A stretch of DNA of 54,235 nucleotides, counting the filler, from Sluysia triapertura (lineage: Eukaryota): NCBI GenBank assembly GCA_046118255.1. It is 4 parts of 4 records of this genome, joined end to end, with 100 filler letters (N's around TTAATTAATTAA, not from the genome) between each part and the next. Parts side by side here need not be neighbours in the genome. Positions count along the whole stretch, not along the records: positions 17,030 to 31,752 come from JBJNIA010250531.1; 3 more parts are not named here. The stretch is one strand, 5' to 3'. Position 1 is the stretch's first letter, and each line of letters starts with the position of its first letter. Made by a program: the position numbers and the translations under genes. The notes beneath the pieces are model-generated. The model worked only from the letters and a program-made list of their open reading frames with translations, did not search any database and was not told where the DNA came from. Below are positions 1-54,235 of the stretch, piece by piece.

Positions 1-1432
1 AGTGGAGTAACATCTTCTTCCGGTTCGCTATCTACTGTTTCCAAATCTTTAGTAATATCTACCATACTTTCCAAAATATCATCATCATTTAGGGCTTCGT
101 CCACAAGCAATTCTTCTATATCATGCTCGCCAAAATCATCAAAACCTTCCCCACCTATTTCCTTAGCAATTGAAATAATTTCTGATGTTACTATTGCTCT
201 ATTTGATTCGTTTCCTTTTGATACGCATTCAGGCCAAGCAGCTTTCCAACATGCATTTAAAGTTTGTGATTTTATTTCGGCAATTGCTAATGCAACATGA
301 TTTACACAGTTCAAGATATTAAATTGTTTCCAAGCTTCAGTAACTGTTATTGTTTCGGATTCCAGTTTATCGAAAATGAATTGGAAAGTGAATTTTACAT
401 AATATTTTTTAAATGTTGAAATAATTCCCTGATCTAATGGTTGAATTAGGCTCGTTGTGTTTGGAGGGAAAAAAGCTACCTTTATATTTGGATGTTCTAA
501 GATTGGATGACCTGGCGCATTGTCAAGAATTAATAAGATCTTAAATTCGAGACCCATCTCATTCATATAATTTTCAACTTCGGGTACGAAGCATTTATTA
601 AACCATTCAGTGAAAATAGCCGTTGTTACCCAGGCCTTCTTGTTAGCCATCCAATGTACGGGCAGTGTATTTAAGTCTTTTCCTTTTAATGCACGTGGTT
701 TTAAAGATCGATTTACAAGCAGCGGTTTTAACATTCGATCGCCAGATGCATTGCTGCACAGCAATAAAGTAACTCGATCTTTAGCAGCTTTAAAACCACT
801 GGCAGTTTTTTCGGACTTTGCAATGTAAGTACGGGTTGGCATTTTTTTCCAAAACAATCCTGTTTCATCAGCATTGAAGACTTGATGAGCGCAATATTCT
901 CCATCTTTAATAATTTTAGCTAACTTTTCAGGATATTTTCTAGCAGCTTCTTCATCTGCAGAAGCCACCTCACCTTTTATTTTTAGATTATGAAAAGAAT
1001 GTCTTTTTATAAAACCAGTTAACCACCCTGTGCTGGCAGAGAATTGTGGATTACTTTCACGTGAAGATGTAGATGGCTCTGATTCTTTTAACTCCTTGTA
1101 AAATTTAAGGGCTTTCATCTTGATTAAATGTCCATCTAACGGAATTCTTTTTTGAGTTAAATCTTCAATCCAAATTACGAGAGCCTTTTCAGTTTTTTCT
1201 ATTAAAGTGTCTCTTGAATATGATGAAATTTTAGAACTCAAATTTGTACCAGATCTGACTGATTTTCTTATTGCCGCTTCATTTTTTTTATTGCTCTTAT
1301 AGTAGATTCGCCTAAATGAAAACGTTTACCTACTGCTGTTGATCTTTCTCCTTTCGCCAAGCAATCGAGAATTTTAATTTTGGTTTCTAGCGAAATTGCA
1401 CTTCTTTTTTGTTTTTTATTATTGTCACACAT
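1..1432 (-). pseudogene. Tigger-like transposase ORF with one frameshift in an A8 run (~1282-1289); runs off the window edge
   Basis: ORF 1268..1486 (likely start MCDNNKK at 1432) stops at ...AIKKMKRQ*. Adding one A restores AIKKNEAAIRKSVRSGT... and the frame continues through the DDE domain. Confidence 0.85.
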
Positions 1433-1705
1433 TTTCTTTAAGAGGACTAAAAAATTATAGAAAAAACTTAATGTACAATTACGCACTAAAAAAAATCAAA
1501 AAAAACTTACAATTCACTTGAGTAAATTTATCTTCCGGTTTTCGGTAGTAACCTTTTTTCACAAAGTTTTGTTTTCTAATGTTTTCTAATATGCAAGCTT
1601 TTTTAATTAGTTTCATAAAAAAACAAAATTTTTTTTTCTTGCCATAAAAAACCGCATAACTCTAAAATCGCATAAAAAAAAACCGCATAAAAAGAGAACC
1701 AAGTG
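1..1705 (-). mobile_element. Tigger/pogo-family DNA transposon (5' end and most of transposase; 3' end outside window)
   Basis: Minus-strand translation gives a CENP-B-type HTH (KRSAISLETKIKILDCLAKGE...; EKALVIWIEDLTQKRIP; FSASTGWLTGFIKRH) and a DDE_1 domain (VFNADETGLFWKKMP, KDRVTLLLCSNASG, LILDNAPGH, TTSLIQPLDQGII). Terminal sequence CACTTGGTTCTC... ends at 1705 next to a TA (1706-1707), with subterminal (A)ACCGCATAA-type repeats at ~1645-1690. Confidence 0.93.
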
Positions 1706-2586
1706 TATTATTATTATTATTATTCAAAGAATTAGTAAAAATAAAACCATTTATTAATAAGCTCTAAAGTTTATCTAGGTATAGATAAGTTACATAGAAT
1801 TTCATTATTCAAATTAAATTCTTCGAGTTTGAAGACAGATTGGAATAATGAAAATGTCTCAAATAATTTAAAACTTTTCTTAGGTAGTAATTTTTAAAAT
1901 TCAAGCGAAGCATATTCATGTTAAACCTTCACATTGGTTTTGAATAATAATGATACCGAATTAATTAATTGATTTTGAAGAAAGCTATGTTTAGATTCCA
2001 ATATATTGATATAAAATTATGCCTAAAATTATACTATATGTGACAAAGTTTGGAATTTCTTTTCTGATCACTAAGTGTTAATGTTTGGATTACAATTCTA
2101 ATCAAATCGAATCAGTGAAGGATTTCTGGTTCTGCTCTTTCGATTGATTTAATACTAATCTGTAAAGTTAGAAAGTTTCTGTAAATACAGAACTGTACAG
2201 TAACGAAGAGTCCACAGAAATACACTGTAAAACAATAACAATTAAGAGAATGATTAGTCACACTAAAATTTTAAAGGTCATTTATTTGTTAGTAAAAATT
2301 TGCCTGTGCTTTCTTTTAGATCATAGATGGCGCGACAATTTATAGGAAAAAAACGATATTCCTTGACATTTAAAACACCACAACTTAGACTACACTAAAA
2401 CCACACTTTGAAACAAATATTTGTCGTATTTAAAAGCAAAATGAAATTTAAATTGATTCAGAACATCAAAAAAACTACGAAATTGCATATTGTTGTCAAC
2501 TTTTTATTTCATATATAAAATTTAACATTTTATTTTATCCAGTTTTCTATTTTCTCCTTAACAATAACGAATATGATCATCTATAT

Positions 2587-2870
2587 CAGTGATTCCCAAA
2601 CTTTTCGGTCATACCGCCACCTTTTCAGAATAAATATTACTTAGCACCCCCAAACAAACCCACACCACATTTTTTTAAACTTTGAGTAGCAATTTATATA
2701 AAAAGCTAATTGAAATTCTGACGTAATCAATAAACATCATATTATTATTTGTAAAGGGCTTATTTTATTACAAAATATTTAATGTAGTATTATCGTGTTA
2801 TCGCCCCTAAATGAACTTGTATTCACCACCGCCCTCTGGATCCTTGTAGCGCCCACTTTGGGAATCCATG
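2587..2870. mobile_element. hAT (Charlie-type) MITE, 284 bp
   Basis: Imperfect TIRs CAGTGATTCCCAAA ... TTTGGGAATCCATG. Perfect 8-bp TSD ATCTATAT at 2579-2586 and 2871-2878. Confidence 0.9.
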
Positions 2871-3220
2871 ATCTATATTATCAAAGATTATTGTAGTCCT
2901 CAATTTGTTACCTTTTCAGTAAATATTTCTTTCAGCGTTTGTTATATCAAAGCGGTAAAGCGTTTAAAATATAAATGACAAATTTTATATTTTCATAAAG
3001 GAAATCGAAAAATCTCATTCCAATACCATTACTATCACTGTATAATCACAATTTTTCTTGTTCTCCATTTTATTAACACGAAAGATCCAATGATTACTGG
3101 CTAATTTATTAACCACTGAGAGATCAGTGTTTCTTATTTGTTTCTTTAATACAACAACTATTTCTTACAAAAAAAACAGTTTTAAAATCATTGTAAAAGT
3201 TTTAATAAATTCAAACATAC

Positions 3221-3375
3221 TCTATGATATTTGAGTAGAAAGATAGCTTGGACAATAAAGAAAATTATTTTCGATATTCCATGTATTATATCGGCAGGTT
3301 TAACACACATTGCTATTTCAAAACGTGCTTTAGATATGTTCAATATTTCATACACTATTGAGCATAGACAAAGTA
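3221..3375 (-). CDS. OTOP: Otopetrin proton channel, third exon seen in window
   Basis: Acceptor tttcag, donor gtatgt. Encodes (L)LCLCSIVYEILNISKARFEIAMCVKPADIIHGISKIIFFIVQAIFLLKYHR, matching the otopetrin F..Q..F..K.HR pattern. Phase is compatible with exon 14604-14784 (T+TA=Leu). Confidence 0.8.
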
Positions 3376-3989
3376 CTGAAATTATAATTTAATGTTTTAG
3401 TAATATGATACAAATTAATTTCTATTTACTTACTGATATTTAAAAGTAGTATATGTATAATAAAAATTAACATGTATACAAAATAATGTCATTTTTAAGT
3501 AAATTTAGATTCGTTACGATATGATCCACAGAGACATCATAAGCAAATTTCTGAATTTATTAATATATCCAATAAAAATATATTTGGATTAATATGTTAA
3601 AATGTTAACTTTCGATTTCTCAAAGAACTTGATAATATGGAAGGAACTATCTTATACATATAATGTTATCTATGAGTCCACTAAATAAATACCACATTTA
3701 AAATTAAAAGGATTAGGTTTTCTTTTAATTTCGTGTACATTGTTCATGTTATTTCTTTGTCGAATAATTTAAAAAACAATATTAAAAATATTATAAATAT
3801 TGTTGAAAATAAAATTAAATTGCACTTATTTTATAATATTAAAATATCCACGAGCACCTTCTTTATAACTCAAAACTGTCGATAAATGTTTAAAAACCTC
3901 AGGAAATATTTTTATAAACATAAAAAATACTTAGAATACCTTTAAAAAACAGACTGAAATTGGAATTTGGCCACAGTATACTTATAAAC

Positions 3990-5730
3990 AATTTTGGAGT
4001 TAAATTTTTTAATTTATAATGGAAGTCTAATGTGATGATAAATGAATAGTTTTTGGCTATAAATTCTTGATAGGAATGTGACGGTTCAAACCTATCATTT
4101 AAAACCTATCAGACACAAATAAGCAATTCAACTCACAAAATATTAAACAAATACGCAATCAGTCGTAAGCATACCTTCTTAAAAACCTCAAAAAACGTAA
4201 AAGTAGACAGTTTAATAACAATTCTTCCTAACTTTCTATCATATTTTTTCTTTTTCAACAGGAATTTCATCTGTATCTTCTGTTTTGAACATTTAACCTT
4301 GCTACGAACCAGTCGAAGTGCCTCAAACGAAGAAAGGAGTGTAGATATAGTAACAAGAAATCAACAATAATTCAAATTAAACAGAAACACCCTATCAAAA
4401 TTGACCGGTAAAAAAATTAGTTTCTAAATTACCACAAAATTTACTGATATGTGAAACAAAATTAATCGAAAAGTTACCAGAAAGAGAAAGAAAACTTACT
4501 CTTAATCAAACAAAGACACAAAATAAAATTATGAGGAATTAGATTCATCTAAACTAATTGACGAAAATACTCACGCTAATTTTTTATAGATGAATCAATA
4601 CAATGTTCTCAAAAAACTGAAAAAAAGATTTACTAGCAAGCAGAAATTCTCATTTGATACAAAACAAAGAAAAGAGATATTGCAAGAACAAGTAGGACAA
4701 ACAAAATTTTTTCCGAACATTGTAAATCAAAAAACAAGAAGAAAACAAATGAAGAAAATTTAAATAAATAATGATTTAGGATTTATAATAGATGGATTAA
4801 AACTGTCGAAAAATGAAAACATAATAAAATCAAAGCCGAGAATAAAGCATTTACAAAAAGAAGAAAATTAAAAAACAATAAAAGAAAAAACAAAAAACAG
4901 CGAAATCTATTCAATACAGAAGCAAATAAATCAAAAAGTAATATAAATCAAGAAAAAAAAGACAGACCCAAAGTTGTATCAAAATTTACCAAATAAATAT
5001 CCAATAAACGAATTACATAAATTGAAATTAAATCCAAATCTAGTGAAACTTCTGATTCAGATGTGGTTGACCAGAGATGGCAAGAAACAATTTGAAGAAA
5101 ATAAGAATCTAAAATTGACCGTTCCCAAACACTCGAATGTTAAAGGATGGTATTAAGAAAATCAATAATAATAATAATAATTACAATAGTTATAATAAAA
5201 AATTTTCAAAAATTTTAAATTACTGCATCGTAAGATGTCAGTAAGCAATTTTAATCATATAACCACAGAAAAATTTAGTCCAATAAATTCATTTGAGCAC
5301 AACACCATAAAATTAGATGAATATGCAAAACAATTCGATCATTTCAAATAAAGATAAAAATGTGAATATTTCATCAAAATGCTGTAAGTGTTTCTGATCA
5401 AGAATTAAACTGAACTCTTAAAGATTTTGCAAACTTTAATGTAAATAAATCTACTAATGTAATTTGTGAAGTATATATAATGATTTCTATAAAAATAATT
5501 CTTATGATTGCGGGATAAAGATGTAAACCATGCAAATGCAAGCCTATGTCATTCGAATATAAATTCATTATAAATGCTCATAAACAAGTATAAAGGGTCT
5601 ACTTACTTCGTTTAATCCAAACACCGAGATGTATAACTTAAACAAAATACAGCCTTGATGATCTCAATTAATAACAACAGAAATATGCACGACACTGAAG
5701 CAGTCTTTGAAACGTTTTGGGATCCTATCA
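3990..5730 (+). mobile_element. Heavily decayed Penelope-like retroelement remnant
   Basis: Broken reading frames near 4015-4135 give FIMEV*CDDK..FL(A)I...DGS, resembling the Penelope RT C-terminal FT.E.E.D..LPFLD...DG region. A related fragment lies at ~8440-8560. Right boundary is uncertain. Confidence 0.4.
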
Positions 5731-6668
5731 GAGACTTAGTCTATTTTTTATTCGTGAACCTGACCTCCAGCTAAAGTAAGAAATACTAATGATCGTGATT
5801 CTTTCATCAATTTTCTAAATAATTTCTATAAAAATGTCTTATATTATATCTTTTTCTAGTTATACTTCATTTTTGTCAATGGAGATTCATCCAGTTATTC
5901 ATTTATTGTAAAAGAGATTCAAATAGAACTCAATTTTGTCTTCAAATTTAGCACTTGGTGCATTAATGTTAGAAGTAATAAACAATTAATGTTGATTAGT
6001 CCGTTCAAAATTGTAACTTATCATCCATTCGACATGTTTACGAATATTTCACTTAAAACTTTCAAACATATAAATCCATACTTGTTTCATAATCAAACAA
6101 AATATCCATTATCCAACAAATTAACTCTATAAGAAAAAAACAACTTTTGATATCTAAATATGATATAAAAACATAAGCGTGATCTAGAGATTTATTTAGT
6201 ATTTATTTATCATTTCAATATCAATTCAGAGTTTTTATAAGTGCGAAATTCCATTTTATATACCATACGCCTAATAAATAAATTTATTTCATTGTATAAT
6301 AATTTTCTATTGGACATTTTTTTGTATATTTTAAATGGTTTAAATGATTTTAATTTATGAATTATCGTGATAATTTAACCAATTTTATTTATGTAATATA
6401 ATAGTTTTCAAATTATTTCATAAAAATTTAATGCATTAAGCAAACATTTATTTTTAATCAGCTTATAAAACAGTCTAGTGATGGATTTATTCAAGTATTT
6501 ATTGTAATATTCCGCAATTCTCAGAATTTGTTGTTCTAACAATTAAATTTGAAAATTATGGTAGTATATTCAAAAAAAGACGAAGTTCTTTTTGTTTCAT
6601 AAATTATTTCAATAACATATTCTACGAGCTTTTTGATACATACTTCATAGCAGATATTAGAACTGTAT

Positions 6669-6669
6669 A

Positions 6670-6724
<55 letters not shown>
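6669..6724. repeat. (AAT)n microsatellite
   Basis: Direct reading of perfect AAT repeats. Confidence 0.95.
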
Positions 6725-6728
<4 letters not shown>

Positions 6729-8439
6729 TTTAAAAAATTCTTAATTATAAAACTACAATGTAATTTTTCTATTAATTCATTAACTTACATCATTAAATTA
6801 GAACATTTTAATATAAAACGTGATAAGTTTAATTAAGTATACGAATACATAATACATTGAAACAAATATGGATAAGTACCAACGTTACATAAAGAAATTT
6901 AATATAGTACAAAGAAAGTCTAATTTTTAATATATTTGATAATCTAAATTGATAAGAATGTATAACCATATTTATATAAGATATAAAAAAGATATTGTAG
7001 ATATAATACATAAATAAGATATTAGAGGCACATGCACCAAGTTTGTTCCTATATCTATATATATATATATATTGTAAACCTCACTAAAATACTTAACACA
7101 CATCTTTAATTGTGAAAGATTTTTCGTCTTAAATTTGTCAATCACAATATTTGTATTAAACTATATTATACAAAGGCTTTTCCTCAATCTTAGCACAACT
7201 TATTTTATACAATCTATTTTACATCTAAAAACACAATACACTTCTTAAAAGTTTCCACCTTTTATTCAGCATATCAGTTACATCTTCAGAACTTGACTAT
7301 ATGGTATAACTTATTATAAAGTATTCTTACTTAGTATTCAAATTGTCATTAGTAAACATGGAGCACTGTTTGATAACAAATGTAATTTAGAAATTAGTTT
7401 TGCAGATTTCCACAATTATGAATAAAACTATCAAACATTACTAAATCACAATAGAATTGGATCAAGAATAGTCATTAGTGAGATCAAAGTTATACGTAAA
7501 TCCCAGAATTACAAATAGAAATAAGGTATCTCTTAAGCTAAGTAAAGTAATTTAATGATCAAACGAAATTTATTTATTTTTGTTTTTATTTCATTATTTT
7601 TATGCATTTTATTGGCATTTCCATTGCAAAGTAAGTAAGTACGACAATGGTATAGATTCAATTTGTACATTATTTACAAAATTTCCAGTTACTATACTAG
7701 TTAGCTGTATAATCACAACAATAATTACATTTAATTTGTCTTGAAATTAGGCATCCAGGCCTTGAAATTACTTGATGCTAAAAATATCAATTTAGATAGT
7801 TTAAAAAATCAAGTATTATTAAAAATTAAGAGTAAATATAAAAATTCAAATAAACAGTAAAAAAGGTTTATTTTTTGTACAAAAAATTTTATTGTTATTT
7901 GAAAAAGATTGAGTATTGTTCATTTTAATACGAAGAATTTATTTCTGAACCACTTATCATACGAAATGTATAGTCATGTGTGTCTTTTTATCAAAGTTTA
8001 TCCTTGATTTCGTCTGTTTCGTGTGTAACAATAATAAAGTAATTAATAGTGGTATTAAGAATGCAAAAGATGATAAAGTCAAGAATGAACAAGACTGTGG
8101 TTTGTGCAAGCAAAATAACAAAGATGGTGTTTTTATGCCATCTGTCACACACATGCCACTAATTTTGTTAATTTTTGTCAATAACTGTGTTACTTATTTT
8201 ATAAAACAATAAATCAATAATATATATTAATTTATTTGTATAGTTGAATAATATTCATTGGATATTTGAATAATTATATTAATATTTGGACAATAATTTG
8301 TAATTATTGTGAGTAATTTTAAATTTTATTTTAAGTTTTATATTAAAATAAATTTCAAAAAGTGACTAACATTTAACATTTGTTTTAATAAATTAAAACA
8401 ATATAAAAAACAATATAACTTTTACAATTATTTCACACA

Positions 8440-8560
8440 AACAAGTTCTTCGTAGGAGTTAAATTCACTCACAATAAGTATAGATATATCTAAAATTTTA
8501 GACAAGGTGCTGTACAGAACAAATCATTTCTCAACAAACCCACAAATTTATATTCTGAGT
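8440..8560 (+). mobile_element. Short Penelope-like RT remnant, same family as ~3990-4140
   Basis: Shares GGAGTTAAATT and ...ATCATTT...ACAAAT segments with 3995-4120. Confidence 0.3.
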
Positions 8561-9829
8561 ATTACGTTAGTCAGTTTTTCATTAAGGAGACTAATTCTCT
8601 TAGTCGCAAAATAGACGTAAATTATTTAATTCTTTTTCAACTTCAACCGTTTAAAGTGTTGAAGAAAAATACTTAAACAAAAAATTATTAATTTCTCTAT
8701 AATTTTTGAAAATTGTATAAATTTTTATCATATTCATTTATTTAATACTTAAAATTTTGTTAATACATATTTACATTGTTCATCCTATCTTTATAGTTAT
8801 GTAATCCTTGTATCTTGCACGGAAATCATAAAATTTCATAGTTTTAAAATGTATATAAAATCCTTACCCATTTAAGACGTTTTAATAATAAAATCAAAGT
8901 TTTTACAGATTACTCTTCGGAGATCTTATGTAAATTATATAGCTATAAATTGTCATTGCAATAAAGACACAAAATAAATAGTGACATTATCGAATTAGCT
9001 TTCTTAGCTAGATCAGTGACATCTTTTTATAAACCTCCAAGAAATCTTATACACCACTTACGTATTAGTCCTTAAGTAAGTAAGTCTAATATCGTAAGGG
9101 ATTCGCGCAAAATCTAAATAAAACAATTAAATTTAAATCTTCACACATATTTAAGAACATTATTTAAGTTAAAGCCTGAAAATAATCATACGAAAGAGTT
9201 GACGACGCCTTGCTGTGAAGTGTATCATGGTACAGTTTCAAAGATAGAATAGTTTATTTAGATGGGGCTTTAAAAATCAATAATTCCTGAAAATCTAGTT
9301 CTTTAGTATGATTACCATTTCTGATGACATCAACGTAGACACAACATCATTATTATTATAATTGAAATTCATTTGGTTTGGATAATATAAATTGACGATC
9401 ATATAAACTTTGTTAAAAGTTTTTATTGATAATATAAAATTTATCACAACAAAATTTTACGATATATTCAATTTATGAAACCATGAATAATTAAAATGCA
9501 TTATAAATTTCTAAAAAAAGTAATAAAACATTTTCCGGATAAACAAGTAATATAGATTTATAAAATAACATTATTATTGATGAACTGTTTTTTTCCATTT
9601 CCGCTACTGCAAATATTTAATTATTTTAAATATTTAATGAAGAAAAAGGTATAAATTTTACATTTGTACATCTTTTCGTGGATATTTGAATTTTATTAAT
9701 GTTTTTTATATTTATCCTATATTTATTACATAATTATTAATGTATAATAAAAATATACCGAACATCATATTTTAATTTAATATTTCCATAAAATATGTAA
9801 AATTATAAAATATATGCGACGTATCAGTT

Positions 9830-10300
9830 CTTACTTTTCGTTAAATGTTGAGCTGTTTTTACGCTCAATTCATAAGAAAAATTTCCGTGGGTTGTGTTAC
9901 AGATTTTCTTCTCAAGTTCAGGTAGCGAACATATTAATAGTATTTGATTAATAGCATTTAGATAAGAAGAATAGAATTTAAAACCATTACGGAAGTCCTG
10001 AATATGTTTTAGAAATAAAACAATAATTGGAAACCAAGATGAATATTTCATTGAGACATAATAATAATCTATACAGAATCCATAGTGATAACAAACTAGG
10101 TGATAGGTTTTATACTGTTTATGTCTCAATAATATACAACCAGTTACCAGAGAATGTCAAATGACTGGAAGATTATGAAATATTTAAGAAAATGGCAGAG
10201 TTCTTTCTATTTCAGAAATATTATGGTGAATGATTTACCTTAAGTGCTTCTGAGTACTTTCGCAGTAGATATGAGCGCAATATAAATTAATATATTATTA
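9830..10300 (+). mobile_element. 3' end of an L2/CR1-group LINE
   Basis: Translation GDRFYTVYVSIIYNQLPENVK*LEDYEIFKKMAEFFLFQKYY matches the L2-group ORF2 C-terminus (GDRAFS.....WN.LP...FK..LK..LF). Followed by tail ...GAGCGCAATATAAATTAATATATTATTA, shared with 39003-39090. Confidence 0.7.
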
Positions 10301-11494
10301 TTTAAAATGTTTTGTAAAGTTTTTGACATTGTTTACATTAGAATTAAAAAGATTTTTAATAGATATTTAATTTTCTTAATACATTGACATTATTCGGAAT
10401 TCTAGCGAATTAAATATGTAATCAATTGAAAACAAAAAAAAATCACTCATTGGATATATGGTTAAGTAATTGTTTCAAAAATTAATTTCTGGTGCCTTAA
10501 ACTCTGTGGTCCATTTTTCATTGTCAAACATTCATTAAAATTGTATTTCTTTTCTATATATTCAAATTGACTTTCAAATTTCGTTCTAAAATTAAGCTGG
10601 ATCTGACCACCAGCACTTTATAAAATCAGTGTGCCGCAAAGTATTAAAAAATACAACTATTTGTTGCTTAAGTTTAATTATATGATTATTCAAGACGTTA
10701 AGTAGTGGTACAATTGTGGTTTATTATTTCAAAATTCAACATTACTTTTAAGTTAAACATAAAAGCTTTGAAATTATTTACATGTGAGCAATTTACAAGT
10801 CGTCATACTTAAACATATAAAACAATCACGCTTAAAATATTTAAAGAATACAAATTTATTTATTTATGTAAGAATATATTTATAAAAATACCTCAAAGTA
10901 TTTATACCATATTCAATTATATATTTGGATCTTATACAATTAAATTCATTAACGAGACAACGTATAATTAAACTATAATAATTTTCAATTATTAAAATAT
11001 GTATCACATTAAATATTTCAACATTTACAAGACATACACCATTATAGATATCATTTGGGTTATATAGAGGTCAATTTAATAAGTTTATTTGCTCTTCATT
11101 AAAGTTTTACTTTACTATTTTTAAAATGTGTTACTATAAATTATATTGGTTCTTAACGTATAATCATTATATTTGGTGTTTTTATATGCTATATTTTCTA
11201 GAATTTCTTTTCTTTTTTCGATATCAAAGCTTTACTGCATACACTTTAAATCGATTTTATCATTTATCGGCTTACTTTAAAAGGAAATTAATATTTGGAA
11301 AATTCATAAACCTATTCAGTTTTCTGTTAATGCTTCAAAATTAATTTATGCCTTTAAAATTTAAAATCAAAGTACATCTTAATATACTTTTAAAATATAT
11401 TTAAAAATATTAAATATTATATATCAGATAATCCAAATTTAAATTAAGTAAATAATAATGGCGATGATGACTAAATTTCATGTCACTGTATTAG

Positions 11495-11524
11495 TAATAA
11501 TATTAATAATAACAATAATAACAA

Positions 11525-11566
<42 letters not shown>

Positions 11567-11596
11567 CATAATCATAATCATAATAATCATCATCAT
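11495..11596. repeat. (AAT)n/(CAT)n microsatellite
   Basis: Direct reading. Confidence 0.9.
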
Positions 11597-14116
11597 TAAA
11601 TCAATAAAAAAATAGACATATTTGCAAAGTATATATATTTAAAATGCTATTAAATCATTTGACGTAATAAATTAAATCAACATAAATATGCTGAGCATGT
11701 TTTAATTATATTTCAAAATGTCTAGTATATAGATCAAATTTAATTTTCATAGATATAACTCGATTATTAAATAATTTTATATTATATAATATATAATTTT
11801 ATATTACATATTATATTATATTATATTTTTTTATTTAATTTTTTATTTAATTAATTCATAATTTTTTATTTTTCACCTCTTTGTATTTTTTAAAACAAAA
11901 TGTATATAAAATATCACTTATTATTAATCTGCATTTTTGTTAAGGATCTCTACAATGTAAGTATTTATTATAATACAATATATGATATATTTTAATTACA
12001 AAAACCTATTTACAAATTTATTTAAAAGTAATGATAACTTTTTCTCGTTTGTTTTTATGCTTATGTTAGATTTAATAATTTATGGCTAAATAACTGTTCT
12101 TCGTAAACTTAACTTAATTCTGAATGCTTTCTAGCACGAATGAATTTAAATGTACTAACGTATTTTATCTAAACTTATGATAAGAACAAAAGATTAATCT
12201 TTCACTACAAACTTAATAAAATGTTTAACAAATTTTCAACTTTATCAATGTGTATTCTCAATTCTCAACAATAGTTTAAACTTCTTCAGTTATATTATTA
12301 TTATTTGTTGACAATAGCTTAAAGTTGATTCTCTTAATGGTTATCTTATCTTATCAACATTTTATTGTCTCTTTATGTTCTATTTTATGTGAGAACATGA
12401 ACTCGGATACTCGTTTCGATGATAGGGAATAGAAACGCAAGTAAATTTTTAATTAGTGAAAGTAAAAAATATTATTGTCAACTATAATGTTATATTTAGT
12501 TTAATTTCAACCTAAATTCTATTTTATTAAAATAAACGTTATTTTTTAATTATAATTTCGATTATTTTTTTCGGACTCTCCTCCAAATCGATATTAATTC
12601 AATAAAAAGTAAAACTTGGTAATATTTATTTAAAACAATAAAATTTTATTAGATAATTATGTATGAAAATAGTTAACATGAGTAATTCCAGATTAGGTTA
12701 ATCAAATTTATATTAGGATAAATGTTATTTTACAAAAAAATTAATTTATAATTATTATTATTCAGACAAACTTTAGTAATATTTATCTTTAACAATATTC
12801 GAAATTAATAAGTGTTCGTTCTCTGATACCAGTTATGTTCCCCTAAATTTAAATAATTGTTCAGTTTTCCAACTTCTTTAAATTCTCCAAAATAGTATCC
12901 ACTTATCAAGCTGTGATTTTAGTTCCGAAATTAAAATTCCCGTTAAGTTTTATTGTTTTATTGTTTATAAACAGTATACACACTGTTTTTTATTAGTGAA
13001 TAATAATTTAATTTTTTTATAATGTTTGTCTCAATAATAATATGAAAGGCAGTAATAAATAATAATAAGATACACTAACGACAGTTCGCTAACAAATAAG
13101 TACTGGAATATAGTCAGATAGTTGATGAAATAATAATAATTATAATAGTACTATTAATTAAATTAATAATAAGTAATAGTACTAATTTTTGTCTGAATAA
13201 TTTTTCTTATTACATTTTGATTACATATAATTTATATTTAATTTTATAATGCTTTTAATTCTGATATAATTTGATATTACATTATTCATTCTGTTCTGCC
13301 TAATCTTTAGTTTAAATTAATTCTAATCGAAAATAATGTTATTAATTTTTAATTATACACTAATCTTAATTTAATATAATTTTAACTCCCATATTAAATT
13401 GATCTTCGTGTTCTTAAAATTTAATGTTATATTGTCTTTACAGAATCTCATTTTAAAAAGATTCCTTATTTTATTTCAATTTAAAGCTAGTTACTATTTG
13501 TTATTAAATTTTGAATTTATAAATCTCATTTTAAATTGATATAAAGCATTACAATCTTATTAATAATAATTTTAATTTTATTTTAAATAAATTTAAATTA
13601 AATCAACTTTAGATTTAACTCATTTTTACTGAATAAGACTAAAAATCAAGATATATTTATTTGAGTTGATTTGCGATAAGTATCATTAATGAGATCAATT
13701 TGGGAAAATAAATTCAGAACAGAATTGAAGATTATCTCCATCTGAGAGTCTAAAATTCCAATCCAGTCAAGAAATTAATACATGTTTCAATCAAAACTTG
13801 TTATATGAACAATTTCCCAATCTCATTTCATATCACGAATCTTCTTTGCATATTAAGAAAATCCAAAGTAAGGATGTTTTAACTCAATATAAATGTTTTA
13901 GTTTATATTAATGGCATCGTAAAACAGGAATATATTCAAAACGAATTATTTTTATAAATTCGATCTATAAATATGATCTAATCACATATTTTTGTTAAGT
14001 GCGCTTTTCTACCGTTTATGTTTCAAAAATCTATAAATAGATTACAGAAAGTGTTAAATCTTTTGAATTATAATTTAAAAAATGTGTTCTTTTATATTAT
14101 TAATTTTTTCATTATA

Positions 14117-14533
14117 CACTAGAACTCTCAAAACACATTCAATGTTCCGGTTTTGTAAGTGCTTCAATTTCAGGAAGAAGTTAGTTTTAGTTAAAATAAA
14201 AGTTTTGCAAAATCAAACAAGAGTATTTTGTTAACTGGTAAATACTGAACATTAGATAATAAATTCATTTCATATACTTAAATAAAGAAACATATTCTCT
14301 AAACTGAATATCTATTGATTTTATGTGCTTTCAAGTAGACTACTTAACCATATCTCTAAAATAAAAGAAGTAATGAATAAAAAATGGATGTCAATAATAT
14401 TTAAATAAAACACACAATTATCCATAAAAAATAAAGTAAAAATATAAGCTACAAGTATGTTCCAGTTTTAAGAAGTTTTTCCAGTTTCAGGATGTCCAGT
14501 TTGAGACTGTTTCAGTTTTTGGGAGTTCTAGTG
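14117..14533. mobile_element. Tc1/mariner-pogo-type MITE, 417 bp
   Basis: TIRs CACTAGAACTCTCAAAAC ... GTTTTTGGGAGTTCTAGTG, with TA on both sides (14115-16, 14534-35). Subterminal TCCAGTTT repeats. Confidence 0.85.
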
Positions 14534-14603
14534 TATTACTTTTTAAATTTCATTGATATATTTTCGAAAAGAAAAAGAAAAAATTAATAAATATTTAACT
14601 AAC

Positions 14604-14784
14604 ACACTACACCAAATCTTAAATAAAGTCCCAATTTTTCCCCTTTAACAGAAAATACTATATCAGAAGTCTTTTCATTACCACGACCTGCTTCTTCATA
14701 AGTTTGATGACGATTGATATGTAAAAATATTCCAATTGAAATTAACATTGTTATCACTGACGAATACATAATCAACAACAGTAA
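14604..14784 (-). CDS. OTOP: Otopetrin proton channel, second exon seen in window
   Basis: Acceptor ttctag, donor gttagt. Encodes LLLLIMYSSVITMLISIGIFLHINRHQTYEEAGRGNEKTSDIVFSVKGEKLGLYLRFGVV, containing the otopetrin LYLR.G motif. Phase 0 in, phase 1 out. Confidence 0.82.
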
Positions 14785-16388
14785 CTAGAATTAATATTTC
14801 GTATTGTTAATTATTGTAAATGAAAATGAAACACTATTTATACACTTTGAAAAGTAATGCGAAAAAGATAAGTTCTATAATAAATAATATAAATCGATGA
14901 AAAAGTGAAGATAAAACAATATTCCAATGAAAATAATTTTCTGGTTTTAAATTGATGTATTTAATCCGAATTTATGAGAAACTCGGTTTATAATGTTATA
15001 AGGTAGAAACTGAATTTATAATTACTTCTTTTGCTTAATTTTTTGTTTTATATTTTATGTTTTATATATGTTTTATGTTCTGCATTTTCGCTGCAAAATG
15101 CAGAATATTTAAACTATTATCATATATGTATATATCTCTTCTTTACTGTAAATTAGAGATTTAAATTGAACTCGTTTTTCGTCACACGCAAATATTCGCT
15201 TGACAGATCTTTTTATCTAATAGAATTTTACAGTTTCATTTGCGATGAATGTAAGTGATTTACAATAGTTGATAACGAATGCATAAATTAGTAACTAATG
15301 AACATTACTATATTTGTAATTAAATCTTTTAAATCTTTTAACCTGCGGCAGGATTCGCTTACAGTAAACGTCTCTAACAAGTGAATTAATAACTTATCTA
15401 AATATAAATGCTACGTGGCTAGGGTCTTAACAAGTGCTCAAAAGTACAATTTTATCAGAAAATTTTAATAATATAAACTTTTAACAATTAAATAATGCAA
15501 AAACGTTAATTTTATTTATAAAATGCAAAATTGTAACAATGATAGTGGTAAGACAAAAGAATATAAAAATAATTATTTTATTAGAGCGTTTAATCTAATA
15601 CTCAAATATTTTAAGTTGATATTAACCCTCAATGTTTACAAATAATATTAGACTTTTGTGTATATTTTAAAATTTCAACTTCTAAATTTTAAAATTAACC
15701 TTTTAAATATATAATTTACCAAAGAATGGATTTGCTGTTATCCAGTAAACATTTTCCAATCTTTTGAATTACTGTGAATTGCAAACCGTTACTAAAAATT
15801 TACAATTCCTCGACAAAGAAATTATAGAAACGAATTTTCTTTTTTTCGAAAAATAATTTATTTTTTGGAAAATAATTATTTCTTAAGTGATTTTAAAGAT
15901 CTATAAATAGTTTTAAACAATTTTATTTGATTTTAAATAATTTTAAACTGTTATTATGTCATTTTAAATTATTTTCCAGGGTTGTGATGACATCATAACA
16001 AAAAAATTAAAAAAGACAAAATTACTTTTTAAAAAATCCAGCAGAATTTGTGAACCAATCCGAGGAGCATCAATAATATGTAAAAAATAATGAAGAAAGG
16101 TCTATCACAAGTCGATTTAATAGAAGCGATAAATTCATTTGTTAAAGAAATATCTAAAAACGATTGTGCAAGGTTTTAATTGTTTTTAGTTTCATTGGTG
16201 ATTTTAGTGTTTTTTTTACCTTACAGAGTTCATTTATATTGTATCGGTGTATAATTTTCAAATACAAAATCAGATATAATCTTAATTAACTTGTTCTAAA
16301 TTTATCGGTTTTATCTATAAAATATTTTTCCATGTTTTTCCAGAAAATTTATTACAGAAGATTAATTTTAAAATTAAAAACTACTTAC

Positions 16389-16509
16389 ATCTAAAGCCAT
16401 GTGTACCCTTTCACCGGAATACATTTCTGCAATTGACAAAGAAAATGGTGCTGCGAATACAAGACTTGCATAAAAGAACATAATGTTTTTACCAAGATTT
16501 TTATGGAAT
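16389..16509 (-). CDS. OTOP: Otopetrin proton channel, first exon seen in window (TM1); start exon not in this contig
   Basis: Acceptor atttag, canonical donor gtaagt. Encodes FHKNLGKNIMFFYASLVFAAPFSLSIAEMYSGERVHMALD; its phase-0 end joins the next exon in frame. Confidence 0.75.
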
Positions 16510-16929
16510 CTAAATTTGTAGTAATCATAATAAATAATAAAAATAATAGTAATTAATAATTATAATAATAATTTAATAATAATAATACGATTTTTTAGTA
16601 AATGTTTTAAGTATTTAATCTACCTAAATAGCTTTATTGTTTAAACTTTTATAATATTATAAAAAGAGTTTAGTATTTGTGATGGATTAATGATGAGAAT
16701 AAGATTATAAACATTTGAAATTAAGGTACAATAATTGATTGTGTGAAATTGAATTAATTTTTTTAAAAAGTACTATTAAAACCATATTTTACTTATAAAT
16801 ATTATATTTTTTCATTATTTTATCATTTAATAAATTAAAACGGAAGACTGTTAAAAGCCTAAGTTTACAAAGAATGTCAATGTTAATTGATTTTCCCATA
16901 TGCATCTTGCTGGATCATGTTTCGATCAC

Positions 16930-17029
16930 NNNNNNNNNNNNNNNNNNNNNNNNNNNNNNNNNNNNNNNNNNNNTTAATTAATTAANNNNNNNNNNNNNNN
17001 NNNNNNNNNNNNNNNNNNNNNNNNNNNNN
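16930..17029. other. Assembly gap with artificial TTAATTAATTAA linker
   Basis: N-run with a central six-frame-stop linker, identical in all three gaps. Confidence 0.97.
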
Positions 17030-17030
17030 T

Positions 17031-18011
17031 GAAAACTTAGTTCATGATGTGGCACGAATATTAGTTAAAGAGAATTGTGAAAACTTAGTTCATGATGTTA
17101 TACATATATTAGTTAAAGAGGATTTTGAAAAGTTAGTTCATGATGTTGCACTAATATCAGTTAAAAAAAGTCAAGCAGTATACGATAATCGTGAATGTTT
17201 ATTTTCTACAGAAGTCTACAGTATGCATTTTACAAAGAATGATGTAAACGAGGTGTTCAGATGTAAATACGATGAATTCAAGTCAATGCTCTATGATTCA
17301 TTCAAGCTGGTCTACGGTGAGGTATTAAATGTCAATGAAGAGATGAAGTATGCAAATAGCCTAAACGTTTGCTCGAATCAAGTATTCAATATCAGAAAAT
17401 TCGTGAGCCCTAAAATTAGTCTGGAAGATCAACCGAACCATATATTTGGCATCAATACAAACACGAGATACGCGAGCAACTCCGATGGCGCAGCGAGATT
17501 ACTATTGGGTAAGAGTTATAATCCTAGTAATTCATCTATAAATATTAACTACGCTTTATTTTATTATCTTTCTTCCAGATACAAGTATCAACAATCTGAA
17601 TCTATGAAGAAGGGAATACCTCTGAGGTGCAGCCACAATAACAATTTATGTCTTATCGAAATTTATGCAATATTAATAAATAAGTCCATAAAACATTTTT
17701 ATTTCAATGACTTCAAATTTTTGTTTAAAATCCCATTATTGAATGTTGTAAAAAAGAAATTTTATCTCAACGCAAAATCGAATACTGTTACTATTGTGTT
17801 AAATAATTGTTACAAAACCTTGCACTGTAGTTCGATTTTTAGGATTGACATAACTTTGACTGACGCTTTCGTCAACGAAAATCAGTCAATTGTACTTTTT
17901 CCACAATCCAAAAGCTTTAAACATACCATGCCACTCAGCCATTATAGCAACTCGAAATCTCATCCAATAGATTTATCCATACTTACTATACTTCCATATA
18001 AGTTCTTCTAA
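17031..18011 (+). CDS. Intronless orphan ORF, 5'-truncated at the gap, with N-terminal 16-aa tandem repeats; possibly a retroelement or viral accessory gene
   Basis: Open for ~326 codons in very AT-rich DNA. Three 48-bp units (ENLVHDVARILVKENC / ENLVHDVIHILVKEDF / EKLVHDVALISVKKSQ) begin right at the gap edge. No domain recognised. Confidence 0.55.
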   Translation, partial: ENLVHDVARILVKENCENLVHDVIHILVKEDFEKLVHDVALISVKKSQAVYDNRECLFSTEVYSMHFTKNDVNEVFRCKYDEFKSMLYDSFKLVYGEVLNVNEEMKYANSLNVCSNQVFNIRKFVSPKISLEDQPNHIFGINTNTRYASNSDGAARLLLGKSYNPSNSSININYALFYYLSSRYKYQQSESMKKGIPLRCSHNNNLCLIEIYAILINKSIKHFYFNDFKFLFKIPLLNVVKKKFYLNAKSNTVTIVLNNCYKTLHCSSIFRIDITLTDAFVNENQSIVLFPQSKSFKHTMPLSHYSNSKSHPIDLSILTILPYKFF

Positions 18012-18567
18012 AATACTGCTTACAACTTAACCCTTAAGTGCGTAAGCACAGCATAAATTAAATTAGATTTAGCATTTCAACTTTAACAGTACATAAACTA
18101 AAACCAACATTTTAAAGTGATATTATATCACAAATAAAACTTATTTATGTTTATAATTATGAAAATCATTATTCACAAATAGTTTAGTTTCAAATTCTGA
18201 ATTAAAAAATAAATTAAATGTCCATTTTATAATGAATTGTTTTCATTAACTTTCTAACAATATATTGTTACAATTGTTTTTTAACAAAATTTTTTGTAAT
18301 ATTTTCATTGTAATTAAAATCCACATTTTCGAGATGTGTATAGTAGGTTAGTAATTGAGTTACTATAGTTGCATATAATGAAGGCAAAAAACTGAAAATA
18401 TTATCGCTTTTTATTATTATTTTATTGTCTGATTATGTATTTATTTCTATTTACAATTGAAAGTAGGATATTATTTTATTGTAACACTTATTATCATCAT
18501 TATTGCTTGTTATTATTTTATTATGGTAAAATTAAATGATAAAAATTAGCAAGAAATTATAATTTAA

Positions 18568-18792
18568 CCCTTTCAGCCCCGAATTTTTTTTCCTTAAGAT
18601 ATATGGTGATTTATTGTCTTTATAGATGATGCTTTAGGAAAAATGTATGAAAATTGTAAATATTAACGTGAAGTAAAATTATATAGGTCAAAGTTCAAAC
18701 ATAAATATCTATTGAAAAGTTACGAAAAAGTTAGTAAAAATTTGACAAAAAATCGCCATTGACGCCATATGGCGGTCCCGGGGCTGAAAGGG
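18568..18792. mobile_element. piggyBac-type MITE, 225 bp
   Basis: Perfect 14-bp TIRs CCCTTTCAGCCCCG / CGGGGCTGAAAGGG, with TTAA on both sides. Confidence 0.93.
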
Positions 18793-19151
18793 TTAAACTT
18801 ACTGATAATAAACTAACAAAATGAAAAATTTTAGAATCCGTCCAGTTTATTCTTCGAGATTAAAACTTCAAATTTGTCTTCCAAGATTGAAACTTTTTGA
18901 AAATCACCTTACCAAGATATTTTTAAACAATACAAACTTGTGAGAGATTTACAAAACAAAACTTGTAAATTTTATTAAAAATAAGCTTATTTATATTAAT
19001 TTTATTAAAAAATTTTTTTTGAATTAATATATTTTTTAATTTATACTTCAAATTCTTTTTTATTTAAAATAAAATTTAATTTAAAATTAAAAATATTAAA
19101 ATTTACAAAAATACTTACATTAAAAAATATTAAAAATCTAAATATTATAAA

Positions 19152-19340
19152 ATCAACCAAATAATCAATAATTATAAATAATTAAATATTGTAATCACAA
19201 ATAATGTTATAAATACAAATACATCAACCAAATAATCAATAATTATAAATAATTAAATATTGTAATCACAAACAATATTATAAATACACAAATAATGTTA
19301 TAAATACAAATACATCAACCAAATAATCAATAATTCAATG
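19152..19340. repeat. AT-rich tandem repeat, ~70-90-bp unit, ~2.5 copies
   Basis: ATCAACCAAATAATCAATAATT... recurs at ~19152, ~19223 and ~19314. Confidence 0.85.
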
Positions 19341-19409
19341 TTATAAACACATAATTCCCCGGACTAAAAAAATTAGTCCCTAATTTTATAAGTTAATGTC
19401 ATTCTAATA

Positions 19410-20733
19410 AGTCAAATATAAAATCCAGATAATATAATACTCATCTTCTGTTATGACTTCACCTTCACTGTCATCCAAATCAACATCCGGTGTTGAATGT
19501 TTCTTCGAAATAGCTCCTGGACGATTGATTTTTTTCAATGTTACCTGACGAACTGGAGATGAATTTGTTCTGGTTTTGTAAAATTTATGTTTGTATTTTT
19601 AATAGGCTTGTCGAATTGATAAATGTTTCAAGAATGATTTGTGTAGCATGTGTTTTGTGTTAGATCGTGTGAGTAATTAGAAGAAGAAGGAACAATATTT
19701 TTAGTTGTAAAATCTAAATTATCTTTATTTCTGACAATCTGTGGCAGGAATAACACAAAGAATGTTAAATATGGAAATTGAATCACGTGTATCTTATTCG
19801 CACGCAAAAGATCGTGGGAAGGAAGAATAAAATAATTGTAAAATTTTCCTAGCTCTGCTAATAAGGTTTAATGAAGTAAACTTAACAAAACTTGTACATG
19901 TTAAGTTGATTAAACCCCTTAACCAACCATAAGGAATCTTAAAAGTCATAATGATATCCGGGTAGAAAGAAACCAGAACTTTATTGTATAATGAAGAAAG
20001 CCAGAACTGCCTTATTTCATCAATGTTCTTAGCATTTTCTAAATCATTCTCTCGCAAACCGTGGTTAATTGTTAAAAAAATTTTAATCGTGTTCCTCGGA
20101 CGAATTGACTCTTCAGAACGATGGTGATACATTAGACTTTTATTATTTGGTGTTTGTCTCTAAAATCAAGAACAAGTTGTGCCGCTATGAATACTAAGTT
20201 GGCTTTTTCTGCTAGAGATATGAGGTGTGTGAGTAAATGTCACACGTTCTTTCCATTTATATAAGTTGCTTAAATCTGACTTGTATAAGAGTGGGCACTT
20301 ATTCAAATTTAATTGTTCTTCCTCTTGGACAAATAACACGGCATATGTCGACAGTATTTCATTTGCTTCTAAGTAAATTCTACATTTTGATGATGCGTGT
20401 GTTTTATATAAAGAGAAGAAACTTTGTTTGTAATCGCATCTTCAGAGGAATGAAATCGTCATAGATAGTAATTTTAAGATTTCCTCTAGCTGCCGCTATT
20501 AAAATTGGTCTATTATTTAGAGGAAAACCTTGTTTATTAATAACTAAGGGAGGTTGAACATTTCCTACAAAAAGGTAAGTGACGAAGGACTCGTCGATCT
20601 CACACTTTAGTATGTTTGGGGCAGTCTTAGACTTGAATAAAATAATGGGTGTGTCATTCTGACCACAGAAACAGTCGATCCTGTTGTAAAATGGGTGTAT
20701 GTTATTTATTGTCTTTGCTTGTGGTTGTGACAT
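19410..20733 (-). pseudogene. Frameshifted, intronless orphan ORF remnant (~440 codons)
   Basis: ORFs 20404..20733 and 19794..20132 are bridged by open stretches in other frames (SSLYIKHASSKCRIYLEANEILSTYAVLFVQEEEQLNLNKCPLLYK; LISLAEKANLVFIAAQLVLDFRD). It ends in an acidic tail (PDVDLDDSEGEVITEDEY). GC is higher than in the flanks. Confidence 0.5.
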
Positions 20734-20906
20734 TTTATCTGAACAAAATAATACACTTTATAAGAAAAAGAAAAGGTTTACATTAGATAATTTAATCGTT
20801 AGTTTATTTTTATATTATTTTTAATTATTTAATACCTTATGTATTTTAGAAATAAAAAATTTAATTTTTTTCTTTTTATATAAACCTGCCTTTTTATACA
20901 GACGTC

Positions 20907-21185
20907 TTATTTGTCTGCGAAGCCTATTATACTTCTGGGATTTATCGAATGTTTATTATTTTTCTGCTTAATGTATTTCGGTTGTGTTATTACCACCTCT
21001 TGAATTTCTATGCGTTGGTTAAGAAGATGAGGCGGCATTTTTTCCAAAATGTATGAATGTTTCAATCTAACCTTATAAAAAACGTGAATTTCTTCAACGG
21101 AAGTTCTGCACAATTCATATATTACGTAAATGGGCAATTCATATATTACGTAAATGAAAAATGAAAAAAGAGATTGATTATGCAT
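20907..21185 (-). pseudogene. Short orphan ORF remnant co-oriented with 19410-20733, with an internal 24-bp duplication
   Basis: IYVIYEL is repeated twice (CAATTCATATATTACGTAAATG x2). No recognised homology. Confidence 0.3.
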
Positions 21186-22509
21186 TTAAAATGAAATTTA
21201 TGTGAACAAGGGTATGTCTTTGTGTAATGTTTATGTATAGAATGTTGGCAAATGGAACATCGAGTGAAATACATTACTGAAATTTAAGAAGGAAAATAAA
21301 AATATAATAATAATATTTTAAAATTAATTAAATGGTTAATTAAAATACTATAGTTATGATCCTAATTATGTACATTGCTAAAAACTCCGAAAAGTATTGA
21401 ACAATAATTTCGTAAAGTTAGGTGACTGGTTGGACAGAAAACACCGTTAACATCGATCACTCGTAAATTTTATGTATTGTTCAGTATTACACTTTAATCG
21501 TAGGTGTCATCCCTAGATATATTTTTATGGTTTCAGTCATAAGATTAACTGCAAGCAAAGCATAAAGAGTGAATATAATAATGCAAAGATAAATGTTGAT
21601 TTCAAATTTTCTTTTTATGTCATTGTGTTTTAAAATTTTAAGGTTAATAAAGCTAATTTTAGTAAATTTATTTGGTATTTTGGTTGTTTCTTCAATTTAA
21701 TTACATTATTCTATTTTAGTTTACTACTTATATTTTCATTGATGATGGGTATAGCTAAATTATATGTTTGTGCAGGTGACAAATTGTATATCTTATTGTT
21801 TCGTTAGTAAAAAGTATCCATATGTATATAATTGGAAAAGTTAACTTAGGATGACAGTAATACAATTGTCTGTTTAGGTGGTATTAATTCAAGAATTGTT
21901 TCTCTATTAGTCCAATATTTTATTACAATTGAATTATTTAACAATGGATTGGTTATTTTAATTAGATTAACTTCATTGATTAATGCTGTTATGGAGCAGT
22001 TCATCCATTGTTTACTAAAACCATCAAAGAATAAATAGGGTTTGGTTTGAATTCAATGATATTGAGTATGTATTAATCGATTCATTAGTTCGATTGTTAT
22101 TTTAACTTTATATAGTTGAGATTCGAACAAATCTTCACAGATTATAATCTAATATCTTATAGTTGTTTTGTGTGGTGTAGAAGTAGTGTACCAATTATTT
22201 AAGCAACATTTAACAGATAAACTAATTAATTTCTGGTCTATTTCCTTTGCAATGACTAATATCTCGTCTGAGCTTGGGTAGTTAATTGTATATCATTACA
22301 AAACATTATCTTACTTAACTTATTTGTTGCCATTTTAAATGAATCTGTAGTGGTTATACAAGTTAAACAAATGTATAGTAAACAAATGTTTTCCACTGTA
22401 ATGGGTTTGTAATCTTATAACGCTCATTCTTGAAAAAATGGACATGCGCCCTAAAATAAATCATTTTATTATTTTACGAAATTCGGGCGTTACGCCCCTA
22501 TAATTTCTC

Positions 22510-22510
<1 letters not shown>

Positions 22511-22580
<70 letters not shown>
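22511..22580. repeat. (ATT)n microsatellite
   Basis: Direct reading. Confidence 0.95.
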
Positions 22581-23270
22581 GGTCTTAAGACCTAACAGCC
22601 ATTTACCTTTTCTTGCGTTTTATGTTTTTCATCAACTTATACAGTTAATGAATTGTGTAGGAGTGTTATCGCGCGGCATTATTAATCATTTCTTTGTAGG
22701 TTTCAAAAGCTTGAATATTATTATTATATTATTATTATAAAATTATTACTATTATGCTTTATGCAGTAGTACCACTTATTACTTGTATTTATTGTTATAA
22801 TCATTATTTCGCATATTATCAATATTATTGTTATTATAATTATGGCACAACCTAATACTTGTTTATTGTTAATACTTGAATATTTTTACTAAACGTTAAA
22901 AAAGAGCTATTTTATTCTGGATTTAATGGAAACGAACGTGTTTAAATCGCACAATTTGTTAAATTTATGAATATTCATTTGTTCATATGTTTACTATATA
23001 ATTTTCGTTAAGTTGATTATTGCTTGTGAAATTCGGATACATATAATCTTCTCGATCCGATGCTCGAAGGAATCATTGTCTAGGTGATTATTTAAAATTC
23101 TGTAAGCCATTGTTTTATGATTTTGTCAATCCATTCTTATATTTTGTTATTTTCTCACTGAATTTTAGTCATTTTTAAGTCTTATTTTTGCGAAGCATAT
23201 TTTAAAGTTATTTTTAGATAATGATTATTTTATACATTTAAGTTTCACTTATTGTATTTCATATTCCAAG

Positions 23271-23816
23271 GTATCATCAAGTGAAAATGGCATTATATTT
23301 GGCAATATTGTATACGATGTTGGTGGTGCTGCAGGTGAATGCAATTGTGTGGTGTTAAATGAAATACATATTGATATTCTTGAGTATCTCGAACCTGCAG
23401 GATGCTCTCGAACTGCTTATCGCAAAATGTGGACTGAATTCGAATGGGAAAACAAAGTAACTGTGAATACCAGAATATGTGACTTACACCAATATTTGAA
23501 GCATATTCAACAGCACACTAATATGCGATGCTTAACTCCTGCTGAAGCTATGCGAGGTCAATGTGATTATTTGTGTGTGACACTTTATGCACGTAGTGTG
23601 TTTGGTGAACATGTTTTAGCTAATTTGTGTTTAGAAAAACCTCCTGGTGAGTGTGAACCTGTTACTGGTCATTTGAGAATTCGAGCGAAAAGTCAAGGTA
23701 TGGCTGTAACTATGGGAGAAAAAGTAAGTGCGGCTCAGAAATTAACTCCAACTTCGGAAGCTATTGTTGGTCTAGAAAAAACAAAAATAATAATGCAAAC
23801 GGATGATGATTTTTGA
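23271..23816 (+). CDS. COPB1: Coatomer subunit beta, terminal exon
   Basis: Acceptor ...atattccaag, then [36 protein letters not shown]...[15 protein letters not shown]...TNMRCLTP...LYARSVFGE...[13 protein letters not shown], matching the conserved beta-COP appendage domain. Upstream exons not found in the window. Confidence 0.95.
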
Positions 23817-25572
23817 TAGTCAGTGGGTAGGAAATTTTTTATTATTTAATGACTTACAAATATGTTAATATAACTTGTTTTTATTTGATTTGTAAAATGG
23901 AATAGAAGACAAGATAAAATGGTATTTTATATATTAAGTGATAATTTGGGCTGGTTCAAAACCGATACAATTAATTTCTAACATTACAAGAAAATTCCCA
24001 AGATTATATACAAACTATAAATTTGTATACAATTATTCATTATCCCATTTACGTCTTATTTCCATTATTACTCATTTTTATTTTATCTTTTATACTTTCA
24101 CTAACTCTTAGTAATAAAATTTAATTTTTAACATAATTATTGATAGATTTTAATATCTACAAACATTCAGAATATGAACTCAAAGTTTTTAATAGATTCC
24201 TACAATCTTAACTCAAACTTTCACTTAACTAACAATAGCTCTAAGAGATTCAATACTTTCATATAATTATTTTATTAGTAAATACTGACAGATACAATCA
24301 TTTTCAAGTGTATGATTTGCAAATTGTGAATGATCTCGTCTTTCTGAATTTGAAATGATTGTGCTGCTTTATTTACTTACTATTTTCAATTTTAGATTAA
24401 TTTGTTTAACAATGCTCTAGTGTTTTAATTCAAATAGTTAACAATAAAAATTTTACTTAAACGATAATTACTTGCAATTATAACTGCATTGATATATTAA
24501 ATACTAATAGCAATATAGTAATAAAATAATAAATATAATAATGGTATTTAAAAAATAATTATTTAAAGTTTCAAAAAATATGAAATAATTATTATTTAGT
24601 AGTTTGCTATCCACTACTGTGAGTAGCTAAATTTTAACTAATAATGATAAATCGAAATTACAAATATATTTTGAAGGCAACAATTTATAGACAAGCATGA
24701 GAATTACATAGAATGTATGGTTTTATTAAAATAGAAATGAAAAGTTGAGATTAGTGTGTATGTAGTGCAAAGTTATTAAAAAGATTACAACTTATAGATA
24801 CCATTACGAAGGAAGGTAGTATGCTAGGATAACATGACAGTTCGAATTTTATGTGAACTTATTTATGAAGGCAGAAATAAATAAGGACATAATAAACGAC
24901 AGCTGAAGGATAATGCTCTAATAGAGTATATATAAAATGATTAGTCATACTTTGAGATAACAAATTACAATATTATGATTTATAGTAACTGCAATTCCGA
25001 CATTTAATTTGCAATGGTTTAATAGTAATTGAGTATAAAGTCAAATAATAATATCGAGTTCGGCGAGGTGTATCTTGTGTTTAATATATTGTTATCAGGA
25101 TATTTTAGACTTAGATTAGCTTTTTTATAGAATACAAACGTTTATGAATATGTTGGAGTAAAGGACTAAACAACCTAGAATAATAAACTATAATAAAACA
25201 AAATTGTTAGGCGGGGCTCGATTCTCGGTCGGTCTTTTTATTGAAGTCTAACAAATACCTAAGGAACTTGAATTCTTGAATCTAATCAAAACTTTAAAGT
25301 AATATAAATCTTTCATCTTAATCTTAAATTTATCACCTGACGATTTCAATAAAAGATTATCTAATAATAAACTTAGGTTCAGATTTCTTTCAATCTGACT
25401 AGCGGATTTTATTGTTTTTAAAAATTAATCTCCTAGTAACTTTTAAAAATTATTAAACGCAGTATTTTACTGTTTGCGTAGTAGGAAACAGACCTACCAA
25501 AGAGCAATAAAAAGTAAAACATGCGTATAAATAAACAAATAAAAAGAAAAACTAGTAATTCAGATTTTGAAA

Positions 25573-25636
25573 TGTTAAACTTCGTCAAATGGACAACTGG
25601 GAATCGAACCTCAGACTTCTGGCTGCGCAGTTCGAT
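25573..25636 (-). mobile_element. 5'-truncated copy of the tRNA-containing TG...CA element
   Basis: Minus strand ATCGAACTGCGCAG...GGTTCGATTCCCAGTTGTCCATTTGACGAAGTTTAACA aligns to the 3' half of 31178-31324. Confidence 0.75.
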
Positions 25637-26099
25637 AAATTGAAAACTTTTATTTTACGACCAAAACAAACACGTACATAATCAAATAATGTGGTACAAG
25701 AATTATAAATAAAGGGATCACATTTATATAAAAAGTAGTTAATGTAATAAGGCTGATACTGATTGTCCATTTAAGAAATTGTTATTCGTGCTGCTGCTGC
25801 CACTTGTGCTGTTGGTGATAAGGAAAATGTTAATTATTGTTGTTGAACTATACCACAAGCATACCATTGATAAGTCAGAAAAAACAAATAAAGATATTAA
25901 ATCACAATCACACCAATGATAAATCACAGAAATAAAGAAATGAGAATTTAGGAAAATATAAAAATAAATGAATACAAAGAAATACAAACAATTGAATACA
26001 AGATGAAAAGAAGAAGGAAATGAAAATGTAAAAGAGAATATCAGTTGTATAATAGATTAATTATTCTCAAAAACCAAAAGATTAAAGATTAAAAGTCCC

Positions 26100-26690
26100 A
26101 AGATAGAGGATAAACAAACGCATTAAAGTACCGAGATTAAATCACATATGACAACAATATTATTTATGTGGGATATGGAAGGAAAGGTCCTTGTAAGTAT
26201 TAAAGGAGGATTCAATGGAAAGTTTGATACACTGGCGTGCTAAACCAGTTATATCGGCCCTACGGAAACCTAGTTTTTCAGAAGGATATCATTTTCAGGA
26301 TCCCAAGAACCAAGTGCTCCAACGGTAAGCGTGTCAAGGGAAACCTGACATTTAGTTGTATTTGGAGCTTATCTCTCAGGTCAGAATATTCCGTAATATT
26401 GAAAATTCGGGCCCCCTTAAATTTCTCATAATCATTAATTGGCAACTTGACGTCAATGAGAAAAAGTTGGGAGGAATTGGTACCGTGCACTTGTATATCA
26501 GGTCTTCGGTAATGTTGGAATTAGTGAAGAGCAAAAGTAGATATAAAGGTTCAAGACTCAGGATAACAGAATAAGGTGAACATTATTGAGGAATTAAGAG
26601 AGGGGATTATGATAAGATAAGTATGTGAAATACTTGAATCAAGATAAGTCAATGAGAGTTAAGAAGAAATAACCTTTTGTAAGGTTTTAT
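26100..26690 (-). repeat. Dispersed repeat with decayed coding-like sequence; 26510-26690 is homologous to 43387-43575
   Basis: Minus-strand AAAACCTT...AAGG.TATTTCTTC, TTATCTTGATT.AAGTATTT, CTTATTCTGTTATCCT.AGT.TTGA and CTTCACTAAT.CCAACA occur in the same order at 43387-43575 (+). Confidence 0.65.
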
Positions 26691-27287
26691 TTGTTAAAAT
26701 ATTAAAATGCATTTGTTAATTAACTTAATTAAAAATTATTTAATTTGATAACTCAATAAAAAATGTTTGCTCATGATATAATGATATCAAATTTTGCCTA
26801 TATGTTAAGTTTTATTATTGGTTTTAGTAATGAAGCACGTCAACATAGATAACGTAAAATTAGTCATTTTAATTAATTTTGTAATTTAAAATTAAAGATT
26901 AAATATGTTCCAATGTCTGAACATTAATAAAGCATATATCAGATTAAAGCTTTTAAAGAAACAAGTCAGTATACGCTCTTGAGATTGCCGTGTAACGTAC
27001 CGTTAACGTCTTATATATGATATAAAATATTGTTATTAAAAGAAGTTTTATACTAGATTATAAATATAGGTAAATTATGATGATAATAATTTTTATATCT
27101 GTTTGTATAATTCCAATTGTGATATTAAATTGTGATTTGATTATTTTAAAGAGATATGGGATTGTTCTTCACAAAACTCATTATTTGTAGATAGTTGTCA
27201 GGCAATCCAAAGTCGGAAATTCATTGGAAATTTCATTTAGTAATGGGTCGAAATACAACGGAATCTAATAAAAATAGCATGTAGTAG

Positions 27288-27384
27288 TGTTGGGGTAAAA
27301 GCATAAAGTGCCCTGTAGCATCGAACTGCAAAGCTAGAGGCCCCGGGTTCGATCACCGGTCAGTCCATTTTACAAAGTCTAACA
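27288..27384 (+). mobile_element. Internally deleted copy of the tRNA-containing TG...CA element
   Basis: Begins TGTTGGGGTAAAAG...AAAGTGCC, keeps box B GGTTCGATCACC, ends GTCTAACA. Flanks GTAG / ATAG (4-bp TSD with one mismatch). Confidence 0.8.
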
Positions 27385-28499
27385 ATAGACATGCAAAATA
27401 ATTAAATTGAATTCCCGATTATCTGACAATTATCTCGATATTATACAAAGAGCTAACTTTTTACATAAAAAACACAACAATCCAGAAAAAACGACAACAG
27501 TAACTATTGAAACAACTTCTTGCTGTAAGGACGCTGGATTCAATTGAATCTTTTTCTTCAGTAATAATATTAAAATAAAAATAAGTTTACGTGGTTAGTA
27601 GAGAGTTAGGATTCATTTTGTCATTATTTTTTTATATTTTATATGTGGTAACAACATTCATGTTGTGTAACCCCTGCGATTTTTAGAGAGTTAAACAATA
27701 ATGTATTAAAGAATTTGATTTAAAGAAGTATTTTAACTATATAACAAGTTTGATTTATATAACTATAATTATGATATAAAGAAGTTGATTTTTAGAATTA
27801 TATTTGTCGCATAAGAGATTTGATTTGTATAATTGTTATATGAATATGTCGAGATTCAGTTTTTAGTTATTTTTTAGTTATTAAAGAGGGATATCAGTAA
27901 ACGATAAAACACAACAGTAGTCACCGGTAAGGGGTTTTTGCGTATCCATTTTGACTGAGAAGCCCATTTGTTTAAGTTTACTATGCAAACATTCGAGAAT
28001 CTTATTATGTCTGGCTGTACGGCCAATGATAGTTCGAGGACAAAGACATAGTACGTGGGCAATTGTTTCTCGTTCAAATTCACACCAGCGAAGCGTAATG
28101 GGAAGCTGCAGTCGAATGTTTTATGGAGAGAAATTAAGAATGCACTTTCTAGCCTTAAACATAAAAATCGAACTGTAGTTTTTTAATTGTAAAGAAAACA
28201 GACGACCAGATAGAGGACTTTTCATGAAGCATTTATCAAAGCGACCTTGGATTTTGTGGGATTTCCAAATATTGGTATTAAAATGTTAATCAGTTCATGA
28301 AGATATTTATCTACTTTCTCTTTATGAAACCGGTTTAATGTGACTTCGTTTTCACCAAGGATGGCGTATTTGATATTTAATTTTATTTGGTCCTCACATT
28401 AAAAGAAGCTAGCAGCAATTCGGTATTTTCGGCGCAAATTGGGGATAGATTGTCGAATTTTGGTCCACCATGTCAGAATTCATGAACGCTTATTGGTTT

Positions 28500-29870
28500 T
28501 ACCGCCATTAAGCCAAGATAGAGCATCAGAAATGTTTTCCACTTCTAATCTTTTAAAAGTATTATTAATATCTACTACGTGTGTAATAAAATCTTTTGAA
28601 AATATTATAATGTCATCAATATATAATATTACATTTTAGCAATCTGATAATACAACATTCATACATCTCTGAAATGTTGCTGATGCACTAGTTAGTTCAA
28701 CACTCGTATAATTCGTCTCCACTGCAAAAGCTGTTTTATGTATATTTTCCCGCTATTTCAATTTGCCTATAGCCATTTGGAGATCTAAAGCAGTGAAATA
28801 TTTAACGTTTCCTAATTTATCCAACATTTCGTCAATTCTTGGTAGTGGAAACACATCTTTCCTCGTAATTTTATTTAATTCTCTGAAGTCGATACAAAAT
28901 ATCATAGTTCCATCCTTTTTCTTGACTAATAATACTGGTAAGAAAAATGGTGAAATTTTTGGTCTAATGACTCCAGCCTTTTTCATTGATTCAATTTAAT
29001 CTTTCATCTCTTGTTGATTGCACATAGGTATTCTATATGGTTTCTTTCTGATAATTTTATCTTCTAGTAATGGAATTACATGTTTTATTATCATATGTCA
29101 CATTTATTTCTAGCTATTACCCAAGGATATCGATAAATAACCTTATATAGTAGTTCCTTGTTAAAGTTTTGGTTTTAATTTATATCTCTTCATAATCTTC
29201 ATAATCTTCAGTATCTATATCTCTTTGTAATTTGATATTTTTACTTTTTGGTTTATTATTTAATTCAAATTTATTTGTGATTATAACTTATAGTTCACTG
29301 TTTCCCCTAATTTTGTTCTTGCAAATAACCATTTATTTTCTTCCGAATAATCTATTATTCTTATTGGAATATTACAATATTCATGATTATTTTTCGAATG
29401 AATAAACATTATCGGACCCGTTTCTTAAAATATATATTGTGTTAGACTTAATATCCAAAGAGGTTCTTCTAATATAACATCATCGTCATCTATTGGTCTG
29501 TCAGTATAACTGTCCATTAATCTTGCTTTATTGAAATCTAGTTAAACTCCTTTTAATTGTGATAACACGTCCATTCATAACATCCTATTTTCGGGACATT
29601 TTCTCATTACCATGAATTTAATTTCAATTTTATTTTTCCCAATTTCACACAATATTTTCAAGACTCCAAGAATTTCGACTTCATCTCCTGTCATTCCTGT
29701 TAAATACAAATATTATTAAGTTCTTTTGTAGTTAGCGTTGATTCACTTATTCGAGAATCTACTAATTCTCATAACATTCTTCCGTTTACTTTCATATCCA
29801 CCATAGGTCTTCTTGCACTATTATAATTATTGTTTGCACAGATCATGTAAACTAAATTTCTTTGAGAAGG
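28500..29870 (-). mobile_element. Decayed Ty3/Gypsy pol: aspartic protease, reverse transcriptase, possible RNase H end
   Basis: Protease RPMVDMKVNGRML*ELVDSR. RT KAGVIRPKISPFFLPVLLVKKKDGTMIFCIDFRELNKITRKDVFPLPRIDEMLDKLGNVKYFTALDL ... HKTAF ... SATFQRCMN ... YIDDIIIFS. Then abruptly SDALS (RNase H-end-like ADALSR). Confidence 0.92.
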
Positions 29871-31177
29871 TTCATTTTAATTAACTGGTTCAATATTAAT
29901 TGTTTGTAATGCTATTTCCTCTGTTTGTTTTCTTTCTTATTTGAGAACATTTTATTGTGAATGTGCATGATGATGTAATAAAAATTTAGCCAAAATGGAA
30001 AACATCCTATTATCAGTTTCCATGTAAAACCTGATATTTTATATATGCCTACCACTGAAAATATCTGAGATAAAGTAAGATCAATAATTTTAACTATTAT
30101 GAATATATCTATTAATTCCGAAAATGCATGTCCTAATACTAGAAAACTTCCCCATATTTGTTCTAATGTATTGTGTGCAGATTTCTTAAAATGATGTGAT
30201 CCTAGTAATGATTCAAAATTTACTTTACCATTCTTTTCTACTAATGCTTTATCTACAATTTCTGTTAAAACTTTTGATCTTTTGATAGGGAATAATATTT
30301 CATACCAAGATGCTTGTATGTCTTCATGTGAATATATTCCTGATCTAAGGATATTTTGGTAGCTGAAAATTTTAATTTTGACTTTAACTATGTTTATGAT
30401 ATCCATAAATTATCATCAATTTCATATTCTGATGCCATCACGTTAGAACAGTATAGTGTTTTTGGTTTTAACCTATTAGTTGGTATAATTATTCTTGTAA
30501 CCGGTTTTAAATAAATTGGTTGATTTTTATACGTAACTGGTAATTCATTGGCACATTCATTTTCTTGTCTAATCTGTACTTCAACTTTCTTACATTTATA
30601 AGTATATAGTACTTCATTTATTAATCTGCGAAATACTCCTTATTCTAAAGGAAGTAATGGTGCTACTAGATCTGTTTAGTAATTGCTACGGCTAATTTAG
30701 TCCTTACAATTTATTTATTTAACTGACAATCTCTAGTTATCATGGCTTGATAAACTTTTTCTAGTGGCATAAATCCTAAATGGTAATAGAAGTCTATTTT
30801 ATTATTAAAATAAGTATTTAGTTTCAAATTCTTTGTGTTTTTACTTTACTTTGGATAAGTAAATACCATGATAATATGTTTATGTAATTTCTTGACCATA
30901 TCTAACAAATAATAATCCGTCATCTTTTTTATTAGCCACTAGTAATGTAGGTGTTTCTACTTTGTTAAGCCTTTTTCTTTGTGGTGAATCTAAATTATCT
31001 TTGTAAATTTGTTTTTATTTATTTCTTCTACTGCCAATTCTTCATCATCTTGATACATAAATACGAAAACTAGACTAAATTTAATATTAAAGGACACTGA
31101 ATTTTTTTCAATTCATATATTAATGTTGATTCACCATTGTCGCAGCTTGTTTGATCACTTTTACAAAATGGTCCTGA

Positions 31178-31324
31178 TGTTAGACTTCGTAAAATGGACT
31201 GACCGGGAATCGAACCCGGGACCTTCGCTGAGCAGTTCGATTGCTCTACCACTGAGCTATCAGCCCCGTCTAACAGTTTTATTTTATTATATTCAATGGC
31301 ACTTTAGGCCTTTTTTCCCCAACA
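31178..31324 (-). mobile_element. 147-bp element with TG...CA ends and a tRNA-like cloverleaf (solo-LTR/Helenus-like), inserted in env
   Basis: Minus strand: TGTTGGGG...TGTTAGAC-G-GGGCTGATAGCTCAGTGGTAGAGC...CCGGGTTCGATTCCCGGTCAGTCCA-TTTT-ACGAAGTCTAACA. Flanks TCAC/TCAG. Removing the element plus 4 bp restores the env frame (LEKGTMMS-GPFCKSDQ). Confidence 0.85.
31195..31266 (-). ncRNA. tRNA-like sequence (intact acceptor, D and T arms; unpaired anticodon arm) within the element; probably not a functional tRNA
   Basis: Acceptor GGGCTGA/TCAGTCC, D arm GCTC/GAGC, T arm CCGGG-TTCGATT-CCCGG, boxes A and B present, TTTT terminator immediately downstream. The anticodon stem does not pair; the 27288 copy has CTGCAAA (Cys-like). 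Confidence 0.6.
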
Positions 31325-31752
31325 GTGACATCATAGTTCCTTTTTCTAAATCAAAACTTTCATTGAAAGATCGTAAACTTATAATACTTGTTTCTTGTGC
31401 TAATACATTATTATAAATTTTCCATTCGTGTTCGATTGAACCTCTTTCACAAGTACCATCTAATAATTATTTTCTCATTATTTTTTATTTTAAGTTTATC
31501 TTCCTTATTTAAACTTATATGCCCAGTTTCCAAAGCGTCTCGACATTTATCTTAAATGGTTTTAATACATTAGAAATATCGATAATTGATGAATTGCTAT
31601 GATGTCCACAATACCTTATAACTACAGACCTTTTAACCGAACATTATCTAACCTCGAATGTTAAACTTTACTTTATTTTTATCGACATGATTATTAATTA
31701 TATGATTTTCAGTTAAACTACAAGAAAAATAGTCGAAAAGTTTGTAACAGCT

Positions 31753-31852
31753 NNNNNNNNNNNNNNNNNNNNNNNNNNNNNNNNNNNNNNNNNNNNTTAA
31801 TTAATTAANNNNNNNNNNNNNNNNNNNNNNNNNNNNNNNNNNNNNNNNNNNN
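31753..31852. other. Assembly gap with artificial TTAATTAATTAA linker
   Basis: Direct reading. Confidence 0.97.

Positions 31853-31923
<71 letters not shown>
31853..31923. repeat. (AAT)n microsatellite at contig edge
   Basis: Direct reading. Confidence 0.95.
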
Positions 31924-31925
<2 letters not shown>

Positions 31926-33599
31926 CTAATATATCATGTTAGATGCATTTAAGTATAAATTTTTGATAATCATTGTTTAATTTAGAATGTTTTTCTAACA
32001 ATTGAGTGAATTTTAAATGTATATAAATATATTCGAACTTAAAGCTCTGGATGAAACATCATTACAAAAGTTGATCTTCAATTCACAAATTTCATTATAA
32101 AAGACAGCATTTTCTTAATTATTCTTATGAATTATTTTGTAATTAGTTAACTTTAATAAACATGGAACAGAGACATCCAAAAAATAACCAGTAGAAGTTC
32201 ATATTAATAATGTTGAATAATTTATAAAAATAACATGAAATAAATACTTAGAAAATGTATAACATATTGTATAGTCTAAACGGCGAGAATGTGATTGTTT
32301 AGAATAGTCGATAAATTTACAAGTGATACCGAGTTATTTCTTTTTATTACTAGCTGGTCATCGATCAAAAATACGCCTCAGCTGTTATTTATGTTTAATT
32401 TAATTAGAATATATTATTCTAGCAAAAAATAGTATTATAAACATGCCATTTTCTTTTACAAAGGATGAGTTTAAGATAACATTACATTTCATAAGTACAA
32501 AACTTTCTTAATTCGTACTGTTTTATTTTAAGTACATAAAAGTTTGTCTTTTGGATCTTATAATTCAAATTACAAAATATCAATACTGATATTTCTGTGC
32601 CCAAACCAATAGTAGTGATAAAAATAAACACTTTGAGTTGTTTTATTACTATCAGTAATCTTGTATAGTTTCATAGTTATAAGGATTAGACTCATGGTGA
32701 CTATCAATCAAAGATCAAATGATAGTCATCCATCCATTAAATATCCATGTTTTTGTTGACTTTCATCTTTATATTTCGTATTTCTATGACGTTGCATTCG
32801 AATGAATGATTTGTTCATTTTAGCAATATAATATCAATAATATCTTTTATTGATAGTTCTTTCACTTCATTACCAGATAACAAATTTGATCTTAAACAAT
32901 GTAACAGATAATTTCTTAAAAACAGCCCTTATGATTAACGCTGTATACCAAACACACAATTCAATCTTATACCACTCTTGGTACAATATTTTCAGTATTC
33001 TGAACTACCTTGGATAAATCACTAACTTTACTTCTCTTTTGCATTTCCAAAATTTTTATGTAAATATCAATTAATTCGATCCATATTGTAAAAAGCTAAG
33101 ACATAAAATATCTGTTCTAGATACTGTTACTTATTGATCAATGTTAATTTTTTGTGTCCTTTAATAATAAGTTGTTAACAGTAATTTTTAATAAGTTATT
33201 AACATAGGCCAGTCACATTTCAGTTGGCTAACATTATTTTGACCTCTAGGACAGTTTTTTAAAGTAAAAAATAGTTATCATTAGATAATAATATCAATTG
33301 GATCTATGGTAAATTAATTTATATATCATTAATTCTTATGAATTTATTATATGTACAAAATTCGAAATTTTCAATTATTGATTTAAAGAATTTAAATTAA
33401 CATTTGAGTTGTACTTACACATTTGATATATATATCTAGATTTATATTTCTCGTTTATTATTATTGTACTTCTATTACTATTATTATTAGTTACGATAGT
33501 AAATAGATCATATTTACTATTCTTATAATTATTATTACATAAAAGTTACATGAAATATCGATATTTCATAATATTTGTGAAATGTGATTATTTGGTAAA

Positions 33600-34350
33600 T
33601 GGAGTAAATTAATATATTGCACATGTTAAGTAGGTAGCACAAGTAAAATTTCAAGAGTCATTTGTTTTATGTCTATTTCTTGGTTTAATCCAATTACTAT
33701 TTGTAAGTTTATGTATTTCTTTTATATTAATACTGTTTGACGATATTTTATCATTTTATTGAATATTATAGTCATGGATTAAAAATTACAATGAGTGTTC
33801 CAATTATACAATTATTTATATTCATTTGTTGTTTGCATAGTGGTTAAATTAAGTAAATTAACATAAATTAACGCAACTCAGTATTTATTTGAATCAAGAT
33901 AATTATTATTTACTGGCATTAGTTTTGGTTTCTGCTTATGACTAATTAAATATGATAATAAACATGTAGCTGATTTAGCTATCTTTAGTGATGATAAAAA
34001 TGTGTAATATTTGGTTTTTGGCGAGTCATTATTAAATGACGGTGTTTTTATGGTTTTGTATTATGTATTACAATGTAATTTTTCTCTTGTTACTGCGATG
34101 TTATTTACTGGCAATTTATTGATATTTTTATTTATTAATATTTTTTGTTTTTTGTTTAATCAATCGTTGTTCTAAAGGATTACTTGGTTATGTTGAATAT
34201 CTTATTCGAAGTAAATTAGTGACTGAAACAAAAAATTTTGAATGTTGATATTAAAATGTTCGATTTTATAACGAATGTTTGAACTAAACGTTCGATGACT
34301 GTTTGAATTAAAGATAAAAGTTAAACGAAAATAAAATAATATGGTGAGCC
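33600..34350 (+). pseudogene. Decayed Na+/H+ exchanger (SLC9A/NHE family) fragment
   Basis: 33966-34073 reads VADLAIFSDDKNV*YLVFGESLLNDGVFMVLYYVLQ, matching the NHE signature DPVAVLAIF...LVFGESLLND(A/G)V..VLY. Flanking frames are hydrophobic but broken, so boundaries are approximate. Confidence 0.7.
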
Positions 34351-37300
34351 ATGCATAATTATTATTGTATGTTGTTATACGCAGAATTAGTTGATTGTAT
34401 AAATGAAATAATAATGTAATTATATAAAGTTACTGAAAAATAGTATGATATGCTGAATAGTGAAATATGAATAAGTTTAAATTTAATAATAATTAAATCT
34501 TGCAATATAAATAGGAATTTTATAATTGTGAATACTGCAGGAATATAATTATAAATAAAATTTATATGTGAATAATTTTTCATCAATTTTTAATATAGTT
34601 ACAGATGAAATATAATTTTATAAATAGTAAGTAAATAATTTTAAGGAATTTCAATATTGTGTAAGTATCTAACATTTTGTGTTTAATTAGGTTGGGCATT
34701 TTATAAACAGTTTGATCTAAGAACAGTTAATTCGCTATTTAAATCCTTATAAATTGTAATTTGTGAGTTTTTTATTATTATATCGTAAATATTTATAAAT
34801 TTTTTTATAAAAAAAATTTTAATTTCTTTTATGAACGATAACGTTCGAAAATTTTTTGTGCATTTGAAAAAGATCTGCTTTTTAATTTTGATTGTTAATA
34901 TAGACTTAATAAAGTCTCATTTTTAATAAACCAATAAAATATGCCTAATATAAGAATGGCAAATTAAATTAGACTAGAAATTATAAGAAGATATGAAATT
35001 GGTGCAGCAAATGATTTCAGTATCAATATTCTTATTAATTTCTAAAAAAATTAAGTAACAAAATGCTTAAATTATTTGACAAGATGATTCAATTGCATGA
35101 AAAACCACATTAAGATTCCAGAATTAAACAATTATGATTTGAGTTAAAAGAATTGAAAGTGAAGTCAAACTTATGCAGAACTTATAAAGTATTTTCATAT
35201 ACGCATAAAGTTTTAAATGTTGGAATTATATAATAATTCAAACACGTCCTGAAACCTCTGAAACACCCTTATATTACACTCTTCTGGTCATAATAATCAT
35301 TATTTTTACTAATATTAAAATATTCTATAAAATAAATATTCAAGAAACCTTAAATAAATTTATTTTTAATTTGCATAAATTTATTAATTTATATGTTTGA
35401 TTATAAAATATTCTTTTATTTTTATCGTTAAAATTTTATTGTGTTGTGATTATTATTATTATTATTTTTATATTTTATTAGTATAATAATTATTATATTA
35501 ATACATATTTATTATTTTATTATTAAAATATTGACATTCAAGGTCATTTATCTTTGAAAATATACTAGAAATTTCATTCATGACGGCAAGCATTCAGATA
35601 AGCTGTAATAATTCAAGTAACCATGACAATGCTATTTTAAATTCAACAATAATTCGAAATCTGATTCAAAAAAAGCTAATATAAATGTTAAAACATCATT
35701 TGATGATCCTAATGATGTCAAGATGACATGACGCTTTAAATTTTTTGAATTTTCATTATTTTACCGATGAAATGAGGACAAGTAGTTTACCTTTTGATAT
35801 TCGAATCGAAATTTTTAACTCATTCACTTGAAAGATTATCATAACTTAATATATTTAGCAAAGTTTTTATCAGTGATTTAGATAATTTATTAAGCATTGT
35901 TCATGATAAGGAAGTACATATTGTAAATTTTGTAAATATTGTAAATCACAAATAATTTCTATGTTTAATGTTTAAATTTTATGTATATAAATAATTTGAG
36001 TAAAAATTTCAAAGATTTCAAATTTTAATTCTTAACTTTAAATTTTTATGTAAATATTTTAATTTTTAGAAAATTAATGCAAAACATTTATTAATGTAAA
36101 AAAGTGAATGTAATTTTTTATTTATTTATAAGATAATTTAGTTAGAAGATCTATGTAATCATAGAAAGATAAGCAAATACTTATTTTTATCAAATATCAA
36201 ATATTTTTTACGGCACAAAACTAATAGAATTTAATTCTCGGAAAAGATTTAAAAATATCTAAACATATAAATAAGAAAACAAAACCAACAAATCTTACAA
36301 AATTTATACGTACTATTATTGTTGTTATGGAACGCTCAAATTTTCTGAGGAAAATATTTATTGGAATAGAATTTGGAATATCGGAGATGGTTTTACAGAT
36401 GAATCATTGGAAAGTCTTTTATCGAGTTTATTCATTAGTGGATCTCTACGACTATTTCATTGTTTGATCATTCAGTTATTATGAATAAGTGAGTTATTTT
36501 TGTTAAGGCTTTAGCATGAATTCCTTTCTTTAAAATACACCTAAAATATTTCAACTTGAATCCAAGCAATCACCTGGATTAAAATTTTTTGTAAACTCAG
36601 TTTTATCATACGAGAAATCCCGTTATTATTTATTATTTGTTACTATATATTTGTATAAACAATTTTTGTTAATTCATAATAAATAGCTTTGTTGTTCTAG
36701 TGAATATTAAATGATAAATTAATAATAACATTTTGTATAAAGATAAATTCGGTATAAGAACATTAATTTGATTATTAACTTTTGTTTAAAGAATTTAAAA
36801 GGTTGAATCGTAATTTTTTGAAAGTTATAGGAAAGTAATGTAATTGAAGAGACTATCGGATTGTATGCAATAAGTATTAAGGCATTTTTACGAAGGAATT
36901 TTCTTGACATCTTGTGAATACGTCTTCCTTGGGATACAAACCGTATATCACAGGCGAACCCGAAAATTAAAATTATAATTGTTTCTACCAAATTAATAAA
37001 GGTAGAACATTTCAATCGTAAATTAGTACTTCCTTAACTTCTTTTTGACTGAAACTTGAACTTCTTATTATTTATTAAACTTAAATGTCCTCAACCTTAT
37101 TACTTGATAATTGTTCCTTCTCTATAGGATTCACTTATATTCTGAATACTTAAAACTTATTTATTACTTCCTTGGTAATAATCTATTTCTTTTTACAAAA
37201 TCCTTAATTTAACCAACTAATCTTAATTTTAATCTGTCTACAAAATATCTAATTGAAAACCCTTTAATATGCTTTCTTAATCGATTTAATTACAAAACTC

Positions 37301-39002
37301 TTAAAATAAATTCAATTATAAAACTCCTAATATCAATTGAATTACAAAAACTCTCAATAGTAACTCAATTACAAAAACTTTGAAAATTTTAACTTTTAAC
37401 ATTAATGTAATTACGAAACTTTTAAAATCCTTAATATTACAAAGCCTTTAATATTAATTCAATTAGTAATAACTTTAATTTTACAAATTAATAAACTCAA
37501 ATTAACAATACAATTTAATATAAAATAATTATACAAATTAGACCTTTTAATCCAATAAATATAAATTCAACTATACACCAAACGTAAGAAATTAATAAAT
37601 AATTCACTGACAATTAAAGAAGCTTTTATGTACAAGATATGTTTAAAATTTCATTATTAAAATTTCTTTTAATATGCAATAATATTTTACAAAAATACTA
37701 GTGTCACTAGTTTAATCTAGAAAATCAAAAAATATAAGTTAAGTAATTAATTCATTTTTCCGTTAAAAGAAAAAAATCGACTTAATAACAACCAACTTGC
37801 ACGTTACCAATGATCATCGATAAGTTCAACGATATTTAATTTGTCCGTTGTCCGGTAAATCTTCCTGAATATAGCAGTAATTAATGGTGTTTCGTCTATC
37901 GGTTATCCATCAATTCTTCCAAAATCTGTTAATCCCTATTTGTCTGCTGCCGATTGAAATTTTTTGTAAATAGAGAGTCCGGCTGATGAATGTATTTCAC
38001 TTCGTTTATTAAAGACTTAAAATCAACATTGATTTTTGTGTCTGCCTAAATCGTTATCTTCTTTATACACCCTAATTTTATCATTTAGCAGCTGTTTAAT
38101 TTATCACAATTAACTAGGTTTTCTAAACTAATATATTATAAACTAATTATTTTTTATTCTCATCATATCAGAAGAGGTTTTATTTTTCGTTTAATTTTCA
38201 TTTAACTAAATTTTATTATTTAGATCACAGTTTAAGTAATTATTTTTATTATTAATATATTTAAAATTAATATTATATTATTATTATTATTATTTCTTTT
38301 TCAGGTGATTCTGATTATGACAAAAATATCAATTCCAATGATTCCATCGCATAGGCATTGTTTCATAACCCTTCGCGAACATTTAATTATTTGTATTACT
38401 ATTGCTATATTGTTATTATTATCATGCTTATATCAATTATTCTCACTGAAGTCGTATCCATTAAATGTGCTGTCGTTTTTCTGAATTTAACCCCTATCAA
38501 AAATATTTTTTAGCAGGGTCAGGTTACAGCAACCAACGGGCAACGTATAGTGGGCGTTCCTGTAATTTTATAAGCTAATATTTTATCTGAATATAAATGT
38601 TCTGTAGTTGGAATCTTAATAAGTGCTTAAATATTGTAATTTTCTCAAAATCTTAATTTATTCTAAAGCTTTTAATAATTAAATAGAAAAAATTATTAAT
38701 TTTATTCACAAAATACAAAAGTTTTATAGTAATAACAAAACAAAAGACAATAAAAAAGGTATTTTAAGGATTAAAGCTCCGAGGGTGTTTAATCTAATAT
38801 AGTGCTCCTCAATATATCGTGGACACAATAATTAAAATAATTGAAAATTTAAGTCAATTTTATAATTTCAACTTCATAAATTACAAATTAATGGAATATA
38901 ATCGAATAATTGTTGCTCTGCGAATATTTCCAAAATATTGACCAAACTGTTAATTGTGAACAATCACTAAAATTTCACAATTACTCCAACAAAGACGCTA
39001 CA

Positions 39003-39447
39003 AATAATAATAATAATGATAATAATAATATATTAATTTATATTGCTCTCATATATACTGCAAAGTAAGTACTCAAAAGCGCTTAAGATAAGGTATTACA
39101 TGAGATCTCTTCCAATTTAGATAATTATTCTTGCTGTTTGATTAAATATCAATTGTAATTTTATGTATTCATAACTTGTTTCATCAGTTTTTTACTTCTC
39201 AATTTCCTTTCTTTGCAGCGCTTTATTCTTCGTAGCTCAATAATCTCCTAATCAATCACACCACATTTTTGCATTTTAAAGGTGCATACTTGTTTAAATA
39301 AAAGTATAATGTTCTGTTGTATAAATTGCTTAATGTATCTACATTGACTGTAAAATTTGTTTCTTTTTTGAACTTGCTCAATAAGTTTGTGCTCAGCTCC
39401 TCAATATCAATGTTTGATAAGTTTAGATGATTCAATAAGGGTATCAC
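39003..39447 (-). mobile_element. Internally deleted L2/CR1-group LINE copy
   Basis: ORF2 tether-like LSNLYNRTLYFYLNKYAPLKCK is joined almost directly to the same 3' tail as 10240-10300 (GCTT.TGAGTACTT...GCAGTA.ATATGAG.GCAATATAAATTAATATATTATTA) plus (TTA)n. Confidence 0.65.
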
Positions 39448-40055
39448 GACAACTTAACAAAGGGTTCGAATTTTTGACCCTCGGAAGTTTGTCCATTTCG
39501 GTCTCATTACGGAGAGCTACTTGATATTTGTTGTGTCAAGGATGAATTTCATTGTTGAAAATTTGTAACAATTTTTTGTAATTGTAAATTCTTGTAACGC
39601 GTAAAATTTGAGTCTTATTTTATTTTTATTTTACGGACTTTATAAAGTAATTGTTTAAATTTAAAATCATTATTTTTATTATAAATATAATTAAATTAAT
39701 AATTTAAGAAAGATAAAAATAAAATTATTTAATGTAAAATTAAAAAATTTTTTTATTATTTAAAATTAAAATAAATGAAATAAATAAAAATTCTATTTAA
39801 TTGGTAAAATTTTTAATATTGAATTTATTTTATTTGATTATTTAAAAATTGTTTGAATGAATCTATTTAGTAAATAGTAGACATTTTCCAATATGATGTA
39901 AACTTTAGGTAAGTTTTTAGCAAAATTAAACACAAAAATTTTAGAATTAACTTTAGTCAGTGTTCCAGCAATTTTATATTCGAGAAGAAACTTTTATTGC
40001 TCCAGCATATTTTTAATGTCCATGTTTAAGTAATTTTTTATTTTATAAGATTTAT

Positions 40056-40416
40056 AAATTCACCCTATAAGGGAATTTTAAAATACACGTAAATTTGTTT
40101 CTTTATTTTTACTCAAGACCTTAATAAGGCTTGCGCAATTAATCTTTAAATTCTCAAAGCAGTCACCTGAAGTTGAACTTAAAATTATTGTTATTATTAT
40201 TATTTTTTATAAATTGTATAAGTTCCTTTTTATGAGTTTTGTTTCGTAATTTTTTATCATTAAACTAAAATCAATTTTACCACTAGACCTTAATACGGCT
40301 AGTGCATTAAAAATGGTAGAGTAATTAACTAAATTCATTAATTAGTTTTCTGTACAAGACCTTAAAAAGGCTTGTGTAATTTATAATTTCATTGAACTAG
40401 CCTTAAGAAGGCTAGT
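40056..40416 (+). repeat. Cluster of related stem-loops (consensus stem-[A]-CCTT-AAN-AAGG-stem)
   Basis: CAAG-A-CCTT-AAT-AAGG-CTTG (40114-33); CACTAG-A-CCTT-AAT-ACGG-CTAGTG (40281-304); TGTACAAG-A-CCTT-AAA-AAGG-CTTGTGTA (40351-78); ACTAG-CCTT-AAG-AAGG-CTAGT (40396-416); variant AAATT-CA-CCCT-ATA-AGGG-AATTT (40056-78). Confidence 0.75.
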
Positions 40417-41092
40417 GTTACATAATATAAAGTAATTGATTATAACGTTGTACTTAAGTATAATTGATACACTTATAGTAAGCTAATTAAGTATACAGTT
40501 AATACACTCTCTTTAAGTTGATTTTAATCTAAGTTTTTTGATAAGTATAAATCCTAATAATATGTCTAAAACATGTATATTAGGCGAATCGACCCTCAGG
40601 TACTTTGTAAGTGCTAACCGTAAATTCTGACCTTTCTTCATTGATTTTCGAGTATTTATTTCCGAACCATTTAATCAATTTAAATTAGGATTATTATTGA
40701 TAAAATCTCATAGAGTTGCCTATCCTTAGGTTGAACGACGCTCACTATGGGCGAACCTATTAATAATTCTCATTTTGCATGGGTCTATACAAAATCTTTG
40801 ATATAAAAACCTTGTAGATCTCTTATTTAGAAAGTAACGAATTTTAAATGATCAATATTATAAGTATTCTTATAGGTTAAACTCATAATTTTTATTACAC
40901 TGTAATTTTTTCAAAATTACATAACAATAAATGTATTTTGTATTTCTTTAAAATTATTTCACCCAATAATATTATTAATTTAATTTTGCTAAGAAAATCT
41001 AACATGTGTATCACGAATACAAGTGATTTTAGTATTCATTGGTTATACAGATGTATAAAATAAATGAATTGGCCAATTTTATTTTAATCACA

Positions 41093-41992
41093 ATGAATGT
41101 ATCTCAGTATAGTGAAATCCATTGTAATAGTACCATTTTTAATCGTCTACCACCACCAATGGCACACTTTATTGCCTTTTTTACAATAGGTTTCATTGGT
41201 TTATTCTTGAATAGCACTTTATTGTATTTATATGGTAAATATCCACGACAAATATTTGGTAAACGAAAATCTTTTCAAGTTCTCATGTTATGGTTAGCAG
41301 TATTCGATTTAATGTCATCGATTGGATTAAGTCTAGAAAATGCAGTATTGATATATTTAATGGAACTACCTATTTATGTCTTACAAATAATGGTATCAAT
41401 GCGTAATATGTTAATAATTGATGAATTTATAGTTTTCATAGTAATCGGATTGGATCGATTAATGGCTGTCATTAATCCAATTAGTACAATATGGTCAGAG
41501 AGATTTGTTTGGAAATTATTGTGTTTACTAATTGTTTTAATAATACCAATCGAAATAATTTCTCGAGTAATCTATACTGTGCATTATTATAATTGTCGTT
41601 TAGTATTTTATTATCTTCTAACTTTATATTATTCATATAAGACAATAATATCAATTCTTTTGTTTACTTATATTTTTATATATTTAATGTTACTTATTGT
41701 CATCATTCAGAAAATATTTAAAAATAAAGACGAAATAAATAGTAGAAAATTTCGATTTATTTTAAAAGTATCTATCGTTATATTTGAATGTGTAATGTTT
41801 TATCTGATAACATTTTTACCGTGTTACATAATTTTAATAAGAAATGAAAAATTACCTGTTACAGTTGTACATATTATTTTACTAAATAGTGTAGCAAATG
41901 GATCAATATTTATTATTAATTCTCATTTTCTTAGAAATATTATTTTCAGACGAAAAATTGCTATCAATACACAATCTGAAAGTTTGAATTAA
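41093..41992 (+). CDS. Single-exon rhodopsin-family (class A) 7TM GPCR, divergent orphan type
   Basis: Seven hydrophobic segments; TM1 GLFLN, TM2 LAVFD, TM3 IGLDRLMAVINP, TM6 ITFLP, TM7 NSVANGSIF. N-terminal N-glycosylation sequons NVS and NST follow the likely ATG at 41093; ATG 41051 is an in-frame alternative. Confidence 0.88.
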   Translation: MNVSQYSEIHCNSTIFNRLPPPMAHFIAFFTIGFIGLFLNSTLLYLYGKYPRQIFGKRKSFQVLMLWLAVFDLMSSIGLSLENAVLIYLMELPIYVLQIMVSMRNMLIIDEFIVFIVIGLDRLMAVINPISTIWSERFVWKLLCLLIVLIIPIEIISRVIYTVHYYNCRLVFYYLLTLYYSYKTIISILLFTYIFIYLMLLIVIIQKIFKNKDEINSRKFRFILKVSIVIFECVMFYLITFLPCYIILIRNEKLPVTVVHIILLNSVANGSIFIINSHFLRNIIFRRKIAINTQSESLN

Positions 41993-42150
41993 TAAATTTC
42001 CCATTAAAGAACTAAAGAAATCATGGGACTTTATTAGATAATTATTGATATAATACACTTTATATCAAAATATATTAACATTAATTTGCATCTTGTTATA
42101 AATTTTATCCTTATACTTTAAATTTATACTAGTTTCATTTCATTAATTAA

Positions 42151-42575
42151 ATCCATTTTTAATCGTCTACTAACACTCATACCAAACTTTGTTTATTTTT
42201 CAATAGCACTTTATTGTAGCTAAATTGTAAATATCCACGATAAATATTTGGTTAATGTCATCGATTGGATTAAGTATAGAAAATACATTTAATGGAAGTA
42301 TCATTTTATGTTCTACAAATAATGATATATCAATATATTAATAATTGATGGATTTATGGTTTTCATTATTATCAGATTAGATCGATTATTAATGGCTGTC
42401 ATTAATCTAATTGGTAGAGCATGGTCAGAGAAATTACTGTGTTTAATATTAATTGTTTTAATATTACCAATCGAATAATTGACACTATCAATTGTAATAA
42501 TTGTCGTCTTGTATTTTATTGTTTTTTTATTTTATATTATTTATATCAGTTAATAATACAATTCTTTTATTATTA
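42151..42575 (+). pseudogene. Decayed tandem duplicate of the GPCR (TM1-TM5 region)
   Basis: Collinear blocks shared with 41133-41660 (CCATTTTTAATCGTCTAC, AATAGCACTTTATTGTA, AAATATCCACGA, TTAATGTCATCGATTGGATTAAGT, TTAATGGCTGTCATTAATC, ATGGTCAGAGA, AATTGTCGT) with many deletions and stops. Confidence 0.9.
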
Positions 42576-43286
42576 AATTTACTCGCAATATGACTATGTT
42601 TAATATTACATATAAATTTAATTTATCAAAATGTTTGGTTATGAATTCGCCTTTGATGATGAAGATCGAATTAAAGCAGTTTCAAATAAATAATAAAAAT
42701 AAATATAATAATAATAATAGTAATAATAATAAAAATGTTTATAAGTACCATATTCTTCACTTAAAAATTATTTTATTTAAGGGATTTAATATGCAGTCCA
42801 ACAGTAGAAATAATACCAATTTTCAATTCGTTTTAGATCCTTTCAAATTCATAATCGTAATTTATAGTTATAATTTAGTTATATTGGTATTTTTCATTCA
42901 CATACTTTAGCACGAATTTTTTAATTTTAATATACATTACTTTTTCTGTACTTAAGTTCTATTTATGGTTAATTAAGTTATATAATGCTGGGTGTTTTTC
43001 TTAACCTAAAAACTTACCTACAGCAAAATAAATAATTATTATAAGTCCGTTTACAGTATACGACTTACCTATGGCGTACCTGTAAAATTACGTGAAAGTA
43101 ATTATCAAAAATTAACTCTTTAAAAGATGCTTCGTCTCAATTTAACGATAATGATCAAAATAACTTAAAAAACTAAGCAAGACCAACGCTAGATTATAAG
43201 TAATGAAACTATTACAAAGATGTCAATTAAATAGTGAAAGTGTAGAATTTATTAGCGTGAATTATTATATTTTTATACCGAAATAA

Positions 43287-43386
43287 NNNNNNNNNNNNNN
43301 NNNNNNNNNNNNNNNNNNNNNNNNNNNNNNTTAATTAATTAANNNNNNNNNNNNNNNNNNNNNNNNNNNNNNNNNNNNNNNNNNNN
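43287..43386. other. Assembly gap with artificial TTAATTAATTAA linker
   Basis: Direct reading. Confidence 0.97.
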
Positions 43387-43575
43387 TAAAACCTTGTAAA
43401 GGCTTATTTCTTCGTATTTTTCATTATTTTATCTTGATTTAAGTATTTTATATGCTTATCCTAATATTACAGTTCATCATAATACCTTACCTTAGTTCTT
43501 TAATAACGTTCGACTTATTCTGTTATCCTAAGTTTTGACCCTTATATTAACCCTTTTCCTTCACTAATCCCAACA
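43387..43575 (+). repeat. Dispersed repeat, second copy of 26510-26690
   Basis: See the 26100-26690 feature. Confidence 0.65.
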
Positions 43576-43764
43576 AATTATTATTTTAAGTTTGAGTTTT
43601 AATTGTTTTTAACTTTCAGTTAGTGATTTTAATTGAATTGTAGGAGATTCCCTGCCCAAATTATATTTTTAGAGTTTTTGGTTATTACGTTAAAATAAAG
43701 ATATTTGACAAGACATAAATATAATTGTTATTGACTTTACTTTTTATAGATATTGGTATTTTAA

Positions 43765-44480
43765 TTTTGCTGATTGTTGCGTTACCTCTGGTTTCCCTTT
43801 TAACCGGAAAGGAAAAAGGAAATTGCGTGCTTAATTTCGATAATAAACAGATCCATTATTGATTTTAAAATTTAATCGTTTTGGTTAATTTACTTATGTT
43901 CTTATATTTGATTTTTTGTAGTAATATAGTATTGAGTTGTTGTTTTTAATTTGAAAATAATAAATAACTTTTTGGCTAATTTAATTATTAAGTTCTTGCT
44001 AATAATTTTGGTTTAAGACGCAACATAACTGTCAAAGTTATTATTGTCGGTTAAATTCTCAAAGTATGTTGCAGTGATTTGCTTGAGAAAATGTTTAATC
44101 AAAAATTTGGAAATAATTGGATGAGAAAACTTTTACTTCACAACAACTCAGCAATTAGTAATACAAATGAGAAGATCAATGCTTTAAGTAATTTTGAATT
44201 TATTTTATAATTAAAAATAATATTGTTTTTGGAGGATTTATATTTGATAAGAGTGAATAATAGTTAATATTTTTCTTACTGTTGCGTCACCTCTGGTTTC
44301 TATGGATAGATTGTTGTGTCCTTAATATTATTTTAAACATTGTTAATTTTGAGATTAAGTCATTTTTATTTAAATTACTCGTATTATTGCTAAAGCGGAG
44401 ACTTATAATAATAATTTGTATTTGATTTTGTAATTATTACATTATTGAGTTATTGTTATTAATTGGAATTTTTTGGTTGA
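43765..44480. repeat. Diverged duplication with ~500-bp spacing
   Basis: TGTTGCGT(T/C)ACCTCTGGTTTC at ~43784 and ~44280, each followed by TATTTGATTTT..TGTA...TATTGAGTT.TTGTT.TTAATT. Confidence 0.55.
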
Positions 44481-45786
44481 ATAAATATCATTATTGAAAT
44501 AAGAAAATTGAAATTATTGAGATTCTCTGTGAGTAAAGTAAACTGATATTGACTTATTGTTTTAATAATTTCAAAGGCGCAATACTAATAGTAATTGTTT
44601 AATATAACGATAATGATTTTAATAAAATAGTAAAAAGAATATTAAAATATATAATAATAATTTTTATTAAAATGTTTGTACTCAATACTAATGAAATATG
44701 CACGCATTCATACAGTGATCAATACAGAGTATGTTTATTAGTAACCAGTCAAAAAAGTGTACTTAAGTAATCAGAATTATTATAAAAAACGAGCTCTAAT
44801 GCGCATTAAAATAAATAGAAAACAGAAGTACAAGACCTTATAATTTCTCGATTATTTCCGTCGACATTTATATTAAAAATGGGAGCAAGATTTAGATTGT
44901 TAAAGTCACTTAACATTTACAGAACAGAAATAGAAAACAGAATACTATGTTAACAATAGTAATACATTATTTGTGCTCTAAATTTATTATATTTCAATTT
45001 CTGCAGTTAATCATCATAAACAACCAGTTTTCATAAAGTTAATAAAGTATATATTTATTAACTGAAACAACATTACTTACAGAGGTTAGTTTAAATTACT
45101 GTTAAGATTGACGAGTTTAAAAAATGTGAAAATTATTAATTGTTTATTCCAGACGGTTTAAATACGTCGTGAAATCTTAACCAAATTATCTTAGACAAAG
45201 TTAAATCTTAACTTTAATGTTATTCAAAGTTATTCAAATGTTGTTATTAAAACAACATTTAATATATAAATTATAATAATTGATTTTCTTTAAAACTATA
45301 ACCACATCATTTTTGTAAATCTTTTTTAATAAGATTCAAAATCACAATAGATTAAATTATACAGTTTTAACTTTGTAAAATAAGTCGATTTAGTAAAGTT
45401 TTTCACGTCGGTTTAAATACGAGGATAAAATTTTATTTTTCGTCCTTGTTTAAAAAATTACTCAAACATATCATTTAATTTAAACTCTCTGCGACTTGAA
45501 AATAAATCATAAAGAGTCGACCGAATTCCAATTGAATTCACGTAGTAACCACATAAAAGTTTCAAAGTTTATTACAATTTACACATTCTATCTTACTTGA
45601 CTCGAAGAAACTACACTATCCTAGAGAATTCGACCTGACTTTGCTATTTTATATTCCAAAATTCTGAGCACGAGCCCTTAATGTGTGAGACTCGGATCAC
45701 AGACGAACTCTTACTTATCAAAATAATTGTGATAGTAGGCTTTCATTAGGAAACGACATCATTGAATAAACCGATCACTCTGACAG

Positions 45787-45911
45787 TGTTGGACTTCATA
45801 AAATGGACTGCTCTACCTACTGAGATATCATCCCCGTTTAACAATTTTATTTTATTATAGTCAATATTACTATCATAATTTTACATAGCACTTTAGGCCT
45901 TTACCCCAACA
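45787..45911 (-). mobile_element. Internally deleted copy of the tRNA-containing TG...CA element
   Basis: Plus strand TGTTGGACTTCATAAAATGGACTG|CTCTACCTACTGAGATATCATCCCCGTTTAACA...GCACTTTAGGCCTTTACCCCAACA. Both termini are retained, T and anticodon arms are deleted, and no clear TSD is seen. Confidence 0.8.
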
Positions 45912-47561
45912 GCACTAAGTTCCAATGATCGAATAAACAAATAATAAGTACTACATTTTGTATCAGAAATCAAAATTAACATAAAGGTTAAAAACTTTCC
46001 AATAAAACTTGTAGTAAATAAAGCAAATTATAAAACGTACACTATAGGTAAACCTTAAAATTGTATTCTGCAAGCAGATTGTTTTTAAATGAAAAGTTAC
46101 AATTAATATAGGCTGTAATATCCGTGTTTTAAAAAACAAATGTTACAAATAAAGTTTCATTACTATTTCCCACGATTAGATTGTTTAAACTACAACAATT
46201 ATATTACCAATATCGACTACTTATCCTCGCGATCTATTTCAAACAATTAATTTCTTGTTTGAAAAATTAAGTCGTACGTTTTGTTCATATAAGTTTTTCC
46301 TTAATTAATTAATCAATTATTAATTAAATATTAATTATTCAATATATATCCATATTTCCCCCATTTTATATATTTTTGAGTTTCAAGTATTATTATTAAT
46401 TGTATATTTTTCGCTAACGATTAGTAATACATAATTCTGCTAACTTTTTGTTTTATTGCATGTAAAAATTAGATAAGATTTCAAAAATGGTTAGAAATAA
46501 GTAAGTTAATAAATCGAATATTCGAATTATGTAAATATTTGGTTAAGAATCGTAAACATATAGTTACCAGTGATAATATAATTACATTATTCAAAAAGTT
46601 ACAAAATAAACGAATAAATGCCCATAGTGTTCAGTAATTGATTATTTTATTTTATTTCAATAAGTTTGCCCTCCAGTAGGATTTTAAGCTTGACAAATTT
46701 TTCGGAGAACTATTCAATTCTTTAAGTGGTACTCAAGCATTTAAATCTGTACTTTTAAGCATTTCTCATATATTTTCAATGGCCATTTAAATAGACCGTA
46801 AAAATTCTAACTTAAAATATAATTTTATAAACAATCCGTACAATAATTTTATAAAATCATATTCATGAAAAGAATAAAAATTATTGTTAATTTAAATATG
46901 CATTGTATTGATTTATTAGTTGTTTTTTCATTTATAATTCGAACCTCGTAAAATCAAATGCTGTTTCACTTTATAAAAACCTTGTAGAAAAACTTATATC
47001 CAATTATATGACTTTTACTTCGTTTTATTAGTAGGTAAGTTTCACGTAAACGTCCTGAAGTGTGGAGTATATTTGTGAAATATAGAAAATTATCTTAAGA
47101 TATTTTTCTATGGTATATATTTATTCTCATTAGTTTGGCTCTGAAAAGAGCACGGTCATCTATTTTCTATAATTTACATTTTAAGATACTTAAATAAATG
47201 ACTTTCGTTGTCTTCATGCACCATTTTAAATCGTGGTGATAAGTGAAATAAAAGGATACATAATTTTAAACTTGAGTTACGATACGTAATCTCATTAAAT
47301 TTAGCTATTTCATATTTGGCAAGCTCATACAATATGAAAATCATTCATATTACTTGTTAATAATGATTTATTTTGTATTTTTACATTATTAATTATACAA
47401 AATTAATTTATGATTATTGTTCAACGAATTTGTGAAAATAACCTTGAATATTTAAAACTACATAGCATACATTATTTACGTAAATGCATGTTTTGTGATA
47501 TTAAATCAATAATTCCCCATTGGTTAATTGTTTAGTCAGTAAGAAGAATTTTTATTTTTAG

Positions 47562-47976
47562 ATTTATTTAACACTCACTCCATAATTGTTTTACTCAATA
47601 TGGATAATATTGTTTCATATCTAAAAGTAAGTTTTATTGTAATATGAAAATTAATTCATATTATTTATTTTTTTAAATTAGTTTATTTAATATGTAGAAT
47701 TTACGTCCTAATGGAACATCAGAAATTCCAAAAAGTAAATTTGATATCACAATGGATGATGACAATGATGAAGATGATGTTATTAATCAAAATCAACCAG
47801 AACAACAAAGTAAACAACAAATTGATGATGTAAATACTAAAGTAAGAAGAAAAAGTTTAATTAAACAAAGCGATATTCGACAAGAATCGTCAGAATTTGA
47901 AGATGTTGAGATGCCTTTAGATCCACCACTACAATTCCACGAAACAATTCCGAAAATTGAAGGTTCTTTAAAATAG
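47562..47976 (+). CDS. Probable two exons (47562 or ATG 47600 to 47626; 47698-47976) of an unidentified gene with an acidic/Gln-rich C-terminus
   Basis: Canonical gtaagt donor at 47627 and tag acceptor at 47697 (71-nt intron) join MDNIVSYLK in frame to NLRPNGTSEIPKSKFDITMDDDNDEDDV...EGSLK*. Confidence 0.45.
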
Positions 47977-48239
47977 CATTCATAATCTGATATACCGATG
48001 ATATTCATAACATAAGTTTCTATCCCTTAACGTAGAAGTTCATTTTTGGATTGAGTTTATTTGTAAACATGTTATGTCTACATCGTAGAGATCAATTATC
48101 ATTACAAAATCTAAAATTATAATCTTTATGTTCATAAGCATGAAAGACATTTGGAAATATCTTTAAAAATAAGAAATAAAAATGCAAAGGAAGTAATCAA
48201 GAACTTACCGCACTATGTAACGTAAAAAAGTACTTACGG

Positions 48240-48760
48240 ATCATTTTAGAAGTAAATCACAATCGTTAATGTGACGAAGCAAATTTCGTTCTCTAAGAAC
48301 ACGTGTCAAGTTTTGAAATCAAGCCAAGGCGTTTCAAGTGATCACGAAGGGTGAATTTCGACAAATTTAATCTCACGAATTGTTATTCGGAGGTTTGCCT
48401 TTATTTTGTCTTCATCGGCTTCAACAAGCCCTCCAAAACGTGGTCCATCTTCAACATCGAAGTTGCCAGAACGAAATTTTGCAAACCAATTTTGGCATTG
48501 TTGTTCGGTCAATACATCTTCTCTGTAGACATCACATAATTCTCGCCTTGCTTGAACTGCATTTTTACCTTTCGATAGTAAAAAAGGAAAATATGCCGAA
48601 AATGCTTTTTTCGATTTTCCAACTTTGATAGGGCACCAATCAAAAACTTTTGCAAAGCATCAAACAAACAAGCCTTACTATATCAGCTGTCAAAATTTTT
48701 TATGTATCGGCTTAAGTGTGAAGTTGGTTATGAAAAATTAAGAAAATAAGTCTTAATACT
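48240..48760 (-). mobile_element. Mariner transposon 5' remnant (mellifera-like subfamily, tentative)
   Basis: Broken translation from ~48622: ENRKKHFRHIFLFYYRK/KNAVQARRELCDVYREDVLTEQQCQNWFAKFRSGNFDVEDGPRFGGLVEADEDKIKA...DHLKRLGLISKLD...ERNLLRHINDCDLLLK. Upstream TGACAGCTG is typical of mariner 5' regions. Confidence 0.88.
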
Positions 48761-48959
48761 TAACATTGTATAAATGAATTGTTACGCGACTATCGCTAAA
48801 CCACCGGAATTGCATTAATGATATCTGTAACATGTTTGTTTTATCTTGCCAATTGAAATGATACTGATATAACCATTTTCTTATGCACACTCAGTTTATT
48901 TTTGTACATTTATGTATGAGTTTACATACGCGATATATTTTTCTGTTAAATATTTAAAA

Positions 48960-49190
48960 AGAATGTCGATGTGCCCCGATGAAGAAATCTATGCAGATGA
49001 TTTGTCTTGCAATGAAGAACAGAGTGATTTAGAAAATTCTGAAGACGAAGATTTTAGTGGAATTATACCCGTCACAAAAAACGTAAAACTAATCAACCTC
49101 TCGATACATCAACTGATTCGGAATCGGACATAAACGGTATTGAAAACGATTGGTCTAAAACTGACAATGAACCATGTCTGTGTGATGGTC
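48960..49190 (+). mobile_element. Possible piggyBac-type transposase N-terminal acidic fragment (frameshifted)
   Basis: MSMCPDEEIYADDLSCNEEQSDLENSEDEDF... then, after a frameshift, QPLDTSTDSESDINGIENDWSKTDNEP. An acidic leader followed by W...D..P resembles piggyBac/PGBD4 N-termini. No catalytic domain follows. Confidence 0.35.
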
Positions 49191-49930
49191 GAGGTTTGAA
49201 AATTTGTAAATTGAGTAATAACAAAAATTTATTTAAATCAAATATTTTCAGTTTACCAAAATAGGACTTAAGGTACTTTCGAATTATTATATAAGAGCAA
49301 AAAATAGGCTTAAGGCCTGATATTAATTCGTCGGATACAACTAAATAAATAAAATAAAGACTATCTTTATCTATTTCACACATTAATGAGAACAAAAGTA
49401 CGTAAAAACAATTATGATCGATCATTTTAAAATTTAAATCAGCCAACCAATTGTAACACTTCCAGTTGGATACAAGATCGACTCCCTGGTACAACTGACA
49501 CCGAAAAGCCAACATTTCATCTATGCGATTACTTTCTTGTGACGGCTTTTCACTGCGTAATACGACTTTAATATTTAAATCATTATGATTCAATGGCCAA
49601 ATCTGAAAGTCAGTTTAACACTGTTGAGTTGCAAATGCTTTGAGTCAAAACTTAAAACATTCTCATTTGATTCATAAGGTCTGTCGAGCTCATATTTATT
49701 GCCGATACAAACTTTAGAACATGATGATGGTGAGTAGTTATAGCATCTTATGAGTCTCTTTTCAACTTCTCCAAAATCAATTTTAAAATTAAACAAATTA
49801 GGATCTGGCTTCATAAAAATCGGAGTATCTTGACCTTCTTCTAAAAATACTAAAATATAGCAAAGAAGCGTACTTGAAGGATTGTAAGAATCATAAATGA
49901 TAGTGTCGACTCGTTTCTGAAACGGGGCAT
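49190..49930 (-). pseudogene. Frameshifted intronless orphan ORF remnant
   Basis: QKRVDTIIYDSYNPSSTLLCYILVFLEEGQDTPIFMKPDPNLFNFKID...NSVKLT, then one frameshift, then FQIWPLNHNDLNIKVVLRS...LNFKMIDHNCFYVLLF (ORFs 49590..49814 and 49093..49593). Confidence 0.5.
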
Positions 49931-51124
49931 TAAGTTATAAAATTCGATTGTTTTAAATCCACTTGGTATTTTATTTACTTTAAAAATTTTCTCGAAATCA
50001 AAACCTTTATTTAAACTTTTTCTAAACCGTTATGAATATTAAAACGAATATTACTTAATTGAAATTTTCTTTATAGTTATAAATTGATAAAAGTAATAAA
50101 AATGATAAAAAATAATAGAATGGTATAGTGAAAAAATAGTAAAAATAATAAAATATTAAAAATAATAAAAATATTGAAAATAATAGAAATAATAAAATAT
50201 TAAAAATATTACGCGAAGTGACAATAATGATGATGTGAATGATGATCAGGGGAAGGAACCATGATATTGGTGTTAAAGATTTTAATTTTTTATTTAGTGT
50301 TATTTGTAGTTTATGCGGATGTAGGAAAGTGGAGATGACATTAAACGGTTGGATCTGGAATTATATGGATGTAAAGAGTAACAAAATTATTAATAAGCGT
50401 GACACCACAAAAGTTATCATGGTATACTACTTTTGCAGCTCCAGCTGTGTTGATAATTTCGTAATCTGGTCAAACTTCTGATATATGGTGTTGGAATTTA
50501 ATACAAAAGTATAGATTGGATAAAATCTACCATTAATATATTTATTAAAATAATTATCTTTAATTTCGTTTTAAATTATACTTTTTTTACATTTAGATAA
50601 TGAAATAATTTTCCAACTTCTATTTTCAAAAAATGCATAGAACTCAGATTAATATTTTGAATTCTTACGCAACATTGTGATTGAAAATATAAATGCTAAC
50701 TAGTTCTAAAAGACACATTTGGAAATTAATAATACTATCATTTGTACAAACTCGTTTTCAAAATATTTCACTCCATTTTATGAAATCTAACACTTTTATC
50801 TTCATTAATATTCCTATTTAAAATGTTTAATATTTTATAACTTACTAATACCAACATTTTATAAAATATGCATAATTATAGTGATGCATTAATAATAGAA
50901 ACAAAGTATGGTTCCTAAGGCATTTGCCCAATTCCGACATAATATCAAATTAACATATACTAAAATTATGTTCACAATATAAAAGATAATAATTAAATAT
51001 AATTAATAAACACAATCACTTACAATCTGAAGTGAATTTTAATTAAAAATTTGAAATGTTTATTTTTGTAAATAATAAAGCCTTAATTTATTTTTAGTAT
51101 TTTCTGTATTGAAATAAGTGACTG

Positions 51125-51510
51125 AAGCAGTACATTTGTGAATGCGTCATTCAATTGAATAATGAGGTTCAACGTTTCGCTGACGAATAAAGATAATAAT
51201 AGTAAACTTGTCGTTCGCAAATAATTGGACGAATAAATGTGAGAAGCCGAAGTTTTTGCATTAAGAGAATATCACAGAATAGTCCAAAAGTTCCAAGGTC
51301 GAGTGCGTAAATTAGAATTAGATTTAGAAACTGAAGTGTGTCATGATCAAGATGCAGATGGGTAAGTAAGAAAGTTCAAAAGTCAATGAAGTGGAACAAT
51401 TTGAGCGAGACAGTGAAGCTTTAGATAGTCATGACCAGAAATACCGTTATAATATGTATACAAGAAGTTACTCGAAAAGATGCAAATCAAAGCTTAATGT
51501 CGAACGAGTA
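51125..51510 (+). pseudogene. Decayed paramyosin C-terminal coiled-coil fragment
   Basis: RVIQLNNEVQRFADE*R**, EAEVFALREYHRIVQKFQGRVRKLELDLETEVCHDQDADG*VRKF and LLEKMQIKA match flatworm paramyosin as recalled ([52 protein letters not shown]). Stops and deletions present. Confidence 0.75.
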
Positions 51511-52443
51511 CGTTGCATTATTCAAGTGCATACTTACATTATATTCCAAAGATTGTATCTGAAGTTGAAGAAATTGAGTGCCAATTTCACTTCACGAAGG
51601 TTGTTTGGAAAAACATTCAAAAGGTTCAACAAGAATAAATTTTACTTAATTACACTTTTCTCAGTACAATTTGTAAAATTCTATATAATAAATAAACATA
51701 AATAAATAATTACATGATTTGCATTTGGATAATTGATTGATGGATTAATTTTGTAAGAAATTTTGATTTAATTTACATTATATTTTTATAATATTAGTTG
51801 TATTTAGAAATGAATATAAATATTAACAAACTTTTACAATTGTTACAAGACTTGTACAAAAACAGGACTTAAGAAGTAAAATAAAATTTCACGCAGTTAA
51901 TATGACAAAGGTTATGCGAAGTTTTAAGTTTGTGAATTAATGGTACTTTTAATTTATATTGTTAATAAAACAATATGGGGCCAAGTGGAAATTATCTAAA
52001 TTATATTAATGGATGACATTGTATATATGGTGGCAAATGGATATTTTATTAAGTAATTGTCAAGGTATTTGATTCTTCTAGTATCGTCGTCACGATGTCT
52101 TAAGTTGAAATTAAAAATACATTGTGAAGTACTAAAACACTAAACTTGATTAATATTTAAACACACTTTGGAAATGAGTCTTAACTAAAGTGCTATCATT
52201 ATTAGACGTGCTTAAAGTTAATGTTTCATCGAGAGCCCTATTTACTCTTAAGTCTTGTAATGATAGATATACTTTATTTCTTAAGATATTCATTACAATT
52301 TTATTTAAATTAACTTATTTACATCTGAATACTGGGTATTGATACTTGACTTGATTAAGATTAGACTTTATTTTATTAGTTTTATTTCTGGGTACAGTAG
52401 TTTAGAATTTATAACAACGAAGAACAGACAGAAATACGTAAAA

Positions 52444-52800
52444 TCAAAATTTCACATATAAAATTTGTAATAAATAAAATTTATAAAAGTTATTTCTTAG
52501 CAAAGCAATATAGGAATAAATTGCTGAAATATGGCAAATTCCGGTCGTTTGAAATTTAAAATCTAATGACATGACAATTCGACAAAGGTCAGATTCATAC
52601 ATTTCGCGAAAATCTAAGCGATGTACATTTAGTCTAGCCACTTTAATCGATGCAATGAATGTATATACAATCGGTAGAGCAAACTACTGCTTCAAGAAAA
52701 CTTGACAAATCGACACACTGAAATGAATGTTGGTACCAAAAATTTTATTTACTTAAATCTCATCATCGGAATACGGTTGTTCAAAATATTAGCCATCGCC
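52444..52800 (-). pseudogene. Orphan ORF remnant with in-frame stops
   Basis: One frame reads GDG*YFEQPYSDDEI*VNKIFGTNIHFSVSICQVFLKQ*FALPIVYTFIASIKVARLNVHRLDFREMYESDLCRIVMSLDFKFQTTG... Confidence 0.4.
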
Positions 52801-54162
52801 GGATAAGCGAAAACTTTGTTTAGTTTTAAATTTATAGTTTAAATTTTATATTGTGAGTCCCCTATGATGTTGGTCTTACACAATTAAGAGCTAACTCATA
52901 GGTGTCGGCGAAAGAATGAAGATGCAAGTTTTTTAGAGGTCAATAAAGACAAAATGCTCAGTTAATTTTTTTAATACTTTAAATTTGATCTAAAATGATC
53001 TGATATCTGTAAATATTTAATGTAGTATAAAAATAAAATTATAATTTATTACATTTGTTAAAATTATGCAATTTGATTGATTTTCGAAAAGATTATTCAC
53101 CATAATTATTCAAATAGTGCAGTAAAAATATTATAAACAATAAGCTTCATTAGTATATATGTAAACAAATACAATAAGAATTAAACGAGATAAAAATTCA
53201 ACAATGACCTATAAATGTTAAACAATGATATTAAAAGTTTGACGAAGTAAAATATAATTTAAAATATTATTGTAACAATGACATTTTATAAATATTTGAT
53301 AACGAAAAAATATATTTTGTAACATTCTTTTATATATTATTATTTTATGTTAACAAGAATTAGTAACAAAGTTAATTATGAATTTTATATTTTTAACGAA
53401 ATATTACTAAACTTTAACTTAATTTTTCCTATATTTTAAATTTCTTTTTTCAAATGAATTAATTTAAACTTTTCTAAACTAACATTAGGTGGTAAAATAA
53501 TGGTATTATACTTAATTTCGTTAAATTTATTTAATTGAGACTTTTTGAGTCAAAATTTGTATAAATTTTTTAAATTATTGTAAAAGGAATATAATTTATG
53601 GTTATTAATTACAGTTTTAAGGTCTTTAAAATATAAGAAATCAAAAGAATTCTTATTTAAATTCAAACAATAAGAATAACATACAAGATATTTATTAATA
53701 TGAAATTTAAGGCCGAGAATAAATAAAAGGTTTATATATTGAATATATATATATATCTGAATATATTGAGGGTAAAACATTAAAATATAGATAAAATCAA
53801 CTAAAACCAAATAGTAAATAAAATCTAAATTCCGTACTTGAAATAAACTCAAGGAATCTTCGTTTACAGTTATAATTAGCAATTTTCGAAGTGTCGTGAC
53901 GTTCATCAATGAGTTCGGTCGAATCCGGTAGAGGAATAAACACCCGATCGAATTTGTTCTAACAATTTGAAGCAACGAATTTATATGTATATGAATTGAC
54001 AAAATATATTGAAAGGCGTTCATGTTATTATGAAGAAATGGTGTTTTAAGAATTGTTAAGAATTCGGAAATATGATCATAATATAAATTGCGAGAATAAC
54101 ATTCTCATTCATGGATATATCATATTGTTATATTGTCAATAACACACATGCTTGTGACGCAT

Positions 54163-54165
<3 letters not shown>

Positions 54166-54200
<35 letters not shown>
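54166..54200. repeat. (AT)n microsatellite
   Basis: Direct reading. Confidence 0.95.
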
Positions 54201-54203
<3 letters not shown>

Positions 54204-54235
54204 GAACACGCATTTACATTTTAGTGACTTATAAC

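What the first reader, a model, noticed from the sequence alone, without database searches (positions are those of the whole stretch)
28500..31750. Gypsy element with a chuvirus/gB-like envelope directly upstream of, and apparently fused to, protease-RT
Seen: on the minus strand the order is env (31750-29912), protease (from ~29830), RT, then an RNase H-end-like SDALS. After one frameshift near the last TM segment, a single frame interrupted only by decay stops reads LAKFLLHHH...ERKQTEEIALQTINIEPVN*NEPSQRNLVYMICANNNYNSARRPMVDMKVNG..LVDS, leaving no room for gag between env and PR. No integrase is recognisable after RNase H. Established: env-bearing Gypsy elements are canonically gag-pol-env. 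Inference: this lineage encodes an ...env-PR-RT-RH polyprotein with gag and integrase further upstream (beyond the gap), i.e. an atypically organised, once potentially infectious flatworm retroelement. Similar arrangements may already be catalogued.
Basis: partly seen in the sequence, partly recalled or inferred. Interest (0 to 1): 0.7.

Follow-up and report, generated by a model that had tools for sequence, protein, structure and literature searches.

The report
Decayed flatworm gag-env-pol Gypsy retrotransposon fragment
This is a broken piece of a flatworm jumping gene whose virus-like envelope protein sits directly in front of its enzymes, an unusual order that has already been described in flatworms.

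Summary
The env-before-protease-RT order is real, but it is already published. The minus strand holds a chuvirus-type fusion glycoprotein (Pfam PF24664), one protease and a Ty3/Gypsy RT. The copy is dead: 27 stops, 7 frame changes and a tRNA-derived insertion. Of the 19 closest env relatives, 12 continue into a protease in one chain. Four long relatives read env-PR-RT-RNase H-integrase, and gag marks lie before env. The five RT-bearing env polyproteins are also the five best RT matches of 126, so the junction is not a chimera. Two first-reader points fail. SDALS is not the RNase H end: it lies 32 codons after YIDD, against 259-263 in relatives. RT is cut there, probably by an RLE-type LINE fragment. 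Integrase follows RNase H in relatives and does not lie upstream. In-frame env between gag and pol was reported for planarian Burro (PMC6431247), and GAG-ENV-POL gB-type elements for flatworms, nematodes and bryozoans (PMC13524379). The host is a flatworm outside flukes and tapeworms. Verdict: an ordinary decayed member of a known kind.

The parts
31753..31852 (.). Assembly gap (44 N, 12-nt linker, 44 N); hides the start of env and whatever lay upstream
   Evidence: the same linker occurs at 16930-17029 and 43287-43386
31326..31752 (-). env ectodomain, first preserved piece (homology shown for 31652-31326; about 70 residues into the env of P0127)
   Evidence: tblastn P0129 445-563, E 4e-7
31184..31325 (-). 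tRNA-derived repeat (probable SINE) inserted into env; includes ARAGORN tRNA-Ser-like 31195-31266
   Evidence: env resumes at the same residue on both sides (P0127 334/331); 4 further partial copies in the window
29990..31183 (-). env ectodomain domains and C-terminal membrane segments (30148-30050, 30016-29990), in several frames
   Evidence: PF24664; tblastn 28-61% identity to 14 relatives; hydropathy
29829..29989 (-). Cytoplasmic tail and linker between env and protease; no room for gag
29548..29828 (-). Single retropepsin-type aspartic protease, degenerate, split by a frame change near 29700-29720
   Evidence: profile of relatives' proteases: positions 53-109 iE 3.5e-8, positions 7-50 iE 0.26; P0132 619-670, E 9e-5
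29092..29547 (-). PR-RT spacer, collinear with relatives
   Evidence: P0233 1464-1867 aligns continuously over 29703-28531
28531..29091 (-). Ty3/Gypsy-type RT, YIDD at 28623, truncated about 30 codons after YIDD
27900..28530 (-). Unrelated sequence beginning at SDALS; probable linker/zinc-knuckle part of an RLE-type non-LTR retrotransposon (C-X8-H-X4-C at 28084, first Cys absent; R..RH at 28012). Boundaries approximate
   Evidence: motifs seen; motif set from PMC5678591 and PMC4838377; Pfam found 0 families in 3 of 3 frames, so this is an inference
26200..26513 (-). Probable restriction-like endonuclease part of the same LINE fragment (RPD..D at 26505, G..G.W at 26320), separated from the knuckle by about 1.4 kb of other repeats
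   Evidence: Pfam 0 of 3 frames

Best explanation
The stretch is a dead, doubly truncated copy of a flatworm Ty3/Gypsy LTR retrotransposon of the GAG-ENV-POL type with an HSV-gB/chuvirus-like class III envelope. In the living lineage one long reading frame encodes gag, env, protease, RT, RNase H and integrase in that order. Likely mechanism (inferred, not shown): the polyprotein threads through a membrane. Gag stays cytosolic, an internal hydrophobic segment at the start of env sends the ectodomain into the lumen, and the C-terminal membrane segments return the chain to the cytosol. There the element's own protease, tethered just behind the env tail, releases the enzymes. Particles could then bud with env on their surface and pass between cells. 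This copy lost its 3' half inside RT, where a fragment of an RLE-type LINE now follows. Its 5' part is hidden by an assembly gap, and it has accumulated stops, frame changes and a tRNA-derived insertion.
For: Shown: env, PR and RT are collinear with natural polyproteins. 12 of the 19 hits at E<=1e-10 have a protease after env in one chain. P0123, P0129, P0233 and P0235 read env-PR-RT-RH-IN, and P0132 reads env-PR-RT-RH. Gag marks lie before env in P0135 (Retrotrans_gag, E 1.7e-4) and P0126 (zf-CCHC), with CCHC knuckles in 4 of 10 long relatives checked, including P0129, which also carries IN. The five best of 126 RT matches are the five env polyproteins that contain RT (179-185 bits; next 171). 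Spacings match. The break after the membrane segment falls inside a motif that is continuous in 12 of 12 relatives. The natural relative P0134 folds at pLDDT 80; all 35 PDB rows listed are herpesvirus gB (best E 8e-14, TM 0.18-0.35 by query), and chuvirus-type glycoproteins lead the viral library (E 5e-42). Hydrophobic segments flank env on both sides in 6 of 10 long relatives. Literature: PMC6431247 section 7; PMC13524379 Results.
Against: This copy has no continuous frame, so fusion is inferred from relatives. The relatives are predicted proteins from unnamed contigs whose hosts and gene-calling code I could not check. 7 of the 19 best env hits show no protease (short, or ending at or within env). 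Gag, LTRs, PBS and TSD were not found in the window. RT clade support is only SH-aLRT 86 and the window's branch is long. The LINE assignment has no database hit. Fold TM-scores to gB are low, and the fold is of a relative. Topology, processing and infectivity are untested.
Confidence: 0.87

Rival explanations
1. One reading: an env-PR-RT-RNase H polyprotein with gag and integrase both upstream, beyond the gap.
For: No integrase is seen downstream, DALS resembles the RNase H end (recalled motif), and the upstream part is hidden by a gap.
Against: DALS lies 32 codons after YIDD against 259-263. No RNase H match is found. Integrase follows RNase H in 4 of 4 relatives that reach it.
Confidence: 0.02
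2. The env/PR junction is a deletion or nested-insertion breakpoint between two ordinary gag-pol-env copies or two unrelated elements.
For: The region is heavily decayed and full of secondary insertions; the N-half of the protease matches weakly (iE 0.26).
Against: Env and RT independently pick the same relatives. Env-to-PR spacing is within the natural range. The same junction occurs in 12 of 19 top hits.
Confidence: 0.04
3. Same gene order, but in this family env ends at its own stop (29912-29914) and pol is a separate or ribosomally frameshifted frame rather than fused.
For: The env ORF 30409-29912 is stop-free and ends after the membrane segments. PMC13524379 describes GAG-ENV-POL as ORFs and never uses 'fused' or 'polyprotein'. 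The env ORF frame scores best in 3 of 12 relatives.
Against: The frame change falls inside a conserved motif that is continuous in 12 of 12 relatives, and the other frame scores best in 8 of 12 (193 against 119 summed). Six other frame changes in the copy are plainly decay.
Confidence: 0.07
4. Side question: SDALS is a true RNase H end brought next to RT by an internal deletion of about 230 codons, and the LINE fragment starts a little further on.
For: DALS occurs once in the six frames, in frame with RT; Pfam does not identify the downstream sequence.
Against: No match to the residues after RNase H or to integrase follows it; the N..AD.LS spacing is absent; RLE-LINE motifs follow on the same strand in the published order.
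Confidence: 0.1

Closest known systems
GAG-ENV-POL 'ancient errantiviruses' with HSV/gB-type ENV of Platyhelminthes, Nematoda and Bryozoa (Chary and Hayashi 2026, PMC13524379)
   Same: Ty3/Gypsy pol preceded by a chuvirus/gB-like env; flatworm host. Supplementary file 1 lists 9 flatworm elements (Macrostomum 1, Prostheceraeus 2, Schmidtea 6), all ENV_HSV.
   Different: Those are intact, mostly multicopy elements; this is a decayed fragment without gag, RNase H or integrase. Its host may be a lineage with no annotated element in that survey. No direct sequence comparison was possible.
Planarian Burro / GYPSM1 giant Gypsy elements (Arkhipova and Yushenova 2019, PMC6431247, citing Jurka 2007 and Grohme 2018)
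   Same: One polyprotein with env in frame between gag and PR-RT-RH-IN; env related to mononegavirus fusion glycoproteins.
   Different: Burro ORF1 is about 4,900-5,100 aa with BCL2, BIR, ankyrin, MATH and other domains. Here one protease joins env to RT over about 470 codons, with no extra domain seen. In the env tree the window sits weakly (81/84) with compact single-protease relatives, outside the clade (98) holding the Bcl-2-bearing and multi-protease proteins.
Non-canonical nematode ERVs with ENV before POL (Sacco et al. 2022, doi 10.1099/jgv.0.001739; not held, seen only as cited in PMC13524379)
   Same: Metavirus with an RNA-virus-type glycoprotein placed before pol.
   Different: Nematode hosts; the eLife paper finds GAG-ENV-POL elements are not one clade.
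Anakin BEL/Pao elements with chuvirus glycoprotein (Dezordi 2020, PMC7642597; search listing only, and as cited)
   Same: Same env family on an LTR retrotransposon.
   Different: BEL/Pao pol in mosquitoes; here the RT matches Gypsy-type RTs.
Troyka LTR retrotransposons (PMC12440569)
   Same: Aquatic-animal LTR elements with a single polyprotein.
   Different: [quoted passage not shown] Rejected.

Membership tests
Ty3/Gypsy (Metaviridae) | RT of the Ty3/Gypsy type | tested here: met
   RVT_1; the top 120 homologues carry Gypsy-type domain sets; 46-49% identity to env polyproteins. No labelled reference set (GyDB) was available.
Ty3/Gypsy (Metaviridae) | pol order PR-RT-RNase H-IN | tested here: inconclusive
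   PR-RT is seen in the window; RH and IN are lost by truncation. The full order is met in 4 of 4 relatives that reach IN.
Ty3/Gypsy (Metaviridae) | LTRs, primer-binding site, target-site duplication | tested here: inconclusive
   No flanking repeat among the 20 of 33 families shown or by self-BLAST of 25500-40000; both ends of the copy are missing.
GAG-ENV-POL HSV/gB-type errantiviruses (PMC13524379) | env of the chuvirus/gB class III type | tested here: met
   PF24664 on the window; the fold of natural relative P0134 matches gB and chuvirus G. A sequence profile found 0 PDB hits at E<=0.1.
GAG-ENV-POL HSV/gB-type errantiviruses (PMC13524379) | env upstream of pol, within 2 kb | tested here: met
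   About 260 nt from the last membrane segment to the protease aspartate.
GAG-ENV-POL HSV/gB-type errantiviruses (PMC13524379) | gag upstream of env | tested here: inconclusive
   Gap at 31753-31852; 5 of 6 pre-env queries had no hit in the window and one had a chance-level hit (E 0.38) elsewhere. Met in relatives.
GAG-ENV-POL HSV/gB-type errantiviruses (PMC13524379) | phylogenetic placement with the published flatworm elements; RNase H plus 'mini' bridge domain; cysteine-bridge type | not testable with these tools
Burro / GYPSM1 | env in frame between gag and pol | tested here: inconclusive
   Met in relatives (P0129, P0135); this copy is broken.
Burro / GYPSM1 | giant polyprotein with accessory domains (BCL2, BIR, ankyrin, MATH) and >30 kb length | tested here: inconclusive
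   No accessory domain between env and RT here; the pre-env part is hidden. Not filed as Burro.
RLE-type non-LTR retrotransposon (downstream fragment) | CCHC knuckle, RH, K/RPD-D, K..KY and G.W motifs in order | tested here: inconclusive
   Knuckle (first Cys absent), RH, RPD..D and G..G.W are in order on one strand; K..KY is not clearly present; no Pfam hit.
Troyka | no envelope protein; CG..CG termini | tested here: not met
   env is present; termini not testable.

The most novel reading that the evidence does not exclude
The host is a parasitic monogenean flatworm. The fragment would then mark a compact, single-protease gag-env-pol lineage in parasitic flatworms, where the published survey annotated no element among 50 cestode-, monogenean- and trematode-labelled assemblies. 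Its all-in-one membrane-anchored polyprotein would fix gag, fusogen and enzymes at 1:1:1 and tether the protease to the env tail, an assembly route unlike that of retroviruses.
Probability: 0.3. Interest if true: 0.4.

Novelty: new member of a known kind. Interest (0 to 1): 0.2.

Why it matters
The organisation itself is not new, so this copy adds at most a host record. The lineage is of real interest: a class III fusogen translated in one chain between capsid and enzymes raises open questions of topology, processing and cell-to-cell spread in flatworms, and PMC13524379 says entry by gB-type env is unknown. A dead fragment does not make those questions more testable; intact multicopy elements are already catalogued in Schmidtea and Macrostomum.

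Tried and rejected
Word-indexed search with the env ORF among longer proteins: 0 of 357 candidates scored; the exhaustive search then found 111. The RT word search gave 326 hits; none of the 120 listed carried PF24664 in its precomputed domains, but that search stops at 2,000 residues and did not return the known env polyproteins. Troyka was read (parts 1-3 of 5) and rejected. An env profile against PDB sequences gave 0 hits. Pfam on the downstream region gave 0 families in 6 of 6 frames, so the LINE identity has no database support. One piece in the first stop count was read in the wrong frame and was recounted. Trees dropped rows: RT 83 rows including the window, from 126 proteins, keeping those covering at least 170 residues; env 98 rows including the window, from 113; COPB 26 of 120 hits, chosen by name, with no triclad or monogenean among them. 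In one search the label 'solo' only means not found with a protease at that point; P0198 later proved to have one. Pfam covered 30 of the 111 env hits. Sacco 2022 is not held. Paper searches for monogenean or other flatworm env elements found 0 papers at 5 of 6 terms and nothing further on Burro beyond PMC6431247.

Full report
Setting. The window is 25% G+C with three identical 100-nt assembly gaps. A coatomer-beta exon at 23169-23816 has flukes as best named matches (68-73% identity), then tapeworms (64-69%) and Macrostomum (64%). In a tree of 26 chosen hits it groups with flukes plus tapeworms (100/100) but outside both. No triclad or monogenean was in the tree and the branch is long, so the host is a flatworm of undetermined class.

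What is in the sequence. On the minus strand, PF24664 (Monjiviricetes fusion glycoprotein) matches profile positions 366-473 and 468-610 of 653 in two frames, and RVT_1 matches further on. tblastn with natural relatives tiles env from 31652 to about 29990, and PR to RT from 29709 to 28531. A profile of relatives' proteases finds one protease in two halves, 29828-29697 (iE 0.26) and 29718-29548 (iE 3.5e-8). Eight aligned pieces contain 27 stops and 7 frame changes. A tRNA-Ser-like repeat, with four further partial copies in the window, interrupts env at about 31325-31184, and env resumes at the same residue on either side. The copy is dead.

Is env fused to pol? An exhaustive search with the stop-free env ORF gave 111 hits, 19 at E<=1e-10. 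Twelve of the 19 continue into a protease in the same chain; the other seven are short or end at or within env. P0123 (2,855 aa), P0129 (2,627), P0233 (3,003) and P0235 (4,844) read env, one to six proteases, RT, RNase H, integrase; P0132 reads env-PR-RT-RH. Gag marks precede env: Retrotrans_gag in P0135, zf-CCHC in P0126, and CCHC knuckles in 4 of 10 long proteins, among them P0129. The distance from the membrane anchor to the protease aspartate is 87.7 codons here and 87-347 in 14 relatives; protease to YIDD is 379 here and 401-408 in five. These proteins are predictions from unnamed contigs, which limits the evidence.

Is the junction a chimera? The window RT was compared with 126 proteins (120 from an RT search, plus 6 from the env search). 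The five best scores belong to the five env polyproteins that contain RT (179-185 bits); the next, P0286 at 171, is a pol fragment in the same clade. Tree support is moderate (SH-aLRT 86). The env tree puts the window in a 22-row group (97) that holds all 14 proteins then known to be protease-fused, apart from the free-standing chuvirus-like proteins of about 650 aa. Env and RT thus point to the same lineage.

SDALS lies 32 codons after YIDD, whereas the RNase H end lies 259-263 codons after it in three relatives. The RT match ends at 28531. RNase H, integrase and C-terminal queries from five relatives find nothing downstream. What follows on the same strand shows C-X8-H-X4-C (28084), R..RH (28012), RPD..D (26505) and G..G.W (26320). 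This is the motif order of restriction-like-endonuclease LINEs in PMC5678591 and PMC4838377 (passages seen). Pfam gave no hit there, so the assignment is an inference. Integrase is therefore missing by truncation, and in relatives it sits after RNase H, not upstream.

Envelope class. The unaltered relative P0134, 30-48% identical to the window's env pieces, folded with mean pLDDT 80. All 35 PDB rows listed are herpesvirus gB (best E 8e-14; TM-scores 0.18-0.35 by query), and chuvirus-type glycoproteins lead the viral library (E 5e-42). A sequence profile alone found no PDB match.

Mechanism. Shown: the domain order in relatives, and hydrophobic segments at both ends of env in 6 of 10 long relatives. 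Inferred: gag cytosolic, env luminal between an internal signal and C-terminal anchors, protease and enzymes cytosolic behind the env tail, self-processing, and budding with a class III fusogen. Infectivity is untested here, and PMC13524379 calls entry by gB-type env unknown (Discussion part 1 of 2).

Comparison with what is known. [quoted passage not shown] Chary and Hayashi 2026 (PMC13524379; abstract, all Results, methods section 14, part of the Discussion and flatworm rows of supplementary files 1 and 6 seen) report that flatworm, nematode and bryozoan elements carry only gB-type env and are GAG-ENV-POL. They list 9 flatworm elements from three free-living species. Of 55 flatworm assemblies, 3 were annotated. 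Among the 50 labelled as cestode, monogenean or trematode, 3 had one ENV-POL env candidate each and none was annotated. I could not compare sequences with those elements directly, and figure supplements were not readable. Sacco 2022 and Grohme 2018 were seen only as citations. Troyka lacks env.

Verdict. The upstream-integrase idea and the RNase H reading are wrong, and the organisation is already in print. This is a decayed, compact (single-protease) member of a known kind; the only open novelty is the host class. Interest 0.2.

Noticed in passing
P0123, P0126, P0127, P0135, P0233, P0235: Many relatives carry tandem aspartic proteases between env and RT (two to six stretches); P0235 adds ankyrin and C2H2 domains, and P0134 has a Bcl-2-like domain before env, as in Burro.
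   Followed up: partly
P0123, P0129, P0233, P0235, P0286: These polyproteins continue about 500-1,500 residues past integrase, with hydrophobic segments in the four scanned and no Pfam family for most of the tail.
   Followed up: no
P0129 = HBK71150.1: A gag-knuckle-env-PR-RT-RH-IN polyprotein is labelled as a Flavobacteriaceae MAG protein; probably animal sequence in a bacterial bin (inference).
   Followed up: no
window 28530-27900 and 26513-26200 (-): Probable RLE-type LINE fragment split by about 1.4 kb that includes a tRNA-derived repeat (27320-27384) and a repeat shared with 43387-43575 (73%).
   Followed up: partly
window 31184-31325, 45787-45912, 27320-27384, 25189-25253, 25573-25636: A dispersed tRNA-derived repeat family, probably a SINE.
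   Followed up: partly
window 48342-48659 (-): Mariner/Mos1 transposase HTH fragment (PF17906, E 1e-15).
   Followed up: no
window 41033-41992 (+) and about 42150-42560: A 319-aa intronless hydrophobic ORF that looks like a seven-transmembrane receptor by eye (no Pfam hit), with a degenerate tandem copy just downstream.
   Followed up: no
window 17030-18011 (+): A 326-aa ORF starting at a gap with three 48-nt repeats; no Pfam family.
   Followed up: no
window 16930-17029, 31753-31852, 43287-43386: Three gaps carry the same artificial 12-nt linker between runs of 44 N; adjacency across them is not assured.
   Followed up: partly
PMC13524379 supplementary file 6: Schistocephalus solidus is listed under Monogenea; by my own knowledge it is a cestode, leaving three true monogenean assemblies surveyed.
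   Followed up: no

Follow-up and report, generated by a model that had tools for sequence, protein, structure and literature searches.

The window, by which we mean the whole 54-kb stretch of DNA analysed here, contains five copies of a short dispersed repeat with a tRNA-like unit inside it. These copies are probably old solo LTRs of a TRIM that was mobilised by a Gypsy element, driven by RNA polymerase III (Pol III), and worked in the manner of Helenus. If so, they are in all likelihood the first case from flatworms of a TRIM that resembles Helenus and depends on Pol III, known here as solo LTRs only; membership in Helenus itself is unproven, since the paired structure is not seen among the window copies.

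The window has ~25% G+C. The best named matches to a beta-COP exon at 23169-23816 are from trematodes (71-73% identity), followed by cestodes, with another protein at 82%; because flatworms match this exon best, the host is taken to be a flatworm. Three 100-base gaps (16930-17029, 31753-31852, and 43287-43386), each with a 12-base spacer in the middle, are artificial. Beside the first, three tandem 48-bp units (17030-17173) encode a 16-aa repeat with which a 341-aa frame begins. An intronless 319-aa ORF resembling a seven-transmembrane protein lies at 41033-41992 (+), with a degraded tandem duplicate ~930 bp downstream (~42190-42570). Two pairs of other dispersed repeats were also seen: 15387-15580 with 38576-38766 (73% identity over 199 bp), and 10235-10302 with 39021-39091 (87% over 71 bp).

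Copies of the element were sought in the window by blastn, with the most complete copy as query (31178..31324, minus strand; 147 bp, TGTTGG...AACA, with boundaries taken from contigs without the insertion), and by nhmmer. The five copies have nhmmer E values of 3e-45 to 2e-17, for a profile built on those same copies, and blastn E values for the others against the 31178 copy are 1e-17 to 4e-11. An earlier, sequence-only reading had listed four copies, all of which both programs find where it placed them; it missed the fifth, a 103-bp copy at 25151..25253 (+) that has lost the region from the A box to the anticodon. The remaining copies are one of 97 bp at 27288..27384 (+), placed by the profile, in which the 3′ part of the leader and the D arm are deleted; one of 125 bp at 45787..45911 (-), likewise placed, with the longest leader but without the anticodon and T arms; and one at 25573..25636 (-), found by blastn and nhmmer, which has no recognisable 5′ end and a weak profile extension to 25656. 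A possible 22-bp remnant of the 3′ end at 50771..50792 (+) is not significant (nhmmer E 2.1; blastn E 0.002), and is left out of the copy count. Between 50768 and 50856, this 3′-end-like remnant abuts an opposite-strand stretch that starts like a second TGTTGG family (described below), an arrangement that could be explained by nesting of relics or by chance.

The four copies with two ends (4/5) start TGTTGG(G/A)G and end (T/C)AACA, and the AACA end is without a tail in all five, as the sequence-only reading had said of full copies; its statement of the start is corrected accordingly. Any two copies are identical at 16-25 of their last 26 bases, and the family is therefore old. Internal deletions differ among the copies other than that at 31178, and five more deletion joints fall inside the tRNA-like unit among the 15 (of 51) joints listed for a sequencing run, X1, that the element matches. 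X1 is the one run listed as containing the element; RNA runs are absent from that listing, which has no bearing on expression.

The order of parts is the TGTTGG end, a leader of 58-77 bp, an 8-bp arm, the tRNA-like unit, a T4 run, ~13 bp, and AACA. The leader (U3, if these are LTRs) is 58 bp in the 31178 copy (31267..31324, minus strand), with a purine-rich 5′ block and then an AT-rich stretch that varies in length; the tRNA part is thus internal, as first reported, behind a leader whose range, by eye, is ~58-77 bp instead of the 60-80 bp then given. The inner 8-bp arm (31268..31275, minus strand) repeats the final 8 bp of the element (31178-31185) perfectly in inverted orientation. It may be left over from an LTR end that was once older and shorter, or it may base-pair with the 3′ end; true complementarity between the two ends of the element is 4-6 bp only. 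Compared with shuffled sequences, the whole 147 nt does not fold better (z -0.91), and the inner 98 nt does (z -2.57), mostly by virtue of the tRNA part.

The tRNA-like unit of the 31178 copy (31195..31266, minus strand) is recognised by ARAGORN and by Rfam (RF00005, 51.5 bits, E 3.2e-8). Its D and T arms pair. Where a functional tRNA has a paired anticodon stem with a 7-nt loop, the Rfam alignment of this copy has ~3 pairs around 10 unaligned bases, and with the anticodon arm so broken the ARAGORN label of Ser(CGA) is not credible. Because this arm is unpaired and the anticodon region varies among copies, the unit is, as far as its sequence goes, a promoter-like relic and no working tRNA. A scan with the Pol III A- and B-box motifs finds both in the 31178 copy: the A box at 31249..31259 (-; element position 66) and the B box at 31207..31216 (-; position 109). 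The tRNA-like body with Pol III boxes that all copies were said to share is intact in this copy; under the strict scan the two boxes occur together only here (1/5), with the B box alone in one other copy and neither in three, because of the internal deletions. A T4 run directly follows the unit (31191..31194, minus strand), and a run of four or five T's is found at that place in all four two-ended copies. Metazoan Pol III can terminate at four T's, and the run is a possible terminator.

Depth of X1 contigs drops tenfold in the leader beyond 31280, which suggested a 98-bp inner unit as the main mobile form. This was rejected, because the leader is present in all four two-ended copies and because at 31276, one base past the inner arm, where depth is 934,000, 89% of it has the letter of two other window copies. 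The leader is AT-rich and varies in length, and the drop more probably arises from the way it aligns.

The sequence-only reading had proposed integrase-type TG...CA ends with a TSD of ~4 bp, and the flanks agree. Among the four two-ended copies, 4-bp flanks match at 4, 3, 3, and 2 of 4 positions, or 12/16 (P=4e-4; ~0.004 after allowing for 11 lengths). Of the lengths from 2 to 12 that were tested, only 4 fits, every other giving P >= 0.48. Termini and TSD length, which it had been suggested should be tabulated, are thus fixed among the window copies. One copy alone has a perfect duplication (25151-25253; AATA/AATA, at 25147-25150 and 25254-25257). The 31178 copy lies between 31174..31177 and 31325..31328, which match at 3 of 4 positions; its flanks, TCAC/TCAG, and those of the 27288 copy, GTAG/ATAG, are as first reported, but the flanks of 45787-45911 (GTGC/CTGT) match at only 2/4.

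The boundaries of the 31178 copy could be fixed from contigs of X1, which may be the source sample, that represent the host repeat without the insertion; these are probably other copies of that repeat and not alleles. Seven of the 15 joints listed (51 in all) span the element, and three with unknown letters between were set aside. The remaining four rows represent six contigs: four are shorter by 151 bp, that is, by 147+4; one is shorter by 150 bp, beside a T-run and with an implied duplication of 3 bp; and one is shorter by 176 bp, implying 29 bp. The 4-bp duplication is thus upheld independently of the flanks by 4/6 informative insertion-free contigs.

The gene interrupted by the 31178 copy was first labelled env, which is a fair description: it is a decayed gene for a chuvirus-type fusion glycoprotein (PF24664), and it lies beside remnants of a Gypsy-type reverse transcriptase (RT). 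Profile positions 64-191 are on one side of the copy, and positions 366-491 and 468-611 lie beyond it; these matches are spread over three frames and contain many stops. Breaks occur throughout the gene, and the region is multi-copy in X1. Protease-like and RT remnants (RT: PF00078, E 2.4e-8) follow the glycoprotein directly on the same strand, within 28500-31750 (-); the Gypsy label and the protease motif are our reading of the translation. The glycoprotein and the Gypsy-type remnants may or may not belong to one element. The sections consulted of a study in arthropods (PMC10084718) describe no clear Gypsy capture of such a glycoprotein. This host retroelement is cut off by the gap at 31753-31852. 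At 27900-28250 (-), short frames without a Pfam match resemble the C-terminal zinc-knuckle/endonuclease region of non-LTR retrotransposons. The second repeat family, with members at 26513-26689 (+) and 43387-43575 (-) that are 73% identical over 190 bp, also starts TGTTGG; it looks LTR-like and is a candidate LTR of the partner element. A possible end at 26923 would give it the flanks GTAA/TTAA.

The high copy number expected from the sequence alone is supported in rough terms. When 11,494 X1 contig records were placed on 30800-31750, summed depth, which is not copy number and to which real tRNAs may contribute, was 1.0-2.2 million over the tRNA-like unit and the 3′ end and 0.3-85 thousand on the flanks, single contigs having 15-30; the implied depth at the last six bases, which are specific to the element, is 1.2-1.4 million. 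Depending on position and on the depth assumed, this gives an estimate of 17,000-147,000 copies. The density in the window (five in 54 kb, or about one copy per 11 kb and ~1% of the window), multiplied by the 735.5 million contig letters, gives ~68,000. Both point to a genome-wide abundance that is roughly in the tens of thousands, and the estimate is about tenfold above the largest published Helenus family, with 5,575 LTRs (PMC10886601). A pattern scan for the element gave no matches in viral contigs; the single match in a metagenome contig (L001) has flanks unlike those of the element, and is taken as chance.

Several features argue for solo LTRs. The TG...CA ends and the 4-bp duplication, both of them fixed, suggest a Gypsy-type integrase (PMC2836005, in part), and the short complementarity of the ends, in the place of long inverted repeats, favours an LTR over a DNA transposon. 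There are many dispersed, diverged copies, and a Gypsy-type RT is present in the window. The parent would have had the form LTR-PBS-short internal part-PPT-LTR, and Pol III would have transcribed it from the tRNA-like promoter of the 5′ LTR, with part-time read-through of the T4 run. Priming would have been at the PBS, with reverse transcriptase and integrase supplied in trans by a Gypsy element. LTR-LTR recombination would have left single copies, whose tRNA bodies would later have lost stretches to short deletions; a transcript of ~76 nt, though no working tRNA, could still come from intact solo copies.

Helenus (TRIMp3) elements consist of two tRNA-bearing LTRs with a PBS and a PPT, ~0.3-1.3 kb in all; in animals they have 4-bp TSDs and are linked to Gypsy by their PBS, the anticodon arm is broken in most, solo LTRs with TSDs are common, and Pol III transcription is unvalidated for the published families too (PMC10886601). 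Their LTRs, like the present element, have the form TGT...ACA and a similar length, with a leader, a tRNA-like unit near the 3′ end, and a T-rich stretch. By eye, the LTRs in the part of the supplement compared (PMC10886601) have the same part order at ~105-190 bp, many with the T-rich stretch behind the tRNA, and the tRNA body of one of them, Helenus-5_SaGl-LTR, shares identical blocks of 14+6 nt and 23 nt with the element. Common descent with the bivalve Helenus is not claimed: the likeness is in generic tRNA blocks, a plant Helenus LTR in the same material ends in the same way, and the leader and 3′ end of the element have no evident similarity to the LTRs compared. The element differs further in its flatworm host, its TGTTGG...AACA ends, its AT-rich leader and inner 8-bp inverted repeat, its higher estimated abundance, and the lack of any full-length copy in the window.

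The suggestion that these are solo LTRs of a Helenus-like TRIM agrees well with the layout and TSD of animal Helenus, but is unproven; the paired copies with PBS and PPT that it was proposed to look for are not seen (0/5 copies in the window). Same-strand copies are at least 2,034 bp apart, and two window copies bounding a larger element can be rejected, since none form a close pair on one strand and none have flanks in common (overlaps between neighbouring flank segments and short AT-rich matches excepted). Beside the four two-ended copies, TGG is not found in the first 6 downstream bases, nor a purine tract upstream (0/4 for each), as expected for solos. The sequence after 45787 faintly resembles a tRNA-Leu primer site, but several gaps are needed and TGG is absent, and the match is rejected. 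No shared PBS-like end or LTR-to-LTR joint occurs among the 6 of 409 loose ends, 15 of 51 joints, and 12 of 30 joint-letter rows listed for X1, in a search limited by the breaking of short-read contigs at repeats. Five solos in five would be improbable under the solo fractions of two high-copy animal families, LTR-11_DR (P <1e-4) and Helenus-2C_CGi (0.017); P is 0.10 for LTR-1_PTrit, and for three solo-rich families the result would be ordinary (0.43-0.62). Also against this reading, the estimated abundance is about tenfold that of the largest Helenus family, one of the four TSDs matches at only two positions, and one insertion-free contig in six gives 3 bp and another 29 bp.

Among other small LTR elements, Cassandra and Ajax also have a Pol III unit inside the LTR, 5S rRNA rather than tRNA. 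Ajax is rich in solos, with 1,114 LTRs to 151 internal parts (PMC10886601); unlike the element, it has 5-bp TSDs. The ta-TRIM of taeniid tapeworms is, like the element, from flatworms, with many solo LTRs and mostly 4-bp TSDs (52/57 in Echinococcus multilocularis), and a Gypsy-type partner has been proposed for it; compared by description only, it differs in that the sections of PMC4558846 consulted do not mention its LTR as having a Pol III unit or a tRNA. Helenus is recorded in six animal phyla, and flatworms are absent from Table 1 and the supplement of that survey (PMC10886601). The sections consulted of a planarian tRNA paper (PMC7962491) and of a Dugesia genome preprint (10.64898/2025.12.11.693146) describe no such element. 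In the open literature searched, as distinct from subscription journals, Repbase, and Dfam, LTRs that carry a tRNA are not reported for any flatworm. That the element is possibly undescribed in this lineage therefore holds for the literature searched; a Repbase or Dfam entry may exist.

Other origins for the copies are conceivable. One, which we think unlikely, is that the element is complete as it stands: a single LTR-like monomer of 150-170 bp with no two-LTR parent, with integrase attachment ends on both sides and a Pol III promoter derived from a tRNA, and spreading via tandem or circular intermediates with a Gypsy integrase. All five window copies are single, the abundance is SINE-like, and the 8-bp inverted repeat closes the tRNA unit onto the 3′ end. 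In two X1 contigs the 3′ end of one copy is followed, head-to-tail, by the inner part of a second copy after 2 and 8 letters; these spacers are too short for an internal part, the shortest seen in the Helenus material consulted being 43 bp (PMC10886601). Both joints are, however, single contigs at single-copy depth, which nested insertion or deletion would fit as well; a Pol III transcript from the tRNA head presumably could not copy the leader upstream of it, and no primer site is seen. Families rich in solos are in any case known among Helenus and Ajax, and this mode of spread, the equivalent of a SINE mobilised by an integrase, was not found in the literature searched. It seems quite improbable, too, that the copies are solo LTRs of a longer element, autonomous Gypsy or large non-autonomous, with a chance tRNA-derived insert. 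The same ends and TSD would be expected, many Repbase LTRs hold tRNA-like sequence, and the Helenus label is restricted to elements of <1 kb (PMC10886601). But the tRNA-like unit and T-run make up half of a 150-170 bp LTR, which is the Helenus layout, and no copy bounds the Gypsy fragment at 28,500-31,750, the 31178 copy being inside it.

The sequence-only reading had offered as an alternative a MITE moved by a Ginger-type transposase, with a captured tRNA-like unit; the comparison disfavours this, and we give it little credence. Ginger1 and Ginger2 do have TGTNR ends and 4-bp TSDs, but according to part of the same description these are common to Gypsy LTRs and so do not discriminate (PMC2836005). 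Single copies and high copy number are likewise normal for MITEs. The terminal inverted repeats (TIRs) are another matter: in the sections consulted they are given as 40-270 bp for Ginger1 (PMC2836005) and ~50-180 bp for Ginger2/Tdd, with 52 bp in the 252-bp non-autonomous Ginger2-1N1_NV (PMC2836005, PMC3845634), compared with 4-6 bp of complementary ends here. The same sources give CCGG or CCGT/ACGG as Ginger1 targets and RTATAY as preferred by Ginger2/Tdd; in a small sample, none of four element sites has a CCGG/CCGT or TATA target, although two are AT-rich. A conserved Pol III unit and T-run would also be of no use to a MITE. That the element is an ordinary tRNA-derived SINE mobilised by a LINE is very improbable indeed and largely refuted, as the sequence-only reading had already held. 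In SINEs the tRNA head comes first and a tail last. The element shares with tRNA-derived SINEs (SINE2) a tRNA-like Pol III promoter region, shortness, high copy number, and frequent truncated-looking copies, but its tRNA-like unit is internal, behind a leader of 58-77 bp that belongs to the family (4/4 two-ended copies; 89% one letter at 31276), and its ends and 4-bp TSD are fixed, with no tail.

In flatworm assemblies, tRNA counts and "SINE/tRNA" labels may be inflated by LTR relics of this kind, ARAGORN having called one copy a tRNA-Ser. If small LTR-like monomers were after all the mobile form, they would represent a novel mode of spread for small Pol III units. If the copies are instead solo LTRs of a Helenus-like TRIM, Pol III-driven TRIMs would extend to a seventh animal phylum and to SINE-like abundance, and this flatworm would be a good system in which to study Pol III transcription of Helenus and the question of whether such elements occupy the SINE niche.
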